DNA from: Gammaproteobacteria bacterium
GTDB taxonomy: Bacteria > Pseudomonadota > Gammaproteobacteria > GCA-001735895
Assembly (NCBI GenBank): GCA_050306135.1
Contig: JBNLGQ010000029.1
Location: forward strand, 43,585-107,584
Direction: 5' to 3'
Length of the DNA: 64,000 nucleotides
Shown here piece by piece: positions 1-64,000 of this stretch. Within the stretch, counting starts at the first letter, position 1; the number at the start of each line of letters is the position of its first letter. The position numbers were made by a program, and so were the translations under genes. The notes under the pieces are model-generated. The model made no database searches and had not been told where the DNA came from. It saw only the letters and a program-made list of their open reading frames with translations.

Positions 1-207
1 GTGAATATGCTCAGGGTAGGGCGTATTGCTTTGTTATATCAAACCAGAGACAGGGCTTTCTGCGGGCTATGGGATCGTAAGGAAAACAGGTGGATGCCAC
101 TGGATAACAGTGAATATCGCAATTCGATTGTTCAGGGACTGAGGATCGCAAAAAATCAGGCCGCAATTGAATTGCTTCAGTTGCCTGTGGCAGGAGTTAG
201 CCAATGA
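1..207 (+). CDS. 3' end of the gene upstream of ttpC; possibly a TtpB/DUF3450-like protein (partial)
   Basis: The ORF runs in from the left edge and overlaps the start of the ttpC-like gene by 4 nt. It is assigned only by synteny with Vibrio TonB2 clusters (ttpB-ttpC-exbB-exbD-tonB-ttpD). I recognise no motif in it. Confidence 0.3.
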   Translation: MNMLRVGRIALLYQTRDRAFCGLWDRKENRWMPLDNSEYRNSIVQGLRIAKNQAAIELLQLPVAGVSQ

Positions 208-1607
208 AGCTATTACACAAACAGGCTTTGATGGTACTACTTGCAGGACTTATATCAGTCATGGTCAATAGCGTACAGGCTCAGTCAGCACATAGCCTTG
301 ATCAGTTACTTGAGCAGGTTAAGCTGTCGAAACAGCTTTCTGGTAAGGAGAATAAGCAACGCGAAACTGAGTTTTTACAACAGAAGAATCAGCAGAAGGA
401 GAAACTAACACAGGCGCAAGCACAACTTAAGCAGCTTGAAAAAAACAGTGCAGAACTGGAGCAGCAGTTTGCCACCAACGAACAGCTGATACAGGCCAAA
501 CGTCAGCAGCTACAGCAACGTATGGGTAACTTAAAAGAACTGTTTGGACATCTCACTGCTGCGTCAGGAGATTTTCGTAGCAATATAGAAACCTCTATCA
601 TCAGTGCGCAGTATCCAGGGCGTGAGCAGGTGTTTGATCAGTTAATCGATAAAATGAGTAATGCCACATTGTTACCCGAGGTAAGTGAGATAGAAGCACT
701 GTGGTATGAAATGTTAAGAGAAATGACTGAATCCTCAAAGGTTGTTCGCTTTAATGCTGAAGTGATTAAACCGGATGGTGAAACGCGTAAGCAATCGATT
801 ATACGCATTGGCACCTTTAACCTGGTGAGTGAAGGGAAATACCTCAGTTATTCGTCGCAAAGTAACAGCATTGGCGAATTAAGCCGTCAACCCGCTTCAA
901 ACTATACCAGTGCTACCCAGCAACTGGAGTCGTCAACAGCTGCTTATACCCGAATTGGAATAGATCCGACAGGGCCGAGCGGAGGTAGTTATTTATCCGC
1001 ATTAGTTGATACACCAACATTGCTTGAACGCTGGCATCAGGGTGGAATTGTGGGATATATCATTACCGCCATTGGTGCGATCACTGCCCTGATAGTGCTG
1101 TGGAGAATAGTGGTGTTGAGTCTAATGGAATCGAGCGTATTAAAACTGTTAAAAGCCAAAACACTGGATAAGCAACAGAAGCTCAACAATGCATTGGGGC
1201 GGGTACTGATGGTCCATCTGAATAATCCATCAATGGATGCTGAAACACTGGAAGCCAAACTCAGTGAAGCAATTTTAAAAGAGCGCCCAGCTATAGAACG
1301 TTATCTCCCGCTATTAAAGATTGTAGCCATGGTTGCTCCTCTGTTAGGGCTGCTGGGGACTGTAGCCGGAATGATCATGACCTTTCAGGCTATTACCATT
1401 TATGGCGCAGGCGACCCTAAAGCCATGGCGAGTGGAATATCCAGTGCACTGGTGACCACCGTGCTAGGTTTGCTGGTGGCTATACCTACAGTGTTTGCGC
1501 ATTCACTGCTCAATGGTAAGGCACAGAATATTTTGCACATACTGGAACAGCAAAGCATGGGGCTAATCGCTCGCCATACCGAGTCACAGTTATCCGCTAA
1601 GGGGTGA
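204..1607 (+). CDS. TtpC-like MotA/TolQ/ExbB-family protein; long N-terminal coiled-coil with a C-terminal proton-channel domain
   Basis: 467 aa. It has a signal/TM segment, a Q/E/K-rich coiled coil, and C-terminal TM helices carrying the 'LLGLLGTVAGMIMTF' MotA/TolQ/ExbB signature. It precedes exbB-exbD-tonB as ttpC does in TonB2 systems. Confidence 0.7.
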   Translation: MKLLHKQALMVLLAGLISVMVNSVQAQSAHSLDQLLEQVKLSKQLSGKENKQRETEFLQQKNQQKEKLTQAQAQLKQLEKNSAELEQQFATNEQLIQAKRQQLQQRMGNLKELFGHLTAASGDFRSNIETSIISAQYPGREQVFDQLIDKMSNATLLPEVSEIEALWYEMLREMTESSKVVRFNAEVIKPDGETRKQSIIRIGTFNLVSEGKYLSYSSQSNSIGELSRQPASNYTSATQQLESSTAAYTRIGIDPTGPSGGSYLSALVDTPTLLERWHQGGIVGYIITAIGAITALIVLWRIVVLSLMESSVLKLLKAKTLDKQQKLNNALGRVLMVHLNNPSMDAETLEAKLSEAILKERPAIERYLPLLKIVAMVAPLLGLLGTVAGMIMTFQAITIYGAGDPKAMASGISSALVTTVLGLLVAIPTVFAHSLLNGKAQNILHILEQQSMGLIARHTESQLSAKG

Positions 1608-2140
1608 GCATGAGACTAGACGAGATTGTTATTTTACTACTCGACTTTATGCATAAGGGTGGTGAAGTCATGTGGCTGATTGCATTGTTGGCTTTGCAGT
1701 TATGGACGCTGGTTTTCGAAAGACTGTGGTATCTATCCAGCGGCATTTACAGGGAGTTTCAAAAAGTTAAAGCAGATTGGTTAAAACGAGGTGATCATTA
1801 TTCCAGATCGGCAAAACATATTCAGGCGGCGGCTATTGCACGTTTGTATCAAAAGATAGACCTGAATATCAATCTGGTCAAAACACTGGTTTTACTCTGC
1901 CCCTTATTAGGTCTGCTGGGCACTGTTAGTGGCATGATATCGGTATTCGATGTGATTGCCTTTACCAGCATGGGTGATGTCAAGCTGATGGCGAATGGAG
2001 TATCTCGCGCTACCATTCCAACCATGGCGAGTATGGTGATTTCTATTTCAGGCCTGATGGCCCATACCTGGCTACGCAAAATAGCAGATGGTAGAAAACA
2101 ACAGATTAACGAAGACTTCAGCGGTGAGCAACATGCGTAA
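1604..2140 (+). CDS. exbB: ExbB/TolQ-family biopolymer transport protein
   Basis: 178 aa with three TM helices and the 'LLGLLGTVSGMI' motif. Its start overlaps the ttpC stop. It begins at GTG 1604 or ATG 1610. Confidence 0.75.
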   Translation: MSMRLDEIVILLLDFMHKGGEVMWLIALLALQLWTLVFERLWYLSSGIYREFQKVKADWLKRGDHYSRSAKHIQAAAIARLYQKIDLNINLVKTLVLLCPLLGLLGTVSGMISVFDVIAFTSMGDVKLMANGVSRATIPTMASMVISISGLMAHTWLRKIADGRKQQINEDFSGEQHA

Positions 2141-2543
2141 AAGTTTGATTCAAAGAGCAACCCAGAATGATGAATCAATGGTTGATATGACACCCATGCT
2201 GGATGTGGTTTTTATTATGCTGATCTTTTTTATCGTGACCGCATCCTTTGTCAAGGAAAGCGGTATCGAGGTGCAGCGTCCACAGGCAGAAACTGCTGAA
2301 GCGAAAGAAAATGCCAGCATTCTGATTGCCATTAGTGCCAGCAATGAAATCTGGATTGATCAACGCAGAATTGATATTAGATCCGTACGTGCCAATGTAG
2401 AGCGCCTGCATGCTGAAAACCCCAAAGGTTCAGTGATTATTCAGGCCGATGAAAGTGCCACAGTAAAAACCCTGACAGCAGTGACCGATGCCTCGCGTCA
2501 GGCGGGTGTGAGAGAGGTGTCTGTCGCAACCATGAAACAATAA
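2133..2543 (+). CDS. exbD: ExbD/TolR-family biopolymer transport protein
   Basis: The sequence 'MTPMLDVVFIMLIFFIV' is the typical ExbD N-terminal TM helix. ATG 2133 overlaps the exbB stop (ATGCGTAA). The longer ORF from 2088 is probably not used. Confidence 0.75.
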   Translation: MRKSLIQRATQNDESMVDMTPMLDVVFIMLIFFIVTASFVKESGIEVQRPQAETAEAKENASILIAISASNEIWIDQRRIDIRSVRANVERLHAENPKGSVIIQADESATVKTLTAVTDASRQAGVREVSVATMKQ

Positions 2544-2549
2544 ATAAAC

Positions 2550-3161
2550 ATGTTATTGCGTCAGCTAATATTTGTGGGGCCTGCGTTACTGGTAACTGCA
2601 GGCCTGTTCATCTTGATGACATCTATCCTGCATCATGATGAATATCAGATTGACGATCAGGGTAGCATTCTGGCGGCTGACTTCCTGATGCCCGAGCGCA
2701 GGATAGAAACCATGCGCCAGATTGAAAAACCGGAAAAGCCAGAAATCAGGACCGAACCGCAGCTCCAATTACCTGAAGTCACCCTGTTAAATAACCAGTC
2801 CTCAATGGAAGAAATCCCGAAATTCAAAGTACCCAGAATGGAGGCTAATGTAAAGATCAATATGAGCCTGCCACAGTCATCGGGAGATAGTGATTACATG
2901 CCTGTACTAAAGGTAGCTCCATTATATCCCCAACGTGCACTTAAACGTGGCCAGGAAGGTTATGTGCTTGTTGAATTTACTGTGACACGCAGTGGTACAG
3001 TGCGCGATGTTAAAGTGATTGAGTCCAAACCTAAATACCTGTTTGATAATGCAGCAATAGAAGCGGCGAGAAAATTCAAATACAAGCCACGAAAAGTGGA
3101 TGGTGAACCAGTAGAAGTGCATGGTGTGCGAAATCAGTTTTCTTTCCGGCTGGAGAAGTAA
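2550..3161 (+). CDS. tonB: TonB-family energy transducer (C-terminal TonB domain)
   Basis: 203 aa with an N-terminal TM anchor, a Pro/Glu-rich spacer ('EKPEKPEIRTEPQLQLPEV'), and a C-terminal TonB fold ('YPQRALKRGQEGYVLVEFTVTRSGTVRDVKV'). Confidence 0.7.
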   Translation: MLLRQLIFVGPALLVTAGLFILMTSILHHDEYQIDDQGSILAADFLMPERRIETMRQIEKPEKPEIRTEPQLQLPEVTLLNNQSSMEEIPKFKVPRMEANVKINMSLPQSSGDSDYMPVLKVAPLYPQRALKRGQEGYVLVEFTVTRSGTVRDVKVIESKPKYLFDNAAIEAARKFKYKPRKVDGEPVEVHGVRNQFSFRLEK

Positions 3162-3164
3162 CTC

Positions 3165-4376
3165 ATGCGCAAGGTGTTATATCTGATTCTAATGATGTGC
3201 CTGACTTTTCCGCTTATTGCAACGGCAAAAACGGCACCGGTAGTCAGAGAGCGCATACTGACGCAATTACAGAAGTCTCAAAAAATGATAGAGGCTGGAG
3301 AGTACAGCAAGTCTTTTGAATTGTTGAATGAACTGAGTGAAGCAGAATTAACTAACTATGAACACTCACAGGTTTACAAATTACTCGCCTACCAGTTTTT
3401 TCAGTCGAATGAATACAGTAAGGCAATACCTTACTACCAGAAAATTCTACAGCTTGAGGATTTGCCACAGTTCACAGTGGATGAATCGCTTTATAGTCTG
3501 AGCCAGCTATATTTCTCAGTGGAGGATTATGTTTCAGCTGAAAAAATATTAAGTCAGTGGTTTGAGCATAACCCTGATGCAGGTGTGCTGGCCTACGAAC
3601 TACAGGGACAGATTTATTATCAGCTCAAGCAGAAAGCACAGGCGATTAAATCATTAACGAAAGCCATAGAGTTAAATCAGCAAAACAATAAACCGCCACG
3701 CCAGAACTGGTTGCAAATGTTACAGGGGCTTTATTACGAATCAGGAGATATATCCAGCACCATTAAAACGGTAGAGCAATTAATCCACTATTACCCCAAA
3801 AAAGTTTACTGGTTACAGCTAGCCGGTCTGTATGGCGAGCAGGAGCAAATAGACAGGCAGCTGTATGTGATGGACGCAGCCTATACCGAGGGCTTGCTGA
3901 ACAGGGAAAGCGAGTTAAAAAATCTTGCCTATCTATATCTCGATCAGCAGGTGCCATATCAGGCAGCAAAAATTTTACAGAAGGGGCTTGATGCAAAACT
4001 GATAACGCCAACTGAAAAAAATCTGCAACTACTGGCCGATGCCTGGCGTATGGCAAAAGAAATCAAACCCTCGATTGAGGCCCTGGAACTGGCCGCAAAA
4101 AAGGCCACGCATGGCAATCTTTATGCTCAGCTGGCACAGTTATATTTGCAGGACGAACAATATAAACAGGCTGAATCAGCCGCAAAACAGGCAATAGAAA
4201 AAGGGAGCTTAAAACAAATCGGTCAGCTGTATAACACACTTGGCATAGCCTTATTCAAACAGCAGAGATATGCATCCGCTAAGCAGGCGTTCACAAAAGC
4301 TAAACAGGATCCTGAAGCGAAAAAGACAGCTCTGCAATGGATAAAATATGTGGAAAGTTTTGAAGGCAAAGGCTAG
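3165..4376 (+). CDS. TPR-repeat protein (TtpD-like, TonB2-system associated)
   Basis: 403 aa with a signal peptide and repeated TPR-like helix pairs ('YYQKILQLED', 'AIKSLTKAIELNQ', 'AKQAFTKAKQ'). It occupies the position of ttpD downstream of tonB2. Confidence 0.6.
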   Translation: MRKVLYLILMMCLTFPLIATAKTAPVVRERILTQLQKSQKMIEAGEYSKSFELLNELSEAELTNYEHSQVYKLLAYQFFQSNEYSKAIPYYQKILQLEDLPQFTVDESLYSLSQLYFSVEDYVSAEKILSQWFEHNPDAGVLAYELQGQIYYQLKQKAQAIKSLTKAIELNQQNNKPPRQNWLQMLQGLYYESGDISSTIKTVEQLIHYYPKKVYWLQLAGLYGEQEQIDRQLYVMDAAYTEGLLNRESELKNLAYLYLDQQVPYQAAKILQKGLDAKLITPTEKNLQLLADAWRMAKEIKPSIEALELAAKKATHGNLYAQLAQLYLQDEQYKQAESAAKQAIEKGSLKQIGQLYNTLGIALFKQQRYASAKQAFTKAKQDPEAKKTALQWIKYVESFEGKG

Positions 4377-4393
4377 GTATTAGCCTGAAAAAA

Positions 4394-4580
4394 TAACCAC
4401 GAAGCACACGAAGAGCACGAAGAGAATATACAAATAAATAACTTAGGGTCTGTTAAGAGGTGTAAAAAGGCTCTTGTATGTGCAATCTTGAAATAAAAAA
4501 TAACCACGAAGCACACGAAGAGCACGAAGGAAATGAACATATATAAAAAGTCTTCGTGAACTTCGTGTGCTTCGTGGTTA
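4394..4580. repeat. Cluster of 9-bp-periodic CACGAAG repeat units: one direct copy (4394-4422) and a palindromic pair (4501-4530 forward, 4552-4580 reverse) separated by a 21-nt AT-rich loop
   Basis: 'TAACCACGAAGCACACGAAGAGCACGAAG' occurs twice, and its reverse complement 'CTTCGTGAACTTCGTGTGCTTCGTGGTTA' once. It lies between the convergent TPR gene and ppnN. The same family recurs at 20281-20690 and 54316-54397. Confidence 0.8.
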
Positions 4581-4628
4581 AATATTAATCCTAAGCTATT
4601 CCTAATTCCTACAGAATCAGCGCCCAAA

Positions 4629-5960
4629 TTAGACTGAACTTCTGATCTGGTAACAGGGCTCGTAGTGGGTTCCTGGTAGCTTCATGCGCTGTTGTTCAAC
4701 GAATGCCTGTAGCAGCGCATCCACTGGTTGCATGATCTCGGGATCACCGCTGAGTTCAAATTTGCCTTTTTGCTTAATTTCTTCAATACCCTGCTGTTTG
4801 ATGTTACCGGACACCACACCTGAAAAGGCACAGCGCAGGTTAGCTGCGAGTAGGTGCTGTTGCTGATTCTTGGTCAGTGTCAGACTGCGCATGTTTTCAT
4901 GGGTTGGGATAAATGGCCTCTGAAATGATTCATCTACTTTCAGGTACCAGTTGTAGTAATAGGCGTCACCCTGCAGCTTACGAAACTCGCGTACCTGTTG
5001 TACGCCTTTCTTCATTTCCAGTGCAACACGAGCTGGATCCTCGATGATGATCTTGTAACGCTGCTGTGCTTCCATTCCCAGTGTATCCAGGATGAATCGG
5101 TTGACCTGATCAAAGTAATCTGTAGCAGTTTTTGGGCCGGTCAGGATTAACGGGAAGGGCACTTCTTTATTATCCGGGTGAGCAAGTATACCCAGCAGAT
5201 AAAGGATTTCTTCCATGGTACCCGCCCCACCAGGGAAAACGACAAAGCCATGCCCTAAACGAACGAAAGCTTCCAGACGTTTTTCGATATCCGGCATGAT
5301 GACCAGTTTGTTGACGATCGGGTTGGGTGATTCGGCAGCGATAATGCCAGGTTCAGTCATGCCGATGTAGCGTCCCAGCTCGCTGCGTTGTTTGGCATGA
5401 CCAATAGTCGCGCCTTTCATGGGGCCTTTCATTGCACCTGGTCCGCAACCCGTGCAGATATCAAGGTTGCGCAGGCCCATCTGGTAGCCAACCTCCTTGG
5501 TATAGTCGTATTCCTCTGGACTGATAGAATGCCCGCCCCAGCAGACCACAAGATTGGGTTCGAGCTCAGGGATAAATAGATCGGCATTACGCAGAATATG
5601 AAAGATAGCATTAGTGACATCTTCAGATTGATTCAGGTCGAATCGCTGTGAATGAACAACACTGTGGTGAGCGTAGAGTACATCGCGTAACACGGAGAAC
5701 AGGTGCTCGTTGATACCGGTAATCAATTCGCCATCGACGAATGCAATGGCAGGGGCATTTTTTAATGAAAGCTTAATACCGCGCTGCTTCTGGATCACCT
5801 CTACAGAAAAATCCGGGTAACGCTTGATCAGTTCCCGACCATCGTCGAGAGGGCTGCCACAGTTCAATACGGCAAGGGAGCAATTACGGAATACTTCAGC
5901 CAGTTCACCTTCACTGGCATCCAGGATATGACTGACCTCAAACTGGGACAGGCTTTGCAT
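4629..5960 (-). CDS. ppnN: Pyrimidine/purine nucleotide 5'-monophosphate nucleosidase PpnN (YgdH family, LOG-like domain)
   Basis: There are strong blocks shared with E. coli PpnN as I recall it: 'FRNCSLAVLN', 'VVCWGGHSI', 'NICTGCGPGAMKGPMKGA', 'IGMTEPGIIAAE', 'IMPDIEKRLEAFVR', LOG motif 'FPGGAGTMEE', 'LILTGPK', and 'MKLPG'. The start is set at the internal Met (MQSLSQFEV...) that aligns with the E. coli N-terminus. The ORF is open up to 6074. Confidence 0.8.
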   Translation of the reverse strand: MQSLSQFEVSHILDASEGELAEVFRNCSLAVLNCGSPLDDGRELIKRYPDFSVEVIQKQRGIKLSLKNAPAIAFVDGELITGINEHLFSVLRDVLYAHHSVVHSQRFDLNQSEDVTNAIFHILRNADLFIPELEPNLVVCWGGHSISPEEYDYTKEVGYQMGLRNLDICTGCGPGAMKGPMKGATIGHAKQRSELGRYIGMTEPGIIAAESPNPIVNKLVIMPDIEKRLEAFVRLGHGFVVFPGGAGTMEEILYLLGILAHPDNKEVPFPLILTGPKTATDYFDQVNRFILDTLGMEAQQRYKIIIEDPARVALEMKKGVQQVREFRKLQGDAYYYNWYLKVDESFQRPFIPTHENMRSLTLTKNQQQHLLAANLRCAFSGVVSGNIKQQGIEEIKQKGKFELSGDPEIMQPVDALLQAFVEQQRMKLPGTHYEPCYQIRSSV

Positions 5961-6485
5961 CTGCCCTCTGGGCGAGATCAATGCATCGATAACTTCAAAT
6001 TTCAACGGATCAATTCCATTAGCTTGTATAAAGAGGCAAGTATAACCGATCAGGTTATTGCTTATACAATCCAATACATGCTAACTGGAATTCAAAAAAT
6101 ATCACTTATTCAGCATCAATGAGAAGGAATAATATTGAATGAATAGTGCAATAAGTGGAAAACTCGGGTCAGAGAGGAATAGCACTTAAATAAGGCTAAC
6201 ATGCAGTTAATGCAAGGAAGGTAATCTCTTTGGCAGTGGGAATTCGTCAAGGTAAGAGATTCCATCCTCAGGCCCATAGAGAGGTCATATTTGTGCCTCT
6301 CATGCCGCGTGAAGTTTAGCCCTTCTGCCCTTTAGAATTTTTGTAGAAATAAGCAAGATCAGTCTTAATGGAGTCATCCTTGGGTATTTTTGTAGGAATA
6401 TTCTTACCTTTTTAATAGCTCTGTAATTTCATCAAATAACCTATAATAGCTCGCGTTTTACTAACATTTTTAACATAGTAGTTTT

Positions 6486-8495
6486 ATGAAAGCATTAAGG
6501 GTACTCACCTGTTTATTATTTGGTTTGTCAATATTATTCAATTATGCTAATGCAGGTATTAAGCTTAATAAGAAGGACGTCCATATAGGTATTACAAAAA
6601 AACCGCTATGGGTTTCGAATATATCAATCGATTATACAAAACCTGATTCGCTCAGATCTCCCAAGCATTACCACCTTTATGATCAACAATTTAATCTTAT
6701 AGATGGATACCAGAAGTATTTCCGTCATGTATACACACTCAATGATGCTTCTTCAATTGAATCGGCTGCAGATATTAAAATTGAGTTTGATCCATTTTAT
6801 GAAAAACTTGAAATTCACAAGATAAATGTTATTCGCAGTGGGAATACCATTAGCAAATTAAACAAAAAGGATATCCAGATTATCAGTTCAGAAGCTGAAA
6901 AAGATAATAATATTTATTCTGGAACGGTCACGGCATTACTTCTTCTGCCAGATATTCGTAAAGGAGATACCATCGATTATAGTTATACTATTAAGGGTAT
7001 GAATCCTGTTTATCTTAATAAGTTTTCAAAATTTATTAGGCTTGGTTGGCAAATAAATATTGATCATATTCATGTGTCAATCAATACGCCAAAAAATATA
7101 GAACTAAAAATTAACAAATTTGATATAGATGAAGATGTTAAAAGACAGGAGTTTGAAAATAAAAAAGTAATAGAGTTGGATATGTATAATTCTATAGCAT
7201 ATGAAAATGAGGGCAATCTTCCATCGTGGTTTATACCGTACCCCTATTTACAGGTATCCCAGTATGCCACCTGGTCTGATGTATCAGTCTGGGCAAACAG
7301 TCTTTTTGATGATGAAGAAACTCATTCAGCATCTTTAACAAATTATATAAGTAAGCTAATGGCGATGGATAAAACATCTGCTATAAACCATGCAATCAAT
7401 TTCGTCCAGAATAATATACGTTATTTAAGTTTAAATATTGCCGAAAACTCGCACAAGGCTCATTCTGTAAATGAAGTTTTTGAAAACAGATATGGTGACT
7501 GTAAGGATAAGGCTCAATTGTTATCAGTTATTTTGCGTACTATAGGTGTTAGAGCATATCCTGCATTAGTAAGCTCTAAAAATTCTATATTTATGAATCA
7601 TGCATTAGCTGGTCATGATTTATTTGATCATGCAATTGTGATGATGAAGATTGGTAATGAAGTGACATGGGTTGACCCGACGATTACCTATCAAGGTTAT
7701 AATTATCGAGAAAAATATCATCCTGATTATGGACTAGCATTGGTGGTTAACCATGAGTACTTTTCGGAATTGACCAGAATGAATAAGCCGAGTCCGACAT
7801 CTGTTTTTATTGAAGAGCAAATTGTTACAGCTGACTATTCCTCACCTGCTGACTGGGAAATTAAAACCATATTTATCGGAAGTGAAGCCGAAGATATGCG
7901 CTACCGATTAGCTCGTGATGGGATAAAAAAAACCGAAAAAAAATATCTGAACTATTACGCAGAGAAATATCCTGAAATAGAAAAATCTTCAGATCTTAAA
8001 ATTGAAGATGATACTGAAAAGAATCAAATAACGATCAAGGAGTTCTACTCGGTACCAGGATTTTGGGATCAATTAAATACAGGGGAGGTTGGTTTTAACC
8101 TGGATGCCGATTATATGGGGGATTATGTTAAATTGCCAAAAACGGTTAAAAGATTTCAGCCTTTGAAAATCTATCACCCTGTTTCTATAAATCATAAGGT
8201 GACTTTGCTACTTCCTGAGCATCTTGACTGGTCGAAGGTGGCTTCAACAGAAAATATTGATGACGATTATGTTGTTTTTAAATCAATTACCTCTTTTGAT
8301 AATCGTAGATTTATATTTGAGAACAGCTATAAATCTAAAAATGGTTTTATTAGTGCAGATAAAATTCCTGATCATTTGGAATTGCTCAAAAAAATTCGTA
8401 GCAATTTAAGGTTTGCGGGGAGCATCTATGATATAGAAAATTACGCTGGTAAAAAGGCAGTGGAAGATTTGTTAAATGCAATCACAGATCTTTAA
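6486..8495 (+). CDS. Secreted transglutaminase-like cysteine protease-fold protein with an N-terminal DUF3857-like domain
   Basis: 669 aa with a signal peptide. It carries a transglutaminase-like Cys-His-Asp core: 'YGDCKDKAQLL' (Cys), 'LFDHAIVMM' (His), and 'WVDPT' (Asp). The nucleotide composition is markedly AT-rich compared with its neighbours. Confidence 0.65.
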   Translation: MKALRVLTCLLFGLSILFNYANAGIKLNKKDVHIGITKKPLWVSNISIDYTKPDSLRSPKHYHLYDQQFNLIDGYQKYFRHVYTLNDASSIESAADIKIEFDPFYEKLEIHKINVIRSGNTISKLNKKDIQIISSEAEKDNNIYSGTVTALLLLPDIRKGDTIDYSYTIKGMNPVYLNKFSKFIRLGWQINIDHIHVSINTPKNIELKINKFDIDEDVKRQEFENKKVIELDMYNSIAYENEGNLPSWFIPYPYLQVSQYATWSDVSVWANSLFDDEETHSASLTNYISKLMAMDKTSAINHAINFVQNNIRYLSLNIAENSHKAHSVNEVFENRYGDCKDKAQLLSVILRTIGVRAYPALVSSKNSIFMNHALAGHDLFDHAIVMMKIGNEVTWVDPTITYQGYNYREKYHPDYGLALVVNHEYFSELTRMNKPSPTSVFIEEQIVTADYSSPADWEIKTIFIGSEAEDMRYRLARDGIKKTEKKYLNYYAEKYPEIEKSSDLKIEDDTEKNQITIKEFYSVPGFWDQLNTGEVGFNLDADYMGDYVKLPKTVKRFQPLKIYHPVSINHKVTLLLPEHLDWSKVASTENIDDDYVVFKSITSFDNRRFIFENSYKSKNGFISADKIPDHLELLKKIRSNLRFAGSIYDIENYAGKKAVEDLLNAITDL

Positions 8496-8516
8496 ATAAA
8501 CATTTTTATTATAAAT

Positions 8517-9701
8517 ATGAAAACCATATCCAAGGCATTTTCTCTATTCGCTATTCTATTATTTTTAGCTGGTTGTAATTCTTTGAAAGTTGATGAAAAC
8601 GTTGGCAGTCAACAATTGCAACCCTCTTTAAAAGAACTATCCATTTATAATTTCAATAAAAAATTTGAAAATGCCTTAAATAATAAAAATTTTGATTTCA
8701 TAAAAAGGATCATCAGTTCTGAATCAATAATAAAATACCTGGAGAAAAAATATTTGCCTGAGTATGCTGACGTTGCCTTTCTTTTTGGTGGAAAAGATAA
8801 ATTTGAAAAACTAATAGATTTTGGTCATATATTTAAATCAGGTATTGTTAAGGTTTTAGATAATAATCCAAATAACAACAACTGGACATATTTGTATTCT
8901 CAGTATAGCAAGGAAAGCGAGCTTACGATTAGCTTGTATAGGATCATTATAGAAGGAAGGTTGCAGTATATAAAATTTTACTTTGATGAAGATAGAAAAC
9001 TCGTTGATCTTCATGTGGCAGGTTATAAATATAGTGATTTTGATCTAATGGTTAATATGATGGCATTGCCATTAAGATCCGGCAAAAAGAGTAATAATTA
9101 CTACGATATAATACGAAGATTCACTGAAAATACCAAAAACTCAGACATAGAAAAATTAGAATCTGATTTCAAAACTTTAGACGATGAGTTAAAAAACTCT
9201 GATGTATTTTACGATTTCTTACTGAAGTTACAAGTGAGCTTACAGAAAGAGCCAGCAAAAAAATTTATTACCCTTATGCAGGAACATATGAAATATCAAA
9301 GCTTTTTGTTGTACCCGTACTTAGAGAATGTTGAAATCACTGAAGAAAGGATACTGTATATAGAAAACTTATTGAATTTCACCAATAATGACAGTAACGC
9401 TCTCTCCGATTTATCTTTGACTTATGCCCAAACAGGTGACTTTATAACAGCCTTAAGACTAGGAAAAAAGGCGCTTATGAAGAGTCCCGAAGATGAGGAG
9501 ATATTTTGGGATTTTCTTGAAGTTACTATTTTGTCTGGACGTTTTGATTTAAGCACTAAGATCCTTCGTGTTCTAAACGAAAAATTCCAAATAAAACTTA
9601 ACGAAGAAAATCTTGCGGCGCTAGATCAATACCCAAAATTCATCAACTCTCAATCATACAAGGTATGGCTCACCGAAAATAAGATATCCTCAGGTCAATA
9701 A
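8517..9701 (+). CDS. Lipoprotein with C-terminal TPR-like repeats (function unknown)
   Basis: 394 aa with the lipobox 'LLFLAGC'. It is Asn/Lys-rich and low-GC. The C-terminal region is TPR-like ('LSLTYAQTGDFITALRLGKKALMKSPEDEE'). It lies 21 nt downstream of the transglutaminase-like gene. Confidence 0.5.
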   Translation: MKTISKAFSLFAILLFLAGCNSLKVDENVGSQQLQPSLKELSIYNFNKKFENALNNKNFDFIKRIISSESIIKYLEKKYLPEYADVAFLFGGKDKFEKLIDFGHIFKSGIVKVLDNNPNNNNWTYLYSQYSKESELTISLYRIIIEGRLQYIKFYFDEDRKLVDLHVAGYKYSDFDLMVNMMALPLRSGKKSNNYYDIIRRFTENTKNSDIEKLESDFKTLDDELKNSDVFYDFLLKLQVSLQKEPAKKFITLMQEHMKYQSFLLYPYLENVEITEERILYIENLLNFTNNDSNALSDLSLTYAQTGDFITALRLGKKALMKSPEDEEIFWDFLEVTILSGRFDLSTKILRVLNEKFQIKLNEENLAALDQYPKFINSQSYKVWLTENKISSGQ

Positions 9702-9905
9702 TAGGTGTGCAATAATTTTACTTGATAAGGTAGAAAGTATAATCATACCACTTTTTCAACATTTAAACGGATCTCGCACCCCGTACTATTGCAATATATA
9801 GAAAGCTTGAATTTAATATGTGAAATCTATTCGAGAATACATCGTTTACTATCTTCTTATACTAGTGAAAACCGTACGAATTTTTTAATATTAGATCTGA
9901 CAACT

Positions 9906-10325
9906 TCATTTCAACCTATTCCTGATACCACTAACAAAACCTCCAAGTACAGGAATATGCTCGTACAACATCGCACCAACATCATAATAATCGCGATGAA
10001 AATAAACCAGATCATCAAATTTTAAATGACTCACACCATCAACATGAATGGTTTTAGATTTATTCAAGCGAGGATGCTGGAAGTGCATGGTCCAGATGAC
10101 AAAAGCCTCCTGTTCCTGTTCTGTTACCTGATGGATTTCAAAATTACAATGTAATAAATCTTCCATCATGTTTTTGAAATATTTATCCAGTGCCTGTCTG
10201 CCCTTCATATGGTGTATAGGGTCTATGAACTCAATATCCTGGTGGTAAACCTGATTCAATCCGCTCAGGTCAGCACTGTCTAACTGTTGATAAAATTGAT
10301 TGAACTTTTCCAGTGTAGGATTCAT
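9906..10325 (-). CDS. NTF2/SnoaL-like fold protein, last gene of the photolyase operon
   Basis: 139 aa, assigned by pattern similarity to the SnoaL/ketosteroid-isomerase-like family. Its start lies 2 nt after the phr stop. Confidence 0.45.
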   Translation of the reverse strand: MNPTLEKFNQFYQQLDSADLSGLNQVYHQDIEFIDPIHHMKGRQALDKYFKNMMEDLLHCNFEIHQVTEQEQEAFVIWTMHFQHPRLNKSKTIHVDGVSHLKFDDLVYFHRDYYDVGAMLYEHIPVLGGFVSGIRNRLK

Positions 10326-10327
10326 TT

Positions 10328-11713
10328 TTATACCTTTATGGCCTGATAACGCAATAGCGTTTCTTTACGGGCCTGATCGTGGTCAACGACAGGCGATGGA
10401 TAGTCGGACTTGATGTTTTGTAATTTAAACCATTGTTGAGGTTTATGAATATATTTCTCCGGAACGTCTTTAAGTTCTTCCACCCAGCGTTTTATAAATT
10501 TTCCCTGTCTGTCGAATTTTTCACCTTGCAGGGTTGGGTTGAAGATTCTGAAATAGGGGGCTGCATCCGCGCCGGTACCTGCGGCCCATTGCCAGCCTCC
10601 GTTATTAGAGGCGAAATCGGCATCGATTAATTGCTGCATAAAATACTGTTCGCCACGCCGCCAGTCTATTTGCAGATCTTTGGTGACAAAACTGGCTACG
10701 ATCATGCGCAGTCGATTATGCATCCAGCCGGTTGCATTTAAGCAGCGCATGGCGGCATCAATGATTGGATAGCCGGTTTTTCCTTCACACCAGCAGTGGA
10801 AAATATGATCATCATTTACCCACAGCAGGTTTTCCATCTTGTCTTTAAAACATTTGTTTTTTGACAGGTCTGGAAAAGCAGTCATCAGGTGTCGATAAAA
10901 CTCTCTCCATATCAATTCATTAACCCAGGCGAACCCTTTTTCACCGGGACTAAGCGGCAAGTGTCCTAATGCAGACTCGATAGCTTGCAAGCATTGTTTT
11001 GCAGAAATAACACCGATAGCCAGGTAAGGGGATAACTTGCTGGTTCTGTCTTCTGCGGGGAAGTTACGAAATGCTTCATAATCCAGCAGATGTTGTTCAC
11101 AGAATCTATTGAGTCTTTCCAAAGCGGCCTGTTCACCTGCTGGCCATTCTAAATCGTTACCTGTTAATAGCCGGTCCCCTTTTGCTTTATTGAGTAATTC
11201 TGGTACCTGTGCCAGTGAAAATCCCTGTTGGTTAAACTGTTTCAACCAGGCATTTCGGAATGGCGTGAAAACACGAAACATTTCATTGTTTTTGGTAACA
11301 ACGCTGCCAGGCGGTAAAATACAGCCCCCTTTTAATCGATAAAAAGGGATCTTAATTAGGTCTCTTACCTGGATGTCCCGCCTGTCTTCATTCAGGCCTG
11401 TATCCCGGTTGGCAAATATTGCAGCAATATCCCGTTGTTCGATAAATTGTTTAAGTAAATCGGGAACTTGAGAATAAAACTCACACTGCAGAATATGCAG
11501 TTCAATGGAATGTTCTGCCAGACTTTCTTTAAGTAGCAGCAGATTGTCATTGATAAAATTTAGTTTTCTGGCCCCTATACCATGTAACTTATCCTGCCCC
11601 GGGCAGTGTATGTATACCGCACTCAGGGAGGTAGCATCCTTTGAAGCGTGATACAGCGCCGGGTTGTCCTGAACCCTGAGATCACTTCTGAACCAGACCA
11701 AATGATTTTTCAT
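10328..11713 (-). CDS. phrB: Deoxyribodipyrimidine photolyase (CPD photolyase, class I)
   Basis: 461 aa. It has an N-terminal photolyase alpha/beta domain ('MKNHLVWFRSDLRVQDNPAL') and a C-terminal FAD-binding domain ('WREFY', 'TGYPIIDAAMR', 'GWMHNRLRMIVASF', 'DADFASNNGGWQW'). Confidence 0.85.
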   Translation of the reverse strand: MKNHLVWFRSDLRVQDNPALYHASKDATSLSAVYIHCPGQDKLHGIGARKLNFINDNLLLLKESLAEHSIELHILQCEFYSQVPDLLKQFIEQRDIAAIFANRDTGLNEDRRDIQVRDLIKIPFYRLKGGCILPPGSVVTKNNEMFRVFTPFRNAWLKQFNQQGFSLAQVPELLNKAKGDRLLTGNDLEWPAGEQAALERLNRFCEQHLLDYEAFRNFPAEDRTSKLSPYLAIGVISAKQCLQAIESALGHLPLSPGEKGFAWVNELIWREFYRHLMTAFPDLSKNKCFKDKMENLLWVNDDHIFHCWCEGKTGYPIIDAAMRCLNATGWMHNRLRMIVASFVTKDLQIDWRRGEQYFMQQLIDADFASNNGGWQWAAGTGADAAPYFRIFNPTLQGEKFDRQGKFIKRWVEELKDVPEKYIHKPQQWFKLQNIKSDYPSPVVDHDQARKETLLRYQAIKV

Positions 11714-12527
11714 GTTGTTTTACTAGTTGCGTGATTGATGCTGTGTAGGGGCTTTTAAGCCATTTTTTGCTGTGGTAAATCTGCCCCATTTCTCCTGAGT
11801 AGTAACAGTTGTCAGGCAGTTTTGAGACTCTATCTGAAAACCAGTTGGCACTTAGTCCACTACCTAAAAGAATAATAAAGGCCTGTACCTGCAGACGTTC
11901 AGATAACAGTAACAGCTGAACAGGATCAACCTGGCCAAGGTCATAGCATCGACATTCCAGACTTTGCAGTTCATAGCGTGCGAGCTGTGCATCCAGCGGG
12001 CTGAGGTTGCCAGCCTGTAGCAATGCAATACGCGGTCCGGTCTGGATTGAAATCATTTTTTCGATTTTACTCGAAAGCTGATTACGCGCCGCCTGTTCAA
12101 TCAGGTCTTTGTCGGGCCTTTGCAACATGGATAATTGCTTTAGCCACGGTTCGATAATTTTTCGTAACCATAATTCAGCCGGGTAAAGTTTGGATGTCTG
12201 GGTTATCAGAGCTTCCAGTTGATTGAGCTTTAATGACAGTGCCAGAGTCATTAATTCATTCTGAATATTTATCCAGTTATCGTTGACTGTCTCATTCTCT
12301 GGATTATCCAGTAATGATCTAACCTGTCCAATACTGACCCCTTTATCCAGCCAGTTTAAGATCTGTCTTATCAGCTGTATGTCATCATCACTATAGAGGC
12401 GATGACCACTTTGCCTGCGCTCGGGCTTAATCAGACCATAACGGCGTTGCCATGCACGCAGCGTGACCGGGTTCACCCCGGTAATTTGTGAAACTTCACG
12501 AATAGGATATTTTTGCTCAGAGTCCAT
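11682..12527 (-). CDS. MerR-family transcriptional regulator (photolyase-operon associated)
   Basis: It has an N-terminal MerR HTH ('YPIREVSQITGVNPVTLRAWQRRYGLIKPERRQSGHRLYSDDDI'). The roughly 180-aa C-terminal domain is uncharacterised. I see no B12-type DxHxxG motif. It overlaps phr and the upstream gene. Confidence 0.7.
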   Translation of the reverse strand: MDSEQKYPIREVSQITGVNPVTLRAWQRRYGLIKPERRQSGHRLYSDDDIQLIRQILNWLDKGVSIGQVRSLLDNPENETVNDNWINIQNELMTLALSLKLNQLEALITQTSKLYPAELWLRKIIEPWLKQLSMLQRPDKDLIEQAARNQLSSKIEKMISIQTGPRIALLQAGNLSPLDAQLARYELQSLECRCYDLGQVDPVQLLLLSERLQVQAFIILLGSGLSANWFSDRVSKLPDNCYYSGEMGQIYHSKKWLKSPYTASITQLVKQHEKSFGLVQK

Positions 12528-13467
12528 AACGCAGGGCCAGTTCAGGAGGATGGGGAGTCAGATAATGCTGTTGAGCAATATAATCATTGGGATGCTCACT
12601 CAGATAGTGTTGAATCATGGTCAATGGTGCATGTATGGGTAAAGATCCCATGCGGTAATCATCGATCAGTTTAATCAGCTGTGAGCGTTGTTTGCTGGTC
12701 ATCTTGTCTTTGAAATAACCGTGTAAATGCTGCAGGGTATTGCATTGATTCTTGCGCGTTGCGATGTGTTTCAGTGCAGACATAAACTTCAATTCATAGG
12801 TCTGTGCAATTACGTGGATATCACCTGAGAGGTCAGATAACAACTGGCCTAATTCCTGGTAGCTGCGTGGATGATGCGCCATCAGCATATATTTGTAACG
12901 ACTATGAAAGTCGATTAATGAAGCAGGGCTGATGCCATCTTGCTGAAGAGTCTTCCAGTTGTGGTAAGCATAAAGTCGTGTGATGAAGTTTTCGCGTAGT
13001 TGAGCATCGTTGAGGCGACCGTTTTCCTCAACCGGCAGGGCCGGGTACATTTGCATAATGTAGTGCGCATAGATACCAATACCATCACTCTGGCTGTATC
13101 CGTTCTCGTGATAGATTTTTACTCTTTCCATGCCGCAGCTGGGTGATTTAGCGCAAAAGATATAGCCGCTTAAATGATCCAGTTTTTGAGCAGTGAGGTG
13201 CGAGAACGCTTCCAGTGGTGAAGTTAGGTTCCGGCCATCTTTGCATTTGGCTATTATCTTTTCATTGGATAGCTCAAGACGAATAGTTGGACGAGGTGTG
13301 CCCAGGCCTATGCCCATCTCAGGGCAGACAGGTACATAACGCACATAATCCTGCAGGCTATCCGTGCAGAAGGCGCTACGTTTATGTCCACCGTCGAAAC
13401 GTACTAGCTGGCCGAGCAGGCAGGAGCTGATACCGATATGTGGTATATTTTTGTCAAAGTTATACAT
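12517..13467 (-). CDS. DUF523/DUF1722 (YbgA-like) fusion protein, first gene of the photolyase operon
   Basis: 316 aa. E. coli has ybgA (DUF1722) immediately upstream of phr, and fused DUF523-DUF1722 genes are common next to phr. The assignment rests on this synteny plus general family recall. Confidence 0.55.
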   Translation of the reverse strand: MYNFDKNIPHIGISSCLLGQLVRFDGGHKRSAFCTDSLQDYVRYVPVCPEMGIGLGTPRPTIRLELSNEKIIAKCKDGRNLTSPLEAFSHLTAQKLDHLSGYIFCAKSPSCGMERVKIYHENGYSQSDGIGIYAHYIMQMYPALPVEENGRLNDAQLRENFITRLYAYHNWKTLQQDGISPASLIDFHSRYKYMLMAHHPRSYQELGQLLSDLSGDIHVIAQTYELKFMSALKHIATRKNQCNTLQHLHGYFKDKMTSKQRSQLIKLIDDYRMGSLPIHAPLTMIQHYLSEHPNDYIAQQHYLTPHPPELALRYGL

Positions 13468-13586
13468 TTTTATCTATCTTGTACAATTATTTATCTGAGC
13501 ATAAATAAACTTGTACAACTTGGCAAGCTTTGTATAACTAATATGTTAAGCAGGTTTAGTTTCTGGGTAGATAAAATCCACTCGTT

Positions 13587-14570
13587 TTAGTTGGTGCGCG
13601 ATATTTCAAGCTCAATATATTCAGGTGATAGTGTGTTATCGTCGGGAGCTGGTACTGCAGTAGCATCCCTTAAGCGAGCTTCAATGCGGGCTGAATTGAT
13701 GTATTTCTGCTGTTGAATATCTGGATAAAGTCGATGTAAGCGCTCTACGCACAGCGCCTGTCTGGTTGCCTGCTGTTCGAACAGGCTACGTTGTTCTCTT
13801 GTCAGGGTGGGCAGGGTCAGCAGATAAGGGGCCAGGAAATTCAGATAATCTTCAAATATAAAATCGTCGATATTGGTTTGTATGACCTCAGGGATAAAGA
13901 ACTCAGGAAAATAGGCGTTTTCCATTTCTCGCCCTTCCAGTGACTCACTAAGTTCGATCCCCGTCAGGCCGATGGAGATATCGTGCTGACGATGAAACCA
14001 CTGGGCCTGCGGTGATTTGCCTGCCATGGATTTCACCGTGGACTCAAGCAAGCGCGTAAAGGGCTGTTGAGTGCTATTACCCTGTTGTTTGTTACTAAAG
14101 AAATCCTTACAGGCCATACCCGCTGTCCAGCTCAGAGGCAGATCGTAATACAGGCGATTGGCGGCAAAAGAGCTACCCAGTAATGCCAGTGGCTGATCAT
14201 TCTGATCCAGCAACCACAGCTCGAAATCATCGGTGAGAGAAAATGGTGCCTGCTGAGCATGTTGCAGCAGGTATTCATATACCACCAGTCCCTGGCGCTC
14301 CATTTCATTAAAATCTTCCGATGGGTAGAGCGGGCCACGTCTGAGACCACTGGTCTCTGACCAGTGACCAAAACGGATTTCGGTAATCAGCATATCGGGA
14401 GATTGTTCCAGGTCTCGCGTCAGGCTCATATCCTTGACGTAGATATCCCAGTTGACGCCATCGATAGTCACTGCTTCGGCCCCCTGGTATTCGATGATAT
14501 TCATCACACCGCGAAAGGGATTAAGCAATCGTACTGCGTGTCTTTGGATCTGGTTATGCTCGGTGGCCAT
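13587..14570 (-). CDS. Hypothetical acidic protein (327 aa), no recognisable domain
   Basis: The ORF is long and uninterrupted, with codon usage like its neighbours. There is a 119-nt gap before the photolyase operon. Confidence 0.45.
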   Translation of the reverse strand: MATEHNQIQRHAVRLLNPFRGVMNIIEYQGAEAVTIDGVNWDIYVKDMSLTRDLEQSPDMLITEIRFGHWSETSGLRRGPLYPSEDFNEMERQGLVVYEYLLQHAQQAPFSLTDDFELWLLDQNDQPLALLGSSFAANRLYYDLPLSWTAGMACKDFFSNKQQGNSTQQPFTRLLESTVKSMAGKSPQAQWFHRQHDISIGLTGIELSESLEGREMENAYFPEFFIPEVIQTNIDDFIFEDYLNFLAPYLLTLPTLTREQRSLFEQQATRQALCVERLHRLYPDIQQQKYINSARIEARLRDATAVPAPDDNTLSPEYIELEISRTN

Positions 14571-14868
14571 AATTTGATTCTAGAGGATAAATCAACATTA
14601 TGTCGATCAGAAAAGACTGGGTGGGTTATACGCGTGATAAAATGCTGATCACCAAACCAAAGGGATATGTTAAGTAATGAGGAAACCTGAATACCTTAAA
14701 GGAATTGAGAAATAAGGTTGTAAGACCTGTAGTGATTAACACTCGATTAGAAGCTCTTTATGATAGGGGTATCATCGAATCGAGCATAGCTATGAATTAA
14801 GCATAGCTATAGCTTGATAACTGAGCGTTAAAGCAAATGCCGAAGGTGTTGAAAACGCTGAACAGGCC

Positions 14869-15813
14869 CTAACTGTTTACTACAAAGTTGGTGTCGTAGT
14901 TAACGCTGATACTCTCAGAATATAATTGTGATTTTAGTGCCTGCCAGACAGATTCTGAACTGATGATACGGTCATGATCACGATTTCTGGTAACCAGTAG
15001 TTTGCTTAAGGGATATGTGGCACAGAATTTTTTAGAGTCTTCTATGGGGGACTCCTGATCATCAGCATCATGCGCGATGACTGTGTTATGGGCATACTGT
15101 TCAAGCTGTTTTGCTAACTCCAGCTGTGCATACTGTTGTGGGTAACTCCACTTAAACTGTTGCTCATATTGCTTTAAAAAGTGATGGCTAATTTTAAGGT
15201 TCCTGAGTTTACGCAGGAAATACTGTTTGTAGTTGAATATAGGTGAAATCAGGAACAGGTGTAATCCATTAATCAACTCAGGGGCTGCATTAGCGATCAT
15301 TTGGCAGCCTGTGTCATGCCCGACAGCAGCATACAACCCTTCTTGAAAATTATTCTGAGCATACTCTAATACCTGATTCGTGATTTCTATCGATTGTTGA
15401 AGGGTAGCGGGTATTTTCTCACTATCTCCATGCCCCAGGTAGTCAAAAGCAAGAGCTCTAAAACCTAAAGCTTTTAACCCATGCATCAGGGGGAAAAACT
15501 GATAAGCACCTCCGCCCCAGCCATGCGCTAAAACGACTAAGGGCCCAGTACCTGTCTGGTAACAGTTGATTTTCCCATGTTTTGTCTGGATGTATTTCTG
15601 AGTGAAATCAGCTGGAACTTTGAGGGATTGTTTTTTCCTGGTGTTAAATAGATATAATTGTGCATCTAACCTGCGTTTGTACCAGTCCGAAGCGATATGG
15701 TTCCAGCGTAGCTTGAGATTGTTGAACAGATTTGGTTTTTGTTGATTTTTGTCAGTCATAACTTCACAAGAGAGAGCATCAGGTAGTGGTAAGTATTTGA
15801 TAATACCAGTCAA
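14869..15813 (-). CDS. Alpha/beta-hydrolase fold protein
   Basis: It has an 'LVVLAHGWGGG' oxyanion-region motif and a 'GHDTGCQ' nucleophile elbow with Asp in the nucleophile position, as in haloalkane dehalogenase and epoxide hydrolase types. The start could be the internal ATG at 15759. Confidence 0.6.
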   Translation of the reverse strand: MTGIIKYLPLPDALSCEVMTDKNQQKPNLFNNLKLRWNHIASDWYKRRLDAQLYLFNTRKKQSLKVPADFTQKYIQTKHGKINCYQTGTGPLVVLAHGWGGGAYQFFPLMHGLKALGFRALAFDYLGHGDSEKIPATLQQSIEITNQVLEYAQNNFQEGLYAAVGHDTGCQMIANAAPELINGLHLFLISPIFNYKQYFLRKLRNLKISHHFLKQYEQQFKWSYPQQYAQLELAKQLEQYAHNTVIAHDADDQESPIEDSKKFCATYPLSKLLVTRNRDHDRIISSESVWQALKSQLYSESISVNYDTNFVVNS

Positions 15814-15962
15814 TCTAGACGTCTGGTATTAACAGGAATGGCGAAGTATAGAGAGGCTGGTCAAAAATTTTCAGGTATTGATTCACAAAAGAAGTATCAT
15901 TCTTTAGAAAATATAATGATAACCTTATAATTAAATATTGACACAATCAGAAAGAGAATCCG

Positions 15963-18900
15963 ATGAGTGATTTTCAGTTTCATCCTGCGGTTATGGAATG
16001 GTTTAGCAAACATTTCGAACGGCCATCCGAGATCCAGGCACAGGCATGGCCAGCGATCCATGCGGGTAAAAACACGCTTATCGCCGCACCAACTGGTTCC
16101 GGTAAAACGCTAGCGGCATTTATGGCGGCTATCGATCATCTGGTACAGGAGGGGCTTCAATTCCCATTGCCAGATGAAACGCGAGTGCTGTATGTCTCGC
16201 CATTAAAGGCGTTATCTAACGATATTCATAAAAATCTCGAATTACCGCTGAATGGTATCCGCGATAGCCTGCTGGAAAACGGCTGTCTGGATGTGCCCAT
16301 ACGTGCCCAGGTTCGCACCGGGGATACGCCTCAGTCGGAACGCACGATGATGAAAAAGCATCCGCCACATATTCTGGTGACTACGCCCGAATCACTCTAC
16401 ATATTGCTGACCTCAGATTCCGGGCGCGAAATGCTGAAAACGGTACGCAGTGTCATTGTCGATGAGATTCATGCACTGGCAGGCAATAAGCGCGGCGCGC
16501 ATCTGACCTTGAGTCTGGAGCGTTTAGCTCAGCTATGTCAGCGACCACCGGTGCGTATCGGTATTTCGGCTACTCAAAAGCCCATCGAAGATATGGCCAG
16601 GTACCTGATCGGGCAGCACGCCGAGTCTGTGCAACGTGAATGTACCATCATCGATACCGGATATGTCAGGGAGCGTGATCTGGCGATAGAAATGACTGGG
16701 TCGCCGTTGGAATCGGTAATGGCTAACGAAGTCTGGGATGAACTCTATAAGCGACTGGAGGAGCTGGTTGAGTCGCATCGTACAACGCTTATTTTTGTGA
16801 ATACCCGTCGTCTGGCAGAACGCGCTGCCGCAGCGCTGGCAGAAAAGCTGGGTGAGGATGCGGTAACCTCGCATCATGGCAGCCTGGCTAAAGAGCATCG
16901 GCTGGATGCCGAGCAACGTCTTAAATCCGGCTCATTACGCGCACTGGTTGCAACTGCATCGTTAGAGCTGGGTATCGATATCGGCGATATCGATCTGGTG
17001 TGCCAGATGGGCTCACCGCGCAGCATTGCTACCTTTTTACAACGCGCCGGACGCTCGGGTCACCAGTTGGCAGCAACACCTAAGGCCCGCCTGTTTCCGC
17101 TCAGCCGAGATGACCTGGTGGAATGTGTCGCTATGCTGGATGCGATTCGCCGCGATGAGCTGGATCGTATTGTCCAACCAAAGCAGCCGCTGGATGTGTT
17201 ATCGCAACAGATTGTAGCTGAGGTTTCCGGGCGAGAGTGGCAGGAACAGGAATTGTATCAGGTATTTAAATCCGCCTGGCCTTATCACGATCTATCGGAA
17301 AAGCAGTTTATCGATATCGTAAAAATGCTGGCCGATGGTTTTCATACCCGTCGTGGGCGTCGCGGTGCCTATCTGCACCGTGATGCAGTGAACGGCGTGT
17401 TACGCGCAAGACGTGGCGCAAGACTCACTTCTATCACCAATGGTGGTGCGATCCCTGACCAGTTTGATTACGATGTTATCTTGCAACCGGAAGGGCTATT
17501 CGTCGGTACCCTGAATGAGGATTTTTCGTTTGAAAGTATGCCGGGTGATATCTTTCAGCTGGGCAATATCTCCTACCGCATTCTCAAGATTGAACAGGGC
17601 AAGATGTATGTGGAAGATGCGCATGGGCAACCTCCTTCGATTCCATTCTGGATTGGTGAAGCGCCAGGGCGGACGGATGAACTCTCTTTAGCCGTATCTC
17701 GTCTACGTGAAACCATCGATGAAAAACTTCAGCAGGGTCAGGATGAAGCCTTACAGTATTTACAGAATAACCTGCAACTGGAAGCGATAGCTGCCACACA
17801 ATTGCTGAATTATCTGGCGAACACAAAAGCCGTGTTAGGTGTGATACCGAGCCAGCATAATATTGTCTTCGAACGTTTCTTTGATGAAACCGGAGATATG
17901 CATTTTGTGATACATGCACCTTTTGGTTCCAGAGTGAATAAGGCCTGGGGTCTGGCATTAAGAAAACGCTTCTGCCGGCGCTTTAATTTTGAACTTCAGG
18001 CCGCTGCCAATGAGGATAATCTGATTCTTTCATTAGGCCCGACACACAGCTTTCCGCTCGATGAACCGGCGAGTTATCTGAAATCTGAAACCGTGGAGCA
18101 TATTCTGGTACAGGCATTACTGGATGCACCTATGTTTCCGACGCGCTGGCGCTGGGTGTGCAATACCTCGCTGGCCGTGCCACGCTTTCGTGCCGGAAAA
18201 AGAGTACCTGCACCTTTTCAGCGTAATGATGCAGAAGATCTGGTGGCACTGGTGTTTCCCGATCAACTGGCCTGTTTTGAAAATATTCAGGGCGAGCGCG
18301 AAGTACCGGACCATCCCCTGGTGAATCAGGTGTTACAGGATTGTCTGCATGAAGTCATGGATATAGATGGCCTGAAACTGATACTGGATGGTATCGCTTC
18401 TGAGCAAATATCAGTGACCACTAAAGACCTGCCAACACCCTCACCCATGGCTCATGAAATATTAAATGCCAGACCCTATGCATTTCTGGATGATACTCCT
18501 GCTGAAGAAAGGCGCGCGCTGGCAGTCAAACAGCGACAGCATGGCGATCCGCAATCGGCGGCAGAAATGGGACGCCTGAATCCGGATGCCATACAAAAGG
18601 TAAAGGATGAAGCCTGGCCGGATGTGCGCCATAAGGATGAATTACATGATGCATTGGTGCTGATGGGGTTTATTGTTGAGGATGAGGTTAGAGCACAGGA
18701 CAGCAAAAGCTGGCAGGAGAACCTCGCTCAACTGCAAACGGGCCAGAGAGCGACGCGATTGTTTAACAGCGAAGGAAAAACGCTCTGGGTCGCTTCTGAA
18801 CGATTACAGATGATGCAGTGCGCCTGCCCGACATTAGAAATGAAGCCTCAGATTCAGGCCATTGACGGCAATGAAGCCGAATCGAGTGAACAGGCGTTGA

Positions 18901-20267
18901 TCGAAGTCATACGTAGTCGACTGGAAGGTCTGGGGCCGGTTACTGAAGCTCAACTGGCTGAACCTTTACCAGTAGACATCTCTGCTATACATCAGGCCTT
19001 ACTGCATCTGGAGCAGGAAGGTTTTGTGATACAGGGGCAATTTACTCCAGGCTTAAATCAACTCGAATGGTGTGAACGCGGACTGCTGGCTCGCATACAT
19101 CGATATACCCTGAAGCAGTTACGTAACGAGATTGAACCGGTCAGCCCTGCTGATTTTATGCGCTACCTGTTTAGCTGGCAGGGTCTGGATGATCCGGGTG
19201 AAGGCATTGATACGCTGGAGCGAGTGATGTTACAGCTGGAAGGCATCAGTGTTGCTGCTGCCAGCTGGGAAGATGAAATTTTACCTGCACGACTGCAGCC
19301 GTATTTTTCTACTCAGCTGGATGAGTTATGCAGCTCAGGTCGTCTTACCTGGCTGCGCATTAAGAATACAGCACAAAAAGAAAACAAACGTAAGAACCCC
19401 GCAATCAAGACCACCCCGATCACTTTTGTGTACAGGCCGAATCTGCCAATGTGGGGCCAGCATATTGAATTTGATGAGGAGGGTCTAAGTTCATCCGCCA
19501 ACAAGGTGCTACAGGTGTTGAAGCAATGGGGCGCGAGTTTCTTTGATGAATTACAGCAGCAGACGGGGCTATTAAAAACCCAGCTGGAAACGGCACTGGG
19601 AGAGCTGGTTGCCTGGGGACTGGTAAACTCGGATCAGTTCCAGGGACTAAGGGCGCTGGTGAGTCCAGTGAAAAGATCACACCCGCAAAGACGTCGGGCA
19701 GTAGTACAGACACCGCTAGCTGCTGGTGGGCGTTGGTCATTGATACGTCCGGTAATGGACAGCGCTGATAAACGACAAAAGGCTGAACAGATCGTACGTA
19801 CCCTGCTAACCCGTTACGGAGTGGTATTCCGTAAGCTACTGGAACGTGAGCATGGCCTGCCGCCATGGTATGAGTTGCTGTATGTATTACGTCGCATGGA
19901 AGCACGCGGTGAATTACGTGGGGGACGTTTTGTGCAGGGTTTTGCGGGTGAGCATTTCGCGCTACCAGAAGCTGTAAGCCTGTTGCGTGAAGTAAGGAAA
20001 CAGAAAGATTCAGATCAACTGATCAGTATCAGTGGCACTGACCCGTTAAATCTGACCGGGATTATCACTCCGGGTAAACGCATGCCAGCGCAATCGGGTT
20101 ATCGCATTCTATATCGAGACGGTAAGCCGGTAGCGAGCAACCAGAATGGTGAAGTGATTATCGATGAACAAATCCCACAACAGGATCATTGGCAGATCAA
20201 GAATCTGCTGACCCGAAAACATCACCCAGCCTCTTTCCATAAACCTCCAGCGGGGCGGTTGTTTTAA
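15963..20267 (+). CDS. lhr: Lhr-type large ATP-dependent helicase (DEAD/DEAH box, superfamily 2)
   Basis: 1434 aa with Walker A 'APTGSGKTLAAF', 'VDEIHAL' (DExH), and 'HHGSLAKEHR'/'QRAGRSGH' helicase C motifs. The length and domain order are those of Lhr. Confidence 0.85.
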   Translation: MSDFQFHPAVMEWFSKHFERPSEIQAQAWPAIHAGKNTLIAAPTGSGKTLAAFMAAIDHLVQEGLQFPLPDETRVLYVSPLKALSNDIHKNLELPLNGIRDSLLENGCLDVPIRAQVRTGDTPQSERTMMKKHPPHILVTTPESLYILLTSDSGREMLKTVRSVIVDEIHALAGNKRGAHLTLSLERLAQLCQRPPVRIGISATQKPIEDMARYLIGQHAESVQRECTIIDTGYVRERDLAIEMTGSPLESVMANEVWDELYKRLEELVESHRTTLIFVNTRRLAERAAAALAEKLGEDAVTSHHGSLAKEHRLDAEQRLKSGSLRALVATASLELGIDIGDIDLVCQMGSPRSIATFLQRAGRSGHQLAATPKARLFPLSRDDLVECVAMLDAIRRDELDRIVQPKQPLDVLSQQIVAEVSGREWQEQELYQVFKSAWPYHDLSEKQFIDIVKMLADGFHTRRGRRGAYLHRDAVNGVLRARRGARLTSITNGGAIPDQFDYDVILQPEGLFVGTLNEDFSFESMPGDIFQLGNISYRILKIEQGKMYVEDAHGQPPSIPFWIGEAPGRTDELSLAVSRLRETIDEKLQQGQDEALQYLQNNLQLEAIAATQLLNYLANTKAVLGVIPSQHNIVFERFFDETGDMHFVIHAPFGSRVNKAWGLALRKRFCRRFNFELQAAANEDNLILSLGPTHSFPLDEPASYLKSETVEHILVQALLDAPMFPTRWRWVCNTSLAVPRFRAGKRVPAPFQRNDAEDLVALVFPDQLACFENIQGEREVPDHPLVNQVLQDCLHEVMDIDGLKLILDGIASEQISVTTKDLPTPSPMAHEILNARPYAFLDDTPAEERRALAVKQRQHGDPQSAAEMGRLNPDAIQKVKDEAWPDVRHKDELHDALVLMGFIVEDEVRAQDSKSWQENLAQLQTGQRATRLFNSEGKTLWVASERLQMMQCACPTLEMKPQIQAIDGNEAESSEQALIEVIRSRLEGLGPVTEAQLAEPLPVDISAIHQALLHLEQEGFVIQGQFTPGLNQLEWCERGLLARIHRYTLKQLRNEIEPVSPADFMRYLFSWQGLDDPGEGIDTLERVMLQLEGISVAAASWEDEILPARLQPYFSTQLDELCSSGRLTWLRIKNTAQKENKRKNPAIKTTPITFVYRPNLPMWGQHIEFDEEGLSSSANKVLQVLKQWGASFFDELQQQTGLLKTQLETALGELVAWGLVNSDQFQGLRALVSPVKRSHPQRRRAVVQTPLAAGGRWSLIRPVMDSADKRQKAEQIVRTLLTRYGVVFRKLLEREHGLPPWYELLYVLRRMEARGELRGGRFVQGFAGEHFALPEAVSLLREVRKQKDSDQLISISGTDPLNLTGIITPGKRMPAQSGYRILYRDGKPVASNQNGEVIIDEQIPQQDHWQIKNLLTRKHHPASFHKPPAGRLF

Positions 20268-20280
20268 GGTTGCTATGTTT

Positions 20281-20690
20281 TAACCACGAAGGGCACGAAG
20301 AACACGAAGGGTGTTAGTGTGGGGGATATCTTTGTGGATTTGGCGTGCTTTGCGGTTGGGAGTTTCTTTTTGCAGCATTATTTAACCACAGAGTGCACGG
20401 AGGACACTGAGAATGATTTTTTAAGATAGCTATTAACCACGAAGGGCACGAAGAACACGAAGGATATTAGTCAGGGGTTAATCTTCGTGCACTTCGTGGT
20501 TGGGATTTTTTGCTTTAGTTGAACCAAAGAACAGTGCTTCAAAGAAAAGCACAAAAAACTCTGTGCTCTCTGTGGTTTAAAAATAATCCTTACGGCCCGC
20601 ACAACCAAACCGCAGCGTCAGCAAGCCACCATAGGAAACATCAAGAACAACAAAAAACCTTCGTGTTCTTCGTGTGCTTCGTGGTTAATC
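20281..20690. repeat. Dense cluster of CACGAAG-type 9-bp-periodic repeat units, at least six copies in both orientations including CACAGAG/CACTGAG variants
   Basis: Forward copies lie at 20281-20310, 20384-20414 (variant 'CCACAGAGTGCACGGAGGACACTGAG') and 20434-20463. Reverse copies lie at 20483-20501, 20559-20578 (variant 'CTCTGTGCTCTCTGTGG') and 20659-20689. The cluster fills the 427-nt gap between the convergent lhr and mocR genes. Confidence 0.8.
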
Positions 20691-20694
20691 AATA

Positions 20695-22254
20695 CTACGA
20701 ATCGATGACCTGTTTTAGCTTCATCATTGCCACTTCCATTTCGGTTTCTGTAAAACTACAAAAGCCCATTAACAATCCATTCTGTGAAGAGCTGGTTGCG
20801 TAGTAACTTGATAGTGGGTGGCAGGTTATTCCATGTTGGGCTAATTTTTCGCTGACTTCACTATCCTTTAGAAAATCGGGTAACTTGACGGCAATGTGCA
20901 TTCCGGCCTTATGATCTTCGAATGTTGCTAACTCACCCAAATAAGTCTGTAGCAGGTTGATAAAGGCCTGTCTGCGTTCAGCATATATCCTGCGTACCCG
21001 CCGAATATGTCGATAATACTCTCCATTACGCATGAATAAGGCCAGCGGGCGTTGCGGCATGATTGAGGCTTTGGAACCGAATTTTTTAATATTAGCGTCA
21101 AAAAGGGGGATAAGTGCAGTAGGCATGACAACAAACCCCATATGTAATCCACTGGAAAATATCTTGGAGAAACTACCTATATAAATGGTCCTTTGATTCA
21201 CATCCAGACCGGCAAGAGAAGGAATAGGACGGCCTGAGTAACGAAATTCACTGTCGTAATCATCTTCAATAATCCAGCCATCTGTCTGCTTTGCCCAGGC
21301 GATAAATGCATTGCGTCGAGCCTGTGGCATGGCCCCGCCTAATGGAAACTGAGATGAAGGCGTGAGGATGACCAACCTCTGCTTTGTGGTGTTTTTATTC
21401 ATGGAGGGTGGTAAGGCACCCTGGTTGTCCATCTCCAGTTCTGAGATAGGTATGGTCAGATTTTCCACGAATGAACGCAGCGGAGGATAACAGGGATCTT
21501 CCAGGAATATCCTGTCGTCTTGTTTGGTCAGGCTACGAATGCAATGTTCCAGCGCTTCACTGGCCCCGGCGGTTATCAAAACCTGAGAATAATCCACCCT
21601 TAAGCCTCTCCACTCGACAAGATAACGACAGATTTCCCGGCGTAGCTCTGGGTCGCCAAATGGGTCACTATTCCTGACCAGCGATTCAGCCTGAGTTCTT
21701 GCAACCTGAGTAATGCACTTTGCCCATTGTCGATAGGGGAACAGGCGTGCGTCAGCATTTCCCGGATGAAATGGGCGTAGGGCACCTCTAAAAATTGTCT
21801 TTTTCCGCGATTGCGGCGTCAGCTCCGTACTCGAATCCTCATGTATTTCATATACACTGCGGTTCTCCGTGCGGTGCTTCCTTGCACTCACGAAAAAATC
21901 CGAATTTTTAGAGGTGCCCTGTAGTGTGTTGCTTGAAACAGCCTGTTCAACAGCAACGGTTTTGTCATTAGCGTGTTTGTCCAGCTGTTCAATTTCTCCA
22001 ATCTCGCTGACATAAACTCCCGAGCCCGTTTTACTGTATGCAAAACCCTCTGCAATAAGCTGTTCATAAGCCGTGATGACGGTAGAGCGCGAAACGCCCA
22101 GTTCTTGCGCTAATTTTCTTGATGGTGGCAGGCGTTCATCCTGCTTGAGTTGAGCAAAAACAATGCGTTCACGTAACCCATCGTAAAGCTGTACGAATAG
22201 AGGCGTTGAACTATCAGGGTTTATGTCCAGCCCGAGTAACGGAATATCTATCAT
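20695..22254 (-). CDS. MocR/GntR-family transcriptional regulator: HTH fused to a PLP-dependent aminotransferase-like domain
   Basis: It has an N-terminal GntR HTH ('LPPSRKLAQELGVSRSTVITAYEQLIAEGFAYSKTGSGVYV') and a C-terminal fold-type I aminotransferase domain. The linker between them is unusually long, about 130 aa. Confidence 0.8.
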   Translation of the reverse strand: MIDIPLLGLDINPDSSTPLFVQLYDGLRERIVFAQLKQDERLPPSRKLAQELGVSRSTVITAYEQLIAEGFAYSKTGSGVYVSEIGEIEQLDKHANDKTVAVEQAVSSNTLQGTSKNSDFFVSARKHRTENRSVYEIHEDSSTELTPQSRKKTIFRGALRPFHPGNADARLFPYRQWAKCITQVARTQAESLVRNSDPFGDPELRREICRYLVEWRGLRVDYSQVLITAGASEALEHCIRSLTKQDDRIFLEDPCYPPLRSFVENLTIPISELEMDNQGALPPSMNKNTTKQRLVILTPSSQFPLGGAMPQARRNAFIAWAKQTDGWIIEDDYDSEFRYSGRPIPSLAGLDVNQRTIYIGSFSKIFSSGLHMGFVVMPTALIPLFDANIKKFGSKASIMPQRPLALFMRNGEYYRHIRRVRRIYAERRQAFINLLQTYLGELATFEDHKAGMHIAVKLPDFLKDSEVSEKLAQHGITCHPLSSYYATSSSQNGLLMGFCSFTETEMEVAMMKLKQVIDS

Positions 22255-22348
22255 TAATTGGTATGTATAAAAATATAGAAATTGGATATTAATTAAATAC
22301 CAATATGACTCTATAGTGCAAGCTTAGTTAAAAAGAAAAGGCTTTCCC

Positions 22349-22789
22349 ATGATTGAATCCGTATCCTCAAATAACCTTGATCAAGTCCTGCCACTGATTC
22401 GACAGTATCAGGAGTTTTATAAAGTAGCTGATATTTCAGATGCGCGTAACGCGTCATTTTTTTCACAGTTTGGGGAGTCAAATCCTGCGGGCTGTCAGTT
22501 CATCTACCGTGACTCCGGTCAGGTGGTCGGCTTTGCTACCGTTTATTTTTCATTTACCACCAGCATTACGGCAAAGGTCGCTGTGCTGAATGACCTGTAT
22601 ACCCTGAACGAGTATCGAGGCAGAGGGATTGGCCGACAGCTAGTACAACATTGCCAGCGCTATGCGGCAAAAAATGGGGCTGCTCGTTTGCAGTGGGTAA
22701 CAGCTCCTGATAATGAGCAGGCACAGAAGCTGTATGACGGGGTATGCACGAGCACAAGTAGATGGCTCTTTTATACACTTAATACCTGA
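22349..22789 (+). CDS. GNAT-family N-acetyltransferase
   Basis: 146 aa with the acetyl-CoA binding motif 'RGRGIGRQLVQHC'. It is divergent from the MocR regulator. Confidence 0.7.
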   Translation: MIESVSSNNLDQVLPLIRQYQEFYKVADISDARNASFFSQFGESNPAGCQFIYRDSGQVVGFATVYFSFTTSITAKVAVLNDLYTLNEYRGRGIGRQLVQHCQRYAAKNGAARLQWVTAPDNEQAQKLYDGVCTSTSRWLFYTLNT

Positions 22790-22849
22790 AAACCATACCT
22801 TAATAATTTGGATACAAATATATCCATAAACGCGAATAGAGAAAATACA

Positions 22850-23503
22850 ATGAGTGATCTAGTGAATAAAACTGAACGTACACGCTTACGCAGGCTACGA
22901 GAGCGTGGACAATATGACCGGGAAACCATATACGCCATCCTTGATGCTATGCCGATGTGTCATATTGGGTATATGCAAAACGGATCTCCTGTTGTTATGC
23001 CTACTTTTCAATGGCGCGAAGGTGATCATATCTACTGGCATGCATCCAGTGGGGGCAGAGGGGTGAAAGCCTGGCTGCAAGGTGAAGTCTGTATCACGGT
23101 CTCCTTACTGGATGGCCTGGTGTTAGCGAGATCGGGTTTGCATCATTCTGCAAACTTTCGTAGCGTGCTGATTTTTGGTCAGCCGAGCCTGATCACGGAT
23201 GAGGATGAAAAACGCAAAAAACTCGATGGACTTATCGATCATCTGTACCCTGGTCGCAGTGCCAGTCTGCGCCCCATGACCGATGTGGAAGCTAAACAAA
23301 CAGCCGTGCTATCACTGCCTATCGAAGAGGCATCTGCCAAGATTCGTGCTACAGGGGTGAGTGATGACGAAGAGGATTATGCGCTACCTGTCTGGTCAGG
23401 CGTGATTCCGGTGAAGATGCAATTAATGGAGCCAGAGCCGGATGAGAGGAACTTAGAGGGAGTTGAAATCCCGGATTATATCAATCAGATATCTATTGGC
23501 TAA
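22850..23503 (+). CDS. Pyridoxamine 5'-phosphate oxidase-like FMN-binding split-barrel protein
   Basis: The size and pattern are those of the PNPOx-like fold. The start is set at ATG 22850, which has a GAGA RBS. The ORF is open from 22808. The family assignment is tentative. Confidence 0.45.
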   Translation: MSDLVNKTERTRLRRLRERGQYDRETIYAILDAMPMCHIGYMQNGSPVVMPTFQWREGDHIYWHASSGGRGVKAWLQGEVCITVSLLDGLVLARSGLHHSANFRSVLIFGQPSLITDEDEKRKKLDGLIDHLYPGRSASLRPMTDVEAKQTAVLSLPIEEASAKIRATGVSDDEEDYALPVWSGVIPVKMQLMEPEPDERNLEGVEIPDYINQISIG

Positions 23504-23747
23504 GAGGTTTATCTTCGGCTTTCTTTACCCGAATAGTACTGCCATTCAGCTCCAATCCATTGGTGGATTTCATTGCTGCTTTGGCTTCACCGGGCTTGGG
23601 CATTTCGACAAAGCCAAAGCCTTTTGACAGGCCGGTTTTGCTATCCATTACCAGTGTGCAGGATTGAACCTGGCCATGGGTTTCGAACAGGCTTTTCAGC
23701 TCTGCTTCGGTGGTTGTGCGGGCGAGATTACGGATTAACAGTTTCAT
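23493..23747 (-). CDS. Small RRM-type RNA-binding protein
   Basis: 84 aa with RNP2 'LLIRNLA' and RNP1 'KGFGFVEM' motifs and no glycine-rich tail. Confidence 0.75.
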   Translation of the reverse strand: MKLLIRNLARTTTEAELKSLFETHGQVQSCTLVMDSKTGLSKGFGFVEMPKPGEAKAAMKSTNGLELNGSTIRVKKAEDKPLSQ

Positions 23748-23835
23748 GCTGGGCTTTGGGTAATGAATGAAAGGTTCGCACTATACTCTGTTACAGCTAT
23801 GATGGAAAAATATTCGACTTAAAGCTGGAGTAAAT

Positions 23836-24594
23836 ATGCAATTTTCTGCAAACCTGGGCTTGCTGTGGAAACAGCTTGCATTGCCCGAGGCTATTCATAA
23901 AGCCGCTGCAGCAGGCTTTGCAGCGGTAGAGTGTCACTGGCCTTATGCTACACCAGCGCATCAGCTTGCACAGGCTTTGGAAGAAACCGGGTTGACCATG
24001 CTAAGCCTGAATGCCTGGCGAGGGGATGCGGCCGGTGATAATGGCTTAACGGCAGTACCAGGTAGAGAACAGGAAGCCCGGGCCGCTATTGATCAGGCGA
24101 TAGCGTATGCACGAATTATTCATACCCGCAAGATTCATGTGATGGCGGGCAATGCCAGTGGTGAGCAGGCCTTTAAAACCTATATCGAAAATCTGCGTTA
24201 CGCGGCGCGTAAGGCAGGCGAGTTTGATATTGCGATTTTGATCGAGCCATTAAATCATTTTGATGCGCCGGGCTATTTTTTAAGCAATACCGAACTTGCC
24301 AAACAGGTAATTGATGAGGTTGCTGCAGCAAATCTTAAGCTGATGTTTGATTGTTATCATGTGCAGATTATGCAGGGTGATATTTCGCGTAGATTGCGTG
24401 ATCTGATGCCGCTTATTGGTCACATTCAGATTGCCTCAGTACCTGACCGCGCTGAACCGGATAGCGGTGAGCTGAATTATCGACACCTTATGGATTTGCT
24501 GGAAGATATAGGCTATAGCCAGCCTATAGGTGCAGAATACAAACCTCGAAGCAGTGAGGAAGAGGGTCTTGGCTGGATCAAGCTGTTAAGTTAA
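23836..24594 (+). CDS. hyi: Hydroxypyruvate isomerase (TIM-barrel sugar-phosphate isomerase/epimerase family)
   Basis: The match to E. coli Hyi as recalled runs end to end: 'FSANLGLL', 'ENLRYAA', 'LIEPLNHFDAPGYFL', 'KLMFDCYHVQIMQGD', 'IGHIQIASVPDRAEPDSGELNYRHL', and 'AEYKP'. Confidence 0.8.
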   Translation: MQFSANLGLLWKQLALPEAIHKAAAAGFAAVECHWPYATPAHQLAQALEETGLTMLSLNAWRGDAAGDNGLTAVPGREQEARAAIDQAIAYARIIHTRKIHVMAGNASGEQAFKTYIENLRYAARKAGEFDIAILIEPLNHFDAPGYFLSNTELAKQVIDEVAAANLKLMFDCYHVQIMQGDISRRLRDLMPLIGHIQIASVPDRAEPDSGELNYRHLMDLLEDIGYSQPIGAEYKPRSSEEEGLGWIKLLS

Positions 24595-24595
24595 A

Positions 24596-25234
24596 GTGCG
24601 ACCACTTTTTATCGACCGAGACAGTTACTTGATTCGCATATACTTCCCCCATTTTATTGCTGCTGTGTATGTAGTGTTCTTTATTATCCTCGGCATTGAA
24701 CCTGTTTCCAGAGAGGTGTGGATTGCCGAAGTGATTCCGGTTGTGGCTATCTTTCTAGGGCTGGTTTTTACCTATAAACTGTTTCGATTCAGTAATCTGG
24801 CGTATGCATTGATGGCGATCTGGATCTTCTGGCATACCGTCGGTGGGCACTACACCTTTGCCAATGTTCCCTTTCAGTGGTTTAGTGATTTAATTGGCTC
24901 AGAAAGGAATCACTTTGACCGTATCGGGCATTTTGTTATTGGTTTTTTTGCCTATGCTATGGCGGAGTGGTTGCTGAGGAAAAACTATTGCGGCATATGG
25001 CTGGCATTAGCATGCAGCCTGTTTTTTATTATGAGTGTGGCAGCCGGCTATGAAATTATCGAATGGTGGTATGCGGTAGCGGAAGGTGGCGATGCAGGCG
25101 TTGAGTTTCTGGGCTCTCAGGGTGATATCTGGGATGCGCAAAAAGACATGTTATCGGATACTCTGGGTGCGATTACCTCGTTAATTCTGTTTTCAATGGT
25201 GCGGCCAGATAAAAAAGCAGCTCTATCTGCTTAG
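24596..25234 (+). CDS. Inner-membrane protein of unknown function (possibly DUF2238/YjdF-like)
   Basis: 212 aa with five or six predicted TM helices and a GTG start 2 nt after the hyi stop. The family assignment comes from memory and is uncertain. Confidence 0.4.
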   Translation: MRPLFIDRDSYLIRIYFPHFIAAVYVVFFIILGIEPVSREVWIAEVIPVVAIFLGLVFTYKLFRFSNLAYALMAIWIFWHTVGGHYTFANVPFQWFSDLIGSERNHFDRIGHFVIGFFAYAMAEWLLRKNYCGIWLALACSLFFIMSVAAGYEIIEWWYAVAEGGDAGVEFLGSQGDIWDAQKDMLSDTLGAITSLILFSMVRPDKKAALSA

Positions 25235-25242
25235 CTGCGGCT

Positions 25243-26778
25243 TCACCTTGTCTGCCTATCTTCCAATGCTTGCTTTTGGTCATTATAGACCACTATCTGA
25301 TTACGCCCCTGCGCCTTGGCGCGGTATAAAGCATCATCGGCCTGATCCAGTAAATTGCTGTAGCTCATTCCCTCCAGCGGTATAACAGTCGCCACACCAA
25401 TACTCGCCGTAACATGATCAGTAATGGGTGAATTGGCATGTGGGATATTTAATTCAACAATAGCCCGGATAATTCGATTCGCAATATGGTAGGCATTTTC
25501 TGAATCAGATTCGGGTAACAGGGCGATAAACTCTTCTCCACCATAACGCGATACCATTTCACCGCTGCGTTCAGCAAACTGAGCAATGGTCCTAGCAATC
25601 TGTTTCAGACATGAATCCCCTTTACTGTGTCCGTAATAGTCATTGTAATTTTTAAAGTAATCGATATCGATGAACAGCAGTGATATCTCTCCTTTCCGGC
25701 GTCGTAAGCGGCGCCATTCTTCATCCAGATGGTCATCCAGGGCACGTCGATTCCACAGGGATGTCAATGGGTCATGGTTGGAGAGTGTAATGGCCTGATC
25801 CAGAAACCCTAGTTGTTGATAAGTAAAATAAGCCATCACCAGCAGAGCTAAACTCGCAAAACCTGCCAGCAGCAATACCTTTATTGAAGTATTAACCCAG
25901 TTTTCGAGCAAAGAATCTTCTGTAACAGTGATGAGGTTTGCAATGGGGTATCTATCGCTGAGCTTAAAGCCCACCAGTCGGTTATAACCATCATAGGGTG
26001 CTGCAACCGCATTTATATAGCCGCTTTTCTGCTGCAGCATTAACTGGAAGTCACTACGCTCTGCTACTGATGTTTGTAAAAAAGATTCAGTCATCGGGTA
26101 GCGGTATATTCCCACGCCATCGCTGCGTAGCACTGTGACTGAACCGCCTGCAGGAATTTCGAGTTGCTGATACATCCGATCAAAATGAGAAAGCTTGAGT
26201 TGGATGCCAATGACGCCACAAAACTGACCATTCTCATTAGAAACCCTTCGGGTTAAAAAAATAACTCTTTCCCCTGTGACCCGAGAATACTCCGGCTGGC
26301 TGATGTGCAGTTTCCTGTCGGGGTAATGCTGGTGATGAATAAAGTATTTTCTGTCTGAGGCATTCACCCTTTTGGAAGGATATGAAACACTGTTTGCTAC
26401 GTTGTAACCATCTTCACCTATTAGAAACAGATGTGAAAAGCTGGGTGTACCGGTTTGCTGATTTATAAAACTACGATAAGTTTTTAGCTCAGTATGGATT
26501 TGTTGTGGGTCGAGGAAGTGATTATTAGCATCAACCTTTAAATGAATTGAAAGCTCTTCCAGAATGGTAACTGCCAGGGTCAGTGTGGCATCTGATTCCT
26601 TACTTAAAATGGCAGCCATGCCTTTAATCGATTGGCCTGCCTGGGTCATCTGATTGCTTTTATTGCTCATTATGAGAGATACGGTAGAAACCGCAAGTAT
26701 CATAAAGATGACAGCCGCTACTATAAGCAGGGAACGCTTCAATCGTTCCAGAATCAATCTACTATAGAGAGGCTGCAT
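25243..26778 (-). CDS. Membrane-bound diguanylate cyclase (periplasmic Cache-like sensor plus GGDEF domain)
   Basis: It has an N-terminal TM helix, a periplasmic domain of about 270 aa, a second TM helix, and a GGDEF domain with active-site 'RYGGEEF' and an I-site-like 'RRLRR'. Confidence 0.8.
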   Translation of the reverse strand: MQPLYSRLILERLKRSLLIVAAVIFMILAVSTVSLIMSNKSNQMTQAGQSIKGMAAILSKESDATLTLAVTILEELSIHLKVDANNHFLDPQQIHTELKTYRSFINQQTGTPSFSHLFLIGEDGYNVANSVSYPSKRVNASDRKYFIHHQHYPDRKLHISQPEYSRVTGERVIFLTRRVSNENGQFCGVIGIQLKLSHFDRMYQQLEIPAGGSVTVLRSDGVGIYRYPMTESFLQTSVAERSDFQLMLQQKSGYINAVAAPYDGYNRLVGFKLSDRYPIANLITVTEDSLLENWVNTSIKVLLLAGFASLALLVMAYFTYQQLGFLDQAITLSNHDPLTSLWNRRALDDHLDEEWRRLRRRKGEISLLFIDIDYFKNYNDYYGHSKGDSCLKQIARTIAQFAERSGEMVSRYGGEEFIALLPESDSENAYHIANRIIRAIVELNIPHANSPITDHVTASIGVATVIPLEGMSYSNLLDQADDALYRAKAQGRNQIVVYNDQKQALEDRQTR

Positions 26779-26870
26779 GGCTTTTATCTATTCGTGATGC
26801 TTTTTATAGTTATAGTGGCAGTCAGGTTACTCCTTATGTATAGAGTATTTCAAGTTTACTGATAAGTTGA

Positions 26871-27722
26871 TCACTGGATCATGCCAAAAGACAACATAAC
26901 GTCATAGGCCTGGTCTTCTGCCAGATTCCAGGCCACCAGTATTTGATCGACCGGGCATTTAGCCTGTTGCCAGTTGGTGATCTTATCCAGTATCGGTAGT
27001 AGCTCTTCTTCTTCCGCTGGCGGTGATCCATTACTGAGGTTATTGGCCAGGTAAACAATGCAGTTAGTGTCTGCATAAGGGCCGAAATGGTCTGTATCAT
27101 GGTGGTTTTTGACGGCATACACCAGCAAATCAGGCAGACGCCATTTTTGCAGCAGGGCCTTGCTCACGTCGGTATGATCAAATCCCAGAATCTCCTGTTC
27201 GGCCTGCAGGATGTCCAGGTTTTTTTCGGCTATCAATGTGTCTATTTGAAGCTGAAGCTCGGGGAGTTTGGCAGCGATTACCAGCTTGCCTACATCATGT
27301 AGCAGACCTGCGGTGAAAAGTGCTTCATGATCAATAATATGGGCGCTTTGCATCGCAATATGACGCGCAATAATGGCGGTTTTGATGCTGTGTCTCCAGA
27401 AATCATTCATGGAGAAATTTTCGTTCTCAATATTCTTGAAAAGTCCTGCCAGCAGGGTGCCAATGAGGATGTCCTTTAAGCGCTGGCGTCCAATCAGTGA
27501 GATGGTCTGGGGGATAGAGGTTACAGAGTAGGGAAGTCCGTAGTAGGCGCTGTTAACCATCCTGAGGATTCGTGAAGTTATGGATGGCTCGGTTTGTACT
27601 GCCTCTCCAATCTTATTCACAGATGCATTAACATCATCGAGCAGAGCCGTAACTCGTGTATAGATCTGGGGCAGGGCTGGTAATTCTTTTACTTTAGAAA
27701 GCAGTAACTCTAATTCGGACAT
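26871..27722 (-). CDS. HDOD-domain signalling protein
   Basis: 283 aa with the HDOD signature 'AGLLHDVGKLVIA'. It sits immediately downstream of the GGDEF gene on the same strand. Confidence 0.75.
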   Translation of the reverse strand: MSELELLLSKVKELPALPQIYTRVTALLDDVNASVNKIGEAVQTEPSITSRILRMVNSAYYGLPYSVTSIPQTISLIGRQRLKDILIGTLLAGLFKNIENENFSMNDFWRHSIKTAIIARHIAMQSAHIIDHEALFTAGLLHDVGKLVIAAKLPELQLQIDTLIAEKNLDILQAEQEILGFDHTDVSKALLQKWRLPDLLVYAVKNHHDTDHFGPYADTNCIVYLANNLSNGSPPAEEEELLPILDKITNWQQAKCPVDQILVAWNLAEDQAYDVMLSFGMIQ

Positions 27723-28139
27723 ATTCTAGTTCTAAATACCTGTGGACCTTTAGAATAGCAGAGCTTGCACAGGTTTGTAATTGCTTAAAAGCGGCATCAA
27801 AAACCCATCTGCCAATTGACATATGTTTCTTCAGCAATGGGAATGAAGCTCACCAGATTGATCGTACAATTTAAATGAGACTGGGCAATGGCCTGATGCC
27901 CATTGGCGGTGTGTTGTATCCGCTATGGAACAGATTTCTGGTATTCGAGGGTGAAATATAAAATGCGATTTCCCCCACCGTGTTTGGATAGATACAGAGA
28001 TTATTCTGCAAACATCAGAATGTCATCAGCATTGCTGCCATCATGCAGATAGCAAGCAATGCCTATACGGGTTGATATATGTATTATCGCCAGTTAGCTC
28101 ACCTTTGATAACACTAAAATTTTAAGGGCTAGATGCAGG

Positions 28140-29012
28140 CTATTTGAAGATAACCGTTTTATTTCCATCAAGGAAAACACGGTGTTCTATATGCAAACGT
28201 ACTGCCTTTGCCAGAGCCACAGTTTCGGTATCACGACCTATTGCAACAAGCATATCGGGACTATGGGTATGGTCTACCTGTTGCACTGACTGTTCGATGA
28301 TTGGGCCTTCATCAAGATCAGAAGTGACATAATGAGCGGTTGCTCCAATCAGTTTTACACCACGCTCATAGGCCTGATGATATGGCTTTGCACCCTTGAA
28401 GCCTGGCAGGAAGGAGTGGTGTATATTGATTGCGCGACCACTGAGTTCCTTACACAGCGTATCTGACAATATTTGCATATAGCGCGCCAGTACAACCAGA
28501 TCGGTTTGGGTTTCCTCTATGATTTCCAGTAAGGCTTTTTCCTGTACTGCTTTATTATCCTTATTAACGGGTAAGTGAATAAAGCGAATGCCCTCACGTT
28601 CAACCATGGGGCGCAGGTCTTTGTGGTTTGAAACCACTGCGGTGATTTCCATGGGCAGTTCGCCTTTGTGGAGACGGTATAGCAGATCATCCAGGCAATG
28701 ATCGAACTTACTGACCATAATTAACACCTTGCTCGGTACAGAACGATCGAAGATCTGCGATTGCATATCAAACTGCTGAGCGATCTCAGGGAACTCCTGC
28801 TGAATATCTTCAATGGAATAGTTGTCGCTTTCAATACGACAAACAGCACGCATAAAAAATTGCCCGGTTTTTTCATCATCAAACTGATTCAGTTCGGAAA
28901 GGTAGCAGTCCCTTGAACTGAGATAGCTGGTTACTCCAGCCACTATACCTCGTTTAGCATGACAGGTGGCTTTGAGGATAAACTCTTTAGAGACTGTTTG
29001 TGTATCTGACAT
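28140..29012 (-). CDS. purU: Formyltetrahydrofolate deformylase
   Basis: 290 aa with an N-terminal ACT domain and a formyl-transferase domain ('INIHHSFLPGFKGAKPYHQA', 'GVKLIGATAHYVTSDLDEGPII'). Confidence 0.85.
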   Translation of the reverse strand: MSDTQTVSKEFILKATCHAKRGIVAGVTSYLSSRDCYLSELNQFDDEKTGQFFMRAVCRIESDNYSIEDIQQEFPEIAQQFDMQSQIFDRSVPSKVLIMVSKFDHCLDDLLYRLHKGELPMEITAVVSNHKDLRPMVEREGIRFIHLPVNKDNKAVQEKALLEIIEETQTDLVVLARYMQILSDTLCKELSGRAINIHHSFLPGFKGAKPYHQAYERGVKLIGATAHYVTSDLDEGPIIEQSVQQVDHTHSPDMLVAIGRDTETVALAKAVRLHIEHRVFLDGNKTVIFK

Positions 29013-29369
29013 TATTTACTATTCCAAAGGTTTTTAAGGTGTTCAGGGCGCGGATAATAATATGTCGAGAGAGAATTACCAACACCTTATTCAGCTTTAG
29101 CTACAGGAAATACCTAGCGTATTCCAGGTACAAACAGTAAATGGCACTAAAGTTAACCCTCCACATGTAAAAACAGGTGGAGGGTATTATCAGCTTGCTC
29201 ATAGATTTTACGAATTAAGGAAGCTCTGAATAATTTATCCATGAATGATCAGAACACGAAAAACGAAAACTGTGATTTGCGTTTTTCTCACAAAATCAAA
29301 GGCTTGAAACCATCGGTTTTGGCGGCACATCCCTGTGCCGCAGGAACCTCTGGATTAATCAGAGATTTC

Positions 29370-30356
29370 TTAAAATGGTTCAGGTGCAGGAGTTTTATCG
29401 GTAGATGGTGGAAGAATAGGCATCAAAAATTCCGGTTGATCTCCTGTTAGCGTTTTCAGGAAGGCAACAATCTGAGCGTTCTGTTTGCTTGATAGTTTCT
29501 TACCCAGTTGCAGGCGGCCCATCAAATCTACCGCGTCAGTCAATGTTGCAGCTTCACCATCGTGGAAATAGGGATAGGTCATCTCAACATTTCGTAAGGT
29601 AGGCACCTTGAACTTAAAACGGTCGGCACCTTTTCCGGTAACGCCGCTTAAGCCTTGAGCTGAACTTTTGGTCTTGTAAGCTTTAACAACCCCCATTTTC
29701 TGGAATGAGTTGCCACCGACAGCTTCACCATTGTGGCATGCCACACAACCACTGTCTTTAAATAGCTTATAGCCAGCTTTTTCATTTGCAGTAATAGCAT
29801 CATTATTGCCAAGTAGATATTGGTCAAAGCGTGAGTTGGGAGTGACAAGTGTTTTTTCAAATTCGGCAATAGCTTGAGTGACCATGTCGATATTGATTTT
29901 TTCTTTACCAAAAACCTGTTTGAACTCGGTGACATAGGCCGGTATCGACTCCAGAACATCTATAGCCAGGGTATGTGAGGATGCCATTTCACCAGGGTTT
30001 GCAATGGGGCCACCAGCCTGTGCCTTTAAATCAGCGGCCCGTCCGTCCCAGAACTGTGCAACATTTAAACTGGAGTTCAGGACCGTAGGGGCATTGATGG
30101 GACCTTGTTGCCAATGATCTCCGATAGAAGTTTTAAGATTGTCTGTACCACCCATACTTAGGTTGTGGCAAGAGTTGCAGGAAATAAATCCGGACTTTGA
30201 CAGTCGGGTATCAAAATAGAGCTTTTTACCTAACTCGACCTGAGCCAGGTTTATATTCTGTACCGGTTTAATGGGTTTTATCGGTTCTTCGGCTAGTACT
30301 GATGCAGAGCAGAGTAGCGCAGCAGTCAGTGACATAGAGATGGATAAGTGTTTCAT
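29370..30356 (-). CDS. Di-haem cytochrome c peroxidase (CCP/MauG family)
   Basis: It has a signal peptide, two CxxCH haem-binding motifs ('CNSCH', 'CVACH'), and the conserved 'PTLRNV' and 'YFHDG' motifs. Confidence 0.8.
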   Translation of the reverse strand: MKHLSISMSLTAALLCSASVLAEEPIKPIKPVQNINLAQVELGKKLYFDTRLSKSGFISCNSCHNLSMGGTDNLKTSIGDHWQQGPINAPTVLNSSLNVAQFWDGRAADLKAQAGGPIANPGEMASSHTLAIDVLESIPAYVTEFKQVFGKEKINIDMVTQAIAEFEKTLVTPNSRFDQYLLGNNDAITANEKAGYKLFKDSGCVACHNGEAVGGNSFQKMGVVKAYKTKSSAQGLSGVTGKGADRFKFKVPTLRNVEMTYPYFHDGEAATLTDAVDLMGRLQLGKKLSSKQNAQIVAFLKTLTGDQPEFLMPILPPSTDKTPAPEPF

Positions 30357-30653
30357 TATTTTTACCTATATATGAGTAGTGGGGATTGTTAAACCATAAA
30401 ATTAGTGCGGGAAAGATTAGAATTAGTCTAAATCTAAACAAATGATCTAAGTCAAAGAATCAAGAAGTCTCAATAAGGGGTGAATGCCTGGTGGGAAATT
30501 AAATTCGAGTTGTTATCAGGAACCTCTGATTGATACAGAGGTTCCTGCGGTACAGGGATGTGTCGCCAAAAAAGATGGCTTCAAGTCATTGATTTTGTGA
30601 GAAAAATTAAAATCATATTTTTCGTTTTCGTAGTCTGATCATTCATGGATGAA

Positions 30654-31100
30654 TTATTCAGCGCTTGCCAAATTCTGATTTCGAACGCGTATGACAATAT
30701 CTACATCATCGAAATAAGTGCCTTCTGGGAGTTGAGCTGTATCAAACCGTGGGGCCAGGTCCTCGGCAATATCCGTTAACTGTCCCGTATCAACATTGTA
30801 GAAATGATGATGGTGGCTGATGTTTGAGTCATAGTAAACAGAGTTTGGATCAATGAAAATTTCAAACAACAGGCCTTTTTCGACAAATGTTGCCAGCGTG
30901 TTATAAACCGTAGCCTTGGATACCAGGAAACCCTGTTGTTTTAAAATCGTATGCAGTTGTTCGGCTGTAATGTGCTGATGCCTGGTGAAAAGAATTTTAG
31001 CGATAGCCATTCGCTGTTGGGTGGGGAAAACGCCGTGCGTACGAAGTAAATTTTCGTGATCTACTGGATTACTACTAATGTTAACGGCAAGCTGGTTCAT
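30654..31100 (-). CDS. Fur-family transcriptional regulator lacking the Cys4 zinc site, with an HHHH motif
   Basis: 148 aa. The Fur-like recognition helix is 'KATVYNTLATFVEKGLL'. An 'SHHHHFYN' His cluster is present. There are no CxxC pairs. It lies directly upstream of the cytochrome c peroxidase. Confidence 0.65.
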   Translation of the reverse strand: MNQLAVNISSNPVDHENLLRTHGVFPTQQRMAIAKILFTRHQHITAEQLHTILKQQGFLVSKATVYNTLATFVEKGLLFEIFIDPNSVYYDSNISHHHHFYNVDTGQLTDIAEDLAPRFDTAQLPEGTYFDDVDIVIRVRNQNLASAE

Positions 31101-31395
31101 ATAATTCTTAAAAATTCAAACAAATTAATGATCAATCCCCTGAAACTGGATAAATTGTAGCATTTACCACTGGCAGGGTCGAATGCATTGGAACTGCACT
31201 GTTTCAGGGAAAAAATCGGATCCGATTCAGCTATAAATTATCCATGCGAGATAAAAAAAGTCTCTATTAGTGGTGTTAAGGTAAAAGTCCATTTAGTAAT
31301 AGCTTCAATGGGGACTTTCTGTTTAAAAATATGTTGGCGTGTTTGTGGTTTATTTTGAGACCCTGGTTAAAGGGGCAGGGGGATAATGGAAAGCT

Positions 31396-31441
31396 CAGAC
31401 AGCCAGCCCAGCAAACCTTAATTTGCTTTGACTGGCTGTCT
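31396..31441. promoter_or_regulatory. Perfect 10-bp inverted repeat (AGACAGCCAG ... CTGGCTGTCT) with a 26-nt loop that contains a nested GCAAA/TTTGC hairpin
   Basis: Seen directly in the sequence, between the small secreted-protein ORF and the fur-family gene. No T-run follows on either strand. It may be an operator or an RNA structure. Confidence 0.35.
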
Positions 31442-31473
31442 AATATACTGATTAGAAACCTGTAGCTACTGGA

Positions 31474-31665
31474 TTATTCAGACTTGGGAGCCAGTTCTTG
31501 GATACACTGCTGAATAAAGTCATCATATTTATCATCAGAGATCTGCATCTCATCAGCTTTGCTAAGGCAAATTTCTTCAGCATCTTGTTCGGCAAATACA
31601 GGGGTAGTGAAAGTAGCGGCCAGCATGAGGGAAGCGGCGCTAATCAGTAAAGAAAGGGGTTTCAT
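31474..31665 (-). CDS. Small secreted protein (63 aa) with a signal peptide and two Cys
   Basis: Residues 'MKPLSLLISAASLMLAATFTTPVFA' form a signal peptide, followed by an acidic mature region of about 38 aa. There is no homology support. Confidence 0.3.
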   Translation of the reverse strand: MKPLSLLISAASLMLAATFTTPVFAEQDAEEICLSKADEMQISDDKYDDFIQQCIQELAPKSE

Positions 31666-31796
31666 TATGTTCTCCGTTTAAGAATGTTGTGCGTCTCTGG
31701 TAACCAAAAATCGCAGCTATATTTAAGAGATAGCGCTATCAAATATCCAACAAAATGTCATAATCCTGACCATCACGATTTTTGCTAGATCTGCCA

Positions 31797-32645
31797 ATGA
31801 ATATCGATCTGTTAAAGACCTTTCTTGAGGTTGCCAAACTGAAGCATTTTGGCAAAGCCGCCGACCGAGTTTGCCTTACTCAGTCCGCAGTATCTGCTCG
31901 TATAAAATTACTGGAAGATACCCTCGGAACGACTCTGTTTGTTCGCAAGCGAAATCAGATTGAACTGACTACGGCAGGCAGAAAGCTTGCAAACAGTGCA
32001 GAGCTTATTGTCAAGCAATGGGATAAAACCAAGAACGAAATCAATTTTGTTACTGAAGAGAATCAGCAACTGCTGAGTATTGGTACGGTATCTGATCTAT
32101 GGCCAATTCTTGTTCAGTCGTGGGTGATTCAATGTCAGGAGCAGAATAAAAATCTACTGTTTCAAATTCAGGCTGCTTCGCCACCGCTACTGGCGCAATC
32201 TGTAATCTCTGAACAGCTGGATGCAGCACTGGTTTTTGATGCTCCCTATCATAATGGCATCGTGTCACATGAAGTTGGTAAGCTCGAACTCCTACTGGTG
32301 AGCAGTGAACCCTGTAATATTTCGCAAGTTTCAGATAAACCCTACTGCTATGTGGACTGGGGTAGTGTGTTTTCTGATCAGCATCAGCAATTATTGGGTG
32401 ATGTACTAACTCCGGATATCACCTTCAATTTTTCAACCATGTCACTGGACTACCTGCTGGCAACCGGAGGTATGAGCTATCAGGCAAGACAACAGGTTGA
32501 AGCCTTGCTAGAAAAAGGAGTGCTTTACGAAGTGGCCGAAGCGCCAGTTTTTCAGCGAGAGATATATTTTATTTATCGCAAGTCGCATCCGATGAGTGAA
32601 TTGTTGTCGGAGATTGTGCCGCAACAGCCTAATATGATTTTATAA
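31797..32645 (+). CDS. LysR-family transcriptional regulator
   Basis: It has an N-terminal LysR HTH ('LKTFLEVAKLKHFGKAADRVCLTQSAVSARIKLLEDTLGTTLFVRKRNQIELTTAGRKL') followed by a substrate-binding domain. The ATG at 31797 is preferred over the TTG at 31782. Confidence 0.75.
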   Translation: MNIDLLKTFLEVAKLKHFGKAADRVCLTQSAVSARIKLLEDTLGTTLFVRKRNQIELTTAGRKLANSAELIVKQWDKTKNEINFVTEENQQLLSIGTVSDLWPILVQSWVIQCQEQNKNLLFQIQAASPPLLAQSVISEQLDAALVFDAPYHNGIVSHEVGKLELLLVSSEPCNISQVSDKPYCYVDWGSVFSDQHQQLLGDVLTPDITFNFSTMSLDYLLATGGMSYQARQQVEALLEKGVLYEVAEAPVFQREIYFIYRKSHPMSELLSEIVPQQPNMIL

Positions 32646-33025
32646 AAGACACCAATAAAATGCTCATACGTCAGACTGTTCTCAGGATGGAATCTGATAT
32701 TTGCTCTTCAAACCAGTGGCTGGGTAAATAAATCTGGATCAGAGTAAGTTATTCCAGTAGGCTCAAAAAAGAATAAAAAAAGTTGCATCAGGCTCACCTG
32801 GTGAGCCACTGTGCAGTTAGAATCAGGAAAAATTTAAATCATCAGGGATTCAGCATGAACATTAAGAATGTTTCTAACGTCATCACTGTTAGTGTCAATG
32901 GCATATCTCCAATGCCAAATCAAACCAGAAAATCTGTACAACAGGTTGTCGCAAGGATTGAAGGCAGGCCTCAGTAGTTAAAAAATCAGATAGATAAATA
33001 TGTTTGGAAACTAAAGGAATAATCA

Positions 33026-33985
33026 ATGGAACAACTCACTGACCTCAAAGCCATCCTTCATTCCAAACGGGCAAATATCTACTATCTGGAAAAATGCCGG
33101 GTGATGCAAAAAGACGGGCGAGTTCTTTATCTCACCGAAGCCAAAAACGAAAACCAGTACTGGAACATACCCATAGCCAACACCACCTGCATCCTGCTAG
33201 GGACAGGAACTTCAATAACTCAGGCAGCAATGAGAATGCTGGCCTCAGCCGGAGTCATGGTCGGCTTCTGTGGGGGCGGTGGCACGCCTTTACTGATGGC
33301 TACCGAAATAGAATGGCTAAGCCCGCAAAGCGAATACCGGCCCACAGAATACCTACAGGGCTGGATGCAATTCTGGTTTAATGATGACAAACGATTGCAA
33401 GCAGCCAAACAATTTCAATTAGCTCGTATTGATTACCTGAACACACTCTGGAGTAAAGACCGCGATCTAAAGTCCGAAGGCTTTGCTAGTGACTACCCCT
33501 TTATCCAACAGGCGATAGAAAACTGTCAGGCCAAAATCAAAGTCGCACCAAAAGTCAGCCAACTGCTACAGGCCGAAGCAGAGTTCACCAAACAACTCTA
33601 CAAACATGCCGCACACAGTACAAAATATGGGGACTTCACGCGCGAGCGAGAATCTGTAGATACCGCTAATGCCTTTTTAAATCATGGCAATTACCTGGCC
33701 TACGGACTAGCCGCAACAACTTTATGGGTGCTGGGTATACCACATGGCTTCGCCGTAATGCATGGTAAAACGAGGCGTGGCGCACTGGTTTTCGACATAG
33801 CCGATCTCATCAAAGACGCCATCGTCCTGCCCTGGGCGTTTATTTGTGCCAAAGAAGGAGCCAGTGAACAGGAATTCCGTCAGCAATGCCTGCAGGCGTT
33901 TACCGACCATAAGGCTCTGGATTTTATGTTTGATCAGGTGAAGGCAGTAGCTCTCAAACAGGACTGGGTGGATATACGGTCATGA
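33026..33985 (+). CDS. cas1: CRISPR integrase Cas1, type I-F
   Basis: The match to P. aeruginosa Cas1 is very close: 'ILHSKRANIYYL', 'YWNIPIANTT', 'LLGTGTSITQAAMR', 'GVMVGFCGGGGTPL', 'LTPQSEYRPTEYLQ', 'NHGNYLAYGLAATTLWVLGIPHG', and 'LVFDIADLIKD'. Confidence 0.92.
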   Translation: MEQLTDLKAILHSKRANIYYLEKCRVMQKDGRVLYLTEAKNENQYWNIPIANTTCILLGTGTSITQAAMRMLASAGVMVGFCGGGGTPLLMATEIEWLSPQSEYRPTEYLQGWMQFWFNDDKRLQAAKQFQLARIDYLNTLWSKDRDLKSEGFASDYPFIQQAIENCQAKIKVAPKVSQLLQAEAEFTKQLYKHAAHSTKYGDFTRERESVDTANAFLNHGNYLAYGLAATTLWVLGIPHGFAVMHGKTRRGALVFDIADLIKDAIVLPWAFICAKEGASEQEFRQQCLQAFTDHKALDFMFDQVKAVALKQDWVDIRS

Positions 33986-36900
33986 TGGTGACCTTTGTAT
34001 CCCAATGCGAAAAGAAAGCACTCAATCGAACTCGCAGAGTGCTGGATGCTTTTGCTGATCGTATTGGTGATAACACCTGGCAGACCGTGATAACGCAAGA
34101 GGGGCTCCTTGCAGTAAAAAAACTACTTAGAAAAACCGCAACAAAAAATACCGCAGTGAGCTGTCACTGGATACGCTCGCGATCCCGCAGTGAATTGATT
34201 TGGGTGGTGGGAAATAGAAGTAGGTTTAATGAGCAAGGTTATGTTCCGGTGAATCTAACTGATAGTCATATCGAACAATTTCAGGACAAGGTACAGTGGC
34301 AAATGTTGCCAGTTATTCAATACGCAGCAAGCATTTCAGGTTTGTTTCATGACTTCGGCAAAGCCAACAAACTGTTTCAGAAAAAAATTGACCCTCATGA
34401 CAAAGACTCATCAATATTTGAACCCTATCGGCATGAGTGGATTTCTTTACGCCTTTTTCAGGCGTTCGTAGGGGATAAAACTGATGCAGAATGGTTGGAC
34501 GAGTTGGCAGATATTAATCCTGATATCGTAGTAGCCTGCTTCCGTGATGGACTAGAAGGTGGCGTGGATAAAGAAAATAACCCATTTCTAAATCTACCTG
34601 CATTTGCGCGTATCGTAGCCTGGATTATTCTGTCACATCACCGCTTACCGTTATCGCCATCATGGCAAGACAATGAGAGGCCAGCCAGATTCGGCGAAAT
34701 GCAATCATGGTTGGAAATTGACTTTGATGCCGTCTGGAACTCCTACCGCTGTAAGGATGCAGACCAAAAAGAACGCATTGAAGACAATTGGCACTTTGCC
34801 GATAAATCACTGCCTTACTTCAGCCAACATTGGAGAGCCAAAGCCTGCACCACAGCGTCTGAGGCTAAGCAAAATCTCAGTTTATGGCTCAACGATAGTG
34901 CAAAAGACTGGATACTTGACCACTTGTTTGTCAGTCATTTGGCTCGCTTGTCAATGATGCTGGCGGATCACCATTATTCCTCTCGACCCAGAGTCACACA
35001 TAAATGGCGCAACCCCAATTACAAGGTATATGCCAACTCAGACCGATTTACAAAACAACTCAAGCAACAACTTGATGAACACTTAATTGGGGTTTCTTAC
35101 AATGCCGAGCGCATTGTGCGCAAGTTATCTAAGCTGAAAGATAGTCTGGAAAAACTCGGTGATAATGAATTTTTAAGTGAGCCGGTTTCGAAGGAGAATA
35201 AAGATGCTTTTGGTTGGCAAGATGCCGCCATAGAGGTTGTAAGAAAATGTGCCGCAGAAACAAGGGGAAAAGGTTTCTTCGGCATCAATATGGCATCCAC
35301 TGGTAAAGGCAAAACCCTCGCTAACGCCAAAATCATGTATGCACTGGGTGAAAATACAGGTGGTGTTCGTTTCAGCGTGGCACTAGGCTTGCGCACACTA
35401 ACCTTGCAAACAGGTCGCGAATTCCGCAAAGAATTAGATCTCAACGAAGAGCAGCTTGCGTTGTTAGTAGGTGGTACAGCGGTTAAACAATTATATGAAA
35501 ACAGCCAAAACCAACAACAAGGCAAGAGTGATCCTGAAGATATGGGAAGTGAATCAGGGCAGGAATATTTGCCAGATGAGCTAAAAGTGAATTACAGCGG
35601 GACTGTAACAAAGCATGCGCTCAGTGAGTGGACGAGAGAAAATCCGCGTATGGACAACATGCTATGCGCACCTGTGCTGGTAAGCACAATCGATCACCTT
35701 ATCCCCGCAACGGAAGGTGTTAGGGGAGGTAAACAAATCGCCCCGATGTTGCGCCTGTTAACCTCCGATCTTGTTTTGGACGAGCCGGATGATTTTGGCT
35801 TGGAGGATTTGCCAGCCTTATGTCGTTTGGTGCATTGGGCGGGAATGCTGGGCAGTCGTGTTTTGCTCTCTACTGCGACCATGCCGCCTGCTCTAGCCTA
35901 CGCATTATTTCAGGCATATAAAGCAGGCTGGGCACAGTATGCCAAAGCCAATCTGGCAGATTGGAATGGTGAAATTTGTTGTGCCTGGTTTGATGAGTTT
36001 AAGCGTAATGCAAGAACAACGAATGTATCTCAATTCAAAAATAGCGAAGCTAAGGGTTTGGCAGCCAAGGCGCTATTTATCAATGCACATAAATCCTTTG
36101 TGTCAGACCGGCTGGCTGAGCTAAGTAAAAACGACATTGCAAAGCGTCAGGGGGAAATCATCTACCCTGATGCACCCTTATCTCCAAGTCAAGCCATCGC
36201 CAAACTATGTCACAAAAAAATAGTTGAGCTGCACCATCAACACCATGTGCGACGAGAAGATGGTAAAACGGTGTCTATTGGTTTGATTCGTATGGCCAAC
36301 ATCAACCCATTGGTGGCAGTAGCACAGAAAATGCTGCAAATGGATGCACACCCAAACACCCGGATTCACTATTGCGTGTATCACAGCCGCTATCCCTTAG
36401 CATTACGCTCTTTCATTGAAAACCGTTTAGATACAGTGCTTTCTCGAAAGAAAGTGGATGAGTTCTGGCAACGCGAGGAAATCACCAGGCCGCTATCACA
36501 GTATCCTGACAGTAATCATCACATTTTTGTAGTCTTAGCTTCACCGGTTGCCGAGGTGGGGCGAGATCATGATTACGACTGGGCGATAGTTGAGCCAAGC
36601 TCGATGCGTTCGATAATTCAGTTGGCGGGGAGGATTTTGCGCCACCGCGAATTAGAAAAGCCGCTGAAGGCTTCCAATGTATTGATACTCAACAAAAACA
36701 CCAAAGTGCTGCAAAATGAGCAAGTTTGTTATTACCGACCAGGCTTTGAAAGCATTGGTTTAAGATTGTCACCACATGAACTGTTAGACACAAAACAGTT
36801 TGCGCAGATTGATGCATCTCCCCGTATTGAAGAGCCTGACTTAAATGGAATAGAAGTGACAGAAAAGGGGAAGTCTCCCTATATCAAATACTCCAATCTA

Positions 36901-37359
36901 AACGAGTTAGAACATGCTGCTCTTAAAAAACAGTTATTCACAGGAACTAAAAAAGCAAAGTTGTGGTGGTCAGAACAACCCCATTGGTGTGGCGAAATGC
37001 AAAAACAACAACGCTTTCGTGAGTCAAAGAAGGATGAGGCTTTTTACCTGTATGTGGATGACGAGTACAAAGAACCTAACTGGCGTTGGCTTAACGAAAA
37101 TGCGCGACCCGCCAAGTTTGGTGAGGTATCGAGTATCAACATAAAAAAAGTACCGGAATTTGGTAAAGGATTAAACAGTGGCTTCTGGTTTGAGATGGAT
37201 ACAAAGTCGATTTATAGCCAGCTAGCAGATGATTTTGGTGTTGAGTTACCTGAGGTTAGCTGCCGTTACGGCGAAGTACGAATAGTTGAATATGAAAATA
37301 ATGATGCTGAATATCTTTGGCATGAAGCTTTAGGGTTATTTCAGGAGGTTAATATCTAA
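33982..37359 (+). CDS. cas3: Cas2-Cas3 fusion (Cas2 domain + HD nuclease + SF2 helicase), type I-F
   Basis: It has an N-terminal Cas2-like segment ('VSQCEKKALNRTRRVLDAFADRIGDNTWQT...AVSCHWIRSRSRSELIWVVG'), an HD motif ('LFHDFGKANKLFQ'), Walker A ('MASTGKGKTLANAKI') and DExD ('LVLDEPDDF'). It overlaps cas1 by 4 nt. Confidence 0.92.
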   Translation: MMVTFVSQCEKKALNRTRRVLDAFADRIGDNTWQTVITQEGLLAVKKLLRKTATKNTAVSCHWIRSRSRSELIWVVGNRSRFNEQGYVPVNLTDSHIEQFQDKVQWQMLPVIQYAASISGLFHDFGKANKLFQKKIDPHDKDSSIFEPYRHEWISLRLFQAFVGDKTDAEWLDELADINPDIVVACFRDGLEGGVDKENNPFLNLPAFARIVAWIILSHHRLPLSPSWQDNERPARFGEMQSWLEIDFDAVWNSYRCKDADQKERIEDNWHFADKSLPYFSQHWRAKACTTASEAKQNLSLWLNDSAKDWILDHLFVSHLARLSMMLADHHYSSRPRVTHKWRNPNYKVYANSDRFTKQLKQQLDEHLIGVSYNAERIVRKLSKLKDSLEKLGDNEFLSEPVSKENKDAFGWQDAAIEVVRKCAAETRGKGFFGINMASTGKGKTLANAKIMYALGENTGGVRFSVALGLRTLTLQTGREFRKELDLNEEQLALLVGGTAVKQLYENSQNQQQGKSDPEDMGSESGQEYLPDELKVNYSGTVTKHALSEWTRENPRMDNMLCAPVLVSTIDHLIPATEGVRGGKQIAPMLRLLTSDLVLDEPDDFGLEDLPALCRLVHWAGMLGSRVLLSTATMPPALAYALFQAYKAGWAQYAKANLADWNGEICCAWFDEFKRNARTTNVSQFKNSEAKGLAAKALFINAHKSFVSDRLAELSKNDIAKRQGEIIYPDAPLSPSQAIAKLCHKKIVELHHQHHVRREDGKTVSIGLIRMANINPLVAVAQKMLQMDAHPNTRIHYCVYHSRYPLALRSFIENRLDTVLSRKKVDEFWQREEITRPLSQYPDSNHHIFVVLASPVAEVGRDHDYDWAIVEPSSMRSIIQLAGRILRHRELEKPLKASNVLILNKNTKVLQNEQVCYYRPGFESIGLRLSPHELLDTKQFAQIDASPRIEEPDLNGIEVTEKGKSPYIKYSNLNELEHAALKKQLFTGTKKAKLWWSEQPHWCGEMQKQQRFRESKKDEAFYLYVDDEYKEPNWRWLNENARPAKFGEVSSINIKKVPEFGKGLNSGFWFEMDTKSIYSQLADDFGVELPEVSCRYGEVRIVEYENNDAEYLWHEALGLFQEVNI

Positions 37360-38894
37360 TGAGCACAGGAAAAACAATGCATGATGCAATCCAGCATTTT
37401 ATTTTAGAGCGGAAAGCGAAGAAAGAAGAAGCTCTCCTTGCAACTAAGCTTGAGAAAGATAAGGATGGCGGGCTAAACAAAATTTTAATTAAAACCATCA
37501 AGTCTACGAAAAAAACAACTAATGATGATTTAAACAGCATTGCAACCAGAAAAAAGTCCAAAGACGAGACTTCACTAAATTTTCATGCCCAAAAATATCA
37601 TGATCTAATCACCTTGGCTGAAGGCAATCAAATAGATCTAGCGGAGTACAAAGAGACATATTTATTACAAAAACAAAAGGTGGATGATTCTCATCAGTTT
37701 GCTACGTGGTTGGATGATAATTGTAGATATGCAGAAGGTGCTTCGGTTGCAACACATGTGTCTAAGCTAACCCATTCATCCAATAAAGCATCTTGTTTTT
37801 TTGATCAAATTCATGACAAAAAATCAGGGTATGTTACAACGTCAATGATAAGCAAGCCGGTTGTCGATGGAGCTTACGATAATGCCAAGTATTCTCCAGT
37901 CGTCTCCCTGCTATTAGTTGAAAATGAAGGGCGATTTTTTTACGAAGATATCATCGAAGGTAAATATGATGGATTGCTAGGTTTTGAGGAGAACGATGAC
38001 CAAATAAATACATGGAGAACCGAGCTAAAAAAGTCAATTGATAAACCAAGCAAAGCAACTGACGGGTTATCTAAGCAAGTCTATTTTCCTTTGAAAAAAA
38101 TCTCCGTAAATTCCAACGATTGGCATTTACTCTCCGTGCTTGTTTCCTCTTCGATGGCACATTCGATCTTCAATATGACTGCATCAAAAGTGTTCAACGA
38201 CCATAATAAGTCTTTGAGGGATAAATATAGAGCTAAGTCTCTATACAGCCCCGAGACACTGATCAGCCACCCGAAAACAGCCACATTGATGGTGACTCAA
38301 AGCTCTCATCAAAATACTTCCCAACTGAATGGTGCACGCAGTGGTAGATTGATATTGACTTCATCCCAGCCACCCACATGGCAACGCCAAGTAACCCCCC
38401 CAATCTATCAAAACTCATGGTTTCGCTACGGCATTCCATACAGCACTATAAAAGAAGATATTAAATACTTACGTGAATTTTTATTACGTAATGACAGGTT
38501 AGAGTTGAGTACTCGTGACCCGAAAAAACATAAGTGGCTGGAAAGTTGGGGAGAGCAAATTCTTGATGAGGTGATGTATCAGGCCAACATCATTCAAGAG
38601 CTACCAGCAGGCTGGTCGGCAGTGGAGGACATCAAGCTCAAAAAAGCACATCAATATTTTCTTGATCCCTACCGAGATGATGTAGGCTTTCAGGGAGAGC
38701 GAGAGGCCACTGATTGGGAACCGGAAGTCTGCGCTGATTTTTCGCGCTGGTTGAATAATCATCTGAAAGGAAAAGACAAGGCCTTTTCCCCGCAACCAGA
38801 GCATAGTAAATTGTGGAAAAGTCTAATGGCTGCGGCTCTACGTGAATTGAAAGATACACAAAAATTCTCCTTTGAGAAGGAGGTAAACGCATGA
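37359..38894 (+). CDS. csy1: Csy1 / Cas8f, large subunit of the type I-F Cascade
   Basis: Blocks are shared with P. aeruginosa Csy1: 'KQVYFPL', 'LTSSQPPTWQRQVTPPIYQNSWF' (compare 'LPSLPPNWQRQNV...SSVF'), and 'FSRWLNNHL'. At 511 aa it is about 75 aa longer at the N-terminus than the 434-aa reference. Its start overlaps the cas3 stop (TAATG). Confidence 0.85.
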   Translation: MSTGKTMHDAIQHFILERKAKKEEALLATKLEKDKDGGLNKILIKTIKSTKKTTNDDLNSIATRKKSKDETSLNFHAQKYHDLITLAEGNQIDLAEYKETYLLQKQKVDDSHQFATWLDDNCRYAEGASVATHVSKLTHSSNKASCFFDQIHDKKSGYVTTSMISKPVVDGAYDNAKYSPVVSLLLVENEGRFFYEDIIEGKYDGLLGFEENDDQINTWRTELKKSIDKPSKATDGLSKQVYFPLKKISVNSNDWHLLSVLVSSSMAHSIFNMTASKVFNDHNKSLRDKYRAKSLYSPETLISHPKTATLMVTQSSHQNTSQLNGARSGRLILTSSQPPTWQRQVTPPIYQNSWFRYGIPYSTIKEDIKYLREFLLRNDRLELSTRDPKKHKWLESWGEQILDEVMYQANIIQELPAGWSAVEDIKLKKAHQYFLDPYRDDVGFQGEREATDWEPEVCADFSRWLNNHLKGKDKAFSPQPEHSKLWKSLMAAALRELKDTQKFSFEKEVNA

Positions 38895-40108
38895 GCCAAT
38901 ACATCTTACTCAATCGTATTAGAGTGCAAAATGCCAATGCGATAGCAGGCTTTACCTGGGGGTTTCCTGCGATAACGCATTTTCTTGGCTTTACCCATAA
39001 CCTGTCACGCAAACTAAGCCGGTCTGACAACTATTCCGGTATCAGCCTGACTGGTTGTGCAGTGATTGCGCATGAGCATCATGTGCATACCTATGGTAAA
39101 TATGGTGATCGATTCACTCAGGTTAAATCTTCATATATCTCAACACCTAAATTTGAAAAAGGCGTAATGAAAACGCCATCAATTATCGAAGAAGCAAAAA
39201 TGAACATGACGGTCTCTCTACTCATCAAGGTGGTGGGACGAATGGGTAATGCGACCTGGGTCGAACAGTTTACTACTTGGATAGAAAAGCAAAGCCATAT
39301 CCAGCGTTTGGCAGGCGGTACGATTTTAGACATCGCCGACGTAAAACTGCTTGATACCCACGAAAGGCGAGATCGTTACCAGCTTAAAGGTAAATTGTTG
39401 CCGGGCTTTGTACTTATGGATCGATCCAGCAGTTTGAAAAGCCGCTATCAGGTGTTGCAGAAAGAAAACCCCAACGCCGAATTACTAGACGCATGGCTGG
39501 ATTTTTCTGCATTCAAACAACAGGCTCGCCCAAAATACGATCAGATTTCAAAGTATCTGGACAAAGGCATTAAACAGGATGCAGCGACCTATGCCAGCTT
39601 GCTACACGATTGGCAAAAACACCTTGAGCATGTGCCTTATCAACAAGACAGCATCCCTGATTCATTGAAAGAGCATTTTTCAACACTTGATGCTAAAAAA
39701 TACAAGGCCTTGTTAGCGCAGTGGCAGCAATATCTGGAACCTAATGAGAAAACACCAGCCGATTGGGAGCGACTACCAAAACCCGAAGCCAGAGGTTATT
39801 TAGTGCCGTTGATGGTGGGCTACAAAGCTATCACCCCCGTTTACGACAATGCTGAAATTGCTAATACCCGCGATAGCGAAACCCCCGTTTGCTTTGTCGA
39901 GGCAGTACACAGTATTGGTGAATGGAAAAGTGCCCACCGTTTGCGCACGGAGGCTGATTTTGCCGAGAGTATTTGGCGCTATGACGACTATCAGGAACAT
40001 TGGTATTTGTGCAAGCAAGATATAGCACTTGAGACAATGGATGAACCTAACGAAACAACCACTGAAGAAGCAGTGATTAGTACCGACGATGATTATGAAG
40101 ATGACTAA
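38891..40108 (+). CDS. csy2: Csy2 / Cas5f, with an internal insertion and a polyacidic C-terminal tail
   Basis: It matches Csy2 in 'RIRVQNANAIAGFTWGFPAITHFLGF', 'LLPGFVLMDR', 'GYLVPLMVGYKAITPVY', and 'NTRDSETPVCFVEAVHSIGEWKSAHRL'. It is about 405 aa against about 327 in PA14 and ends in 'TTEEAVISTDDDYEDD'. Confidence 0.85.
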   Translation: MSQYILLNRIRVQNANAIAGFTWGFPAITHFLGFTHNLSRKLSRSDNYSGISLTGCAVIAHEHHVHTYGKYGDRFTQVKSSYISTPKFEKGVMKTPSIIEEAKMNMTVSLLIKVVGRMGNATWVEQFTTWIEKQSHIQRLAGGTILDIADVKLLDTHERRDRYQLKGKLLPGFVLMDRSSSLKSRYQVLQKENPNAELLDAWLDFSAFKQQARPKYDQISKYLDKGIKQDAATYASLLHDWQKHLEHVPYQQDSIPDSLKEHFSTLDAKKYKALLAQWQQYLEPNEKTPADWERLPKPEARGYLVPLMVGYKAITPVYDNAEIANTRDSETPVCFVEAVHSIGEWKSAHRLRTEADFAESIWRYDDYQEHWYLCKQDIALETMDEPNETTTEEAVISTDDDYEDD

Positions 40109-40117
40109 GGAGAAAGA

Positions 40118-41111
40118 AATGACGACCAAAGCGAAAGAAATTGACCTACCCAGTATGTTGGCATTTGAGCGAAAGCTGGAAGTGTCTGATGGACTGATGT
40201 TTGCTGGTAATTGGAGCGACCTTGCCGAAGAAAATGCTTGGGAGGCTATTAAGGTTGTGCCGCGTAAAAACCGCTCAACGCAAAGTGCTGCTGGCATTAA
40301 GGATGAGGAAAAATCTAAGCCAAACCCTGTTTCGGCAGATAATGATGATGCAAACCTGCCATATGACAAAGATACTCTAAAAGTCAGTTTCACTCTGCGT
40401 ATGATTGGGGATTTGGGCACTCCGTTCGGCTGCAATGACCCTGAATTCGAGAAAGCAATTCACAGCAAGGTAACTGAGTTTAAAGAACAAGGATTGAAAG
40501 AACTGGCACACCGCTATGCACAGAATATTGCCAGCGGGCGTTTCTTATGGCGTAACCGCATCTGTGCTGAAGAATTGCTGATTCAGGTCAGAATTAATCA
40601 TGGTGAGGATCTCATCGAACTTAATGGTTACGACTTCGCGTTAAATGATTTTGCGGCTAGCCGTCAAGACAACAAATTAGTCCAACTAACAGAGGCTATT
40701 TACCAAGGCTTGGTGGGTACACAAGATTTTGTTTTGCTGGAGGTTGATGCCTTTGTTCGCCTGGGCGCTGGTCAGCATGTGTTTCCATCGCAAGAAATGA
40801 ACATGGGCGATAAGAAAAAAGTGCTTTTCAAACTGGGAAAAGATAATAACCAGGCCGCTATGCATAGTGTGAAGTTAGGGAATGCTATTCGCACTATTGA
40901 TGATTGGTATCGCGAGAATGCTGAATTTCCGATTGCGGTAGAGCCCTATGGCTCAGTTACTCAGCGTGGCGAAGCCTACAGAAAAAGCAAAACAGACTTG
41001 TACACATTAATGTTGGACTGGGTGAATGATAAGCCTGTTGCAGACGAACAAAAATGCTATGTGTTAGCAAACCTGATACGTGGTGGCGTTTTTGGTGGAA
41101 AAAGTGAATAG
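40118..41111 (+). CDS. csy3: Csy3 / Cas7f, Cascade backbone subunit
   Basis: It is near-collinear with PA14 Csy3: 'LAFERKLEVSDGLMFAGNW', 'TLKVSFTLRMIGDLGTPFGCNDPEF', 'LAHRYAQNIASGRFLWRNR', 'VLLEVDAFVRLGAGQHVFPSQEM', 'IAVEPYGSVTQRGEAYR', and 'ANLIRGGVFGG'. The start is set at ATG 40118 behind an AGGAGA RBS. Confidence 0.9.
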
Positions 41112-41119
41112 GATCTAAG

Positions 41120-41671
41120 ATGAATCACTATTTCGAAATCAAAATACTACCCGACCCGGAGATACTGGACACAGTTCTGATGAACGCGGTTTACACCAAA
41201 CTCCACAAAGCCTTATGTGATCTGAACTCGACCGGTATTGGCGTTAGCTTTCCCAATAGGCAGAAGACTCTTGGCAATACGGTGCGATTACATGGTTCTG
41301 ATAAAGACCTGGATGACTTAATGAGGCTGAATTGGACAGGGGGTATGAGTGGATACTGCTCTATCAGTGATATCTTACCAGTACCTGATAATTCTAAGTT
41401 CCGCACCGTGTCGCGCAAGCAAACCACGATGAGTCAATCTAAGCTCAATCGGTTGTTAAAGCGTGGCTCCATCACTGAGGATGAGGTTAAAAATTACAAA
41501 GCGAAAATGTTTACCAAAGGTCTGGATAATCCTTATCTGGAATTACAAAGTGGTTCAAATGGACATAGACACCGTCGCTATATCGAATTTGGTGAGTTGT
41601 TAAACGAACCCGTCAGCGGCCAGTTTGACCAGTTCGGCCTATCCAAAACTGCGACTATCCCCTGGTTTTAA
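41120..41671 (+). CDS. csy4: Csy4 / Cas6f, pre-crRNA endoribonuclease
   Basis: 183 aa. 'MNHYFEIKILPDPE' parallels PA14 'MDHYLDIRLRPDPE'. 'IGVSFP' and the C-terminal 'YGLSKTATIPWF' (compare 'YGLSKGGFVPWF') are present. Confidence 0.9.
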   Translation: MNHYFEIKILPDPEILDTVLMNAVYTKLHKALCDLNSTGIGVSFPNRQKTLGNTVRLHGSDKDLDDLMRLNWTGGMSGYCSISDILPVPDNSKFRTVSRKQTTMSQSKLNRLLKRGSITEDEVKNYKAKMFTKGLDNPYLELQSGSNGHRHRRYIEFGELLNEPVSGQFDQFGLSKTATIPWF

Positions 41672-41985
41672 CTTACAGTAGCCAGATTGTAGCCACCTGC
41701 CTCAATCTGGCTTAATCCTCTATCTGAGAGGTATAACATGGCTAAGGCAACCTCACCGATCCGATTACAGCAGGGGCTCATGCAGCAGACAGAATCAACA
41801 ACACGGCTTTTCATCGAAATATTCCGAGAAGATTGAATGTTGGACTAACTTTTTACCAAAGTTTTTATCGTTCTTTAACAATCATTAAAAATCAATCACT
41901 TACAGGGGATGTGTTTTTCATTGGTAAAACAGTAGAAATCCCCTTAAGTGTTTGTTGTGCAATGGATAAATATCAATTATCTTCA
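41672..41985 (+). promoter_or_regulatory. CRISPR leader (AT-rich, about 314 bp) between csy4 and the first repeat
   Basis: This AT-rich non-coding stretch lies directly 5' of repeat 1. The degenerate terminal repeat is at the far end of the array, so this side is the leader-proximal end. Confidence 0.7.
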
Positions 41986-44653
41986 GTTCACTGCCGCACA
42001 GGCAGCTTAGAAAGGTGCCTTGGGCACGAGCAATCAATTTTGAGAGTTCACTGCCGCACAGGCAGCTTAGAAATGCCTCCAGCACCTTTTTATATTTATC
42101 ACCGAGTTCACTGCCGCACAGGCAGCTTAGAAAATAATATACTTTTGCTATATGAAGTTTCGGAGTTCACTGCCGCACAGGCAGCTTAGAAATTCGAGCT
42201 TAACGGTGTCACCCGCGTCGGCCAGTTCACTGCCGCACAGGCAGCTTAGAAATGGTTACGGTACCGCTCCGACATCACACGGACCGTTCACTGCCGCACA
42301 GGCAGCTTAGAAATATGCAAGTGCAACCTCGTTTACTGTTGTAGGGTTCACTGCCGCACAGGCAGCTTAGAAATATCGAATAAATAACCGCTATCTGGCG
42401 GAATTGTTCACTGCCGCACAGGCAGCTTAGAAAAAGCTATGGACACAGGGCAGAGGATTTTCCTCGTTCACTGCCGCACAGGCAGCTTAGAAAATTAACT
42501 ATAAACTCATGAGATGGCATGCAGGGTTCACTGCCGCACAGGCAGCTTAGAAATCGTGTTGCCTACGTATAGCCGCCATAACTTCGTTCACTGCCGCACA
42601 GGCAGCTTAGAAAATCGGCGTAGTCGATTGCTCGCTGTATCGGCCGTTCACTGCCGCACAGGCAGCTTAGAAAATTGGATGGCATCGCGTCATTTGAGTC
42701 TACAGGTTCACTGCCGCACAGGCAGCTTAGAAAAGTCAATGAAGCAGGGGTTGGTATAGCGATTGGTTCACTGCCGCACAGGCAGCTTAGAAACGGATGC
42801 GCATTCATTGAAAACAGCCCAATGCGTTCACTGCCGCACAGGCAGCTTAGAAATTTACTCATCTAATGAAAGAGCTGGGCGAATTGTTCACTGCCGCACA
42901 GGCAGCTTAGAAATCCTAATACTGATTGGCAGCTTGCGGCAACTAGTTCACTGCCGCACAGGCAGCTTAGAAAACCCACAGATACCATCTGTACGTGGAG
43001 TCATTGTTCACTGCCGCACAGGCAGCTTAGAAAACAGTAACCTCACATCAGAAATTCTGCAAACCGTTCACTGCCGCACAGGCAGCTTAGAAATGAACAC
43101 GCGACATTTGAGGATGGCGGGAATGGTTCACTGCCGCACAGGCAGCTTAGAAATTCTTCAATCGCATCGAGTACTGCGGTTACAGGTTCACTGCCGCACA
43201 GGCAGCTTAGAAATACAAAATGGAATACTTCATATATGACAACTGGTTCACTGCCGCACAGGCAGCTTAGAAAATTACCAGCAAAGACAGACTGCAGCTG
43301 ATTACGTTCACTGCCGCACAGGCAGCTTAGAAATGCTATAAAGGCAGCGTGGTGTTTTCAGTCGGGTTCACTGCCGCACAGGCAGCTTAGAAAATTGTCA
43401 ACGCCATGCAGCCAGCGTACCCACGGTTCACTGCCGCACAGGCAGCTTAGAAATCAATAGCCATTAGCTCCTTACGACGCATAATGTTCACTGCCGCACA
43501 GGCAGCTTAGAAATTGTTAGAGTCCCCGATAAACCGACTATACATGTTCACTGCCGCACAGGCAGCTTAGAAAATCAACTAGAGTATCTGCATCAGGTAA
43601 TTCTGGTTCACTGCCGCACAGGCAGCTTAGAAACCTACTGGACGCGATCATCACCAGCGAGTAACGTTCACTGCCGCACAGGCAGCTTAGAAACAGCAGA
43701 TCCAGCGTCAGATCGTTGTTATCGCGTTCACTGCCGCACAGGCAGCTTAGAAAACCTTCAGCATTTGCTGATAGCGACCCGACATGTTCACTGCCGCACA
43801 GGCAGCTTAGAAACAGTGGATTGCCGGTAGTACCGCACTCAACCCGTTCACTGCCGCACAGGCAGCTTAGAAATGTGTGTTCTGCACGCATTCAGAAAGA
43901 AAGAAGTTCACTGCCGCACAGGCAGCTTAGAAAATGTACCTAGTTCATCTAAAACTAAAAGCCCAGTTCACTGCCGCACAGGCAGCTTAGAAAAGCTCAG
44001 GACCCGCGACATCAGTGGGTACCGGGTTCACTGCCGCACAGGCAGCTTAGAAAAATTCAGATAAATGGTACTGTACGCGAATCGAGTTCACTGCCGCACA
44101 GGCAGCTTAGAAATCTGAAACAACATCTCTAGCATGTGTACCACCGTTCACTGCCGTACAGGCAGCTTAGAAACAAATTCCGTAATTAGTAGCAGAATTT
44201 TTAGCGTTCACTGCCGCACAGGCAGCTTAGAAAGTTAAGGTCTTTTGGCCAGGTCATCAGAAACAGTTCACTGCCGCACAGGCAGCTTAGAAATAGTAGA
44301 ATTAACTAGCTATATCATCGATAAAGTTCACTGCCGCACAGGCAGCTTAGAAAATTGATTCGCACAGCTCAAGGAATGTAATTACGTTCACTGCCGCACA
44401 GGCAGCTTAGAAATAGATAGGTTCGAGTCGCCGCGGACGCCCCTTGTTCACTGCCGCACAGGCAGCTTAGAAAAGTTTTTGATTGCACTCTGGCAAAACT
44501 TTTTAGTTCACTGCCGCACAGGCAGCTTAGAAAAAGTCGATTCAACTTTAGCAGTAGAACCATGCGTTCACTGCCGCACAGGCAGCTTAGAAAACAGTAC
44601 AATTTAAAACCAGTAGCCAGATTATGTTAACTGCCGCACAGGCAGCTTAAAAC
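41986..44653 (+). CRISPR. Type I-F CRISPR array: 45 copies of the 28-bp repeat GTTCACTGCCGCACAGGCAGCTTAGAAA with 44 spacers of 31-33 nt
   Basis: The repeats were counted directly: 60-nt periodicity from 41986 through 44626. The repeat has the I-F (Yersinia-type) stem 'CTGCCGCACAGGCAG'. One internal repeat carries a SNP (44146-44173, 'CTGCCGTACAGGCAG'). The last repeat (44626-44653) is degenerate: 'GTTAACTGCCGCACAGGCAGCTTAAAAC'. Confidence 0.97.
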
Positions 44654-45024
44654 CGGATATGGGTAAATCATTATGCATACATCGAATGGCCGGCAAGTGA
44701 GCGACTCATCTGCGACAGCATACCTGTCTGTTATATTGCTTGATAGCAGCTGTTATAGGATCCTTTCAAGGCGCCATATTGTTGAGTTGGCTATCACAAT
44801 TCAGGTGAAATTTTCTGAAGACGTTATTCATCTAACTGATCTGAATATCAATCCCAAAATCGATGGCTGCGAGAAATTGATTTTGTGAGAAAAGAAAAAA
44901 CACATTTTTTGTTTTTTGTGCACTGAGAATTCAGGGATGAATTATTCAGGTCTCTCCCAAATAAACCATTTTTATCAAACTGTCATAATCCCCCTATAAG
45001 CTTGAATCGTTTAAATTAATTAGT

Positions 45025-46782
45025 GTGAAAGGCATGATCAATGTCGAGGCAATGCTGGATAATTTTTTACCGGACTTTAGAAACAAAAAGAAACGTCTGT
45101 ATAAAACAACAGTAGCTGTATTAAAAAAGATCCTGCATCAGGATGAAATCAATCAGTTTATTGACAGCCATAAACACCTTGAAGGCGTGGAGTTTCTGGA
45201 TGCGGTGCTGGACCATTTTGATTTTAAATATAGTCTGTCCAATCGCGACCGCGCTAATATCCCCGCACAGGGGCGTGTCATTATTGTGGCGAATCATCCA
45301 TTAGGTTCTCTGGATGGGCTGGCTTTATTGAAAATGGTTTCCGAGATCCGTCCTGATGTGAAAATTGTGGCGACTACCGTGCTGAGTCAGGTTAAACCGC
45401 TGGAGAATCTGTTTCTTAGCGTGGATAACCTGTCGAGTAAAGCGAGCCATATTGCCAGCCTGAAAAAGATTCTGGCTGCCTTGCAGCAGGAACAGGCGGT
45501 GATTATGTTTCCTACGGGAGAGGTTTCCCGCATTCGTCCACAGGGTGTGCGTGATGGCAAGTGGAAAACGGGCTTTGTCAGCATGGCTTACAAATCTAAC
45601 TCACCAGTGGTTCCTGTTTTCATTAATGGGAAGAATTCTACGCTGTTTTATAGCATGTCTACTCTGTATAAACCATTGGGTACCCTGATGCTGGTGATGG
45701 AGATGTTTAATAAGCAGGATCAGGAAATATCTTTTCGCGTGGGTAAACCAATTCCTGTTAATTCAATGAAGTTGCTGGATCTGCCACCTAAAAAAGTTGC
45801 AAAGCGGATGCGTAAGCAGGTTTATCGTTTGGCAAAAAATTTTAAGAAGCCACTATTCGAAACCATTGAAAATATTGTGCATCCGGTTAATCGTAAAAAT
45901 ATCCGCGATGAGCTTAAGCAATCTGAGTTTCTGGGTGCCACTCAGGATGGTATGGAAATCTATTTATTTGACTACCGATCAAATTCCAGTGTGATCCGTG
46001 AAATAGGAAGGTTAAGAGAGCTGTCGTTTCGACAGGTGCATGAAGGTACAGGCAAATCTATCGATGTTGATGAGTTTGATCGTTACTATCGCCATCTGGT
46101 GTTATGGGATGACAAGCAACTGGAGATCGTTGGCACTTATCGTATTGGTGAAGGTGCGCGTATCCTGGCGCAACATGGCATACAGGGGTTTTATACCAAT
46201 ACACTGTTTGAGTTACAGGGCTGTATGGTGGGTTATCTTGAAAAATCAATTGAACTGGGGCGTAGTTTTATCCAGCCACGTTACTGGGGTAAGCGTAGTT
46301 TGGATTACCTTTGGTATGGTATAGGTGCTTATCTTCAGAAACACCCGCAGGTTGAATATATGATTGGTCCTGTCACCTTGAGTGCTTCCTACCCTGAACA
46401 GGCGAAGCATGAAATTGTAAACTTCTATCAGCAATTATTTGGCAATAGCGATAATCTGGTTAAACCCAGACTGCCATATGATTACCCGGTTAGCAGTGAC
46501 TATGCTGAGTATCAGCAGGTATCTCAGGAATCAGATTATAAGCAGGCTTATTCACGTTTGAAAGTGAAGCTGGATGAGTTAGGGGTCAGAGTACCGACCC
46601 TGTTCAAACAGTATGTTGAGCTATGTAAGCCGGGTGGTTGTGAATTTCTGGGATTCAATGTGGATCCGGAATTTTCAAACTGTATAGATGCGATGATACT
46701 GGTACATATTGATGCGGTTTATGAAAAGAAGCGAGATCGTTATATCAATGTACATAATGTTAAAGTTGAGCAAGCTGCTTAG
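45025..46782 (+). CDS. Bifunctional acyltransferase: N-terminal PlsC-type (HX4D) domain fused to a C-terminal OlsB/GNAT-like N-acyltransferase domain. It is OlsF-like and a candidate ornithine/amino-lipid synthase.
   Basis: 585 aa with an 'VIIVANHPLGSLDG' HX4D motif and a 'FPTGE' block typical of lysophospholipid acyltransferases. The roughly 280-aa C-terminal half is of the hemolysin/OlsB-like acyltransferase type ('GTYRIGEGARIL'). This architecture matches the published OlsF of Serratia and Flavobacterium as I recall it. Confidence 0.5.
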   Translation: MKGMINVEAMLDNFLPDFRNKKKRLYKTTVAVLKKILHQDEINQFIDSHKHLEGVEFLDAVLDHFDFKYSLSNRDRANIPAQGRVIIVANHPLGSLDGLALLKMVSEIRPDVKIVATTVLSQVKPLENLFLSVDNLSSKASHIASLKKILAALQQEQAVIMFPTGEVSRIRPQGVRDGKWKTGFVSMAYKSNSPVVPVFINGKNSTLFYSMSTLYKPLGTLMLVMEMFNKQDQEISFRVGKPIPVNSMKLLDLPPKKVAKRMRKQVYRLAKNFKKPLFETIENIVHPVNRKNIRDELKQSEFLGATQDGMEIYLFDYRSNSSVIREIGRLRELSFRQVHEGTGKSIDVDEFDRYYRHLVLWDDKQLEIVGTYRIGEGARILAQHGIQGFYTNTLFELQGCMVGYLEKSIELGRSFIQPRYWGKRSLDYLWYGIGAYLQKHPQVEYMIGPVTLSASYPEQAKHEIVNFYQQLFGNSDNLVKPRLPYDYPVSSDYAEYQQVSQESDYKQAYSRLKVKLDELGVRVPTLFKQYVELCKPGGCEFLGFNVDPEFSNCIDAMILVHIDAVYEKKRDRYINVHNVKVEQAA

Positions 46783-47270
46783 TTTGTAGCTTCATTCCCT
46801 TACTCAGCTCAGGCATCCTGCTTCGCTCTAACACCTATACCGTGTAGGTGTCCTTCGTGGGTGCAGATCCTGTAATTCTGCCGATGGAAAAATGAATAGC
46901 TGACATATAATCATTCCAGTTGAACATACTCTATTGATCCAATGTGGTTATTCCACATAAGATGCGAGGATTAACGGGCTCGTTGATATATAGCTGCCGT
47001 TCGAGTAATTAAGGGAATTAAGTAAACTATCCTCGAAATCGCTCCGGAATTGAATTTGCCCATCACTCCGACACATAGCCAAAATAAAACTAATTTAAAA
47101 GTGTCTAAATTCTTTACAGGTAAAAATCCAGCGGTATCGGTTTTTGTAAAAAAAATATACACCTAAAGTTAGACGGAAAATGGTATTCCATTGAAACTAT
47201 GGGACTAAAGGATTGCGGTACCTTAATTGCATGAAGGATTTATTGTGTAAACTGGAAGGAGTGAGGAACT

Positions 47271-47972
47271 ATGAAAAAAAGAATAACTAGTACTGTAGGT
47301 GTATTCACTGTTTTAACATTGATCACGATAAATGCTTATGCGGCCCCTTTTCGTCTACTGGGTGAAGTGGCCGATACCGGTGCTGCAAGCGCTGGCAGTG
47401 AGTCTGCTATTTATAACTATGATACCAATGCTGATATGCACTCTGGCACTTACAGCAGTTGGTCTTATACAGGATTCGACTGGAACTCAAGCTATTCAAC
47501 TGCAGGATTGGCATACGATGGCAAATACCGCCTAATAGGTGAAGTGGCCAACACTGGTGCTGCAAGCGCAGGTAATGAATCTGCTATTTATACCTATGAT
47601 TCCTACGCGGATATGCAGTCGGGCAATTACAGCAGCTGGTCTTATACAGGATTTGACTGGATTTCAAGTTATTCAACCGCGGGATTGGCATATGATGGCA
47701 AATACCGTCTGTTAGGTGAAGTAGCCGATACCGGTACTGCAAGCGCAGGTAGTGAATCTGCTATTTATACCTATGATACGTTCGATGATATGCTGTCTGG
47801 AACTTATAGTAGCTGGTCCTATACAGGGTTCGACTGGATTTCAAGTTATTCAACCGCGGGATTGGCATACGAATCTATACCAACATCTGAAGTACCAGAA
47901 CCAACGAGCCTTTTACTTATGGGGCTAGGGTTAGTAGGACTAGGATTTGCTCGTAAAAAACGAATCGTATAG
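47271..47972 (+). CDS. Secreted PEP-CTERM protein with three tandem repeats of about 59 aa
   Basis: It has a signal peptide. It then has three near-identical units ('RLLGEVADTGAASAGSESAIYTYD...SGTYSSWSYTGFDWISSYSTAGLAYDGKY'). The C-terminal sorting signal is 'VPEPTSLLLMGLGLVGLGFARKKR' (PEP + TM + basic). Confidence 0.75.
   Translation: MKKRITSTVGVFTVLTLITINAYAAPFRLLGEVADTGAASAGSESAIYNYDTNADMHSGTYSSWSYTGFDWNSSYSTAGLAYDGKYRLIGEVANTGAASAGNESAIYTYDSYADMQSGNYSSWSYTGFDWISSYSTAGLAYDGKYRLLGEVADTGTASAGSESAIYTYDTFDDMLSGTYSSWSYTGFDWISSYSTAGLAYESIPTSEVPEPTSLLLMGLGLVGLGFARKKRIV
47346..47880 (+). repeat. Three tandem direct repeats of about 177 bp inside the PEP-CTERM gene
   Basis: The DNA-level periodicity corresponds to the three protein repeats. 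There are only a few substitutions between copies. Confidence 0.8.
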
Positions 47973-47983
47973 TCTCATAACAA

Positions 47984-48008
47984 CCCCGCCTGGTGCGGGG
48001 TTTTTTTA
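47984..48008 (+). terminator. Rho-independent terminator downstream of the PEP-CTERM gene
   Basis: 'CCCCGCCTGGTGCGGGG' forms a GC-rich hairpin followed by TTTTTTT. Confidence 0.8.
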
Positions 48009-48231
48009 TTTCTAAACCTTAGCTATCGATTATTTTTATTTTGTGAATGTGCAACCAACTAGAGTTGATAGGGAGCGTTAATAGTTGCCTGATCTCATTT
48101 ACCTGAACGATCGTTTTTAGACATTGCAAAAATTGAGCTAGTCTTTATTGAAGGGTTATAGTTGGTATATTTTTAACTGTAGTCGCGCACAATAACAATG
48201 ACTGCTTCGAACGATTTACTTAAAGGGTCCA

Positions 48232-48852
48232 TCATTTTGTTGTCAGGCTTTCATCATACCAGTCACTCATATCATCAATCATTTCACCCTTAATCAGGTA
48301 ATAAGGTGCTTTATGGTAAATATAGAAATCATGGAATGGATCGGTCAATATTTTGCTAAACCATACCAGACCCGATTGAATGCCCATGATGAAGAACAGA
48401 TGAACAGTTCTAAAGATTAATGCACCAGCGCCTATAAAAAGCCACAGCACTGAGGTGTTATAAATAAACTCATTCAGCGAGGTGTGAGGCTGTAGTAGAC
48501 CGAAAAAGTCAGGGTTGAAATACAGTACAAGAGGGGCGGCTACCCATACTGATAACAGTACAACCTTTCTACGTAGATTATAACCCACCTTAATACTTTC
48601 CTTGTATGCCTGACTGGCATCGTTGATCTCGTCGTACTCCAACGGTTCAAAGAAAAAATGTCCGCTTTGACGTAATACCATGGCCAGTAACCAACCGATC
48701 ATTACGGCTGCCACGGGATTGATAAAGATCAGTACGTAACTGGCCATAAAGCAGATACAGCTCAAAAAGTGTAAAAACTGATTGATTCGGTTCTGGTGAT
48801 AGTAACGATGATCATCCCAGCGTTGCTGACGTAGTTCCTGCATAAAAGTCAT
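48232..48852 (-). CDS. DUF962 / Mpo1-like integral membrane protein, last gene of the lipid operon
   Basis: 206 aa with four TM helices. It has an N-terminal 'YYHQNRINQFLH' (HxxN-type) segment and a 'GHFFFEP' motif, resembling the Mpo1/YGL010w family as I recall it. Confidence 0.45.
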   Translation of the reverse strand: MTFMQELRQQRWDDHRYYHQNRINQFLHFLSCICFMASYVLIFINPVAAVMIGWLLAMVLRQSGHFFFEPLEYDEINDASQAYKESIKVGYNLRRKVVLLSVWVAAPLVLYFNPDFFGLLQPHTSLNEFIYNTSVLWLFIGAGALIFRTVHLFFIMGIQSGLVWFSKILTDPFHDFYIYHKAPYYLIKGEMIDDMSDWYDESLTTK

Positions 48853-48894
48853 AATGATTACCTCTGTTTAATAGTTTATTAAGTGATGAAGTTT

Positions 48895-49773
48895 TTATTC
48901 TGAAATCGATGGCCTTTTTCTGAGTAGCGCCTGCCCCATCAGGATGGGAGTGTCGGTCTGTATATGGTCGAGTAACTGATAGTTAGATGAAGCAAATACA
49001 ATGATGGTTGAGCCATGCTGAAAGTAGCCCATTTCTTCGCCTTTACGATAACTTGCATTGCAGTTTAAATGGTTAGGGCCCTGGTATTTCAAATCCAGTG
49101 TTTCATTCAGGCAGTGGAATTTCATACTCGCCACCAGAATAGCGGCAACCGGCACCATTACCATGCAGTCATCTTGTTTACCCGTATGTAGTTCGATGAC
49201 TGCACGCTCATTTTTGCAATACAGCTTTTCAATGCGTTTAAGTGCTATGGGATTTACGTTCCAGGTGTCGCCGGAGATGTAGGTAATATCCGATACCGAA
49301 CAATCCTGCGGGGCATGGAATCGGTGGTACATGCTGGATTTCAGGCGCAGGGTGACAAAGATGCCATTACTGAGTTTTTTACAAAGACTGGTATCAGGTA
49401 TTAAGTCACTCAGTTCATAGGGGTAGCCCTTGGCCTGAAATAATGACTGGCCTTCAATATTTCCGCAGGCACCAACAATTGCATCACAGGGGCTGGTAAT
49501 AATGTCTTTATTTATATCCACAGGACGACTGCCTGGCTTTAACTGGCGTATAAAACAATCATGCAGGCTGCTGAAGTGTTGCTGTTGTGCTTCATTCAGA
49601 TTTAAATCGCTAGCAAATAGCTTCCATACGGCAATGGAAAAGCGTGTTAGCCATGGATTTTTAAGCTTGCTATACCAGCCCATAAACTGCGTTAGCAGAC
49701 GACGCGGAATACGATTTGTCAGCAGGAAGTTCAGCTGTTCCTGTTGAGTTAAGTGGCGGATTAATGATGTCAT
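48895..49773 (-). CDS. psd: Phosphatidylserine decarboxylase proenzyme
   Basis: It matches E. coli Psd in 'LFQAKGYPYEL', 'YHRFHAP', 'NERAV', and the self-cleavage site 'GYFQHGSTIIVF' (the G-S-T pyruvoyl-forming motif). Confidence 0.8.
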   Translation of the reverse strand: MTSLIRHLTQQEQLNFLLTNRIPRRLLTQFMGWYSKLKNPWLTRFSIAVWKLFASDLNLNEAQQQHFSSLHDCFIRQLKPGSRPVDINKDIITSPCDAIVGACGNIEGQSLFQAKGYPYELSDLIPDTSLCKKLSNGIFVTLRLKSSMYHRFHAPQDCSVSDITYISGDTWNVNPIALKRIEKLYCKNERAVIELHTGKQDDCMVMVPVAAILVASMKFHCLNETLDLKYQGPNHLNCNASYRKGEEMGYFQHGSTIIVFASSNYQLLDHIQTDTPILMGQALLRKRPSISE

Positions 49774-49787
49774 CGTGTGACAGATGC

Positions 49788-52508
49788 TCAGGCAACAGAA
49801 CGCGTTGCAAGTGGTTCCAGCACTATTGCTGACTCTTCACCCAGGCCCATATCTTCAGCAAACTGTTGCATGATCGGTTCTGCCTGATAATCTTCGCTGC
49901 GTAACCTGGCATTACCTTTCATTTTATAGCGCAGATCTGCATCGCTAAAATATTTGATGATGAGTTCAGCCATGTCATGCATATCCTCTGCGAGGAATCC
50001 GCTGACTCCATGCTGGATGATATTTTTCGGTCCTTTGCAATTATAGGAAACTACCGGCATACCATTAACAAAGGATTCCAGGATGACGTTACCAAAGGTG
50101 TCAAAGCGTGATGGGAAGACTTTAAGATCCAGTCCAGCATAAAGCTGGGACATGCGAGTTTTGTCAACCCAGCCCAGATACAGGGCTTCAGGGAATAGCT
50201 TTTTCAGTTCTTCTTCAGCTGGCCCAGATCCAGCAATGACCATGCGCACATCGGGTATGGCATTTTTTACCATGCGGTAAATTTTGGGTAATTCAAAGAT
50301 GCCTTTTTCCTTGCTGATACGGCTGGCAAATAGCATGACCTGAGTGTCTTCAGTTGCATCTTCAAATAGTGTGGCTTTGTCTACAGGTATTATAGAGACA
50401 TCCCTTGCCTGAGTATGATGCGCAGTTAGTAATACCTTATCCTCGTCCAGTTGCATCTGGTGACCGGTAAGCCAGTCTCTATGGTCATCATTAAGTACAA
50501 ATACACCAGCGAACTGTTGATAGAAGAAACGCAATATTCTGCGTAGCCGATCAATTTCATGCTGATTTAAGTCGGTTGTGTTATGGATGAAATCGAGCCA
50601 GTCGGTATGCATGAAAAAGTAGGCAGGCACATTAAACATATGTTTGATGAATAAGGCTGCAAATGCCATGGGCCCTTCGGTGGAGCAGACAATGCGATCA
50701 TAGCCACCTGCATAAAAGATGCGTGCAATCTCCATAAAATCCGGGATGCGTATCTCCTGTTCGCCGAATTCAGAGAGTGTCAAACTGGTTAAGGGACGTA
50801 TCACATGTAAATGTGGTGCTGCTTCGGCATCAGCGTGGCAGATGAGAAAATCGATGGGTAGATCAGCCTGCTGTATATGTTTCAATTTACCCGATAAGGA
50901 ACTGGATACACCATTTTTATCCAGCAAGGTGTCCGTAAGATAGAGCGCCCGCCTGGGGTGATGGCTGGTACCAATATGGTCGGCAAACTCATTCAGGAAG
51001 CGTCTGTTCTGATACAGTAAACGGGTACTAGCCAGCGTTGTCCCTAGTAGTATCACGCCTACTAAAAAAGGAAACGATAAATTATCCAGTAGCGAAGAAA
51101 AGTTGTAACAACTCATCCCCGGTTTATTGCTTTTACCCCCAAAGATTAACTCTGTGAGCTGGCTGGGTACTTCAAACTTGCGTGTCAGCTCTTCGCTGGA
51201 AAATGATTTCAACTTGTATTCGCTGGTACTACTGGATGTGGTTTTCAGGCGCTTTATAACCAACAGGTTGAGTCCTTTAAAAAGTGCTGGTATCGCTTCG
51301 TTAACGGTCTGGATGAAAACTTCAGTAGATTTGTTTCTACTATCTGCAATGTTTTCCAGATGTTGAATACAGAAGCGATAATCTTTTTTGATTTTCCATT
51401 TAACCAGTTTATTGGGTTTTTTACCCTGTAGGGCATCGTGGATAAACTTGAAGAACTTCTGTGTGTTTTTATGTTTCTGCATCTCCAGTAACAGATTACT
51501 GATAAGGAAACAGGCCAGTTTGTCGGACACTTCACCACGATGAAACATAATGCGCAATAAGCCGGGGTCCTGGATATGCGTAGCAACCTGAGAGAAGTAA
51601 TCCAGCAGAGCGATATTCAGTTTCTGGTTTTCAGCAACAAGGCCATAGGGAGCAATATTGCCTTTGCGAATGGCTTCCAATGCCAGTGTCGAAGCCGTAT
51701 CGGTTTTTAATCGCTGCTTGAGATTTGGGATATATAGATAACTGCCAGATTGACCGGCAAACATACCCATATGATCATCTGAGCCACCGCTTAGTACTTT
51801 TGCCTGATCTGGGTCCACACCAAATTCAGCTGGGTTAAGATTATGCTTGCGTCCGTATGCGCGTATTTTTTCTGCGCTCAGGCTTTTAATCCATTTCAGG
51901 GTTAGTACCGATTGCCATTGATCTCGTTGGCCGTTGACGACTTCAAAACGTTGAAACATAACCGCCAGTTTTTCGAACAGGGAGAGATTGATTTTGTCAT
52001 TACGTGTATAAAAATACAGTGGATGCGGCAGAATAACGGGAATGTCACATTTATGTGCATAACGCAGAAACTGATAGATGTTGTCACGTTTATGATTGAG
52101 CTCCTTTTCCTGATGACGATTAAAACCATAGGCCAGCACATGTACGAATAAATCATATTCAGGAAAGTGGCAGGTAAACTCAGCGGCAGTTAAAACATCT
52201 TCACCCTGATCCTGTAATTCCCAGCAGGAATTCGCATTATTATGATTGGTGATGGTAATGACATCACAGTGACTTTGTTTAAGTTGTTTGACCAGCTTTT
52301 TGGTTTTCAGCCAGGTTTCGGGCAGGCCAAGAATGCGACCCCATAGCTCATCGGGTACATCGCTGTTTTTATCATGGCAGTGCAGGTCAATCTTAAGGCA
52401 GTCTTCGCGTTTGAAGCGGTTGGATTCGTTGAGTAGATAAGCATTGAACTCACGGGTTAAGGAATTTCTAAATTCACTTACTGATTCGTTTGATGTAGGT
52501 AATATCAT
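49788..52508 (-). CDS. Fusion protein: N-terminal PHP-family metal-dependent phosphoesterase domain, a central TM segment, and a C-terminal GT4 (GT-B) glycosyltransferase domain
   Basis: The PHP motifs appear in order: 'IDLHCHD' (HxH), 'ITNHNN', 'EF..HFPEYD', 'VHVLAYG', 'LPHP', and 'GGSDDHMG' (DxH). There is a TM helix 'FPFLVGVILLGTTLA'. The C-terminal GT4 domain has 'VMLFASRISKEKG', 'VRMVIAGSGPAEEEL', and 'FGNVILESFVNGMPVVS' (E-X7-E region). Confidence 0.65.
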   Translation of the reverse strand: MILPTSNESVSEFRNSLTREFNAYLLNESNRFKREDCLKIDLHCHDKNSDVPDELWGRILGLPETWLKTKKLVKQLKQSHCDVITITNHNNANSCWELQDQGEDVLTAAEFTCHFPEYDLFVHVLAYGFNRHQEKELNHKRDNIYQFLRYAHKCDIPVILPHPLYFYTRNDKINLSLFEKLAVMFQRFEVVNGQRDQWQSVLTLKWIKSLSAEKIRAYGRKHNLNPAEFGVDPDQAKVLSGGSDDHMGMFAGQSGSYLYIPNLKQRLKTDTASTLALEAIRKGNIAPYGLVAENQKLNIALLDYFSQVATHIQDPGLLRIMFHRGEVSDKLACFLISNLLLEMQKHKNTQKFFKFIHDALQGKKPNKLVKWKIKKDYRFCIQHLENIADSRNKSTEVFIQTVNEAIPALFKGLNLLVIKRLKTTSSSTSEYKLKSFSSEELTRKFEVPSQLTELIFGGKSNKPGMSCYNFSSLLDNLSFPFLVGVILLGTTLASTRLLYQNRRFLNEFADHIGTSHHPRRALYLTDTLLDKNGVSSSLSGKLKHIQQADLPIDFLICHADAEAAPHLHVIRPLTSLTLSEFGEQEIRIPDFMEIARIFYAGGYDRIVCSTEGPMAFAALFIKHMFNVPAYFFMHTDWLDFIHNTTDLNQHEIDRLRRILRFFYQQFAGVFVLNDDHRDWLTGHQMQLDEDKVLLTAHHTQARDVSIIPVDKATLFEDATEDTQVMLFASRISKEKGIFELPKIYRMVKNAIPDVRMVIAGSGPAEEELKKLFPEALYLGWVDKTRMSQLYAGLDLKVFPSRFDTFGNVILESFVNGMPVVSYNCKGPKNIIQHGVSGFLAEDMHDMAELIIKYFSDADLRYKMKGNARLRSEDYQAEPIMQQFAEDMGLGEESAIVLEPLATRSVA

Positions 52509-54229
52509 AGCTCGCTAACCTCTTCGGCTTTGGGCAGGCCTGTGTAGCCAGTTTTCGGTTTTATCCATCTGGAAAGCACGGGAAAGCGAGCAGCAATCAT
52601 TTCTTTCAACATTATTCGCTTGATGGCTTTATTACTCAGATTGGGGTTATGCCACCACCAACCATCATTTTTCATCTGCCTGGCAGCAGCAATAAATAAA
52701 TCAACTACCTTCAGAAAATCTTCATCGCTGAAATTATGGCTCATGATGATTCGGCCACTACCAACCCAGCTGAGACTCAGTCCCTGCGCTTTCAGATAGA
52801 ACTGAAACATCCAGTTATAACGCGATGGCTGGGTATACAGAATGGTCCAGATAGACATGAGGTTGGCAATTCTAACGGGCAGGCCTTCGTCATGCAGACG
52901 CTTGTTGAGCAGGCTGACGCGCGCGTTCCATAGCTCATCGGCATGTTGATAATTGTTTTGATACTCAGGCTGCTGAATGCGCGTTAAGAACTGATGCATG
53001 CAGGCCATCACATAAGGATGTGAATTAAAGGTTCCGCGTGCGAAAGAGATATCTACAGGCTGTTCAGGTTTATAGCGTTTCATCAATGCATGACTGCCAC
53101 AGACCACACCTACAGGCAGTCCGCCACCCAAGGTTTTGCCGTAGGTAACTATGTCTGCCTGTATGCCAAAATACTCCTGAGCACCACGATAACCCAGACG
53201 AAAACCGGTAAACACTTCATCAAAGATTAAAACGATAGCTCGTTCGATACAGACTTCACTGACCTGCTTTAACCACCGACTATAGGCTTTTCGATCAAAG
53301 TGAGCGCTACGGTCGCTGTTAACCAATGAAGCATCGCTGGAAGCATCGGCGTTAGGATGTAAACCCTGTAAGGGATTGATCAGTACACAGGCGATATCAT
53401 TACGTGTACGTAACACCTTTAATGTTGTGTCGCTCATATCCTGTAGTGTGTATACATCATGGCTGGCACGCTGGTTACCTATGCCTGGTTGTACACCATC
53501 CCACCAGCCGTGGTAGGCGCCGCATAAACGAACCAGATGCGTTTTTCCCGTGTGGTAACGTGCCAGACGAACCGCCTGCATCACAGCCTCGGTGCCGGAC
53601 ATGTGAAAAGATACTTCATCCAGGCCGGATATCTTTTTTAAGCGCTCAACATTGCTTTTAATAATGGGGTGATAGGCCCCAAGTACTGGACCCATATCTT
53701 TCACCATTTCCATGCCGTCCTGCATGCACTGTTTGTAAAAATCATAACCAAACACGTTGACCCCGTAAGAGCCAGTCAGGTCATAGCTCCAGTTACCATC
53801 CAGGTCTTTAACCTTGACACCTTTTGATTCCTTCACGGCATTGGGCAGGGTTAATTGGGTAGCGAGGTATTTTCTATAAGGAAAGGGAACTCGATACTGG
53901 TTGGTGAATTCAACATCTGAAATACTGTCCTGCACTGAGTGATTGAATTCAATGCCTTTGAGCATGTGTTGATTAAAATGCTTTTTGAGTCTGTTCAGGG
54001 CCTGACGGCGTTGCTGAGTAATATTCTGCGGGGCAGCATCGCTACAGAAGAAATTAACTTCATTGTATTCAAAGTAGGGGATGAGCCTTGCAACACGGCG
54101 TGACATTTTTGAATGTCCGCGTAGCGATGGATGTTTGGCGCGTGAAAGGCGTAAGCGAATCCATAGTCTATAGGATAGATACAATGCAATAAACAGGATG
54201 AAAATATTTTGTAGTGTAATCTCGGGCAT
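52505..54229 (-). CDS. Membrane-anchored class-III (GSA-aminomutase-like) PLP-dependent aminotransferase, first gene of the lipid operon
   Basis: 574 aa. The N-terminal TM helix is 'IFILFIALYLSYRLWI', followed by an extension of about 100 aa. The class-III core has 'FDEVFTGFR' and the PLP-lysine motif 'YGKTLGGGLPVGVV'. It overlaps the downstream gene by 4 nt. Confidence 0.7.
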   Translation of the reverse strand: MPEITLQNIFILFIALYLSYRLWIRLRLSRAKHPSLRGHSKMSRRVARLIPYFEYNEVNFFCSDAAPQNITQQRRQALNRLKKHFNQHMLKGIEFNHSVQDSISDVEFTNQYRVPFPYRKYLATQLTLPNAVKESKGVKVKDLDGNWSYDLTGSYGVNVFGYDFYKQCMQDGMEMVKDMGPVLGAYHPIIKSNVERLKKISGLDEVSFHMSGTEAVMQAVRLARYHTGKTHLVRLCGAYHGWWDGVQPGIGNQRASHDVYTLQDMSDTTLKVLRTRNDIACVLINPLQGLHPNADASSDASLVNSDRSAHFDRKAYSRWLKQVSEVCIERAIVLIFDEVFTGFRLGYRGAQEYFGIQADIVTYGKTLGGGLPVGVVCGSHALMKRYKPEQPVDISFARGTFNSHPYVMACMHQFLTRIQQPEYQNNYQHADELWNARVSLLNKRLHDEGLPVRIANLMSIWTILYTQPSRYNWMFQFYLKAQGLSLSWVGSGRIIMSHNFSDEDFLKVVDLFIAAARQMKNDGWWWHNPNLSNKAIKRIMLKEMIAARFPVLSRWIKPKTGYTGLPKAEEVSEL

Positions 54230-54315
54230 GCTCGCGGACCGGAATATAATTTGCGAGACGCTAACATGTGAAAATGACAGTCTGGTTTCAATGTTGAAGT
54301 TTCGGTATTTTTAAT

Positions 54316-54397
54316 GGTTTAAGCACAGAGGACACTGAGAGCACAGAGAATATATTATTTGATATCTTCTTCGTGGCCTTCGTGAGCTTCGTGGTTA
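54316..54397. repeat. CACAGAG/CACGAAG 9-bp-periodic repeat pair (variant forward 54316-54348, canonical reverse 54369-54397) in the divergent lipid-operon/phnC promoter region
   Basis: The forward unit is 'GGTTTAAGCACAGAGGACACTGAGAGCACAGAG'. It is followed by 'CTTCGTGGCCTTCGTGAGCTTCGTGGTTA'. Confidence 0.75.
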
Positions 54398-54558
54398 TCC
54401 TGTTTTTTTCGTTCCCATGCTCTGAGATGGAATGCGTATGAACTGGCGTGGCAATGTGACTTTTCTTTTAGATTCTGTAACAAAAATTTAATAATTCCAT
54501 AACATTTTCGACATATTTAAAGGCTAAAGTGTGCCGCATTAAATTTTCGAGAAGTGTA

Positions 54559-55401
54559 ATGTCTGAAGCCATCAGGATTTCATCGTTGTCCAAAACCTTC
54601 AACAGGAAGATTGCGTTAGATGATATTTCTATACGCATAGCTGAAGGTGAAATTGTGGCACTGATCGGCCCCAGTGGGTCAGGTAAGTCTACTTTACTAC
54701 GTCACATTGCAGGACTTGAAGTTTCGGATAAGAATTCAAGCACTGAAGTTACCGTAGATGGATTGCCGGTACAGAATAATGGCAGGCTGACAAAAGGTGC
54801 CAGAAAGGCACGCGTTAAAATAGGACTCATCTTTCAGCAGTTTAATTTAATAAATAGATTGAATGTGCTGACCAATGTATTGATCGGTTGCCTGGGTAGT
54901 ATTCCCGCCTGGCGTGGCACTCTAGGTATTTTCACTCAACAGGAAAAGAGCAGGGCGTTGGAGGCGCTTGATCGTGTCGGGTTAAAGGAAATTGCCTTTC
55001 AACGAGCCTCTACCTTATCGGGTGGGCAACAACAACGCGTTGCGATTGCACGCAGTTTAATGCAGCAGGCCAACGTCATACTTGCCGATGAGCCTATTGC
55101 CTCTCTCGATCCAAAATCAGCCAAAACCGTCATGCGTTATCTACGCGATATCAATAAGCATGATGGTAAGTCAGTGGTTGTAACCCTGCATCAGGTGGAT
55201 TATGCGCGTAAATACTGTAAACGCGTCATAGCACTGGTGGATGGAAAAATTGCTTTTGATGGAAAAGCCAAAGAGCTCACCGATAAGGTTCTGGAAAAAC
55301 TCTATGGCACAGCAATGTCAGATGACGATGAAGATGTCATTGTCGAACAGCAACAACCTGTCTATCCGGCAGCCAAATTGATAGCTGGTATATCAGGTTA
55401 A
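54559..55401 (+). CDS. phnC: Phosphonate ABC transporter ATP-binding protein
   Basis: It has Walker A 'GPSGSGKST', the signature '[13 protein letters not shown]', and Walker B 'ILADEP'. The start is set at ATG 54559. The ORF is open from 54529. Confidence 0.85.
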
Positions 55402-55428
55402 TCATTAATTAAAAAACTGGAGTACTAT

Positions 55429-56439
55429 ATGTTTCGTAAATTTATCAAGCCTGCCATAGCCGCGGCTGCAATTACTGCCTCAGTGATGATGCCAAGCGCC
55501 TCATTCGCTGACACCAAAATCCTGAATTTCGGTATTATCTCAACCGAATCATCGCAAAATCTTCGCACTATCTGGAATCCCTTCCTGGAAGATATGGGTA
55601 AAAAGCTGGGCGTAAAGGTTAAAGCATTTTTTGCACCTGACTATGCCGGTATTATCGAAGGCATGCGCTTTAACAAGGTAGATGTTGCCTGGTTTGGAAA
55701 TAAGTCTGCTATGGAAGCGGTTGATCGTGCAGGCGGAGAAATTTTTGCACAGACTGTTGACATAGAAGGTAACCCTGGTTACTGGTCATTACTGGTTACC
55801 CATAAGGATAGCAAAATTAATTCAGTTGAAGATATGCTGAAAAATGCGAAGGACCTGACTTTTGGTAACGGCGATCCTAATTCAACGTCGGGTTTCCTGG
55901 TGCCTTCATACTATGTTTTCGCTAAAAACCATGTAGATCCCAAGAAAGCATTCAAACGTGTACTGAATTCAAATCATCAGACTAATCTACTGGCCGCTGC
56001 TAGCAAGCAGGTAGATGTTGCTACTAACAATACTGAAAACTACCGACGCCTTGAAGTCACTCATCCTGACAAGGTTGAAAATATCAAAATTATCTGGAAA
56101 TCCCCTCTGATTCCTTCTGATCCAATCGTATGGCGCAAGAATATGGACGAAGGCACCAAGAACAGGATTTATGATTTCTTCATGACTTATGGTACTCAGG
56201 ATAACAGGGAAAAAGAAATTCTGACTGCTTTACAGTGGGCTCCTTTTAGTGCATCTAGCGATGATCAGTTGATTCCTATCCGTCAGCTGGTGCTATTCAA
56301 AAAGCGTGTAAAGCTTGAAGCCGATGAGCAGTTATCAGCCAGTGAAAAGAAAGCAAAGATTGCTGAAATTGATGATCAGCTGAATGTACTTAAGCGTCGT
56401 TCTGCTGCACTACAGGCCTTCGCTGCAAAAAATTCATAA
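55429..56439 (+). CDS. phnD: Phosphonate ABC transporter periplasmic binding protein
   Basis: 336 aa with a signal peptide. It has the PhnD-family binding-protein pattern and sits between phnC and phnE. Confidence 0.8.
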   Translation: MFRKFIKPAIAAAAITASVMMPSASFADTKILNFGIISTESSQNLRTIWNPFLEDMGKKLGVKVKAFFAPDYAGIIEGMRFNKVDVAWFGNKSAMEAVDRAGGEIFAQTVDIEGNPGYWSLLVTHKDSKINSVEDMLKNAKDLTFGNGDPNSTSGFLVPSYYVFAKNHVDPKKAFKRVLNSNHQTNLLAAASKQVDVATNNTENYRRLEVTHPDKVENIKIIWKSPLIPSDPIVWRKNMDEGTKNRIYDFFMTYGTQDNREKEILTALQWAPFSASSDDQLIPIRQLVLFKKRVKLEADEQLSASEKKAKIAEIDDQLNVLKRRSAALQAFAAKNS

Positions 56440-56467
56440 ATCCATTTGTCTGTCCCCGACGGATATT

Positions 56468-56497
56468 CCGGGTCGTGTATACGACCCGGTGTTTTTA
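56468..56497 (+). terminator. Intra-operon hairpin/attenuator between phnD and phnE
   Basis: 'CCGGGTCGTGTATACGACCCGG' is a perfect 8-bp stem followed by TGTTTTT. Confidence 0.6.
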
Positions 56498-56577
56498 TAA
56501 ATCATTTCATCAAAGACTAAAAGTAAAAGGGCTTTAATGAAATGAAACCGCTGTTATGAATTCTTTAGGTCAACACA

Positions 56578-57366
56578 ATGAGTGAAACACTAAATTTAGA
56601 AAACCCGCAACAACGCAGCTCAATAATTAATCTTATTGGTTGGGCTGCGGTTTTACTGTTGCTGAGCTGGTCCTGGAAGGGGGCAGAAATGAACCCCTGG
56701 GCGCTGGTTGAATACAGCGGCAATATGCTGGAGCTGGGGGCTGATTTTTTTCCTCCCAATCTACATGACTGGGATCTGTATGTTCATGAAATGATTATCA
56801 CGGTGCAGATAGCAATATGGGGAACGGTACTGGCGATTGTCGCTGCGGTACCCTTTGGGATTCTGTCTTCAGAAAATCTCATGCCGTGGTGGATATCCCA
56901 GCCGACGAGACGACTGATGGACTCAGCCCGGGCCATCAATGAAATGGTTTTCGCGATGCTGTTTGTCGTCGCCGTGGGGCTGGGACCTTTTGCAGGTGTG
57001 ATGGCCTTGTTCGTCCACACCACAGGGATTCTGGCGAAACTGTTTTCAGAGGCCGTTGAAGCCATAGAACCAGGTCCAGTAGAAGGCGTGCGTGCAACCG
57101 GTGCAACTGCCATACAGGAGATAATTTATGGTGTCATTCCACAGGTATTACCGCTATGGATTTCTTTTTCACTGTATCGTTTTGAATCCAATGTACGCTC
57201 TGCCACGGTACTCGGCATGGTGGGCGCGGGTGGTATTGGTGTCATCCTGTGGGAAAGTATTCGCGGCTTTATGTTCCAGGAAACCTGTACCGTGATACTG
57301 ATTATTATTGTATCGGTGACCCTGCTCGACCTGCTCTCACAGAAGCTACGCAGAATGGTGATTTAG
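56578..57366 (+). CDS. phnE: Phosphonate ABC transporter permease
   Basis: 262 aa with six TM helices of the binding-protein-dependent permease type. It lies downstream of phnD. Confidence 0.8.
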
Positions 57367-57810
57367 GTGAATACACAACAACGACAGCAATTGATTTCAG
57401 TATTGGCCAAATCATCTTTGTCCGATATCAAAAAATACTGGAAGCAATCTTTAGAAGATTTTGATTACAGCACATTACGTCAGCCTCAAACAGGCATGGT
57501 AATGGCAGTTGCCAGAACAGAGGCCAAAGGCGATCCGTTCAATTTGGGTGAAGTCAGTGTAACACGCTGCGCAATAAGGTTAAGCAGCGGCGAGACTGGA
57601 ATTGGTTATGTAATGGGCAGTAATAAGGAGCACGCACTACATGTCGCGATGCTGGATGCTATTGCGCAAAAGCAGAATCAGTACGCAGAGGTACATGCTC
57701 AGCTTATACAACCATTACAGCAAAAGCTTTTACAGACGCATCAAAAACAGCAGCAAAAAACAGATTCAACCCGGGTAGATTTTTTTACCATGGTGAGAGG
57801 AGAAGATTAA
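57367..57810 (+). CDS. phnG: C-P lyase core complex subunit PhnG
   Basis: 147 aa. The C-terminal 'RVDFFTMVRGED' matches the E. coli PhnG C-terminus as recalled. Confidence 0.8.
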   Translation: MNTQQRQQLISVLAKSSLSDIKKYWKQSLEDFDYSTLRQPQTGMVMAVARTEAKGDPFNLGEVSVTRCAIRLSSGETGIGYVMGSNKEHALHVAMLDAIAQKQNQYAEVHAQLIQPLQQKLLQTHQKQQQKTDSTRVDFFTMVRGED

Positions 57811-58421
57811 TGAATAATATTCAAGACGTTGTACAGGTACAACCAGGGCTTAGTAATCCCGTTTACGATTCGCAGGGGATCTTTCGCCTGTTATTAAAAG
57901 GTATGGCTGAGCCGGGCCTTATTGCACGCCTGGACGATGTACCTGACTTTCCGGTGGGGCTGAATGCGGCAAGTTATGCGGTGGCGCTTGCATTGTTTGA
58001 TCAGGATACGCGTATCAACCTTACCGCTTCTCTACAACAGACAGCGATCAAAGAATCATTACGCTTCCATACCGCAGCTGCATTAGTAGAGGACTGTGAT
58101 ACGGCCGATTTTGTCATCTGTAATGAATCTGACCGTCCCGATCTGGATCAGCTGAATGCCGGCACCGAAACCTATCCTGATCAATCCTGTACGCTGATTA
58201 TTCAATGTGAATCTTTTTTTAAGGGCATCATCTATCGAGCTAGCGGTCCGGGTATTGAAACCTCGCGTAAGATCCGTTGTAGCGGCTTTAACGGTACGCT
58301 TCTGCATCAGCGAGAAAATCTGGCCGCTCAATTCCCGCTGGGTATAGATTTGATTCTCAGCTGTGGGCGTGAGTTTTTCTGTATTCCACGGACCACCAAA
58401 CTATTGATCGAGAATAACTGA
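57810..58421 (+). CDS. phnH: C-P lyase core complex subunit PhnH
   Basis: 'LRFHT', 'FPLGIDLILSCG' and 'IPRTT' match E. coli PhnH. Confidence 0.8.
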   Translation: MNNIQDVVQVQPGLSNPVYDSQGIFRLLLKGMAEPGLIARLDDVPDFPVGLNAASYAVALALFDQDTRINLTASLQQTAIKESLRFHTAAALVEDCDTADFVICNESDRPDLDQLNAGTETYPDQSCTLIIQCESFFKGIIYRASGPGIETSRKIRCSGFNGTLLHQRENLAAQFPLGIDLILSCGREFFCIPRTTKLLIENN

Positions 58422-59527
58422 TGTACGTAGCAGTAAAAGGTGGAGAGAAGGCCATACACGCAGCGCATAGGTTGTTGCGTGAGAAACGTCGTGGTAATGA
58501 CACTGAAAAGGCATTAACCATTGCTCAGATTCAACAGCAAATGCCTTATGCGGTTGATCGAGTGATGACCGAAGGTTCCTTATACGATCCGCAACTGGCT
58601 GCTTTGGCGATCAAGCAGGCTGCGGGAGACTTGATTGAGGCTATCTTTTTATTGCGTGCCTTTCGAACGACTCTGGAACGCTTTTGTGACAGTCTGCCAT
58701 TGGATACCGATAGTATGCGTATTGAAAGACGTATCTCGGCTGCTTTCAAGGATGTACCTGGTGGTCAGGTGTTAGGTCCAACCTTTGACTATACCCATCG
58801 CCTGCTGGATTTCAGCCTGCTGGATGAAGAGGAGGCAGGGGTATCTCCGGAACAGGATAGCGAAGTCACCTTGCAGGAGCAGGCATTTGCGCATGTGCTG
58901 GAGACGATGAATGACGAAGATATTATTGAACAACAGCTATCGGATAATCTCTCTCCCAGTTTTGATATCACTCAACAACCGCTTGAATATCCGGCTAATC
59001 GCAGTACACGATTACAGGCACTTGCGCGTGGTGATGAAGGGTTTCTGCTGGCGCTAGGTTATTCGACCCAGCGCGGTTATGGCAGAACGCATCCCTTTGC
59101 CGGTGAGATAAGAATAGGTCAGGCTGCCTTAAGCATACAACCCGAAGAACTGGGTTTTGAGATTGAGATTGGTGAAATCACCCTGACCGAATGCGATATG
59201 ATTAACCAGTTTAAGGGGTCAAAGAAGGTGCAGCCCAGATTTACCCGGGGCTATGGCCTGTCCTTTGGGCATAATGAACGTAAGGCCATGTCTATGGCAT
59301 TGGTAGATAGAGCCCTACGCGGTACAGAACTGGGTGAAGACTTTGGCAGCCCCGCGCAGGATGAGGAATTTGTACTGGCTCATGCAGATAATGTGGAAGC
59401 GGTGGGCTTTGTATCACATCTTAAATTACCCCATTACGTAGATTTTCAGTCAGAACTGGAATTGATCCGTAAGATACGCAAGGCCGCTGTTAAAGACCAG
59501 GAGAATGATGTGGAGTCAGCAGCATGA
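58421..59527 (+). CDS. phnI: C-P lyase core complex subunit PhnI
   Basis: 368 aa, the expected size, at the expected position between phnH and phnJ. It is translationally coupled on both sides. Confidence 0.8.
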   Translation: MYVAVKGGEKAIHAAHRLLREKRRGNDTEKALTIAQIQQQMPYAVDRVMTEGSLYDPQLAALAIKQAAGDLIEAIFLLRAFRTTLERFCDSLPLDTDSMRIERRISAAFKDVPGGQVLGPTFDYTHRLLDFSLLDEEEAGVSPEQDSEVTLQEQAFAHVLETMNDEDIIEQQLSDNLSPSFDITQQPLEYPANRSTRLQALARGDEGFLLALGYSTQRGYGRTHPFAGEIRIGQAALSIQPEELGFEIEIGEITLTECDMINQFKGSKKVQPRFTRGYGLSFGHNERKAMSMALVDRALRGTELGEDFGSPAQDEEFVLAHADNVEAVGFVSHLKLPHYVDFQSELELIRKIRKAAVKDQENDVESAA

Positions 59528-60363
59528 ATGAATACAACTTTGCTTATCTCGATGAACACAGCAAACGTATGATTCGACGCGCTCTGCTGAAGGCTGTGGC
59601 GATACCCGGTTATCAGGTACCTTTTGGTGGGCGTGAAATGCCCATGCCTTATGGGTGGGGAACTGGTGGTATACAGTTGACAGCTTCGGTAATCGGTCCT
59701 GATGATGTACTTAAGGTGATCGATCAGGGTGCTGACGATACCACTAATGCAGTCAGTATCCGCAATTTTTTCAAACGCGTATGCGGCGTGAAAACGACTG
59801 TAAGCACAGTCGATGCGACGCTCATTCAGACTCGTCATCGTATTCCTGAAACGCCTTTAAGCAATGATCAGATCTTGATTTATCAGGTGCCTATTCCTGA
59901 ACCCCTGCGTTTTATTGAACCCCGTGAAACGGAAACCAGAACCATGCATGCGCTGGAAGAATACGGTGTAATGCATCTAAAGCTGTATGAAGATATTGCG
60001 CGCTATGGACATATCTCAACGGCTTACGCCTATCCGGTGCGAGTGAATGGTCGTTATATTATGGATCCTTCGCCCATACCTAAATTTGATAATCCTAAAA
60101 TGCATCGTAGTCCTGCACTGCAGCTATTTGGCGCTGGACGTGAAAAACGCATTTATGCAGTACCGCCCTATACCGATGTGGTGAGTCTGGATTTTGAAGA
60201 TTATCCCTTCGAGATTCAGCAATGGGATGATAGCTGCGCCATCTGTGGTGCAGACAATAGCTTTCTGGATGAGATTATTACCGACAACGAAGGTAACCGT
60301 ATGTTCGTCTGTTCCGACTCCGACTTCTGTCAACAACGGGTAGAGGTCAATACTCATGGCTGA
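59524..60363 (+). CDS. phnJ: C-P lyase catalytic subunit PhnJ (radical SAM-dependent, 4-Cys)
   Basis: It is near-identical in blocks to E. coli PhnJ: 'YNFAYLDE', 'AIPGYQVPFGGREMPMPYGWGTGGIQLTASVIG', 'ETRTMHALEEYGVM', and the Cys cluster 'CAICGADNSFLDEI...FVCSDSDFC'. Confidence 0.92.
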   Translation: MNEYNFAYLDEHSKRMIRRALLKAVAIPGYQVPFGGREMPMPYGWGTGGIQLTASVIGPDDVLKVIDQGADDTTNAVSIRNFFKRVCGVKTTVSTVDATLIQTRHRIPETPLSNDQILIYQVPIPEPLRFIEPRETETRTMHALEEYGVMHLKLYEDIARYGHISTAYAYPVRVNGRYIMDPSPIPKFDNPKMHRSPALQLFGAGREKRIYAVPPYTDVVSLDFEDYPFEIQQWDDSCAICGADNSFLDEIITDNEGNRMFVCSDSDFCQQRVEVNTHG

Positions 60364-61150
60364 TACTGCATTATTACTGGATCAATTGCCGTTAATGCAG
60401 GTTGATCAATTAACCCGTCTGTACGGAATTAACAAGGGCTGTCAACAAATTGATCTGGATGTTTATCCAGGTGAAGTGCTGGGTATAGTCGGTGAATCCG
60501 GTTCCGGGAAATCGACCCTGTTGCGCTGCCTGTCTGGTCTGGAACAGATCGATCATGGGCAGGTCGTTTATCAGTCGGAAAAGGGAGCGGTGTCACTACA
60601 TGAATTACGCGAAGCTGAGCGCCGTCAGTTGTTGCGCTTTGACTGGGGCATCATACAGCAGAATCCACGCGATGGATTGCATCTGGATATCAGTGCCGGG
60701 GCCAATATCGGCGAGCGGCTGATGGCGCAGGGACAACGTCATTACGGCAACATCCGACAGCAGGCGCTGGAGTGGATGGAGCGCGTAGAGCTGGATCAGG
60801 AGCGTATCGATGATAAGCCAAAACAATTTTCCGGCGGTATGCAGCAGCGCCTGCAGATTGCACGTAATCTGGTGACGCGCCCGCGTCTGTTATTTATGGA
60901 TGAACCTACCGGCGGGCTGGATGTATCAGTACAGGCGAGAGTACTGGATCTGATCAGAAAGCTGGTGCATGAGCTGAATGTCTCGGTGATTCTGGTCACC
61001 CACGATATGGGCGTTGCACGTCTGCTGGCGGATCGCCTGATTGTGATGCGTCATAGCCGTATCGTAGAAAGCGGCCTCACCGATCAAATACTGGAAGACC
61101 CCCAGCAACCCTACACCCAGTTGCTGGTGTCCTCTATTTTACAGGTATAG
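60356..61150 (+). CDS. phnK: C-P lyase-associated ABC-type ATPase PhnK
   Basis: It has Walker A 'GESGSGKST', a signature 'FSGGMQQRLQIAR', and Walker B 'LFMDEPTGG'. Confidence 0.85.
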   Translation: MADTALLLDQLPLMQVDQLTRLYGINKGCQQIDLDVYPGEVLGIVGESGSGKSTLLRCLSGLEQIDHGQVVYQSEKGAVSLHELREAERRQLLRFDWGIIQQNPRDGLHLDISAGANIGERLMAQGQRHYGNIRQQALEWMERVELDQERIDDKPKQFSGGMQQRLQIARNLVTRPRLLFMDEPTGGLDVSVQARVLDLIRKLVHELNVSVILVTHDMGVARLLADRLIVMRHSRIVESGLTDQILEDPQQPYTQLLVSSILQV

Positions 61151-61154
61151 AAAC

Positions 61155-61856
61155 ATGTCGCAGGCCGTATTAGAAATACAGAATTTGAATAAATCATTCA
61201 CTATGCATAACCAGGGTGAAGTCAGCTTCCAGGTATTCAGTGATTTAAATCTAAAGGTTCATCAGGGCGAGTGTGTCGTGTTGCATGGTGAGTCAGGCAT
61301 GGGTAAGAGCACGCTGCTGCGCTGTCTAAACGCCAACTACCTGAGTGACTCTGGCGCGATTATTTTTTCTGAGCATGACCAACAATTCGATTTAAACCAG
61401 CTAAGCGACCGACAATTGATTCGACTGCGTCGTGAAAAGATTGCCTATGTTAGCCAGTTTTTACGCGTGATTCCACGCATACCAACAATCGAAATTGTTA
61501 TGCAACCTATGCTTGAAATGGCAATAGACCGAGTGCAGGCGGAACAACGGGCTAAGGAGTTATTACAACGCCTGAATATCCCCGAGCGTTTATGGGGACT
61601 GTCACCCACCACTTTCTCTGGAGGAGAGCAGCAACGGGTCAATATCGCGCGCGAGTTTACCGTGATTCGTCCGTTAATGTTGCTGGATGAGCCGACTGCA
61701 TCACTGGATCAGCAGAATAGAAATACCGTGATTGAACTGATCCTGGAAGCTAAGGCGAAGAATTCAGCTATTGTCGGTATTTTTCATGATGAAGAAAGTC
61801 GCAGCCGTGTAGCAGATCGATTATTTGATTTAAAGAAGAGTGCTTTCAATGACTGA
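61155..61856 (+). CDS. phnL: C-P lyase-associated ABC-type ATPase PhnL
   Basis: It has Walker A 'GESGMGKST', 'FSGGEQQRVNIAR', and 'LLDEPTASLD'. Confidence 0.85.
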   Translation: MSQAVLEIQNLNKSFTMHNQGEVSFQVFSDLNLKVHQGECVVLHGESGMGKSTLLRCLNANYLSDSGAIIFSEHDQQFDLNQLSDRQLIRLRREKIAYVSQFLRVIPRIPTIEIVMQPMLEMAIDRVQAEQRAKELLQRLNIPERLWGLSPTTFSGGEQQRVNIAREFTVIRPLMLLDEPTASLDQQNRNTVIELILEAKAKNSAIVGIFHDEESRSRVADRLFDLKKSAFND

Positions 61857-62991
61857 ACAGATTATCAGCAATGCTAATATTGTACTAAGCGATGAAGTCG
61901 TACACGGCAGCATTACCCTACAGGGTGGTAATATCAAAGCGATAGACCAGGGCAATAGTTCGCTACCCTCTGCTATCGACTGGGATGGTGATTATCTGCT
62001 GCCGGGCCTGATCGAGTTACATACCGATAATATGGAAAAATACTTCACACCCAGACCTGGTGTGATATGGCCCAGGGTATCCGCAATCATGACGCATGAT
62101 ACACAGATGATCTCCTCAGGTGTGACTACGGTATTTGATGCGGTAGCTGTAGGTTACGATATTTACAAAAGCAGCCGTAAAGAAGTGCTGCAGGACATCA
62201 TCGAATCTATCGCCTATATCAGCGATCATAAACTCGCGCGTGCAGATCATTTTATACACCTGCGCTGCGAACTGAGTTGTGAAGAAACCTCCAAAGAGTT
62301 TGATCAATACCTCAATGACCCCAGATTAAAACTGGTGTCGCTGATGGATCATGCTCCGGGGCAAAGACAATTCGCCAAGCTGGAAAAATACGTTGAGTAT
62401 TATCAGAAAAAATATGCATTCTCTGATGAAGAGATTCAGACCTCAATACAACAGCATTTGCAATCTTCAGAAACCTGGTCGGCAGCACATAGACGCTATA
62501 TTGCAGAAACCTGTCTGGAGCGAAATATTCCCATGGCCAGTCATGATGATGCCACACATCAACATGTTGAAGAGGCATTGAGTTATGAAGTCAGCATCGC
62601 TGAATTTCCAACCACCCTGGAAGCTGCCAGCCTGTCGCATCAAAGTAGTTTAAAGGTATTGATGGGCGCACCCAATTTAATGCGCGGATACTCACATTCC
62701 GGTAATGTAGCCGCACGTGAGCTAGCCGAGGGAGGTTATCTGGATATACTGTCATCGGATTATTATCCCAGCAGTTTATTACATAGTGCGTTTTTACTGG
62801 CTGATCTGGAAATAGGATATTCATTGCCCAAGGCGATAAAATGCGTCACACAAAATCCAGCCGATGCTGTTGAGCTACATGACAGGGGGCGTATTAAAAC
62901 AGGTTATATGGCTGATATTTTACGAGTAGATAAACATAACGATATGCCGGTGCTAAAAGAAACCTGGAAATCAGGCAGGCGAATCAGTTAA
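61840..62991 (+). CDS. phnM: Alpha-D-ribose 1-methylphosphonate 5-triphosphate diphosphatase PhnM (amidohydrolase family)
   Basis: 383 aa with the amidohydrolase metal-binding pattern ('GLIELHTDNMEKY'). It overlaps phnL and sits at the expected operon position. Confidence 0.8.
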   Translation: MLSMTEQIISNANIVLSDEVVHGSITLQGGNIKAIDQGNSSLPSAIDWDGDYLLPGLIELHTDNMEKYFTPRPGVIWPRVSAIMTHDTQMISSGVTTVFDAVAVGYDIYKSSRKEVLQDIIESIAYISDHKLARADHFIHLRCELSCEETSKEFDQYLNDPRLKLVSLMDHAPGQRQFAKLEKYVEYYQKKYAFSDEEIQTSIQQHLQSSETWSAAHRRYIAETCLERNIPMASHDDATHQHVEEALSYEVSIAEFPTTLEAASLSHQSSLKVLMGAPNLMRGYSHSGNVAARELAEGGYLDILSSDYYPSSLLHSAFLLADLEIGYSLPKAIKCVTQNPADAVELHDRGRIKTGYMADILRVDKHNDMPVLKETWKSGRRIS

Positions 62992-63707
62992 TGTCTGAAC
63001 GTTACGCCATCTATTTCACCTTGCCACAAAATGATCCGCTGTATCAGTTAGTCGCTCAATGGTTTGGTTACGATTTTTATCAGGGAGACAAACCTGCAAT
63101 AAAAATGGATCATCATGCGCTGTTGAAACCATTGTTGCCCTATGCTGAGTATAATTCAAAGGCTACTTTATATGGTTTTCACGCAACCTTAAAACCCCCG
63201 TTTCGTTTAAAGCCGGGTATATCGTTAAAACAGCTGGTTAAGATACTAAAGCATTTTTCAAAATTACATACTCCGTTTACCTGCGCACCACTGCAGGTTG
63301 AGCAAGTGGGTGATTTTCTGGCGCTGGTTCCCGAGCAGCCCTGTTCCAGGCTGGATGGCCTGGCAAAAGACTGTGTGCAAACCTTCGATGTCTTTCGCGA
63401 TGAGTTAGCAGTCGAAGAGATTCAGAAACGAAACCCCATGAGTCTGAGCGAACAGCAACGGTTGATGCTTAAGTTGTGGGGCTATCCGTTTGTACTGGAT
63501 GAATTTCGCTTTCATATGACGCTCACCGATAAATTAACACAGCCGCAGATAGATAAGTGCAGGCCACTACTGGAAAGCTATCTGCAGCCCTATACATCCC
63601 GCGTACTCACTATCGATCAAATAAGCCTGTGCTATCAGGCTACTGAGCATTCGCCTTTTGTGGTGCTGGAAACCTATTCATTAAAGCAGAAAAAAGGGAA
63701 AGATTAG
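62991..63707 (+). CDS. 2H-phosphoesterase family protein (PhnPP-like/DUF1045) in place of PhnP
   Basis: 238 aa with two H-x-T-x motifs, 'FHATLKPPF' and 'FHMTLTDKL', the hallmark of the 2H cyclic phosphodiesterase superfamily. It is translationally coupled to phnM (ATGA... overlap). Confidence 0.6.
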   Translation: MSERYAIYFTLPQNDPLYQLVAQWFGYDFYQGDKPAIKMDHHALLKPLLPYAEYNSKATLYGFHATLKPPFRLKPGISLKQLVKILKHFSKLHTPFTCAPLQVEQVGDFLALVPEQPCSRLDGLAKDCVQTFDVFRDELAVEEIQKRNPMSLSEQQRLMLKLWGYPFVLDEFRFHMTLTDKLTQPQIDKCRPLLESYLQPYTSRVLTIDQISLCYQATEHSPFVVLETYSLKQKKGKD

Positions 63708-64000
63708 GCCGTGGAGTTTTTAAGAGGTTACAGTCTTATTTGATTGCCCCTTAGTTTTGGTAATTCAAAAAATAGTCAATATTAATCATCGAGAACACAG
63801 AGAGTTAAATTTAAGCAGGTCTTCCCTGTTTATTTCTTTGTTAAGCACAGAATTGAAAACTTTCGATATATCTCTGTTAATAAGACATCCACAGGGGAGT
63901 TCATATTCTCAAGTATTAAATCCCTGTCGTAGATAGTAGCAAACTGCAAGTTTAGTTTAGGGCTAGTTGCTCGTTCAGTTCAGTAAACGATACTTCCCTG

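Follow-up and report, generated by a model that had tools for sequence, protein, structure and literature searches.

The window analysed here is a 64,000-nucleotide stretch of contig JBNLGQ010000029.1, assigned to an uncultured gammaproteobacterial lineage. It carries an acyltransferase gene, here called olsF, between a CRISPR array and a group of genes that ends with a phosphonate utilization operon. The ORF at 45025–46782 of the + strand was confirmed with the ORF list of the window. The ATG at 45034 is favoured as the translation start because homologues and the OlsF model begin at the equivalent Met, and a product of 582 amino acid residues is thus probable; an in-frame GTG at 45025 is the alternative. 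The closest named homologues of the protein are from Nitrosomonas. The following genes and features are found at the locus.

41986–44653, + strand: 45-repeat CRISPR array of type I-F with a degenerate final repeat on the olsF side (genomic context)
45034–46782, + strand: olsF coding sequence, 582 aa plus stop (from the ORF list, translation, OlsF model and homologue starts)
47271–47972, + strand: gene for a PEP-CTERM protein (PF07589, E 3e-8), 490 nt downstream of olsF
48232–54229, − strand: four-gene membrane cassette, conserved in other genomes
48232–48852, − strand: cassette gene for a DUF962/Mpo1-like membrane protein
48895–49773, − strand: cassette gene for a PSD-like pyruvoyl enzyme
49788–52508, − strand: cassette gene for a 906-aa fusion of an unknown domain and a GT4 glycosyltransferase
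52505–54229, − strand: cassette gene for a membrane-anchored class III aminotransferase
54559–63707, + strand: operon for phosphonate uptake and C-P lyase, phnCDE-GHIJKLM with a DUF1045 gene (NCBIfam and Pfam equivalogs)

A position directly downstream of the CRISPR array, as given in the preliminary description, was verified: 380 nt separate the end of the last, degenerate repeat (44653) from the olsF ATG, and the cas1f-cas3f-csy1-4 genes are located at 33026–41671. In a relative with 92% protein identity (locus L002), the gene order is purU...olsF-phnC, with neither cas genes nor an array upstream of olsF. As this relative has no CRISPR-Cas locus there, the adjacency is considered to be incidental, and a functional meaning of it was rejected. 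The PEP-CTERM gene was not found beside olsF in L002 or in L001 (95–96% protein identity), and its linkage to olsF was rejected for this lack of synteny in relatives. The phn genes noted earlier were identified by NCBIfam and Pfam models at about 54559–63707, and the alignment supports a conserved ATG of the operon at 54559. In L002 the phn operon follows olsF directly, olsF being immediately upstream of phnC; the olsF-phn linkage is confined to the close clade.

The domain organization of the protein was then determined with Pfam, and the parts listed below were recognized.

45097–45834, + strand: N-terminal O-acyltransferase domain of PF19576 type with PlsC/GPAT-like fold, residues 22–267
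45292–45318, + strand: catalytic motif NHPLGSLDG, H-X5-D (H88, D94), residues 87–95, invariant in the family alignment
45508–45531, + strand: acyltransferase block III, FPTGEVSR, residues 159–166, with FP.GEVSR invariant in the family alignment
45871–46749, + strand: C-terminal N-acyltransferase domain, residues 280–572, with the PF13444 core at residues 327–427 (nt 46012–46314)

The fusion of two acyltransferase domains in one polypeptide, proposed from the sequence in the preliminary description, was supported by matches to PF19576 (Acyltransf_2; residues 22–267, E 7e-34, 117 bits) and PF13444 (Acetyltransf_5; residues 327–427, E 1e-25). Two details of that description had to be corrected. 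The N-terminal domain had been called PlsC-type, but PF01553, the PlsC/OlsA family, gave only 49 bits (residues 72–197, E 7e-13) against the 117 bits of PF19576, which is described as the family of the OlsF/GlsA N-domain. The motif had been read as HX4D; it is H-X5-D, with H88 and D94 invariant in an alignment of 14 family sequences. HX5D is reported to be the hallmark of OlsF, SqdA and SalA, as opposed to the HX4D of PlsC and OlsA, and FPTGEVSR corresponds to the FPXGXX substrate-binding block (bioRxiv 10.1101/2022.08.18.504050). Both corrections point towards an OlsF identity. In an AF2 model of the protein (pLDDT 81), the predicted structure of the N-domain resembles PlsC, GPAT and PatA, while that of the C-domain is closest to the acyl-homoserine-lactone and N-acyl-amino-acid synthases LasI, TofI and FeeM. 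The C-domain had also been taken as OlsB-like, in agreement with its PF13444 match, its relationship to OlsB and GlsB, and a predicted fold nearest LasI/FeeM and away from protein acetyltransferases. No transmembrane segment was predicted. The protein is most likely a bifunctional aminolipid synthase of the OlsF type, either soluble or peripheral.

Assignment to OlsF, as first suggested, is upheld by NF052615, the curated NCBIfam equivalog model for the bifunctional ornithine lipid synthase OlsF. The protein reached 804.9 bits, well over the curated cut-off of 620, with residues 1–572 aligned to positions 1–570 of the 570-position model. This level is within the range of 768–829 bits obtained by calibration with five other family members; on this model, OlsF-type proteins gave 793 (Enterobacter), 796 (Nitrosomonas) and 816–829 (Thiomicrospira/Hydrogenovibrio). 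Models for related enzymes all stayed below their cut-offs: GlsB at 201 bits (cut-off 300), GlsA at 196 (260), the OlsB models at about 60 (320–350) and the PlsC model TIGR00530 at 42.6 (102.95). Full-length identity to the OlsF-type proteins of Enterobacter and Aeromonas is 42–44%, and functional OlsF enzymes of V. cholerae share just 30–33% identity with the Serratia enzyme. Identity as GlsA or GlsB was rejected, since the protein is fused and stays under both curated cut-offs, and identity as a PlsC/OlsA lysolipid acyltransferase was rejected on the HX5D motif, the TIGR00530 score and the higher score of PF19576 than of PF01553.

Other functions for the protein were weighed against this assignment. 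Homologues carry automatic labels such as 'lysophospholipid acyltransferase family protein', 'GNAT family N-acyltransferase' and 'putative hemolysin', and together with the weak matches to PF01553 and to an AGP acyltransferase model these names could indicate a generic PlsC-like enzyme acting on glycerophospholipids, or a toxin. The labels are generic, however, and the low TIGR00530 score and the HX5D motif argue against such an enzyme, whereas the full-length OlsF match accounts for both domains; this function is highly improbable. An N-acyl amino acid synthase associated with the PEP-CTERM system is hardly credible. The PEP-CTERM gene downstream of olsF, the presence of FeeM among the top structural matches and the reported connection of N-acyl amino acid synthases with PEP-CTERM systems (Craig et al. 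2011) would favour it, but the gene does not accompany olsF in L001 or L002, and no exosortase-associated acyltransferase model was among the NCBIfam matches at E <= 1. In addition, such synthases are single-domain proteins, whereas the present protein includes an O-acyltransferase domain and fits the OlsF model over its full length. A more substantial alternative concerns the head group, which could be lysine, glycine, serine-glycine, glutamine or another amino acid in place of ornithine, the two-step acylation being unchanged. F. johnsoniae OlsF yields both ornithine and lysine lipids, the glycine enzyme GlsB is thought to be derived from the OlsF C-domain, relatives of OlsB make glutamine lipid, and the C-domain gave a strong, though sub-threshold, match to GlsB. 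Against this, the OlsF equivalog is well over its own cut-off while GlsB and GlsA are not, the score is like that of the enterobacterial type, and the tested proteobacterial enzymes (Serratia OlsF, VC0489 and VCA0646) make ornithine lipid. A head group other than ornithine thus appears unlikely to us.

The region upstream of olsF was inspected with respect to its regulation. Among the clade orthologues, conservation upstream of the gene is limited to the last 75 nt or so, and the first of the following elements lies inside this block. The third precedes the cassette.

44969–44986, + strand: Pho-box-like direct repeat TTTTTAT-CAAA-CTGTCAT, 48–65 nt upstream of the olsF ATG
44997–45002, + strand: −10-like hexamer TAAGCT, 10 nt past the Pho-box-like repeat
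54258–54280, − strand: promoter element of the cassette, CTGTCAT-N10-TAGCGT, which shares its geometry with the olsF promoter

The downstream half-site of the repeat, CTGTCAT, is perfect, and the upstream one, TTTTTAT, is degenerate with 4/7 matches. The TAnnnT pattern of the hexamer is retained in all five clade orthologues (5/5). Boxes of the form xxGTCAT-N4-xTGTCAY were found at the equivalent position of olsF at loci L003–L005, L007 and L009. The pattern GTCATN5TGTCAY occurred six times in 729 kb of loci, against a shuffle mean of 0.9, and five of the six occurrences are located 52–67 nt upstream of an olsF ATG. The upstream regions of Enterobacter and Klebsiella olsF have a matching layout, half-site-CAAA-CTGyAAT. 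Within the 64-kb window, the composite CTGTCAT-N10-TANNNT was present twice (0.15 expected), both times at promoters, those of olsF and the cassette. Simpler searches were less informative: CTGTCATN4CTGTCAT, the generic Pho-box consensus of E. coli, was not enriched in the window when three or fewer mismatches were allowed (6 against 6.5 expected), nor was CTGTCAT alone (9 against 9.55), and when TGT[CA]A was counted in upstream stretches of 160 nt, most results were not significant. Informative Pho signals came only from the pattern that combines the box with the −10 hexamer and from positional conservation across genera. A scan for the sigma-70 consensus detected no + strand promoter upstream of olsF, which fits an activator-dependent promoter but is no proof of it. 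The geometry of box and −10 element agrees with the layout of E. coli pstS, and phn operons are classic members of the Pho regulon. As the Pho-box-like repeat lies where a −35 element would be expected, activation by PhoB under phosphate limitation is probable.

Related systems behave in a similar way. Serratia olsF has a pho box, expression of V. cholerae VC0489 is PhoBR-dependent, and K. pneumoniae and E. cloacae, which are without olsBA, accumulate aminolipids under phosphate limitation. A role of the present gene under phosphate limitation is suggested by the positionally conserved Pho-box-like element and the phn neighbours. It could also be argued that the enzyme is an OlsF outside Pho control, expressed constitutively or under another stress such as low salinity, pH or temperature, the upstream block then being a normal promoter or a site bound by some other regulator. 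The degenerate upstream half-site is consistent with this, as are the clade-invariant bases of the block, TTTATCA instead of TGTCA, the lack of enrichment in the generic Pho-box scan, the restriction of the phn linkage to the close clade, and the example of VCA0646, an OlsF paralogue that responds to salinity and not to phosphate. On the other side, the position and layout of the box match clear Pho boxes in nine orthologues of other genera and in enterobacteria, the box plus −10 geometry is found at just two promoters of the window, and the likeness to pstS and the Pho-regulon status of phn operons point in the same direction. Taken together, regulation independent of Pho is a serious possibility, but somewhat unlikely.

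On balance, we consider it likely that the product of the gene is a two-function synthase of OlsF type which makes ornithine lipid and is expressed from its own promoter under PhoB activation when phosphate is limiting. In this proposal, olsF would be transcribed from a promoter about 30–65 nt upstream of its ATG, and PhoB would activate this promoter at low phosphate. The phn operon, and probably the four-gene cassette too, would answer the same phosphate signal. The two-step mechanism is carried over from the characterised members of the family. A first acylation step would give lyso-ornithine lipid, and the N-terminal PF19576 domain, with H88/D94 and block III FPTGEVSR, would then attach another fatty acid to the 3-hydroxyl through an ester bond, yielding ornithine lipid, a phosphorus-free membrane lipid. 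For the protein itself, the analysis shows the domain architecture, the motifs, membership of the family according to the curated model, the fold (as predicted) and the conserved promoter element; we infer that ornithine is the head group, which acyl donors are used, and that PhoB is in control.

The preliminary description also referred to an adjacent lipid operon. What is located at 48232–54229 is a conserved four-gene membrane cassette, for which a lipid role is merely plausible. This cassette adjoins olsF at loci L001 and L010, and it is also present in Aliikangiella maris and one further assembly in unrelated neighbourhoods. Its promoter element is conserved between the window and L010 and is present in both L001 and L010; in one distant genome, four phased Pho-box-like half-sites precede the cassette. 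The unknown domain of the 906-aa protein is His/Asp-rich and possibly a PHP-like metal hydrolase. A literature search returned nothing relevant on the cassette, nor on ornithine lipids in Nitrosomonas. The cassette is widespread, is annotated just as 'glycosyltransferase' and the like, is linked to olsF and phn in the clade, and looks Pho-regulated. As a tentative idea, which we judge rather unlikely, olsF and the cassette could in this lineage be the two modules of a 'phosphorus-sparing membrane island' controlled by PhoB. A new lipid-remodelling pathway would be at hand if the product of the cassette were a novel glyco- or amino-lipid free of phosphorus, made for instance by removing a head group and then glycosylating.

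The protein itself is a routine further member of the OlsF family, extending it to an uncultured gammaproteobacterial lineage. Since OlsF homologues from Nitrosomonadales and from many orders of Gammaproteobacteria are already listed in a 2026 review, the gene is one more data point and brings no new concept. If our reading is true, the lineage is predicted to swap phospholipids for ornithine lipid under phosphate stress. Positional conservation of the olsF Pho box across several genera of beta- and gammaproteobacteria supports phosphate control as the ancestral mode of the family.

Among the known systems, Serratia proteamaculans OlsF (Spro_2569) and its enterobacterial orthologues share with the protein the combination of an N-terminal HX5D/PF19576 domain and a C-terminal OlsB-like domain in one polypeptide. 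The enterobacterial orthologues are likewise above the NF052615 cut-off and have a Pho-box-like element upstream. Identity to this group is about 42%, as measured on the Enterobacter protein (41.6%) in place of that of Serratia. The genomic context differs, being hemB-olsF-tauD in enterobacteria and CRISPR, phn and cassette genes in the window. V. cholerae VC0489 and VCA0646 are of the same family and architecture, and VCA0646 is described as without a transmembrane anchor, as predicted for the present protein. VC0489, phosphate-induced through PhoBR, agrees with the regulation proposed for olsF, while VCA0646 is induced by low salt; identity to the Vibrio homologues of chromosome-2 type is about 30%. 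F. johnsoniae OlsF (Fjoh_0833), which forms ornithine and lysine lipids, is also a fused two-domain enzyme. A fused protein of Flavobacterium sp., used as its proxy, aligns with residues 29–559 at about 31% identity. At several of the Bacteroidota loci examined, each of the two domains has a reading frame of its own, so that the genes appear to be split.

Known two-protein and single-domain systems are more distant. Bacteroides GlsB/GlsA are separate proteins with a glycine head group, whereas the present protein is fused. OlsB/OlsA of Sinorhizobium meliloti have the two-step chemistry and the product proposed here, but divided between two enzymes; OlsB is a distant relative of the C-domain (E about 1e-16), and OlsA, a PF01553 enzyme with HX4D, is described in the literature as unrelated to the OlsF N-domain. 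The lyso-lipid acyltransferases SqdA and SalA have the HX5D motif and the type of N-domain in common with the protein (bioRxiv 10.1101/2022.08.18.504050). They are single-domain enzymes without an N-acyltransferase domain and acylate sulfoquinovosyl glycerol or a sulfur-containing aminolipid; alpha-proteobacterial tblastn matches that cover just residues 20–270 or so are probably of this SqdA/SalA kind.

Features at and around olsF:
44969-44986 (+), Pho-box-like repeat TTTTTAT-CAAA-CTGTCAT, as read in the conserved block before olsF
44997-45002 (+), -10-like TAAGCT, 10 nt after the repeat
45025-46782 (+), olsF ORF, with an in-frame ATG at 45034 giving a 582-aa protein
47271-47972 (+), gene for a PEP-CTERM sorting-signal protein, directly downstream of olsF
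48232-54229 (-), four-gene cassette: class III aminotransferase, 906-aa protein, PSD-like pyruvoyl enzyme and DUF962/Mpo1-like membrane protein
49788-52508 (-), gene for the 906-aa protein of the cassette, with a His/Asp-rich N-domain and GT4

The start of olsF was taken as 45034, as this is the Met at which homologous database entries begin, and the curated OlsF model with them. Pfam analysis placed PF19576 (Acyltransf_2) at residues 22-267 (E 7e-34, 117 bits) and PF13444 (Acetyltransf_5) at residues 327-427 (E 1e-25) of the product, indicating that the two-domain fusion proposed in the preliminary description is real. The N-domain had been called PlsC-type with an HX4D motif, which was wrong in detail: PF01553 matched it more weakly (E 7e-13, 49 bits), and the catalytic motif NHPLGSLDG (residues 87-95, nt 45292-45318) has five residues between His and Asp. 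HX5D is the N-domain motif of OlsF, common to SqdA and SalA, and HX4D is found in PlsC/OlsA (bioRxiv 10.1101/2022.08.18.504050); PF19576 covers the N-domains of OlsF and GlsA, and PF01553 those of OlsA/PlsC (PMC11631085). The correction strengthens the OlsF assignment. In a 14-sequence alignment covering the Enterobacter, Nitrosomonas, Thiomicrospira, Hydrogenovibrio and MAG groups, NHPxGxLDGxALL and FP(T/A)GEVSR were invariant, and likewise the C-domain blocks EIGRLRE, ELGRSF, LDYLW and KQY..LC. No transmembrane segment was predicted in the product, and no solved structure was detectable by its sequence.

Against NCBIfam, the protein matched the equivalog NF052615 (bifunctional ornithine lipid synthase OlsF) with 804.9 bits, residues 1-572 aligning to 1-570 of the 570 model positions; the curated cut-off is 620 bits. 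Five other family members served as calibration, and the window protein was mid-range among them (768-829).

Model scores of the olsF product, and NF052615 scores of the calibration proteins
GlsB model: 201 bits, cut-off 300, below
GlsA model: 196 bits, cut-off 260, below
OlsB, two models: about 60 bits, cut-offs 320-350, below
PlsC domain TIGR00530: 42.6 bits, cut-off 103, below
Enterobacter protein, hemB-olsF-tauD locus: NF052615, 793 bits
Nitrosomonas protein: NF052615, 796 bits
Thiomicrospira protein: NF052615, 829 bits
Hydrogenovibrio protein: NF052615, 816 bits
Divergent MAG protein: NF052615, 768 bits

On these scores GlsA/GlsB identity was rejected, as was PlsC/OlsA identity, for which the HX5D spacing in place of HX4D also counted; a PEP-CTERM-associated synthase was discarded because those enzymes have a single domain and because L001 and L002 lack the PEP-CTERM neighbour at olsF. 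The fusion, the PF19576/HX5D N-domain, the OlsB/GlsB-like C-domain and the full-length score above the equivalog threshold were all found, and every sequence-level trait examined thus supports membership of the OlsF family. An identical protein with an identical upstream region is present in the MAG assembly GCA_050297215.1. At six Bacteroidota loci (L016, L022, L025, L026, L030, L040), the halves matching OlsF were not in one continuous frame; these loci appear to carry two adjacent glsA/glsB-like genes with no fusion. Because the halves lie in separate frames, 'full-length' tblastn matches from Bacteroidota need checking before they are read as OlsF fusions.

The AlphaFold2 model of the product, built on 58 homologues, had a mean pLDDT of 81. 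Foldseek ranked T. maritima PlsC (5kym, E 5e-7) first among PDB entries, with squash GPAT and PatA next. LasI, EsaI and FeeM are grouped with OlsB-type N-acyltransferases in a review of aminolipids (PMC11631085). The C-domain of the model is closest to LasI, TofI and FeeM; it is therefore not nearer to protein acetyltransferases than to OlsB, and so the OlsF interpretation stands. OlsF makes ornithine lipid in two steps (PMC12971839). By family analogy, the C-domain would N-acylate ornithine with a 3-hydroxy fatty acid to lyso-ornithine lipid, and the N-domain (H88/D94) would then O-acylate the 3-hydroxyl to yield ornithine lipid. The sequence does not reveal the head group, as lysine lipid is a further product of OlsF in F. 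johnsoniae and glycine or glutamine lipids are made by relatives (PMC12971839, PMC11631085).

Upstream of olsF, the window and its clade orthologues in L001, L002, L010 and L011 are conserved only over the ~75 nt next to the ATG, the regions farther upstream being unrelated. The conserved block is TTTATCAAACTGTCATAAT-N-TAAGCT. The E. coli pstS promoter has this same layout of repeat, 10-nt spacing and -10-like element. The 64-kb window has two copies of CTGTCAT-N10-TANNNT, where 0.15 would be expected, and no shuffle out of 100 gave as many. Of the two, one belongs to olsF; the other precedes the aminotransferase gene heading the cassette by 29-51 nt and is conserved in L010 and L001. More distant olsF orthologues have clear Pho boxes where the window has its repeat. 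Among fetched loci totalling 729 kb, GTCATN5TGTCAY was detected six times, where shuffles averaged 0.9. On the coding strand, five of the six sites precede an olsF ATG by 52-67 nt; they come from three Nitrosomonas-like loci, Thiomicrospira and Hydrogenovibrio. One-mismatch variants occupy the same position in four more orthologues. A pho box has been reported before Serratia olsF, and VC0489 is reported to be PhoBR-dependent (PMC12971839). Upstream of olsF, Enterobacter has TCTTCAC-CAAA-CTGCAAT and Klebsiella ACTTCAC-CCAA-CTGTAAT. Pho control of the window gene is rated likely only, given that its upstream half-site has degenerated, that TTTATCA is what the clade keeps invariant, and that scans with generic consensus sequences gave no enrichment.

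After olsF follow the PEP-CTERM gene, the cassette and a complete phnCDE-GHIJKLM + DUF1045 operon, which lacks phnF and ends with DUF1045. Upstream of phnC (54400-54560, +), L002 and L010 share with the window the conserved block CTGTAACA.AA..TTAAT..TTCCATAA. Its half-sites are degenerate and follow an 11-bp phasing, and it probably serves as the Pho box of phn. As predicted phnC start, ATG 54559, which is conserved, is better than GTG 54529. The cassette directly follows olsF in L001 (95-96% protein identity); L010 (86-87%) has it downstream of olsF, with phn upstream and inverted. Neither phn nor cassette was found within 10 kb of olsF in the Nitrosomonas-like and Thiomicrospira relatives. 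The linkage is therefore a feature of the window's clade.

The cassette itself, present in the window, L001, L010, L045, L046 and L047, recurs intact across gammaproteobacteria, with unrelated neighbourhoods in Aliikangiella maris and another assembly. In its aminotransferase, an N-terminal stretch is hydrophobic and apparently transmembrane; the PSD-like protein passes TIGR00163 and has retained the HGST motif of self-processing; the 206-aa DUF962/Mpo1-like protein has several hydrophobic stretches and looks polytopic. The 906-aa protein has many homologues, ~900 aa long and with identities of 63% or more, whose only name is 'glycosyltransferase'. No Pfam family matched its residues 1-520. 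Invariant residues of the N-half (D41, H43, H45, D46, H89, E110, H123, H162, D244, H246) suggest a PHP-like metal hydrolase, a reading unconfirmed by Pfam, PDB profile search or hhalign against YcdX; among 12 homologues, Pfam gave PHP in one (E 0.018) and YhiY in five. Four phased TGTCA-type, Pho-box-like half-sites precede the cassette in the distant genome L046. We found no literature on the cassette, which may plausibly act on membrane lipids, controlled by phosphate. The phn genes invoked in the preliminary description form a complete operon; its 'lipid operon' is plausible only. Apart from too much being read into the neighbours, and from the motif detail, its OlsF interpretation is supported.

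Upstream of olsF lies a complete type I-F system (cas1f, cas3f, csy1-3, cas6f), followed by its array:
41986-44653, CRISPR array of 45 repeats after the cas genes, with a degenerate terminal repeat on the olsF side

In L002 (92% protein identity; positions 1-10000 compared), purU and one other gene are followed by olsF and directly by phnC, and the 33026-44653 stretch (I-F locus with MauG-like, Irr-like and LysR genes) is missing between purU and olsF. L002 has no CRISPR-Cas, PEP-CTERM gene or cassette by olsF, for which reason a functional meaning of the CRISPR adjacency was rejected. From this comparison we take the CRISPR-Cas locus to be a recent gain or loss in the window's lineage; the adjacency reflects its insertion or deletion, without functional implication. 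In L011, one identical repeat is kept, 6.3 kb upstream of olsF. A link between PEP-CTERM systems and N-acyl amino acid synthases is on record (Craig et al. 2011, cited in PMC11631085). The PEP-CTERM neighbour was not found beside olsF in L001 or L002, and so its adjacency looks incidental.

Elsewhere in the window, a 1434-aa helicase (15963-20267, +) matched the PADLOC DpdJ model with 1666 bits, and also the BrxH and SngC models; as no further dpd or BREX genes were found among the scanned neighbouring ORFs, it may be a stand-alone Lhr-type helicase. The stretch 6000-10000 has GC 0.32-0.34 against about 0.44 elsewhere and may be foreign DNA; its ORFs, 6486-8495 (669 aa) and 8517-9701 (394 aa), had no match in NCBIfam or PADLOC.

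OlsF homologues have already been noted in Nitrosomonadales and many gammaproteobacterial orders in a 2026 review (PMC12971839). The window protein is 43.8% identical to an Aeromonas protein, 41.6% to one of Enterobacter, and about 30-31% to fused Vibrio chromosome 2 and Flavobacterium proteins; both V. cholerae OlsFs are functional at only 30-33% identity to the Serratia enzyme (PMC12186959).

Follow-up and report, generated by a model that had tools for sequence, protein, structure and literature searches.

The window, i.e. the whole 64,000-nt stretch of gammaproteobacterial DNA that we analyzed, carries a four-gene cassette on its minus strand. The second gene (49788–52508, minus strand, ATG start) encodes a 906-aa protein that fuses a PHP-type domain to a lipid-type GT4 glycosyltransferase, here called PHP-GT4; Pfam, a homolog alignment and structure all contribute to this assignment. 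Upstream, gene 1 (52505–54229, minus strand) encodes a 574-aa membrane-anchored class-III PLP enzyme resembling GSA aminomutase (PF00202, 119 bits), whose stop overlaps the gene 2 start. Downstream are gene 3 (48895–49773, minus strand), for a 292-aa member of the phosphatidylserine (PS) decarboxylase family with the HGST self-cleavage motif (PF02666, 183 bits; TIGR00163, 164 bits, exceeding its cut-off), and gene 4 (48232–48852, minus strand), for a distantly Mpo1-like (DUF962) membrane protein of 206 aa with three hydrophobic segments and invariant His and Asp residues. The order aminotransferase, PHP-GT4, PS-decarboxylase homolog, Mpo1-like protein is kept in approximately 70 of 80 genomes, and hydropathy prediction places the entire cassette at the membrane. 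A predicted sigma-70-like promoter for the cassette, TTCACA-18-TATATT (54243–54272, minus strand), was identified as a consensus match at 10/12 positions, and its −35 element is overlapped by Pho-box-like direct repeats, TTGAAACcagaCTGTCATtttcACATGTT (54263–54291, minus strand), found by consensus scoring.

The fusion is genuine. A length of ~900 aa is common to all of the best 120 of 1191 homologous protein clusters, and 520 matches were confirmed among species-representative genomes. Carriers number in the hundreds among Gamma- and Zetaproteobacteria from the sea and from sediment, with cultured representatives in Marinobacter, Colwellia, Paraglaciecola, Psychromonas, Halioglobus and Cycloclasticus, and include methanotroph MAGs (Methylococcales); besides the window-type family there is a distant one, family B. 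Full-length homologs in such numbers exclude an assembly or frameshift artifact, and the initial annotation was right both in its two domain calls and in treating the fusion as real; it is also widespread. PHP-GT4 is annotated as "glycosyltransferase" because no sequence model recognizes its PHP domain. A literature search found no paper on the fusion or on the four-gene operon, and the sole mention of a PHP domain in the lipocone paper is unrelated to PHP-GT4.

Structural matching gives the N-terminal domain (residues ~36–292; 51633–52403, minus strand) the distorted (beta/alpha)7 barrel of the PHP fold. Its metal ligands follow the order HxH, (H/D), H, E, H, H, DxH (H43/H45, D50, H89, E110, H123, H162, D244/H246), so that the PHP motif series read earlier from the N-terminal part proves to be a complete nine-ligand set, in a region that matches PHP-fold structures. 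All nine ligands are invariant or nearly so in an alignment of 24 homologs, and they are kept in the distant family B as well. Sequence searches with Pfam, NCBIfam and PDB phmmer did not detect the domain: the window protein has no Pfam match to PF02811 or PF13263 at E<0.1, and a PDB profile search with a 15-sequence alignment gave one match, which was spurious. Relatives at 30–35% identity show weak PHP matches (17–21 bits, under the 26.4 cut-off) and a PHP_C match of 23 bits versus a cut-off of 21.3. Since PHP-GT4 has no Pfam PHP match above the gathering score, its PHP membership rests on fold, motifs and profile-profile linkage. Pfam found no Metallophos (calcineurin-like) match either, the N-terminal domain having the PHP fold.

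Because one of the two best structural matches of this domain, PsfC, is a di-iron enzyme with oxidative rather than phosphoesterase chemistry, we go only as far as to infer phosphoesterase activity. PsfC suggests a rival, namely that the PHP-like domain is an O2-dependent di-iron enzyme rather than a hydrolase, and that it remodels or builds a lipid headgroup oxidatively in concert with the Mpo1-like protein and the aminotransferase, e.g. in a glycolipid with an amino or other modification for which the GT4 supplies the sugar. This is unlikely, given that all nine ligand positions of the trinuclear phosphoesterase type are conserved, that hydrolases or nucleases account for the 20 other top structural matches, that some genomes have PHP-GT4 downstream of a Pho box with neither the oxidative nor the other cassette partners, and that PAP2 phosphatases hold the equivalent position in other lineages (see below). 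As a phosphoesterase, the PHP domain could hydrolyze phosphatidic acid instead of removing a phospho-headgroup.

Between the two domains lies a Lys-rich region (residues ~293–470; 51099–51632, minus strand) that is highly conserved in sequence and modeled as helical with low to medium pLDDT, followed by a hydrophobic, Pro-containing helix (residues 477–495, LSFPFLVGVILLGTTLAST; 51024–51080, minus strand). This helix has a Kyte-Doolittle 19-residue mean of 1.75 and is conserved among homologs, and an analogous segment, also Pro-containing, occurs in family B. The initial annotation had a TM helix follow the PHP domain directly and link it to the GT4; the hydrophobic helix is there, but the ~180 aa of conserved helical region intervene, and with both domains necessarily in the cytoplasm, the transmembrane linker is doubtful. 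GT-B enzymes draw on cytoplasmic UDP-sugars. The purely hydrophobic core of the helix is just ~15–17 residues, and the first 476 residues of the protein contain five invariant cysteines and no signal peptide; a probable monotopic or re-entrant membrane anchor is for these reasons more likely than a bilayer-spanning linker, which the cysteines, the missing signal peptide and the use of cytoplasmic UDP-sugars all speak against.

The GT4 (GT-B) domain (residues ~517–890; 49839–50960, minus strand) is complete, as had been claimed: PF00534 (97 bits) and PF13439 (30.1 bits) both exceed their cut-offs, and Foldseek matches its two-Rossmann GT-B fold to BshA, PimA and MshA with TM ~0.8. It bears the motifs STEGPM, H634, SRISKEKG (729–736) and FPSRFDTFG...E811 (798–811). 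D803-x7-E811, the phosphate-binding R730/K735 and the catalytic H634 are invariant among the 24 aligned homologs, leaving the catalytic and UDP-binding motifs intact; the first of these is the region originally described as E-X7-E, present as stated but beginning with Asp. The domain is a remote homolog of the P. aeruginosa PA0842/Agt2-type protein (27% identity over 288 aa, E 3e-23), a stronger match than the best solved GT4 structure found by sequence (1e-9). PA0842/Agt2 has been purified as a glucuronosyl-diacylglycerol (GADG) synthase, and its gene has a Pho box (PMC8528852); an Asp-for-Glu FPSxxDTFG motif and an essential His have been reported for the DAG-dependent GTcp/Agt clade (PMC8231724). 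The GT4 of PHP-GT4 has both features, which are also common across GT4. The matched P. aeruginosa gene sits downstream of plcH-plcR. In Ralstonia, Acinetobacter baumannii and Bacillus mycoides, three lineages unrelated to one another, the next-closest GT4 genes directly adjoin a gene for a PAP2 lipid phosphatase, an arrangement that may be read as analogous gene displacement.

The Foldseek matches of the GT4 domain include sucrose-phosphate synthase, MshA and BshA, its top NCBIfam partial matches are BshA-like, and synthase-phosphatase fusions are the commonest reason for joining a GT to a phosphatase. These points, and the mostly marine carriers, would suit an order of reactions in which the GT4 first glycosylates a phosphorylated soluble molecule (glycerol-3-phosphate, a sugar phosphate or an inositol phosphate) and the PHP domain then dephosphorylates it, giving a compatible solute or headgroup precursor by the logic of sucrose-phosphate synthase/phosphatase or MshA/MshA2. 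We regard a soluble acceptor as quite unlikely: the hydrophobic anchor is conserved and the partner proteins are membrane-bound, the nearest annotated relatives of the GT4 domain either act on lipids or come paired with a lipid phosphatase, a PS-decarboxylase homolog is linked to PHP-GT4 in two distant families, and the Pho-box-like sites and phosphate-stress neighbors described below favor phosphorus sparing over osmoprotection.

The partner genes recur with PHP-GT4, the aminotransferase upstream of it in 72 loci and the PS-decarboxylase homolog downstream in 65. Gene 1 has an N-terminal TM helix (residues 4–22), and in the PDB it best matches the amine-transferase domain of the mycosubtilin synthase MycA (E 4e-47; GSA aminomutases, 1e-32); a homolog search with it returned solely orthologs from the same cassette, so independent context is absent. 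PF06127 matched all 11 of the gene 4 family members scanned, at best with E 2.5e-5 and near the gathering score, and in one distant locus a gene 4-type protein is fused to the aminotransferase. With an aminotransferase, a PS-decarboxylase homolog and an Mpo1-like protein beside PHP-GT4, the operon implies chemistry beyond that of PlcP-Agt. Amination of hopanoids (HpnO-like) was set aside as a role for the cassette, since we take most carriers to be non-producers of hopanoids.

Equivalent repeats with 11-bp phasing precede the first cassette gene in other genomes, across many genera. Scored with a simple consensus on phylogenetically related sequences, 22/44 of the regions upstream of the cassette reach at least 10/14, compared with 32/226 for the remaining intergenic regions of those loci (Fisher p=7e-7). 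In a set of 67 upstream regions the same threshold is passed by 38/67 when the sense strand is read, by 6/67 when the reverse strand is read, and by ~4/67 after shuffling. Stand-alone PHP-GT4 genes in Luminiphilus have a 12/14 site upstream. Like the Agt-type remodeling genes with their Pho box, the cassette thus has enriched Pho-box-like repeats at the level of the sequence motif, and it is apparently under phosphate-starvation control.

Several neighbors recur. A PhoD gene lies directly upstream in 4 loci, pstB adjoins the distant family-B fusions in 8 loci, and a DUF2334 gene is a recurrent neighbor of family B. An OlsF-like ornithine-lipid synthase gene is a neighbor in 7 loci; the window has one too, with a Pho-like site of its own. 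OlsF is known to be Pho-regulated (PMC12971839). The gene for UDP-glucose 6-dehydrogenase, a neighbor in 5 loci, gives only a hint about MGDG/GADG formation. A divergent phnCDE-GHIJKLM operon adjoins the cassette in the window and at one other locus, and because of this limited distribution we rejected the idea that the PHP domain substitutes for PhnP in the neighboring C-P lyase pathway. Functional ties to a CRISPR-Cas neighbor and to the adjacent PEP-CTERM protein gene of the window were likewise dropped, neither being conserved elsewhere. The PEP-CTERM gene also bears on another proposal, that the operon remodels the envelope under phosphate limitation by dephosphorylating and glycosylating lipid A/LPS core or a polyprenyl-phosphate-linked intermediate; GT4 does include LPS-core and polyprenol-linked transferases (WaaG, PglA, PglH), and LPS is known to be modified under Pi starvation. 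With that neighbor not conserved, LPS and polysaccharide genes missing from the recurrent neighbors, PS decarboxylases acting on glycerophospholipids, and the known lipid A phosphatases being periplasmic PAP2 enzymes whereas PHP-GT4 is cytoplasmic, we consider envelope remodeling very improbable.

Our preferred reading, to which we give about an even chance, is that PHP-GT4 serves in phosphate starvation on the cytoplasmic side of the membrane, where it makes diacylglycerol and glycosylates it, by analogy with PlcP-Agt. A one-protein analog of that pair had been suggested in the initial annotation, and it gains indirect support from the Pho-box-like repeats, the Agt2-like GT4 and the PAP2-paired relatives. 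We infer regulation, substrates, order of steps and partner roles as follows. The bifunctional protein would be induced by phosphate starvation and sit at the cytoplasmic face of the inner membrane, with the short hydrophobic helix between the domains keeping both active sites at the membrane. The N-terminal PHP metal centre would hydrolyze a glycerophospholipid phosphoester, either converting phosphatidate to diacylglycerol and Pi or making a phospholipase-C-type cut in PE/PG, and both routes would end in diacylglycerol. The C-terminal GT4 would then move glucose or glucuronic acid from a UDP-sugar to this diacylglycerol, such that a phosphorus-free glycolipid replaces the phospholipid. Of the partners, the PS-decarboxylase homolog, the PLP enzyme of class III and the Mpo1-like protein, a putative Fe(II) oxygenase, would most likely process the PS/PE amino-headgroup: it would be decarboxylated to a primary amine, the amine would be removed in a PLP-dependent step, and an oxidative cleavage would follow. 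This chain may either provide the PHP domain with phosphatidate or clear away the headgroup once it is released.

A diacylglycerol supply by the PHP domain alone would leave the strict co-conservation of the PS-decarboxylase homolog, aminotransferase and Mpo1-like protein unexplained, and a headgroup-stripping role for these genes is more elaborate than a simple phospholipase. As a more tentative possibility, held with low confidence, the cassette may encode an as yet undescribed pathway for stripping or rebuilding the headgroup of a lipid during phosphate starvation. The PS-decarboxylase homolog would yield an ethanolamine-type amine on a membrane lipid, the membrane-anchored PLP enzyme would then remove or transfer the amine, the Mpo1-like Fe(II) oxygenase would split the resulting C2 unit, and the PHP domain would free inorganic phosphate before the GT4 caps the diacylglycerol with sugar. 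Such a pathway would turn aminophospholipids into glycolipid with both P and N recovered in the cytoplasm; alternatively, the same enzymes might build an undescribed amino-glycolipid that substitutes for PE.

The swap of phospholipids for phosphorus-free lipids is a major response of marine bacteria to phosphate scarcity, and lipid replacement also alters antibiotic and phage susceptibility. PlcP is, to our knowledge, the one route to diacylglycerol as the intermediate that has been well described in bacteria. PHP-GT4 probably swaps phospholipids for sugar lipids by an undescribed route, which would make it a second one, non-homologous to PlcP, whose recognition would improve the reading of P-stress markers in metagenomes. 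Three little-understood gene families also gain a context from the cassette: a bacterial Mpo1-like protein, an additional PS decarboxylase and a "GSA aminomutase" whose annotation is wrong.

Among known systems, the closest comparison is with the PlcP-Agt pair of SAR11, Phaeobacter, Sinorhizobium and Pseudomonas aeruginosa (PA3219/PA3218 and PA0842). In both, the genes are preceded by a Pho box (Pho-box-like for PHP-GT4), and a metal-dependent phosphoesterase step yielding diacylglycerol is coupled, or in our case proposed to be coupled, to a GT4 that makes MGDG/GADG; the GT4 of PHP-GT4 shares with its remote homolog Agt2 the GRxxxEK and FPSxxDTFG...E motifs and the catalytic His. In contrast, PlcP is a calcineurin-like metallophosphoesterase, while PHP-GT4 has a PHP barrel and is not a PlcP member, although it may work alike; its phosphoesterase and transferase form one polypeptide, joined by a helical region and a hydrophobic anchor; and its operon adds a PS-decarboxylase homolog, a class-III PLP enzyme and an Mpo1-like protein that have no PlcP-Agt counterparts. 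The PAP2 + GT4 pairs of Ralstonia, A. baumannii and B. mycoides have a GT4 of the same sub-clade coupled to an enzyme of lipid-phosphate-phosphatase type, and the Ralstonia locus even shares DUF2334 with the family-B neighborhoods; unlike in PHP-GT4, the two enzymes are encoded separately, the phosphatase has an integral-membrane PAP2 fold, and PS-decarboxylase, aminotransferase and Mpo1 partners are missing. Compared with PHP phosphoesterases such as TM0559, BAD_1165, RNase AM/TrpH, YcdX, histidinol phosphatase and CpsB, PHP-GT4 is too divergent for PF02811 or PDB profile searches, has a presumed lipid substrate and is fused to a GT. PsfC, of the fosfomycin pathway in Pseudomonas syringae, is a di-iron oxidative decarboxylating enzyme that acts on a phosphonate, without membrane or glycosyltransferase context. 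Finally, unlike the SPS-SPP and TPS-TPP fusions, PHP-GT4 has no HAD domain by Pfam or NCBIfam, and it has a hydrophobic anchor and membrane-bound operon partners.

The reading frame at 49788..52508 (minus strand) is real, beginning at an ATG and encoding 906 aa. Its C-terminal part is the GT-B/GT4 glycosyltransferase proposed in the initial annotation: Glyco_transf_4 (residues 543-683) and Glycos_transf_1 (residues 719-869) both match above cut-offs in a Pfam/NCBIfam scan, and the C-terminal ~390 residues of the full-length AlphaFold2 model (pLDDT 76, pTM 0.75) take a GT-B/GT4 fold, with Foldseek TM ~0.8 to BshA, PimA and MshA. The predicted acidic motif exists, but as D803-x7-E811 rather than E-x7-E. 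The first 500 residues gave no Pfam/NCBIfam match, even at E<0.1, and phmmer and profile searches with the N-terminal part found no PHP protein among all PDB sequences; since sequence models could not confirm a PHP domain, the call was tested by structure. An alpha/beta barrel at residues ~12-290 is confident in both AlphaFold2 models (whole protein; residues 1-465), bearing out the proposed PHP fold, and the metal-ligand residues are conserved. Among 24 aligned full-length homologues, 62-82% identical, H43, D50, H89, E110, H123, H162, D244 and H246 are invariant, and H45 is present in 23/24. In P0055, a homologue from a Methylococcales MAG, the first PHP motif reads HCPD rather than HCHD, the change falling at the residue aligned to H45; either a sequencing error or natural loss of the metal site could account for this. 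Because PsfC, almost the best structural match of the PHP-like domain, is a di-iron oxidative enzyme (PMC12871164), hydrolase chemistry is only inferred, from the complete nine-ligand set and the remaining structural matches. The expected hydrophobic helix was found at residues 477-495 (Kyte-Doolittle mean 1.75), not directly after the barrel but beyond ~180 residues of helical, Lys-rich, strongly conserved sequence.

The fusion is real and common, and not the assembly or frameshift artefact considered initially, recurring in related genomes at hundreds of loci. The protein database contains 1191 clusters of homologues, and the top 120 are all ~900 aa and 63-96% identical; exhaustive phmmer with the N-terminal 500 residues as query gave 754 cluster representatives at 50% identity, and a scan of one genome per species gave 520 confirmed PHP-GT4 loci. 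Their main carriers are marine and sediment Gammaproteobacteria (Colwellia, Pseudocolwellia, Paraglaciecola, Psychrosphaera, Psychromonas, Marinobacter, Halioglobus/Haliea/Luminiphilus, Cycloclasticus, Methylococcales, Achromatium, Aliikangiella) and Zetaproteobacteria (Mariprofundus, Ghiorsea); one gammaproteobacterial MAG locus (L001) is 96-97% identical to the window. Source databases name the proteins only 'glycosyltransferase'. A more distant set of ~800-aa PHP-like and GT4 fusions, family B, aligns with residues 38-254 (30-36% identity), and its N-domain is linked to that of PHP-GT4 in a profile-profile comparison (probability 100%, E 6e-47). Members of family B show weak Pfam PHP and PHP_C matches, so that the family is tied to PHP in sequence and not just in fold.

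PHP-GT4 is the second gene of a cassette whose members are co-directional and tightly packed in the window, all on the minus strand. Gene 1 (52505..54229), whose stop overlaps the PHP-GT4 start, encodes a class-III PLP enzyme of 574 aa with an N-terminal TM helix; gene 3 (48895..49773) a phosphatidylserine-decarboxylase family protein of 292 aa with an HGST self-processing motif; and gene 4 (48232..48852) a 206-aa protein with three hydrophobic segments. Across 80 genomic loci compared by tblastn and ORF clustering, order and orientation of the four genes are unchanged on every contig of sufficient length; genes 1-4 were found in 72, 72, 65 and 62 loci respectively, each ~60-70% identical across classes. 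A few genomes, of Luminiphilus, Achromatium, Allohahella and one Zetaproteobacterium, have PHP-GT4 without the other three nearby. In 14 genomes (L003, L004, L009, L016, L020, L027, L032, L033, L040, L054, L055, L063, L076, L080) a ~265-aa multi-pass membrane protein that matches no Pfam family is encoded a few kb or less from the cassette, on either strand.

Databases annotate gene 1 as 'aminotransferase class III' or 'glutamate-1-semialdehyde aminomutase'; the latter label is wrong. Among solved structures it is closest to the amine-transferase domain of mycosubtilin synthase MycA (E 4e-47), which aminates a lipid beta-keto thioester, with glutamate-1-semialdehyde aminomutases ranking behind (1e-32); the PLP lysine motif YGKTLGGGLP is present. 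Gene 4 encodes a distant Mpo1-like/DUF962 protein, PF06127 being matched by 11/11 scanned family members (best E 2.5e-5, near the gathering score); in yeast, Mpo1 acts as an Fe(II)-dependent dioxygenase on 2-hydroxy fatty acids (PMC10398889). A 'Rosetta stone' fusion in the metagenomic locus L084 (121-2337, minus strand; 738 aa), joining an aminotransferase 46% identical to gene 1 and a membrane domain 31% identical to gene 4, ties these two genes functionally. The L084 PHP-GT4 gene is divergent from it (2604-5105, plus strand) and is followed by a sulfotransferase gene (5116-5769, plus strand), a hint that the product in this lineage is sulfated. Six family-B loci have a short PS-decarboxylase homologue immediately upstream of the fusion, so that the link between PHP-GT4 and PS-decarboxylase is ancient. 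A Methyltransf_24 gene precedes this homologue in 7 loci, and other recurrent family-B neighbours are DUF2334, in 10 loci, and a radical-SAM gene and pstB, in 8 each. An Lnt-like protein and phosphoglucomutase also recur in family-B loci L086-L165.

Pho-box-like sites and neighbouring genes suggest that the cassette is under phosphate-starvation control. In other genomes, the region upstream of gene 1 was scored with CTGTCAT-N4-CTGTCAT, the Pho-box consensus applied to the lipid-remodelling genes of Pseudomonas (PMC8528852). A top score of at least 10/14 was reached in 38/67 regions on the sense strand, 6/67 on the opposite strand and ~4/67 in shuffles, and in 22/44 cassette upstream regions against 32/226 for all remaining intergenic regions in these loci (Fisher p=7e-7; Mann-Whitney p=4e-10). 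A typical site is located 60-105 nt ahead of the start codon and consists of three or four 11-bp-phased repeats (for example, in Paraglaciecola, CTGTAATaaaaCAGTCTCaaaaCTGAAAT); sites were found in Halieaceae, Alteromonadales, Marinobacter, Methylococcales and Zetaproteobacteria; stand-alone Luminiphilus PHP-GT4 genes have a 12/14 site. In the window, CTGTCAT-type repeats overlap the predicted -35 of the cassette promoter, within the 300-bp spacer that separates the cassette from a divergent phosphonate uptake and C-P lyase operon, phnCDE and phnGHIJKLM (54529-63707, plus strand). This operon lacks a phnF regulator between phnE and phnG, and the ORFs at the expected phnI/phnJ positions (58421-59527 and 59524-60363) had no NCBIfam match at E<=1e-10. 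Elsewhere PhoD is directly upstream in 4 loci, and UDP-glucose 6-dehydrogenase, which makes UDP-glucuronate, neighbours the cassette in 5.

A 585-aa bifunctional acyltransferase of OlsF type (Acyltransf_2 and GNAT Acetyltransf_5; 45025..46782, plus strand), a probable ornithine-lipid synthase from its domains, has an 11/14 Pho-box-like site ~50 nt upstream (44969-44997); OlsF-type synthases neighbour the cassette in 7 other loci, and in Serratia OlsF is preceded by a Pho box (PMC12971839). Between this gene and the cassette lies a PEP-CTERM-anchored protein (47271-47972, plus strand) made of three near-identical 59-aa tandem repeats (177-nt period, 85% matches), which is not conserved beside the cassette in other loci. 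The window also holds a complete type I-F CRISPR-Cas locus (33982-41671 and 42286-43873), with a Cas2-Cas3 fusion and Csy1-4/Cas6f followed by an array of the 28-nt repeat GTTCACTGCCGCACAGGCAGCTTAGAAA at 60-bp spacing, and a segment at 6001-10000 with GC content 0.32-0.34 (~0.44 elsewhere in the window) that may have been horizontally acquired.

Both catalytic domains must be cytoplasmic: GT-B enzymes work with UDP-sugars, residues 1-476 contain invariant cysteines (C44, C95, C113, C333, C380) and no signal peptide, and the flank after the hydrophobic helix is positively charged. The hydrophobic, Pro-containing segment, present in family B too, is thus best read as a monotopic or re-entrant anchor that keeps the enzyme at the inner leaflet. 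When Pi is limiting, the PHP centre would hydrolyse phosphatidate, or make a phospholipase-C-type cut of PE/PG, to yield diacylglycerol, which the GT4 domain would convert to glucosyl- or glucuronosyl-diacylglycerol; we regard this scheme as evenly balanced between right and wrong. Possibly GT4 instead glycosylates a phosphorylated soluble acceptor that PHP then dephosphorylates, as in sucrose-phosphate synthase/phosphatase, but the membrane and Pho context is a poor fit for this; LPS or a polyprenol is an unlikely target. By itself, the diacylglycerol scheme leaves the three partner genes unexplained. One speculative but coherent chain begins with the PS-decarboxylase homologue making a terminal primary amine, the substrate class of class-III PLP enzymes; gene 1 would remove it by transamination or phospho-lyase-type elimination, and the Mpo1-like oxygenase would cleave the C2 remnant, leaving phosphatidate as substrate for the PHP domain. 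Another possibility is that the three enzymes make a modified amino-glycolipid. We see a low but real chance that new headgroup chemistry is encoded by the cassette as a whole.

Full-text literature searches found no paper on the fusion or on the cassette operon, in line with the initial impression that the fusion had not been described. Its architecture and regulation should be a moderate surprise to specialists; the family is widespread in environmentally important bacteria, and the lipid-remodelling hypothesis is immediately testable in cultured strains.

Against solved structures the GT4 domain is generic (best E 1e-9). Among annotated plasmid and chromid records the better matches form two groups. 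The first is P. aeruginosa PA0842/Agt2, whose gene directly follows plcH-plcR (pairwise E 3e-23, with 27% identity over 288 residues). The purified enzyme converts DAG and UDP-GlcA to glucuronosyl-diacylglycerol, and its gene is Pi-stress-induced and has a Pho box upstream (PMC8528852). The second comprises GT4 genes of Ralstonia (L167 2734-5224, where a DUF2334 gene also occurs), Acinetobacter baumannii (L168 3138-5012) and Bacillus mycoides (L169 2955-4640), each immediately adjacent to a gene for a PAP2 lipid phosphatase; the pairs, apparently uncharacterised, are candidates for additional lipid-remodelling modules. The motifs STEGP, HT(D/N), (G/S)RxxxEK and FPSxx(D/E)TFGNVxLE are common to the domain and its relatives. 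Like PHP-GT4, SAR11 GTcp has Asp, not Glu, at the first acidic position; there Asp and His form an essential dyad, and a D-to-E mutant loses >90% of activity (PMC8231724). Across this sub-clade, GT4 recurrently adjoins an enzyme removing lipid phosphate, be it PlcP, PlcH, PAP2 or the fused PHP, which looks like non-homologous displacement of one functional partner. Phosphate-stress remodelling of phospholipid to glycolipid is a known process; the new element would be the different, fused phosphoesterase.

Follow-up and report, generated by a model that had tools for sequence, protein, structure and literature searches.

Lipid or glycolipid precursors are aminated by HpnO (aminobacteriohopanetriol), by ArnB and GnnB (lipid A sugars) and by GenB and NeoB (C-6′). 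All of them are soluble as far as is known, with nucleotide sugars or soluble intermediates as substrates. ArnB and GnnB fall into another aminotransferase class, and we know of no link between any of these enzymes and a phosphatidylserine decarboxylase (PSD) or a DUF962 protein. The aminotransferase (AMT) domain of the mycosubtilin synthase MycA, part of a PKS/NRPS megasynthase, aminates a β-keto fatty acyl chain that is bound to a carrier protein (ACP) and presented from outside the domain. Under phosphate stress, the phospholipase C and the GT4 glycosyltransferase of the PlcP-Agt system together yield glucosyl- and glucuronosyl-diacylglycerol, as set out, for example, in PMC4796936 and PMC8528852. 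In the PlcP-Agt papers searched, these two among them, neither an aminotransferase nor a phosphatidylserine decarboxylase is mentioned.

The window, the whole 64,000-nucleotide stretch of DNA analysed, carries an open reading frame for a membrane-anchored class-III PLP aminotransferase of 574 aa at 52505..54229 (-). The reading frame is real, and its assignment as a class-III, GSA-aminomutase-like enzyme was confirmed: Pfam Aminotran_3 (PF00202) matches residues 129–510 with 119 bits. The catalytic PLP fold spans residues 117–523 (52661..53881 (-)), the range covered by the alignment to 6KFM, and the Schiff-base Lys365, in the motif TYGK365TLGGG, is encoded at 53135-53137 (-). K365, D337 and S211-G212-T213 of the SGTEA motif are invariant in a 21-sequence alignment. 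AlphaFold2 modelled the protein with moderate confidence (pLDDT 74.7) and disordered loops.

The closest relative in the PDB is the AMT domain of MycA, 6KFM (phmmer 3.6e-47; Foldseek 3.8e-26, TM 0.81; identity around 26%), whose PDB description assigns it to a hybrid PKS/NRPS as its aminotransferase domain. Besides the class-III fold, MycA AMT (6KFM/6KFU) and the window enzyme have in common the motifs SGTEAV, DE(V/I)xTGFR and TYGKxxGGG. Whereas MycA AMT is a megasynthase domain acting on an ACP-borne substrate, the window enzyme stands alone, has its own transmembrane helix and an extension of about 115 aa, and has no carrier-protein genes nearby. Other PDB relatives include GenB-type enzymes, which act on sugar C-6′ aldehydes, and an enzyme for a long-chain aminopentol; β-transaminases were also close in the structure search. 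HemL belongs to the same class-III PLP subgroup, and public annotation takes its names from it. However, the HemL chains in the PDB measure 411–438 aa and all lack an N-terminal extension of this kind, whereas the window enzyme is longer, membrane-anchored and part of a lipid operon.

The N-terminal helix noted in the preliminary description is a conserved feature of the family. A transmembrane helix is predicted at about residues 4–24 (54158..54220 (-)) from hydropathy, charges and an AlphaFold2 helix at residues 2–31, with the best Kyte-Doolittle score of the window enzyme (1.74 in a 17-aa window) starting at residue 4. Among 121 homologues, 119 have a hydrophobic segment (median 2.21) ahead of the motif R[LF]xLSxAKH; in these 119, hydrophobicity is kept while the helix sequence varies. 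The N-terminal flank is short (median 3 residues) with a net charge of –1, and the 25 residues C-terminal of the helix carry a net charge of +8 (minimum +5). By hydropathy and charge counts under the positive-inside rule, this distribution predicts an N-out/C-in orientation, which would therefore place the catalytic domain in the cytoplasm. The helix is thus best described as a predicted reverse signal anchor and not a cleavable signal peptide.

The anchor is followed by an invariant basic juxtamembrane motif, RLRLSRAKHPSLRGHSKMSRRVA, at residues 25–47 (54089..54157 (-)), which was found in 119 of the 121 homologues and in which R25, L26, L28, S29, A31, K32, H33, G38, H39, S43, R44 and R45 are invariant across 21 diverse homologues. 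Residues 48–116 (53882..54088 (-)) form the helical part of the extension, with AlphaFold2 helices at 40–49, 57–60, 68–88, 90–98 and 106–112. Since PDB alignments begin at residues 115–117, about 115 residues precede the canonical fold, slightly more than the roughly 100 first estimated. Searching residues 1–128 against 1.84 billion representatives returned 469 matches, every one N-terminal, and the three longer matches that were examined all carried the aminotransferase fold; by these searches, the helical extension appears restricted to this aminotransferase family. At the other end, a tryptophan cluster (DGWWW) and two basic helices occupy residues 524–556 (52562..52660 (-)). W524 and W526 are invariant and W525 nearly so in the 21-sequence alignment, the AlphaFold2 helices lie at 533–548 and 550–556, and this region is possibly a second membrane-interface element.

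The stop codon of the aminotransferase gene overlaps the start of the next gene by 4 nt (ATGA, 52505..52508 (-)), in agreement with the translational coupling proposed earlier. The product of that gene (906 aa) had been called a PHP-GT4 fusion, and both halves of the name hold, the GT4 part by Pfam and the PHP part by fold. Residues 1–456 (51141..52508 (-)) comprise a PHP-type phosphoesterase domain and a helical region. Pfam PHP does not match this N-terminal domain; its AlphaFold2 model (pLDDT 87) finds its best PDB matches in PHP domains of the RNase AM/TrpH type (E 2e-7), and the top folds, 7UG9, 9ETK, 3O0F and 2YB1, are all PHP phosphoesterases. The putative metal ligands are nearly all kept: D41, H43, H45, D53, H89, E110, H123, H162, D244 and H246 are invariant in the locus alignments, and in a wider set the last six remain invariant and the first four are present in at least 90%. 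A single hydrophobic segment (residues 477–498; 51015..51080 (-); Kyte-Doolittle 1.75) separates this domain from the GT4 glycosyltransferase domain at residues 520–906 (49788..50951 (-); PF00534 97, PF13692 84 and PF13439 30 bits). In other phyla, relatives of the fusion adjoin genes for PLD-, PAP2- and Exo_endo_phos-type lipid phosphoesterases. The pairing of a lipid-type GT4 with a phosphoesterase recalls PlcP-Agt, with the likeness to Agt at the GT4 family level. Unlike PlcP-Agt, the window module has a PHP phosphoesterase fused to its GT4, and three more enzymes.

Two of these are encoded downstream. A pyruvoyl-type PSD paralogue of 292 aa (48895..49773 (-); PF02666 183 bits; TIGR00163 164 bits, cut-off 111.75) resembles the type I E. 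coli Psd (6L06, 7CNW) in its GST autocleavage motif (G254-S255-T256), catalytic histidine (H150, E. coli H144) and N-terminal membrane helices, and also keeps D97. It differs in sequence (30.6% identity) and in having Arg143 at the position of the phosphate-binding Tyr137, a substitution present in 15% of PSDs (PMC7952604). Across phyla, the module copies are 48–68% identical to that of the window; the PSD family also holds non-lipid decarboxylases. The second protein (206 aa, 48232..48852 (-)) is an Mpo1-like (DUF962) membrane protein with about four hydrophobic segments and invariant H15, H19, H28 and H65. PF06127 scores 23.4 bits on it, just under the gathering score of 24, and matches 22 of 22 members of its family.

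We compared the neighbourhoods of 80 related, phylogenetically non-independent loci (at least 595 species-level genomes, many phyla). The PSD paralogue was detected by tblastn in 76 and the Mpo1-like protein in 77 of the 80, with almost all absences at contig ends. The preliminary description had raised the idea that the N-terminal extension always accompanies the PHP-GT4 fusion. This was borne out only in part: by clustering, the fused form occurs at 17 of the 80 loci and a stand-alone GT4 at 53. The partners present almost everywhere are instead the PSD paralogue and the Mpo1-like protein. A few loci (L005, L074 and L079) carry the aminotransferase/PSD/Mpo1-like triad with no close GT4 within the flanks covered. 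A PmtA-like N-methyltransferase is encoded at 22 loci, on the same strand and adjoining the GT4 and Mpo1-like genes, a PlcP/LpxH-like phosphoesterase beside the stand-alone GT4 at 14, and an LPG_synthase_TM-like (flippase-like) protein at 9; no further conserved real genes were found across the 80 loci. The partners are all membrane or membrane-surface head-group enzymes. Because the operon is of this kind (GT4, PSD-like, Mpo1-like), a membrane-associated substrate is far likelier than a cytosolic metabolite, as first suggested, and the closest solved relative also aminates a lipid chain.

The window operon lies between olsF and a divergent phn C-P lyase operon (phnCDE-GHIJKLM). The preliminary description did not mention a phosphate-starvation context. 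Just 5′ of the ATG are a promoter-like TTCACA-N18-TATATT (54243..54272 (-); 10/12, a consensus match only) and a weak Pho-box-like repeat, TTGAAACCAGACTGTCAT (54274..54291 (-); 10/14 matches), which alone is not significant (p ~0.18); in two related loci (L003 and L004) a site of this sort lies correspondingly placed. Within 200 bp upstream of the aminotransferase, Pho-box-like sites (at least 11/14) occur at 21.8% of 78 loci, which are not independent, versus 1.0% of shuffles, an enrichment of about 20-fold; upstream of the stand-alone GT4 the values are 28% and 1.1%, and Bradyrhizobium has near-perfect Pho boxes at –42. The module is thus probably under phosphate-starvation control via PhoB, judging from these sites, and in the Pho-box enrichment and the olsF/phn neighbours its context matches that of PlcP-Agt.

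On balance, we favour the view that the window enzyme is a lipid head-group transaminase tethered to the membrane, and that it belongs to a widespread module for lipid remodelling under phosphate starvation. This module is uncharacterised, and we found no published description of it. The analysis shows which domains are present, that the anchor is conserved, which genes travel together and that Pho-box-like sites are enriched, whereas substrate, product, amino donor, reaction direction and order of steps are inferred. The aminotransferase would be a bitopic inner-membrane protein with a short periplasmic N-tail and one transmembrane helix; the basic juxtamembrane segment, the helical extension and the full class-III PLP domain would lie on the cytoplasmic side. 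Held at the membrane surface by the anchor, the active site may pass an amino group to a head-group carbonyl of a membrane lipid, or take one away, and not act on a soluble metabolite. The module would comprise this enzyme, the glycolipid-type GT4, the PSD paralogue and the Mpo1-like protein as an Fe-dependent membrane oxygenase, with the putative phosphoesterase fused to GT4 in the window; elsewhere GT4 would act alone or sometimes with a PlcP-like phosphoesterase. The phosphoesterase and GT4 would first provide a phosphorus-free, diacylglycerol-based backbone. The Mpo1-like enzyme could then oxidise a head-group hydroxy(acid) to a carbonyl, the aminotransferase convert this to an amine or α-amino acid, and the PSD paralogue turn a serine-like into an ethanolamine-like head group, which in alphaproteobacteria may be N-methylated by the PmtA-like enzyme. 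The product would be an amine-bearing stand-in for PE/PC. The sequence of hydroxyl, carbonyl and transamination is the logic of HpnO, ArnB, GnnB, GenB and NeoB. Against this proposal, we could devise no chemically clean route from a sugar head group made by GT4 to an α-amino acid that PSD can decarboxylate; either the PSD paralogue uses phosphatidylserine itself, or the head group differs from our assumption.

Catabolic phosphorus salvage is a rather unlikely alternative. Here the PSD paralogue would send phosphatidylserine to PE, and the membrane-anchored PLP enzyme would then act on the primary amine, either in PE or in freed phosphoethanolamine, transaminating it to an aldehyde or carrying out a β-elimination. 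Such an elimination would be like that of ethanolamine-phosphate phospho-lyase, which has a class-III fold. The PHP or PlcP-like phosphoesterase would release phosphate and diacylglycerol, GT4 would make a glycolipid from the latter, and the Mpo1-like enzyme would oxidise the two-carbon remnant. Probable Pho regulation agrees with this scheme, as do the phosphoesterases and the diacylglycerol-type GT4 with which the gene is associated. The scheme also gives the PSD paralogue a natural role; a true phospholipid substrate would fit its N-terminal helices, which resemble those of E. coli, and the arginine it keeps where phosphate is bound. However, the aminotransferase is nearest the GSA-AM/AMT/β-transaminase group, with no phospho-lyase among its 49 PDB matches at E <= 1e-10. 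The PmtA-like and flippase-like proteins suit synthesis more than breakdown, and PlcP alone already suffices for diacylglycerol release in known systems, according to the PlcP-Agt reports.

Given that MycA AMT is the closest solved enzyme in sequence and structure, and that β-transaminases are also close, the substrate might instead be a β-keto fatty acyl chain, ACP- or lipid-borne, converted to a β-amino acyl lipid as by the mycosubtilin AMT. We consider this improbable: across the 80 loci we found no conserved gene for an ACP, a ketosynthase, an NRPS or acyl activation, every conserved partner is a head-group enzyme, and the identity to MycA AMT is low.

Still less credible is an ordinary soluble HemL paralogue that starts at M42, with the upstream hydrophobic stretch untranslated. 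Homologues are named glutamate-1-semialdehyde 2,1-aminomutase in JGI annotation, HemL is the best NCBIfam match, the identical NCBI gene call P0393 (533 aa) begins at M42 and thus misses the anchor, and no clear Shine-Dalgarno was seen ahead of the first ATG. However, the HemL models score just 169–171 bits against cut-offs of 398–527, which rules out HemL itself, and no tetrapyrrole genes were found nearby. The start at M42 was likewise rejected: nine invariant residues (R25 to H39 of the juxtamembrane motif) lie upstream of it across phyla, position 42 is tryptophan in most homologues, and tblastn against raw genomic DNA extends to residue 1 in several loci. The retention of anchor, motif and extension in nearly all homologues therefore indicates that the long start codon is the right one. 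A secreted or periplasmic enzyme deserves equally little credence, as the N-terminus does carry a hydrophobic stretch of about 20 residues but has a short, net negative n-region with the positive charge after the helix, no conserved signal-peptidase-type motif was found in homologues, and PLP transaminases generally require cytoplasmic amino donors.

The lipid head-group transaminase we favour would be one member of a four-enzyme set. The occurrence of this set in hundreds of bacterial species points to an undescribed membrane lipid pathway.

The minus-strand open reading frame at 52505-54229, which heads the operon 48232-54229, encodes a protein of 574 residues that matches the class-III aminotransferases of fold type I (Pfam PF00202; 119.3 bits against a gathering score of 30.5, residues 129-510). 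Its PLP site is intact. In an alignment of 21 sequences, S211-G212-T213 (phosphate loop), D337 (pyridine nitrogen) and K365 (Schiff base) are invariant; K365 lies in the context TYGKTLGGG, and the PLP-site residues align with the motifs of the aminotransferase domain of mycosubtilin synthase (MycA AMT, PDB 6KFM). This domain is also the nearest solved relative by both sequence and fold (phmmer 3.6e-47; Foldseek 3.8e-26, TM 0.81). The AlphaFold2 model (pLDDT 74.7) comprises a helix at residues 2-31, several helices up to residue 123 and then the aminotransferase fold, followed by a conserved DGWWW cluster and two C-terminal helices. Its fold matches 6KFM (TM 0.81 on the target) as well as GSA aminomutases (GSA-AM), beta-transaminases and D-phenylglycine aminotransferase (D-PhgAT), which together with the GenB C-6' sugar aminotransferases are the next-nearest solved relatives. 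MycA AMT aminates a beta-keto fatty acyl chain bound to a carrier. Whereas MycA AMT, of the PKS/NRPS type, forms part of a megasynthase and has ACP and KS domains next to it, the protein described here stands alone, and no ACP, KS or NRPS gene is conserved across the 80 related loci that we examined.

In a profile scan, no curated NCBIfam family claimed the aminotransferase. The best matches are HemL models, yet both remain below their cut-offs (TIGR00713, 169 bits versus 527; NF000818, 171 versus 398). HemL is a soluble enzyme of about 430 aa that lacks an N-terminal extension (its chains in the PDB measure 411-438 aa), whereas the 574-aa protein carries a transmembrane helix and an extension of about 115 aa. 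With scores so far under the equivalog and subfamily cut-offs, and with helix and extension kept in 119 of 121 homologues, we rejected a HemL identity. The family is misnamed HemL in public data and appears to be uncharacterised. The JGI label for homologues is glutamate-1-semialdehyde 2,1-aminomutase, a name that the HemL cut-offs do not back.

The first 120 database homologues listed share 62-94% identity and are nearly all 558-598 aa long. In 119 of the 121 sequences, the motif R[LF]xLSxAKH follows a hydrophobic stretch whose median Kyte-Doolittle value, taken over 17 residues, is 2.21; the residues of this helix drift among homologues while its hydrophobic character is kept. The tail ahead of the helix has a median length of 3 residues and a net charge of -1, and the 25 residues C-terminal of it carry a net charge of +8 (minimum +5). 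This charge pattern indicates a reverse signal anchor, with the N-terminus outside and the catalytic domain in the cytoplasm. The aminotransferase is a conserved, membrane-tethered, cytoplasm-facing class-III PLP enzyme. The anchored class-III aminotransferase of the preliminary description is thus borne out by the PF00202 match and by the near-universal helix and motif.

The anchor depends on the choice of start codon. M42 is the next possible start, and nine of the positions ahead of it, all within residues 25-39, are invariant in the 21-sequence alignment; position 42 is Trp in most homologues, and in several loci tblastn reached residue 1 in unannotated genomic DNA. Together, these observations establish the long start and led us to reject a translation start at M42. 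The NCBI gene call for this protein (P0393, 533 aa) is identical to it from M42 on, so that the public annotation drops the anchor. An 81%-identical homologue (P0008, 532 aa) has a gene call that also begins at the internal Met42 and omits the transmembrane helix and the basic motif. The two homologues without R[LF]xLSxAKH are one short gene call like P0393 and one fragment. Public gene calls can therefore begin the gene 41 codons late, hiding the membrane anchor. Searching 1.84 billion representatives with residues 1-128 returned 469 matches, every one N-terminal; they comprised fragments and full-length aminotransferases only, with no other architecture for the extension, and the three longer matches inspected all had the aminotransferase fold. 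In a single case (P0171, 490 aa), the N-terminal half of the aminotransferase family is joined to an MlaC lipid-binding domain, a chimera that probably arose from misassembly or a faulty gene call.

A scan of species-representative genomes yielded at least 595 relatives of the aminotransferase. The 80 loci examined come from Gamma-, Zeta-, Alpha- and Betaproteobacteria, Planctomycetota, Acidobacteriota, Myxococcota, Binatia and Margulisiibacteriota. By tblastn, a paralogue of phosphatidylserine decarboxylase (PSD) is present in 76 of the 80 loci and an Mpo1-like (DUF962) protein in 77, at 48-69% identity to the window proteins, and almost all absences fall at contig ends. The aminotransferase is part of a widespread four-enzyme head-group module. 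After removal of antisense shadow ORFs, the only other recurring genes encode a GT4 fused to a PHP domain (17 loci), a stand-alone GT4 (53), a PmtA-like N-methyltransferase (22), an LpxH/PlcP-like metallophosphoesterase (14), an LPG_synthase_TM-like protein (9) and an unknown membrane protein (11). It had been suggested that the N-terminal extension always accompanies the glycosyltransferase fusion. As worded, this does not hold, given 17 fused against 53 stand-alone GT4 genes; in a broader form it does, the extension occurring with the PSD paralogue and DUF962 protein and usually with a GT4. Overall, the earlier interpretation is partly supported.

The metallophosphoesterase gene lies directly beside the stand-alone GT4 in 5 of its 14 loci and never shares a locus with the PHP fusion among the 80. 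GT4 genes adjoining PlcP-like genes cluster with those adjoining the triad of aminotransferase, PSD paralogue and Mpo1-like protein. The PmtA-like methyltransferase, of about 240 aa, is found in alphaproteobacteria, between the GT4 and Mpo1-like genes and on the same strand, and scores 154 bits against the Legionella-type phospholipid N-methyltransferase PmtA, under the cut-off of 390. Loci that carry it include L029, L031, L034, L035, L037, L038, L040-L042, L044, L050, L055-L058, L065, L067-L070 and L072.

In the window, the aminotransferase stop codon overlaps the start of a 906-aa gene (49788-52508, minus strand) by ATGA. Pfam recognises a C-terminal GT4 domain in its product, an assignment that is certain from sequence. 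The N-terminal 470 residues are invisible to Pfam: PF02811 (PHP) has no match in the window protein, a Pfam search with the N-terminal 513 residues gave nothing useful, and 2 of 17 PHP-GT4 members match PF02811 at an E value of 0.14. An AlphaFold2 model of the N-domain, built on an alignment of database homologues, reached a pLDDT of 87, and all five PDB matches at E <=0.001 were PHP phosphoesterases of the RNase AM/TrpH type (7UG9, E 2e-7). In the locus alignments, the PHP metal ligands D41, H43, H45, D53, H89, E110, H123, H162, D244 and H246 never vary, and a wider homologue set keeps each of them at 90% or more. Fold matches and metal-ligand set together bear out the label PHP-GT4 given to this gene in the preliminary description. 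A single hydrophobic segment followed by arginines (residues 477-498; 51015-51080) separates the two domains. If it truly crossed the membrane, the 470-residue PHP domain would lie in the periplasm despite having no signal peptide; alternatively, the segment may serve as an in-plane or re-entrant anchor.

The PHP-like N-domain also defines a wider family of 640-750-aa proteins with a GT4 N-terminal half (loci L081 and L082; proteins P0290-P0390), from Bacteroidales/Tannerella, Planctomycetes, Spirochaetota, Lentisphaerae and Acidobacteria. Outside the phyla that carry the triad, relatives of PHP-GT4 occur without it, beside PLD-, PAP2- and Exo_endo_phos-type genes and further GT4 genes. PHP-GT4 is therefore a lipid module in its own right, which the triad joins.

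The PSD paralogue (48895-49773, minus strand) scores 164 bits against TIGR00163, over the cut-off of 111.75, and is by homology a member of the phosphatidylserine decarboxylase family. Across 71 family members, its G254-S255-T256 autocleavage motif, catalytic H150 and D97 are retained. E. coli PSD has a phosphate-binding Tyr137, whereas the window paralogue has Arg at that position. The Mpo1-like protein (48232-48852, minus strand) is a 206-aa membrane protein scoring 23.4 bits against PF06127, just under the gathering score of 24; all 22 scanned relatives match this family (best E 8.4e-6). Its conserved His motifs would fit a metal enzyme.

The operon sits between olsF and a divergent phnCDE-GHIJKLM C-P lyase operon. 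OlsF, a bifunctional ornithine-lipid synthase (NF052615, 805 bits versus a cut-off of 620), is encoded at 45025-46782 on the opposite strand, about 1.4 kb from the operon end, with a gene for a PEP-CTERM protein (47271-47972) in between; only a handful of the related loci have an OlsF-like gene close to the triad. In the phosphonate uptake and C-P lyase operon (54529-63707), phnC, D, E, G, H, K, L and M match NCBIfam equivalog models. Between phnH and phnK lie two ORFs that had no NCBIfam match at E 1e-20 and are presumably phnI and phnJ, and the final protein of the operon scored just under its cut-off. The C-P lyase operon is a classical member of the Pho regulon, and it shares a 299-bp intergenic region (54230-54528) with the aminotransferase operon.

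Ahead of the aminotransferase ATG we found a promoter-like site and a weak Pho-box-like repeat, neither of which is significant alone. The best Pho-box site upstream of the gene has 10 of 14 matches and is not significant, and a strict search of the window gave 6 matches against 6.5 expected, none upstream of the aminotransferase at <=3 mismatches. Across related loci, the 200 bp upstream of the aminotransferase contain a site with at least 11/14 matches in 21.8% of 78 loci versus 1.0% of composition-matched shuffles, and one with at least 10/14 in 54% versus 10%; the 78 loci are not independent, but we count about ten distinct lineages among the strong sites. Pho-box-like sites also occur upstream of the stand-alone GT4 (28% versus 1.1% of shuffles). 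Near-perfect boxes lie at -42 in Bradyrhizobium (CTGTCATGAATCTGTCAG) and other alphaproteobacteria, and good sites are present in several gamma, beta and Binatia loci. The module is probably PhoB-controlled. In the PlcP-Agt system, a PlcP-type metallophosphoesterase lies beside a glycosyltransferase, whereas in the window none was found and the PHP domain is fused to GT4 instead.

Elsewhere, the window holds a complete type I-F CRISPR-Cas locus (33026-44700) with a Cas2-3 fusion (33982-37359), Csy1 (37359-38894), Csy2 (38891-40108) and Csy3 (40089-41111), flanked by ORFs at 33026-33985 and 41120-41671 that are probably Cas1 and Cas6f. In the long array, which starts at about 41985, the repeat GTTCACTGCCGCACAGGCAGCTTAGAAA recurs every 60 nt, with at least 42 copies. 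An Lhr-type large helicase (1434 aa, 15963-20267) and a GntR-aminotransferase (MocR-like) regulator (20695-22254) appear unrelated to the aminotransferase finding.

We tentatively propose, as a possible reading that falls short of probable, that the aminotransferase, PSD paralogue, Mpo1-like protein and GT4, with or without the methyltransferase, make an undescribed class of phosphorus-free, amine-bearing membrane lipid. This lipid would be a PE/PC surrogate on a diacylglycerol or glycolipid backbone, with nitrogen installed by the membrane-anchored transaminase and with N-methylation possible in alphaproteobacteria. Hundreds of species would produce it when starved of phosphate, ranging from marine Gammaproteobacteria and Zetaproteobacteria to Bradyrhizobium, Burkholderiales, Planctomycetota, Acidobacteriota and Myxococcota. 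In the series of steps that we prefer, the phosphoesterase and GT4 would supply the phosphorus-free backbone. The Mpo1-like enzyme would then oxidise, the aminotransferase would aminate a carbonyl of the lipid head group by transamination, and the PSD paralogue would decarboxylate; in alphaproteobacteria, N-methylation by the methyltransferase would be the last step. There is a real chance that the family marks an undescribed lipid pathway, and a word-based full-text literature search, which covered journals outside subscription, found no paper describing the gene set.

The main rival, phosphorus salvage from PS/PE, would give the PSD paralogue a natural use, but it fits both the methyltransferase and the nearest relatives of the aminotransferase less well, and we consider it unlikely. 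The presence of the methyltransferase and of a flippase-like protein speaks for the making of a new amine lipid rather than for breakdown. A route from phosphatidylglycerol through phosphatidylglycerate to PS, as a lipid-linked copy of SerA/SerC, is chemically neat, yet was rejected because its product is a phospholipid, at a time when phosphate is probably scarce, and because the GT4 would have no part in it. The proposed amine-lipid synthesis is weakest in its chemistry: we found no clean way to turn a sugar head group formed by the GT4 into a substrate of the PSD paralogue. Sugar routes through C5 oxidation of a pyranosyl uronic acid, or through its oxidative decarboxylation, were dismissed on chemical reasoning, as they open the ring and free diacylglycerol.

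Replacing phospholipids when phosphorus is scarce is a major adaptation of marine and soil bacteria, and glycolipids, ornithine lipids and betaine lipids are the known substitutes. The module described here shows tight conservation, with about 50-70% identity between its proteins from different phyla; it is very widespread and probably under PhoB control, and has no assigned product. It comprises a membrane-tethered transaminase, itself unusual, together with a presumed second PS decarboxylase and a putative DUF962 oxygenase. If it makes a new lipid, or serves a new route of aminophospholipid recycling, it would fill a gap in bacterial membrane remodelling, assign functions to bacterial DUF962 and to the mis-annotated 'HemL' family, and provide a new marker of phosphorus stress for metagenomes.
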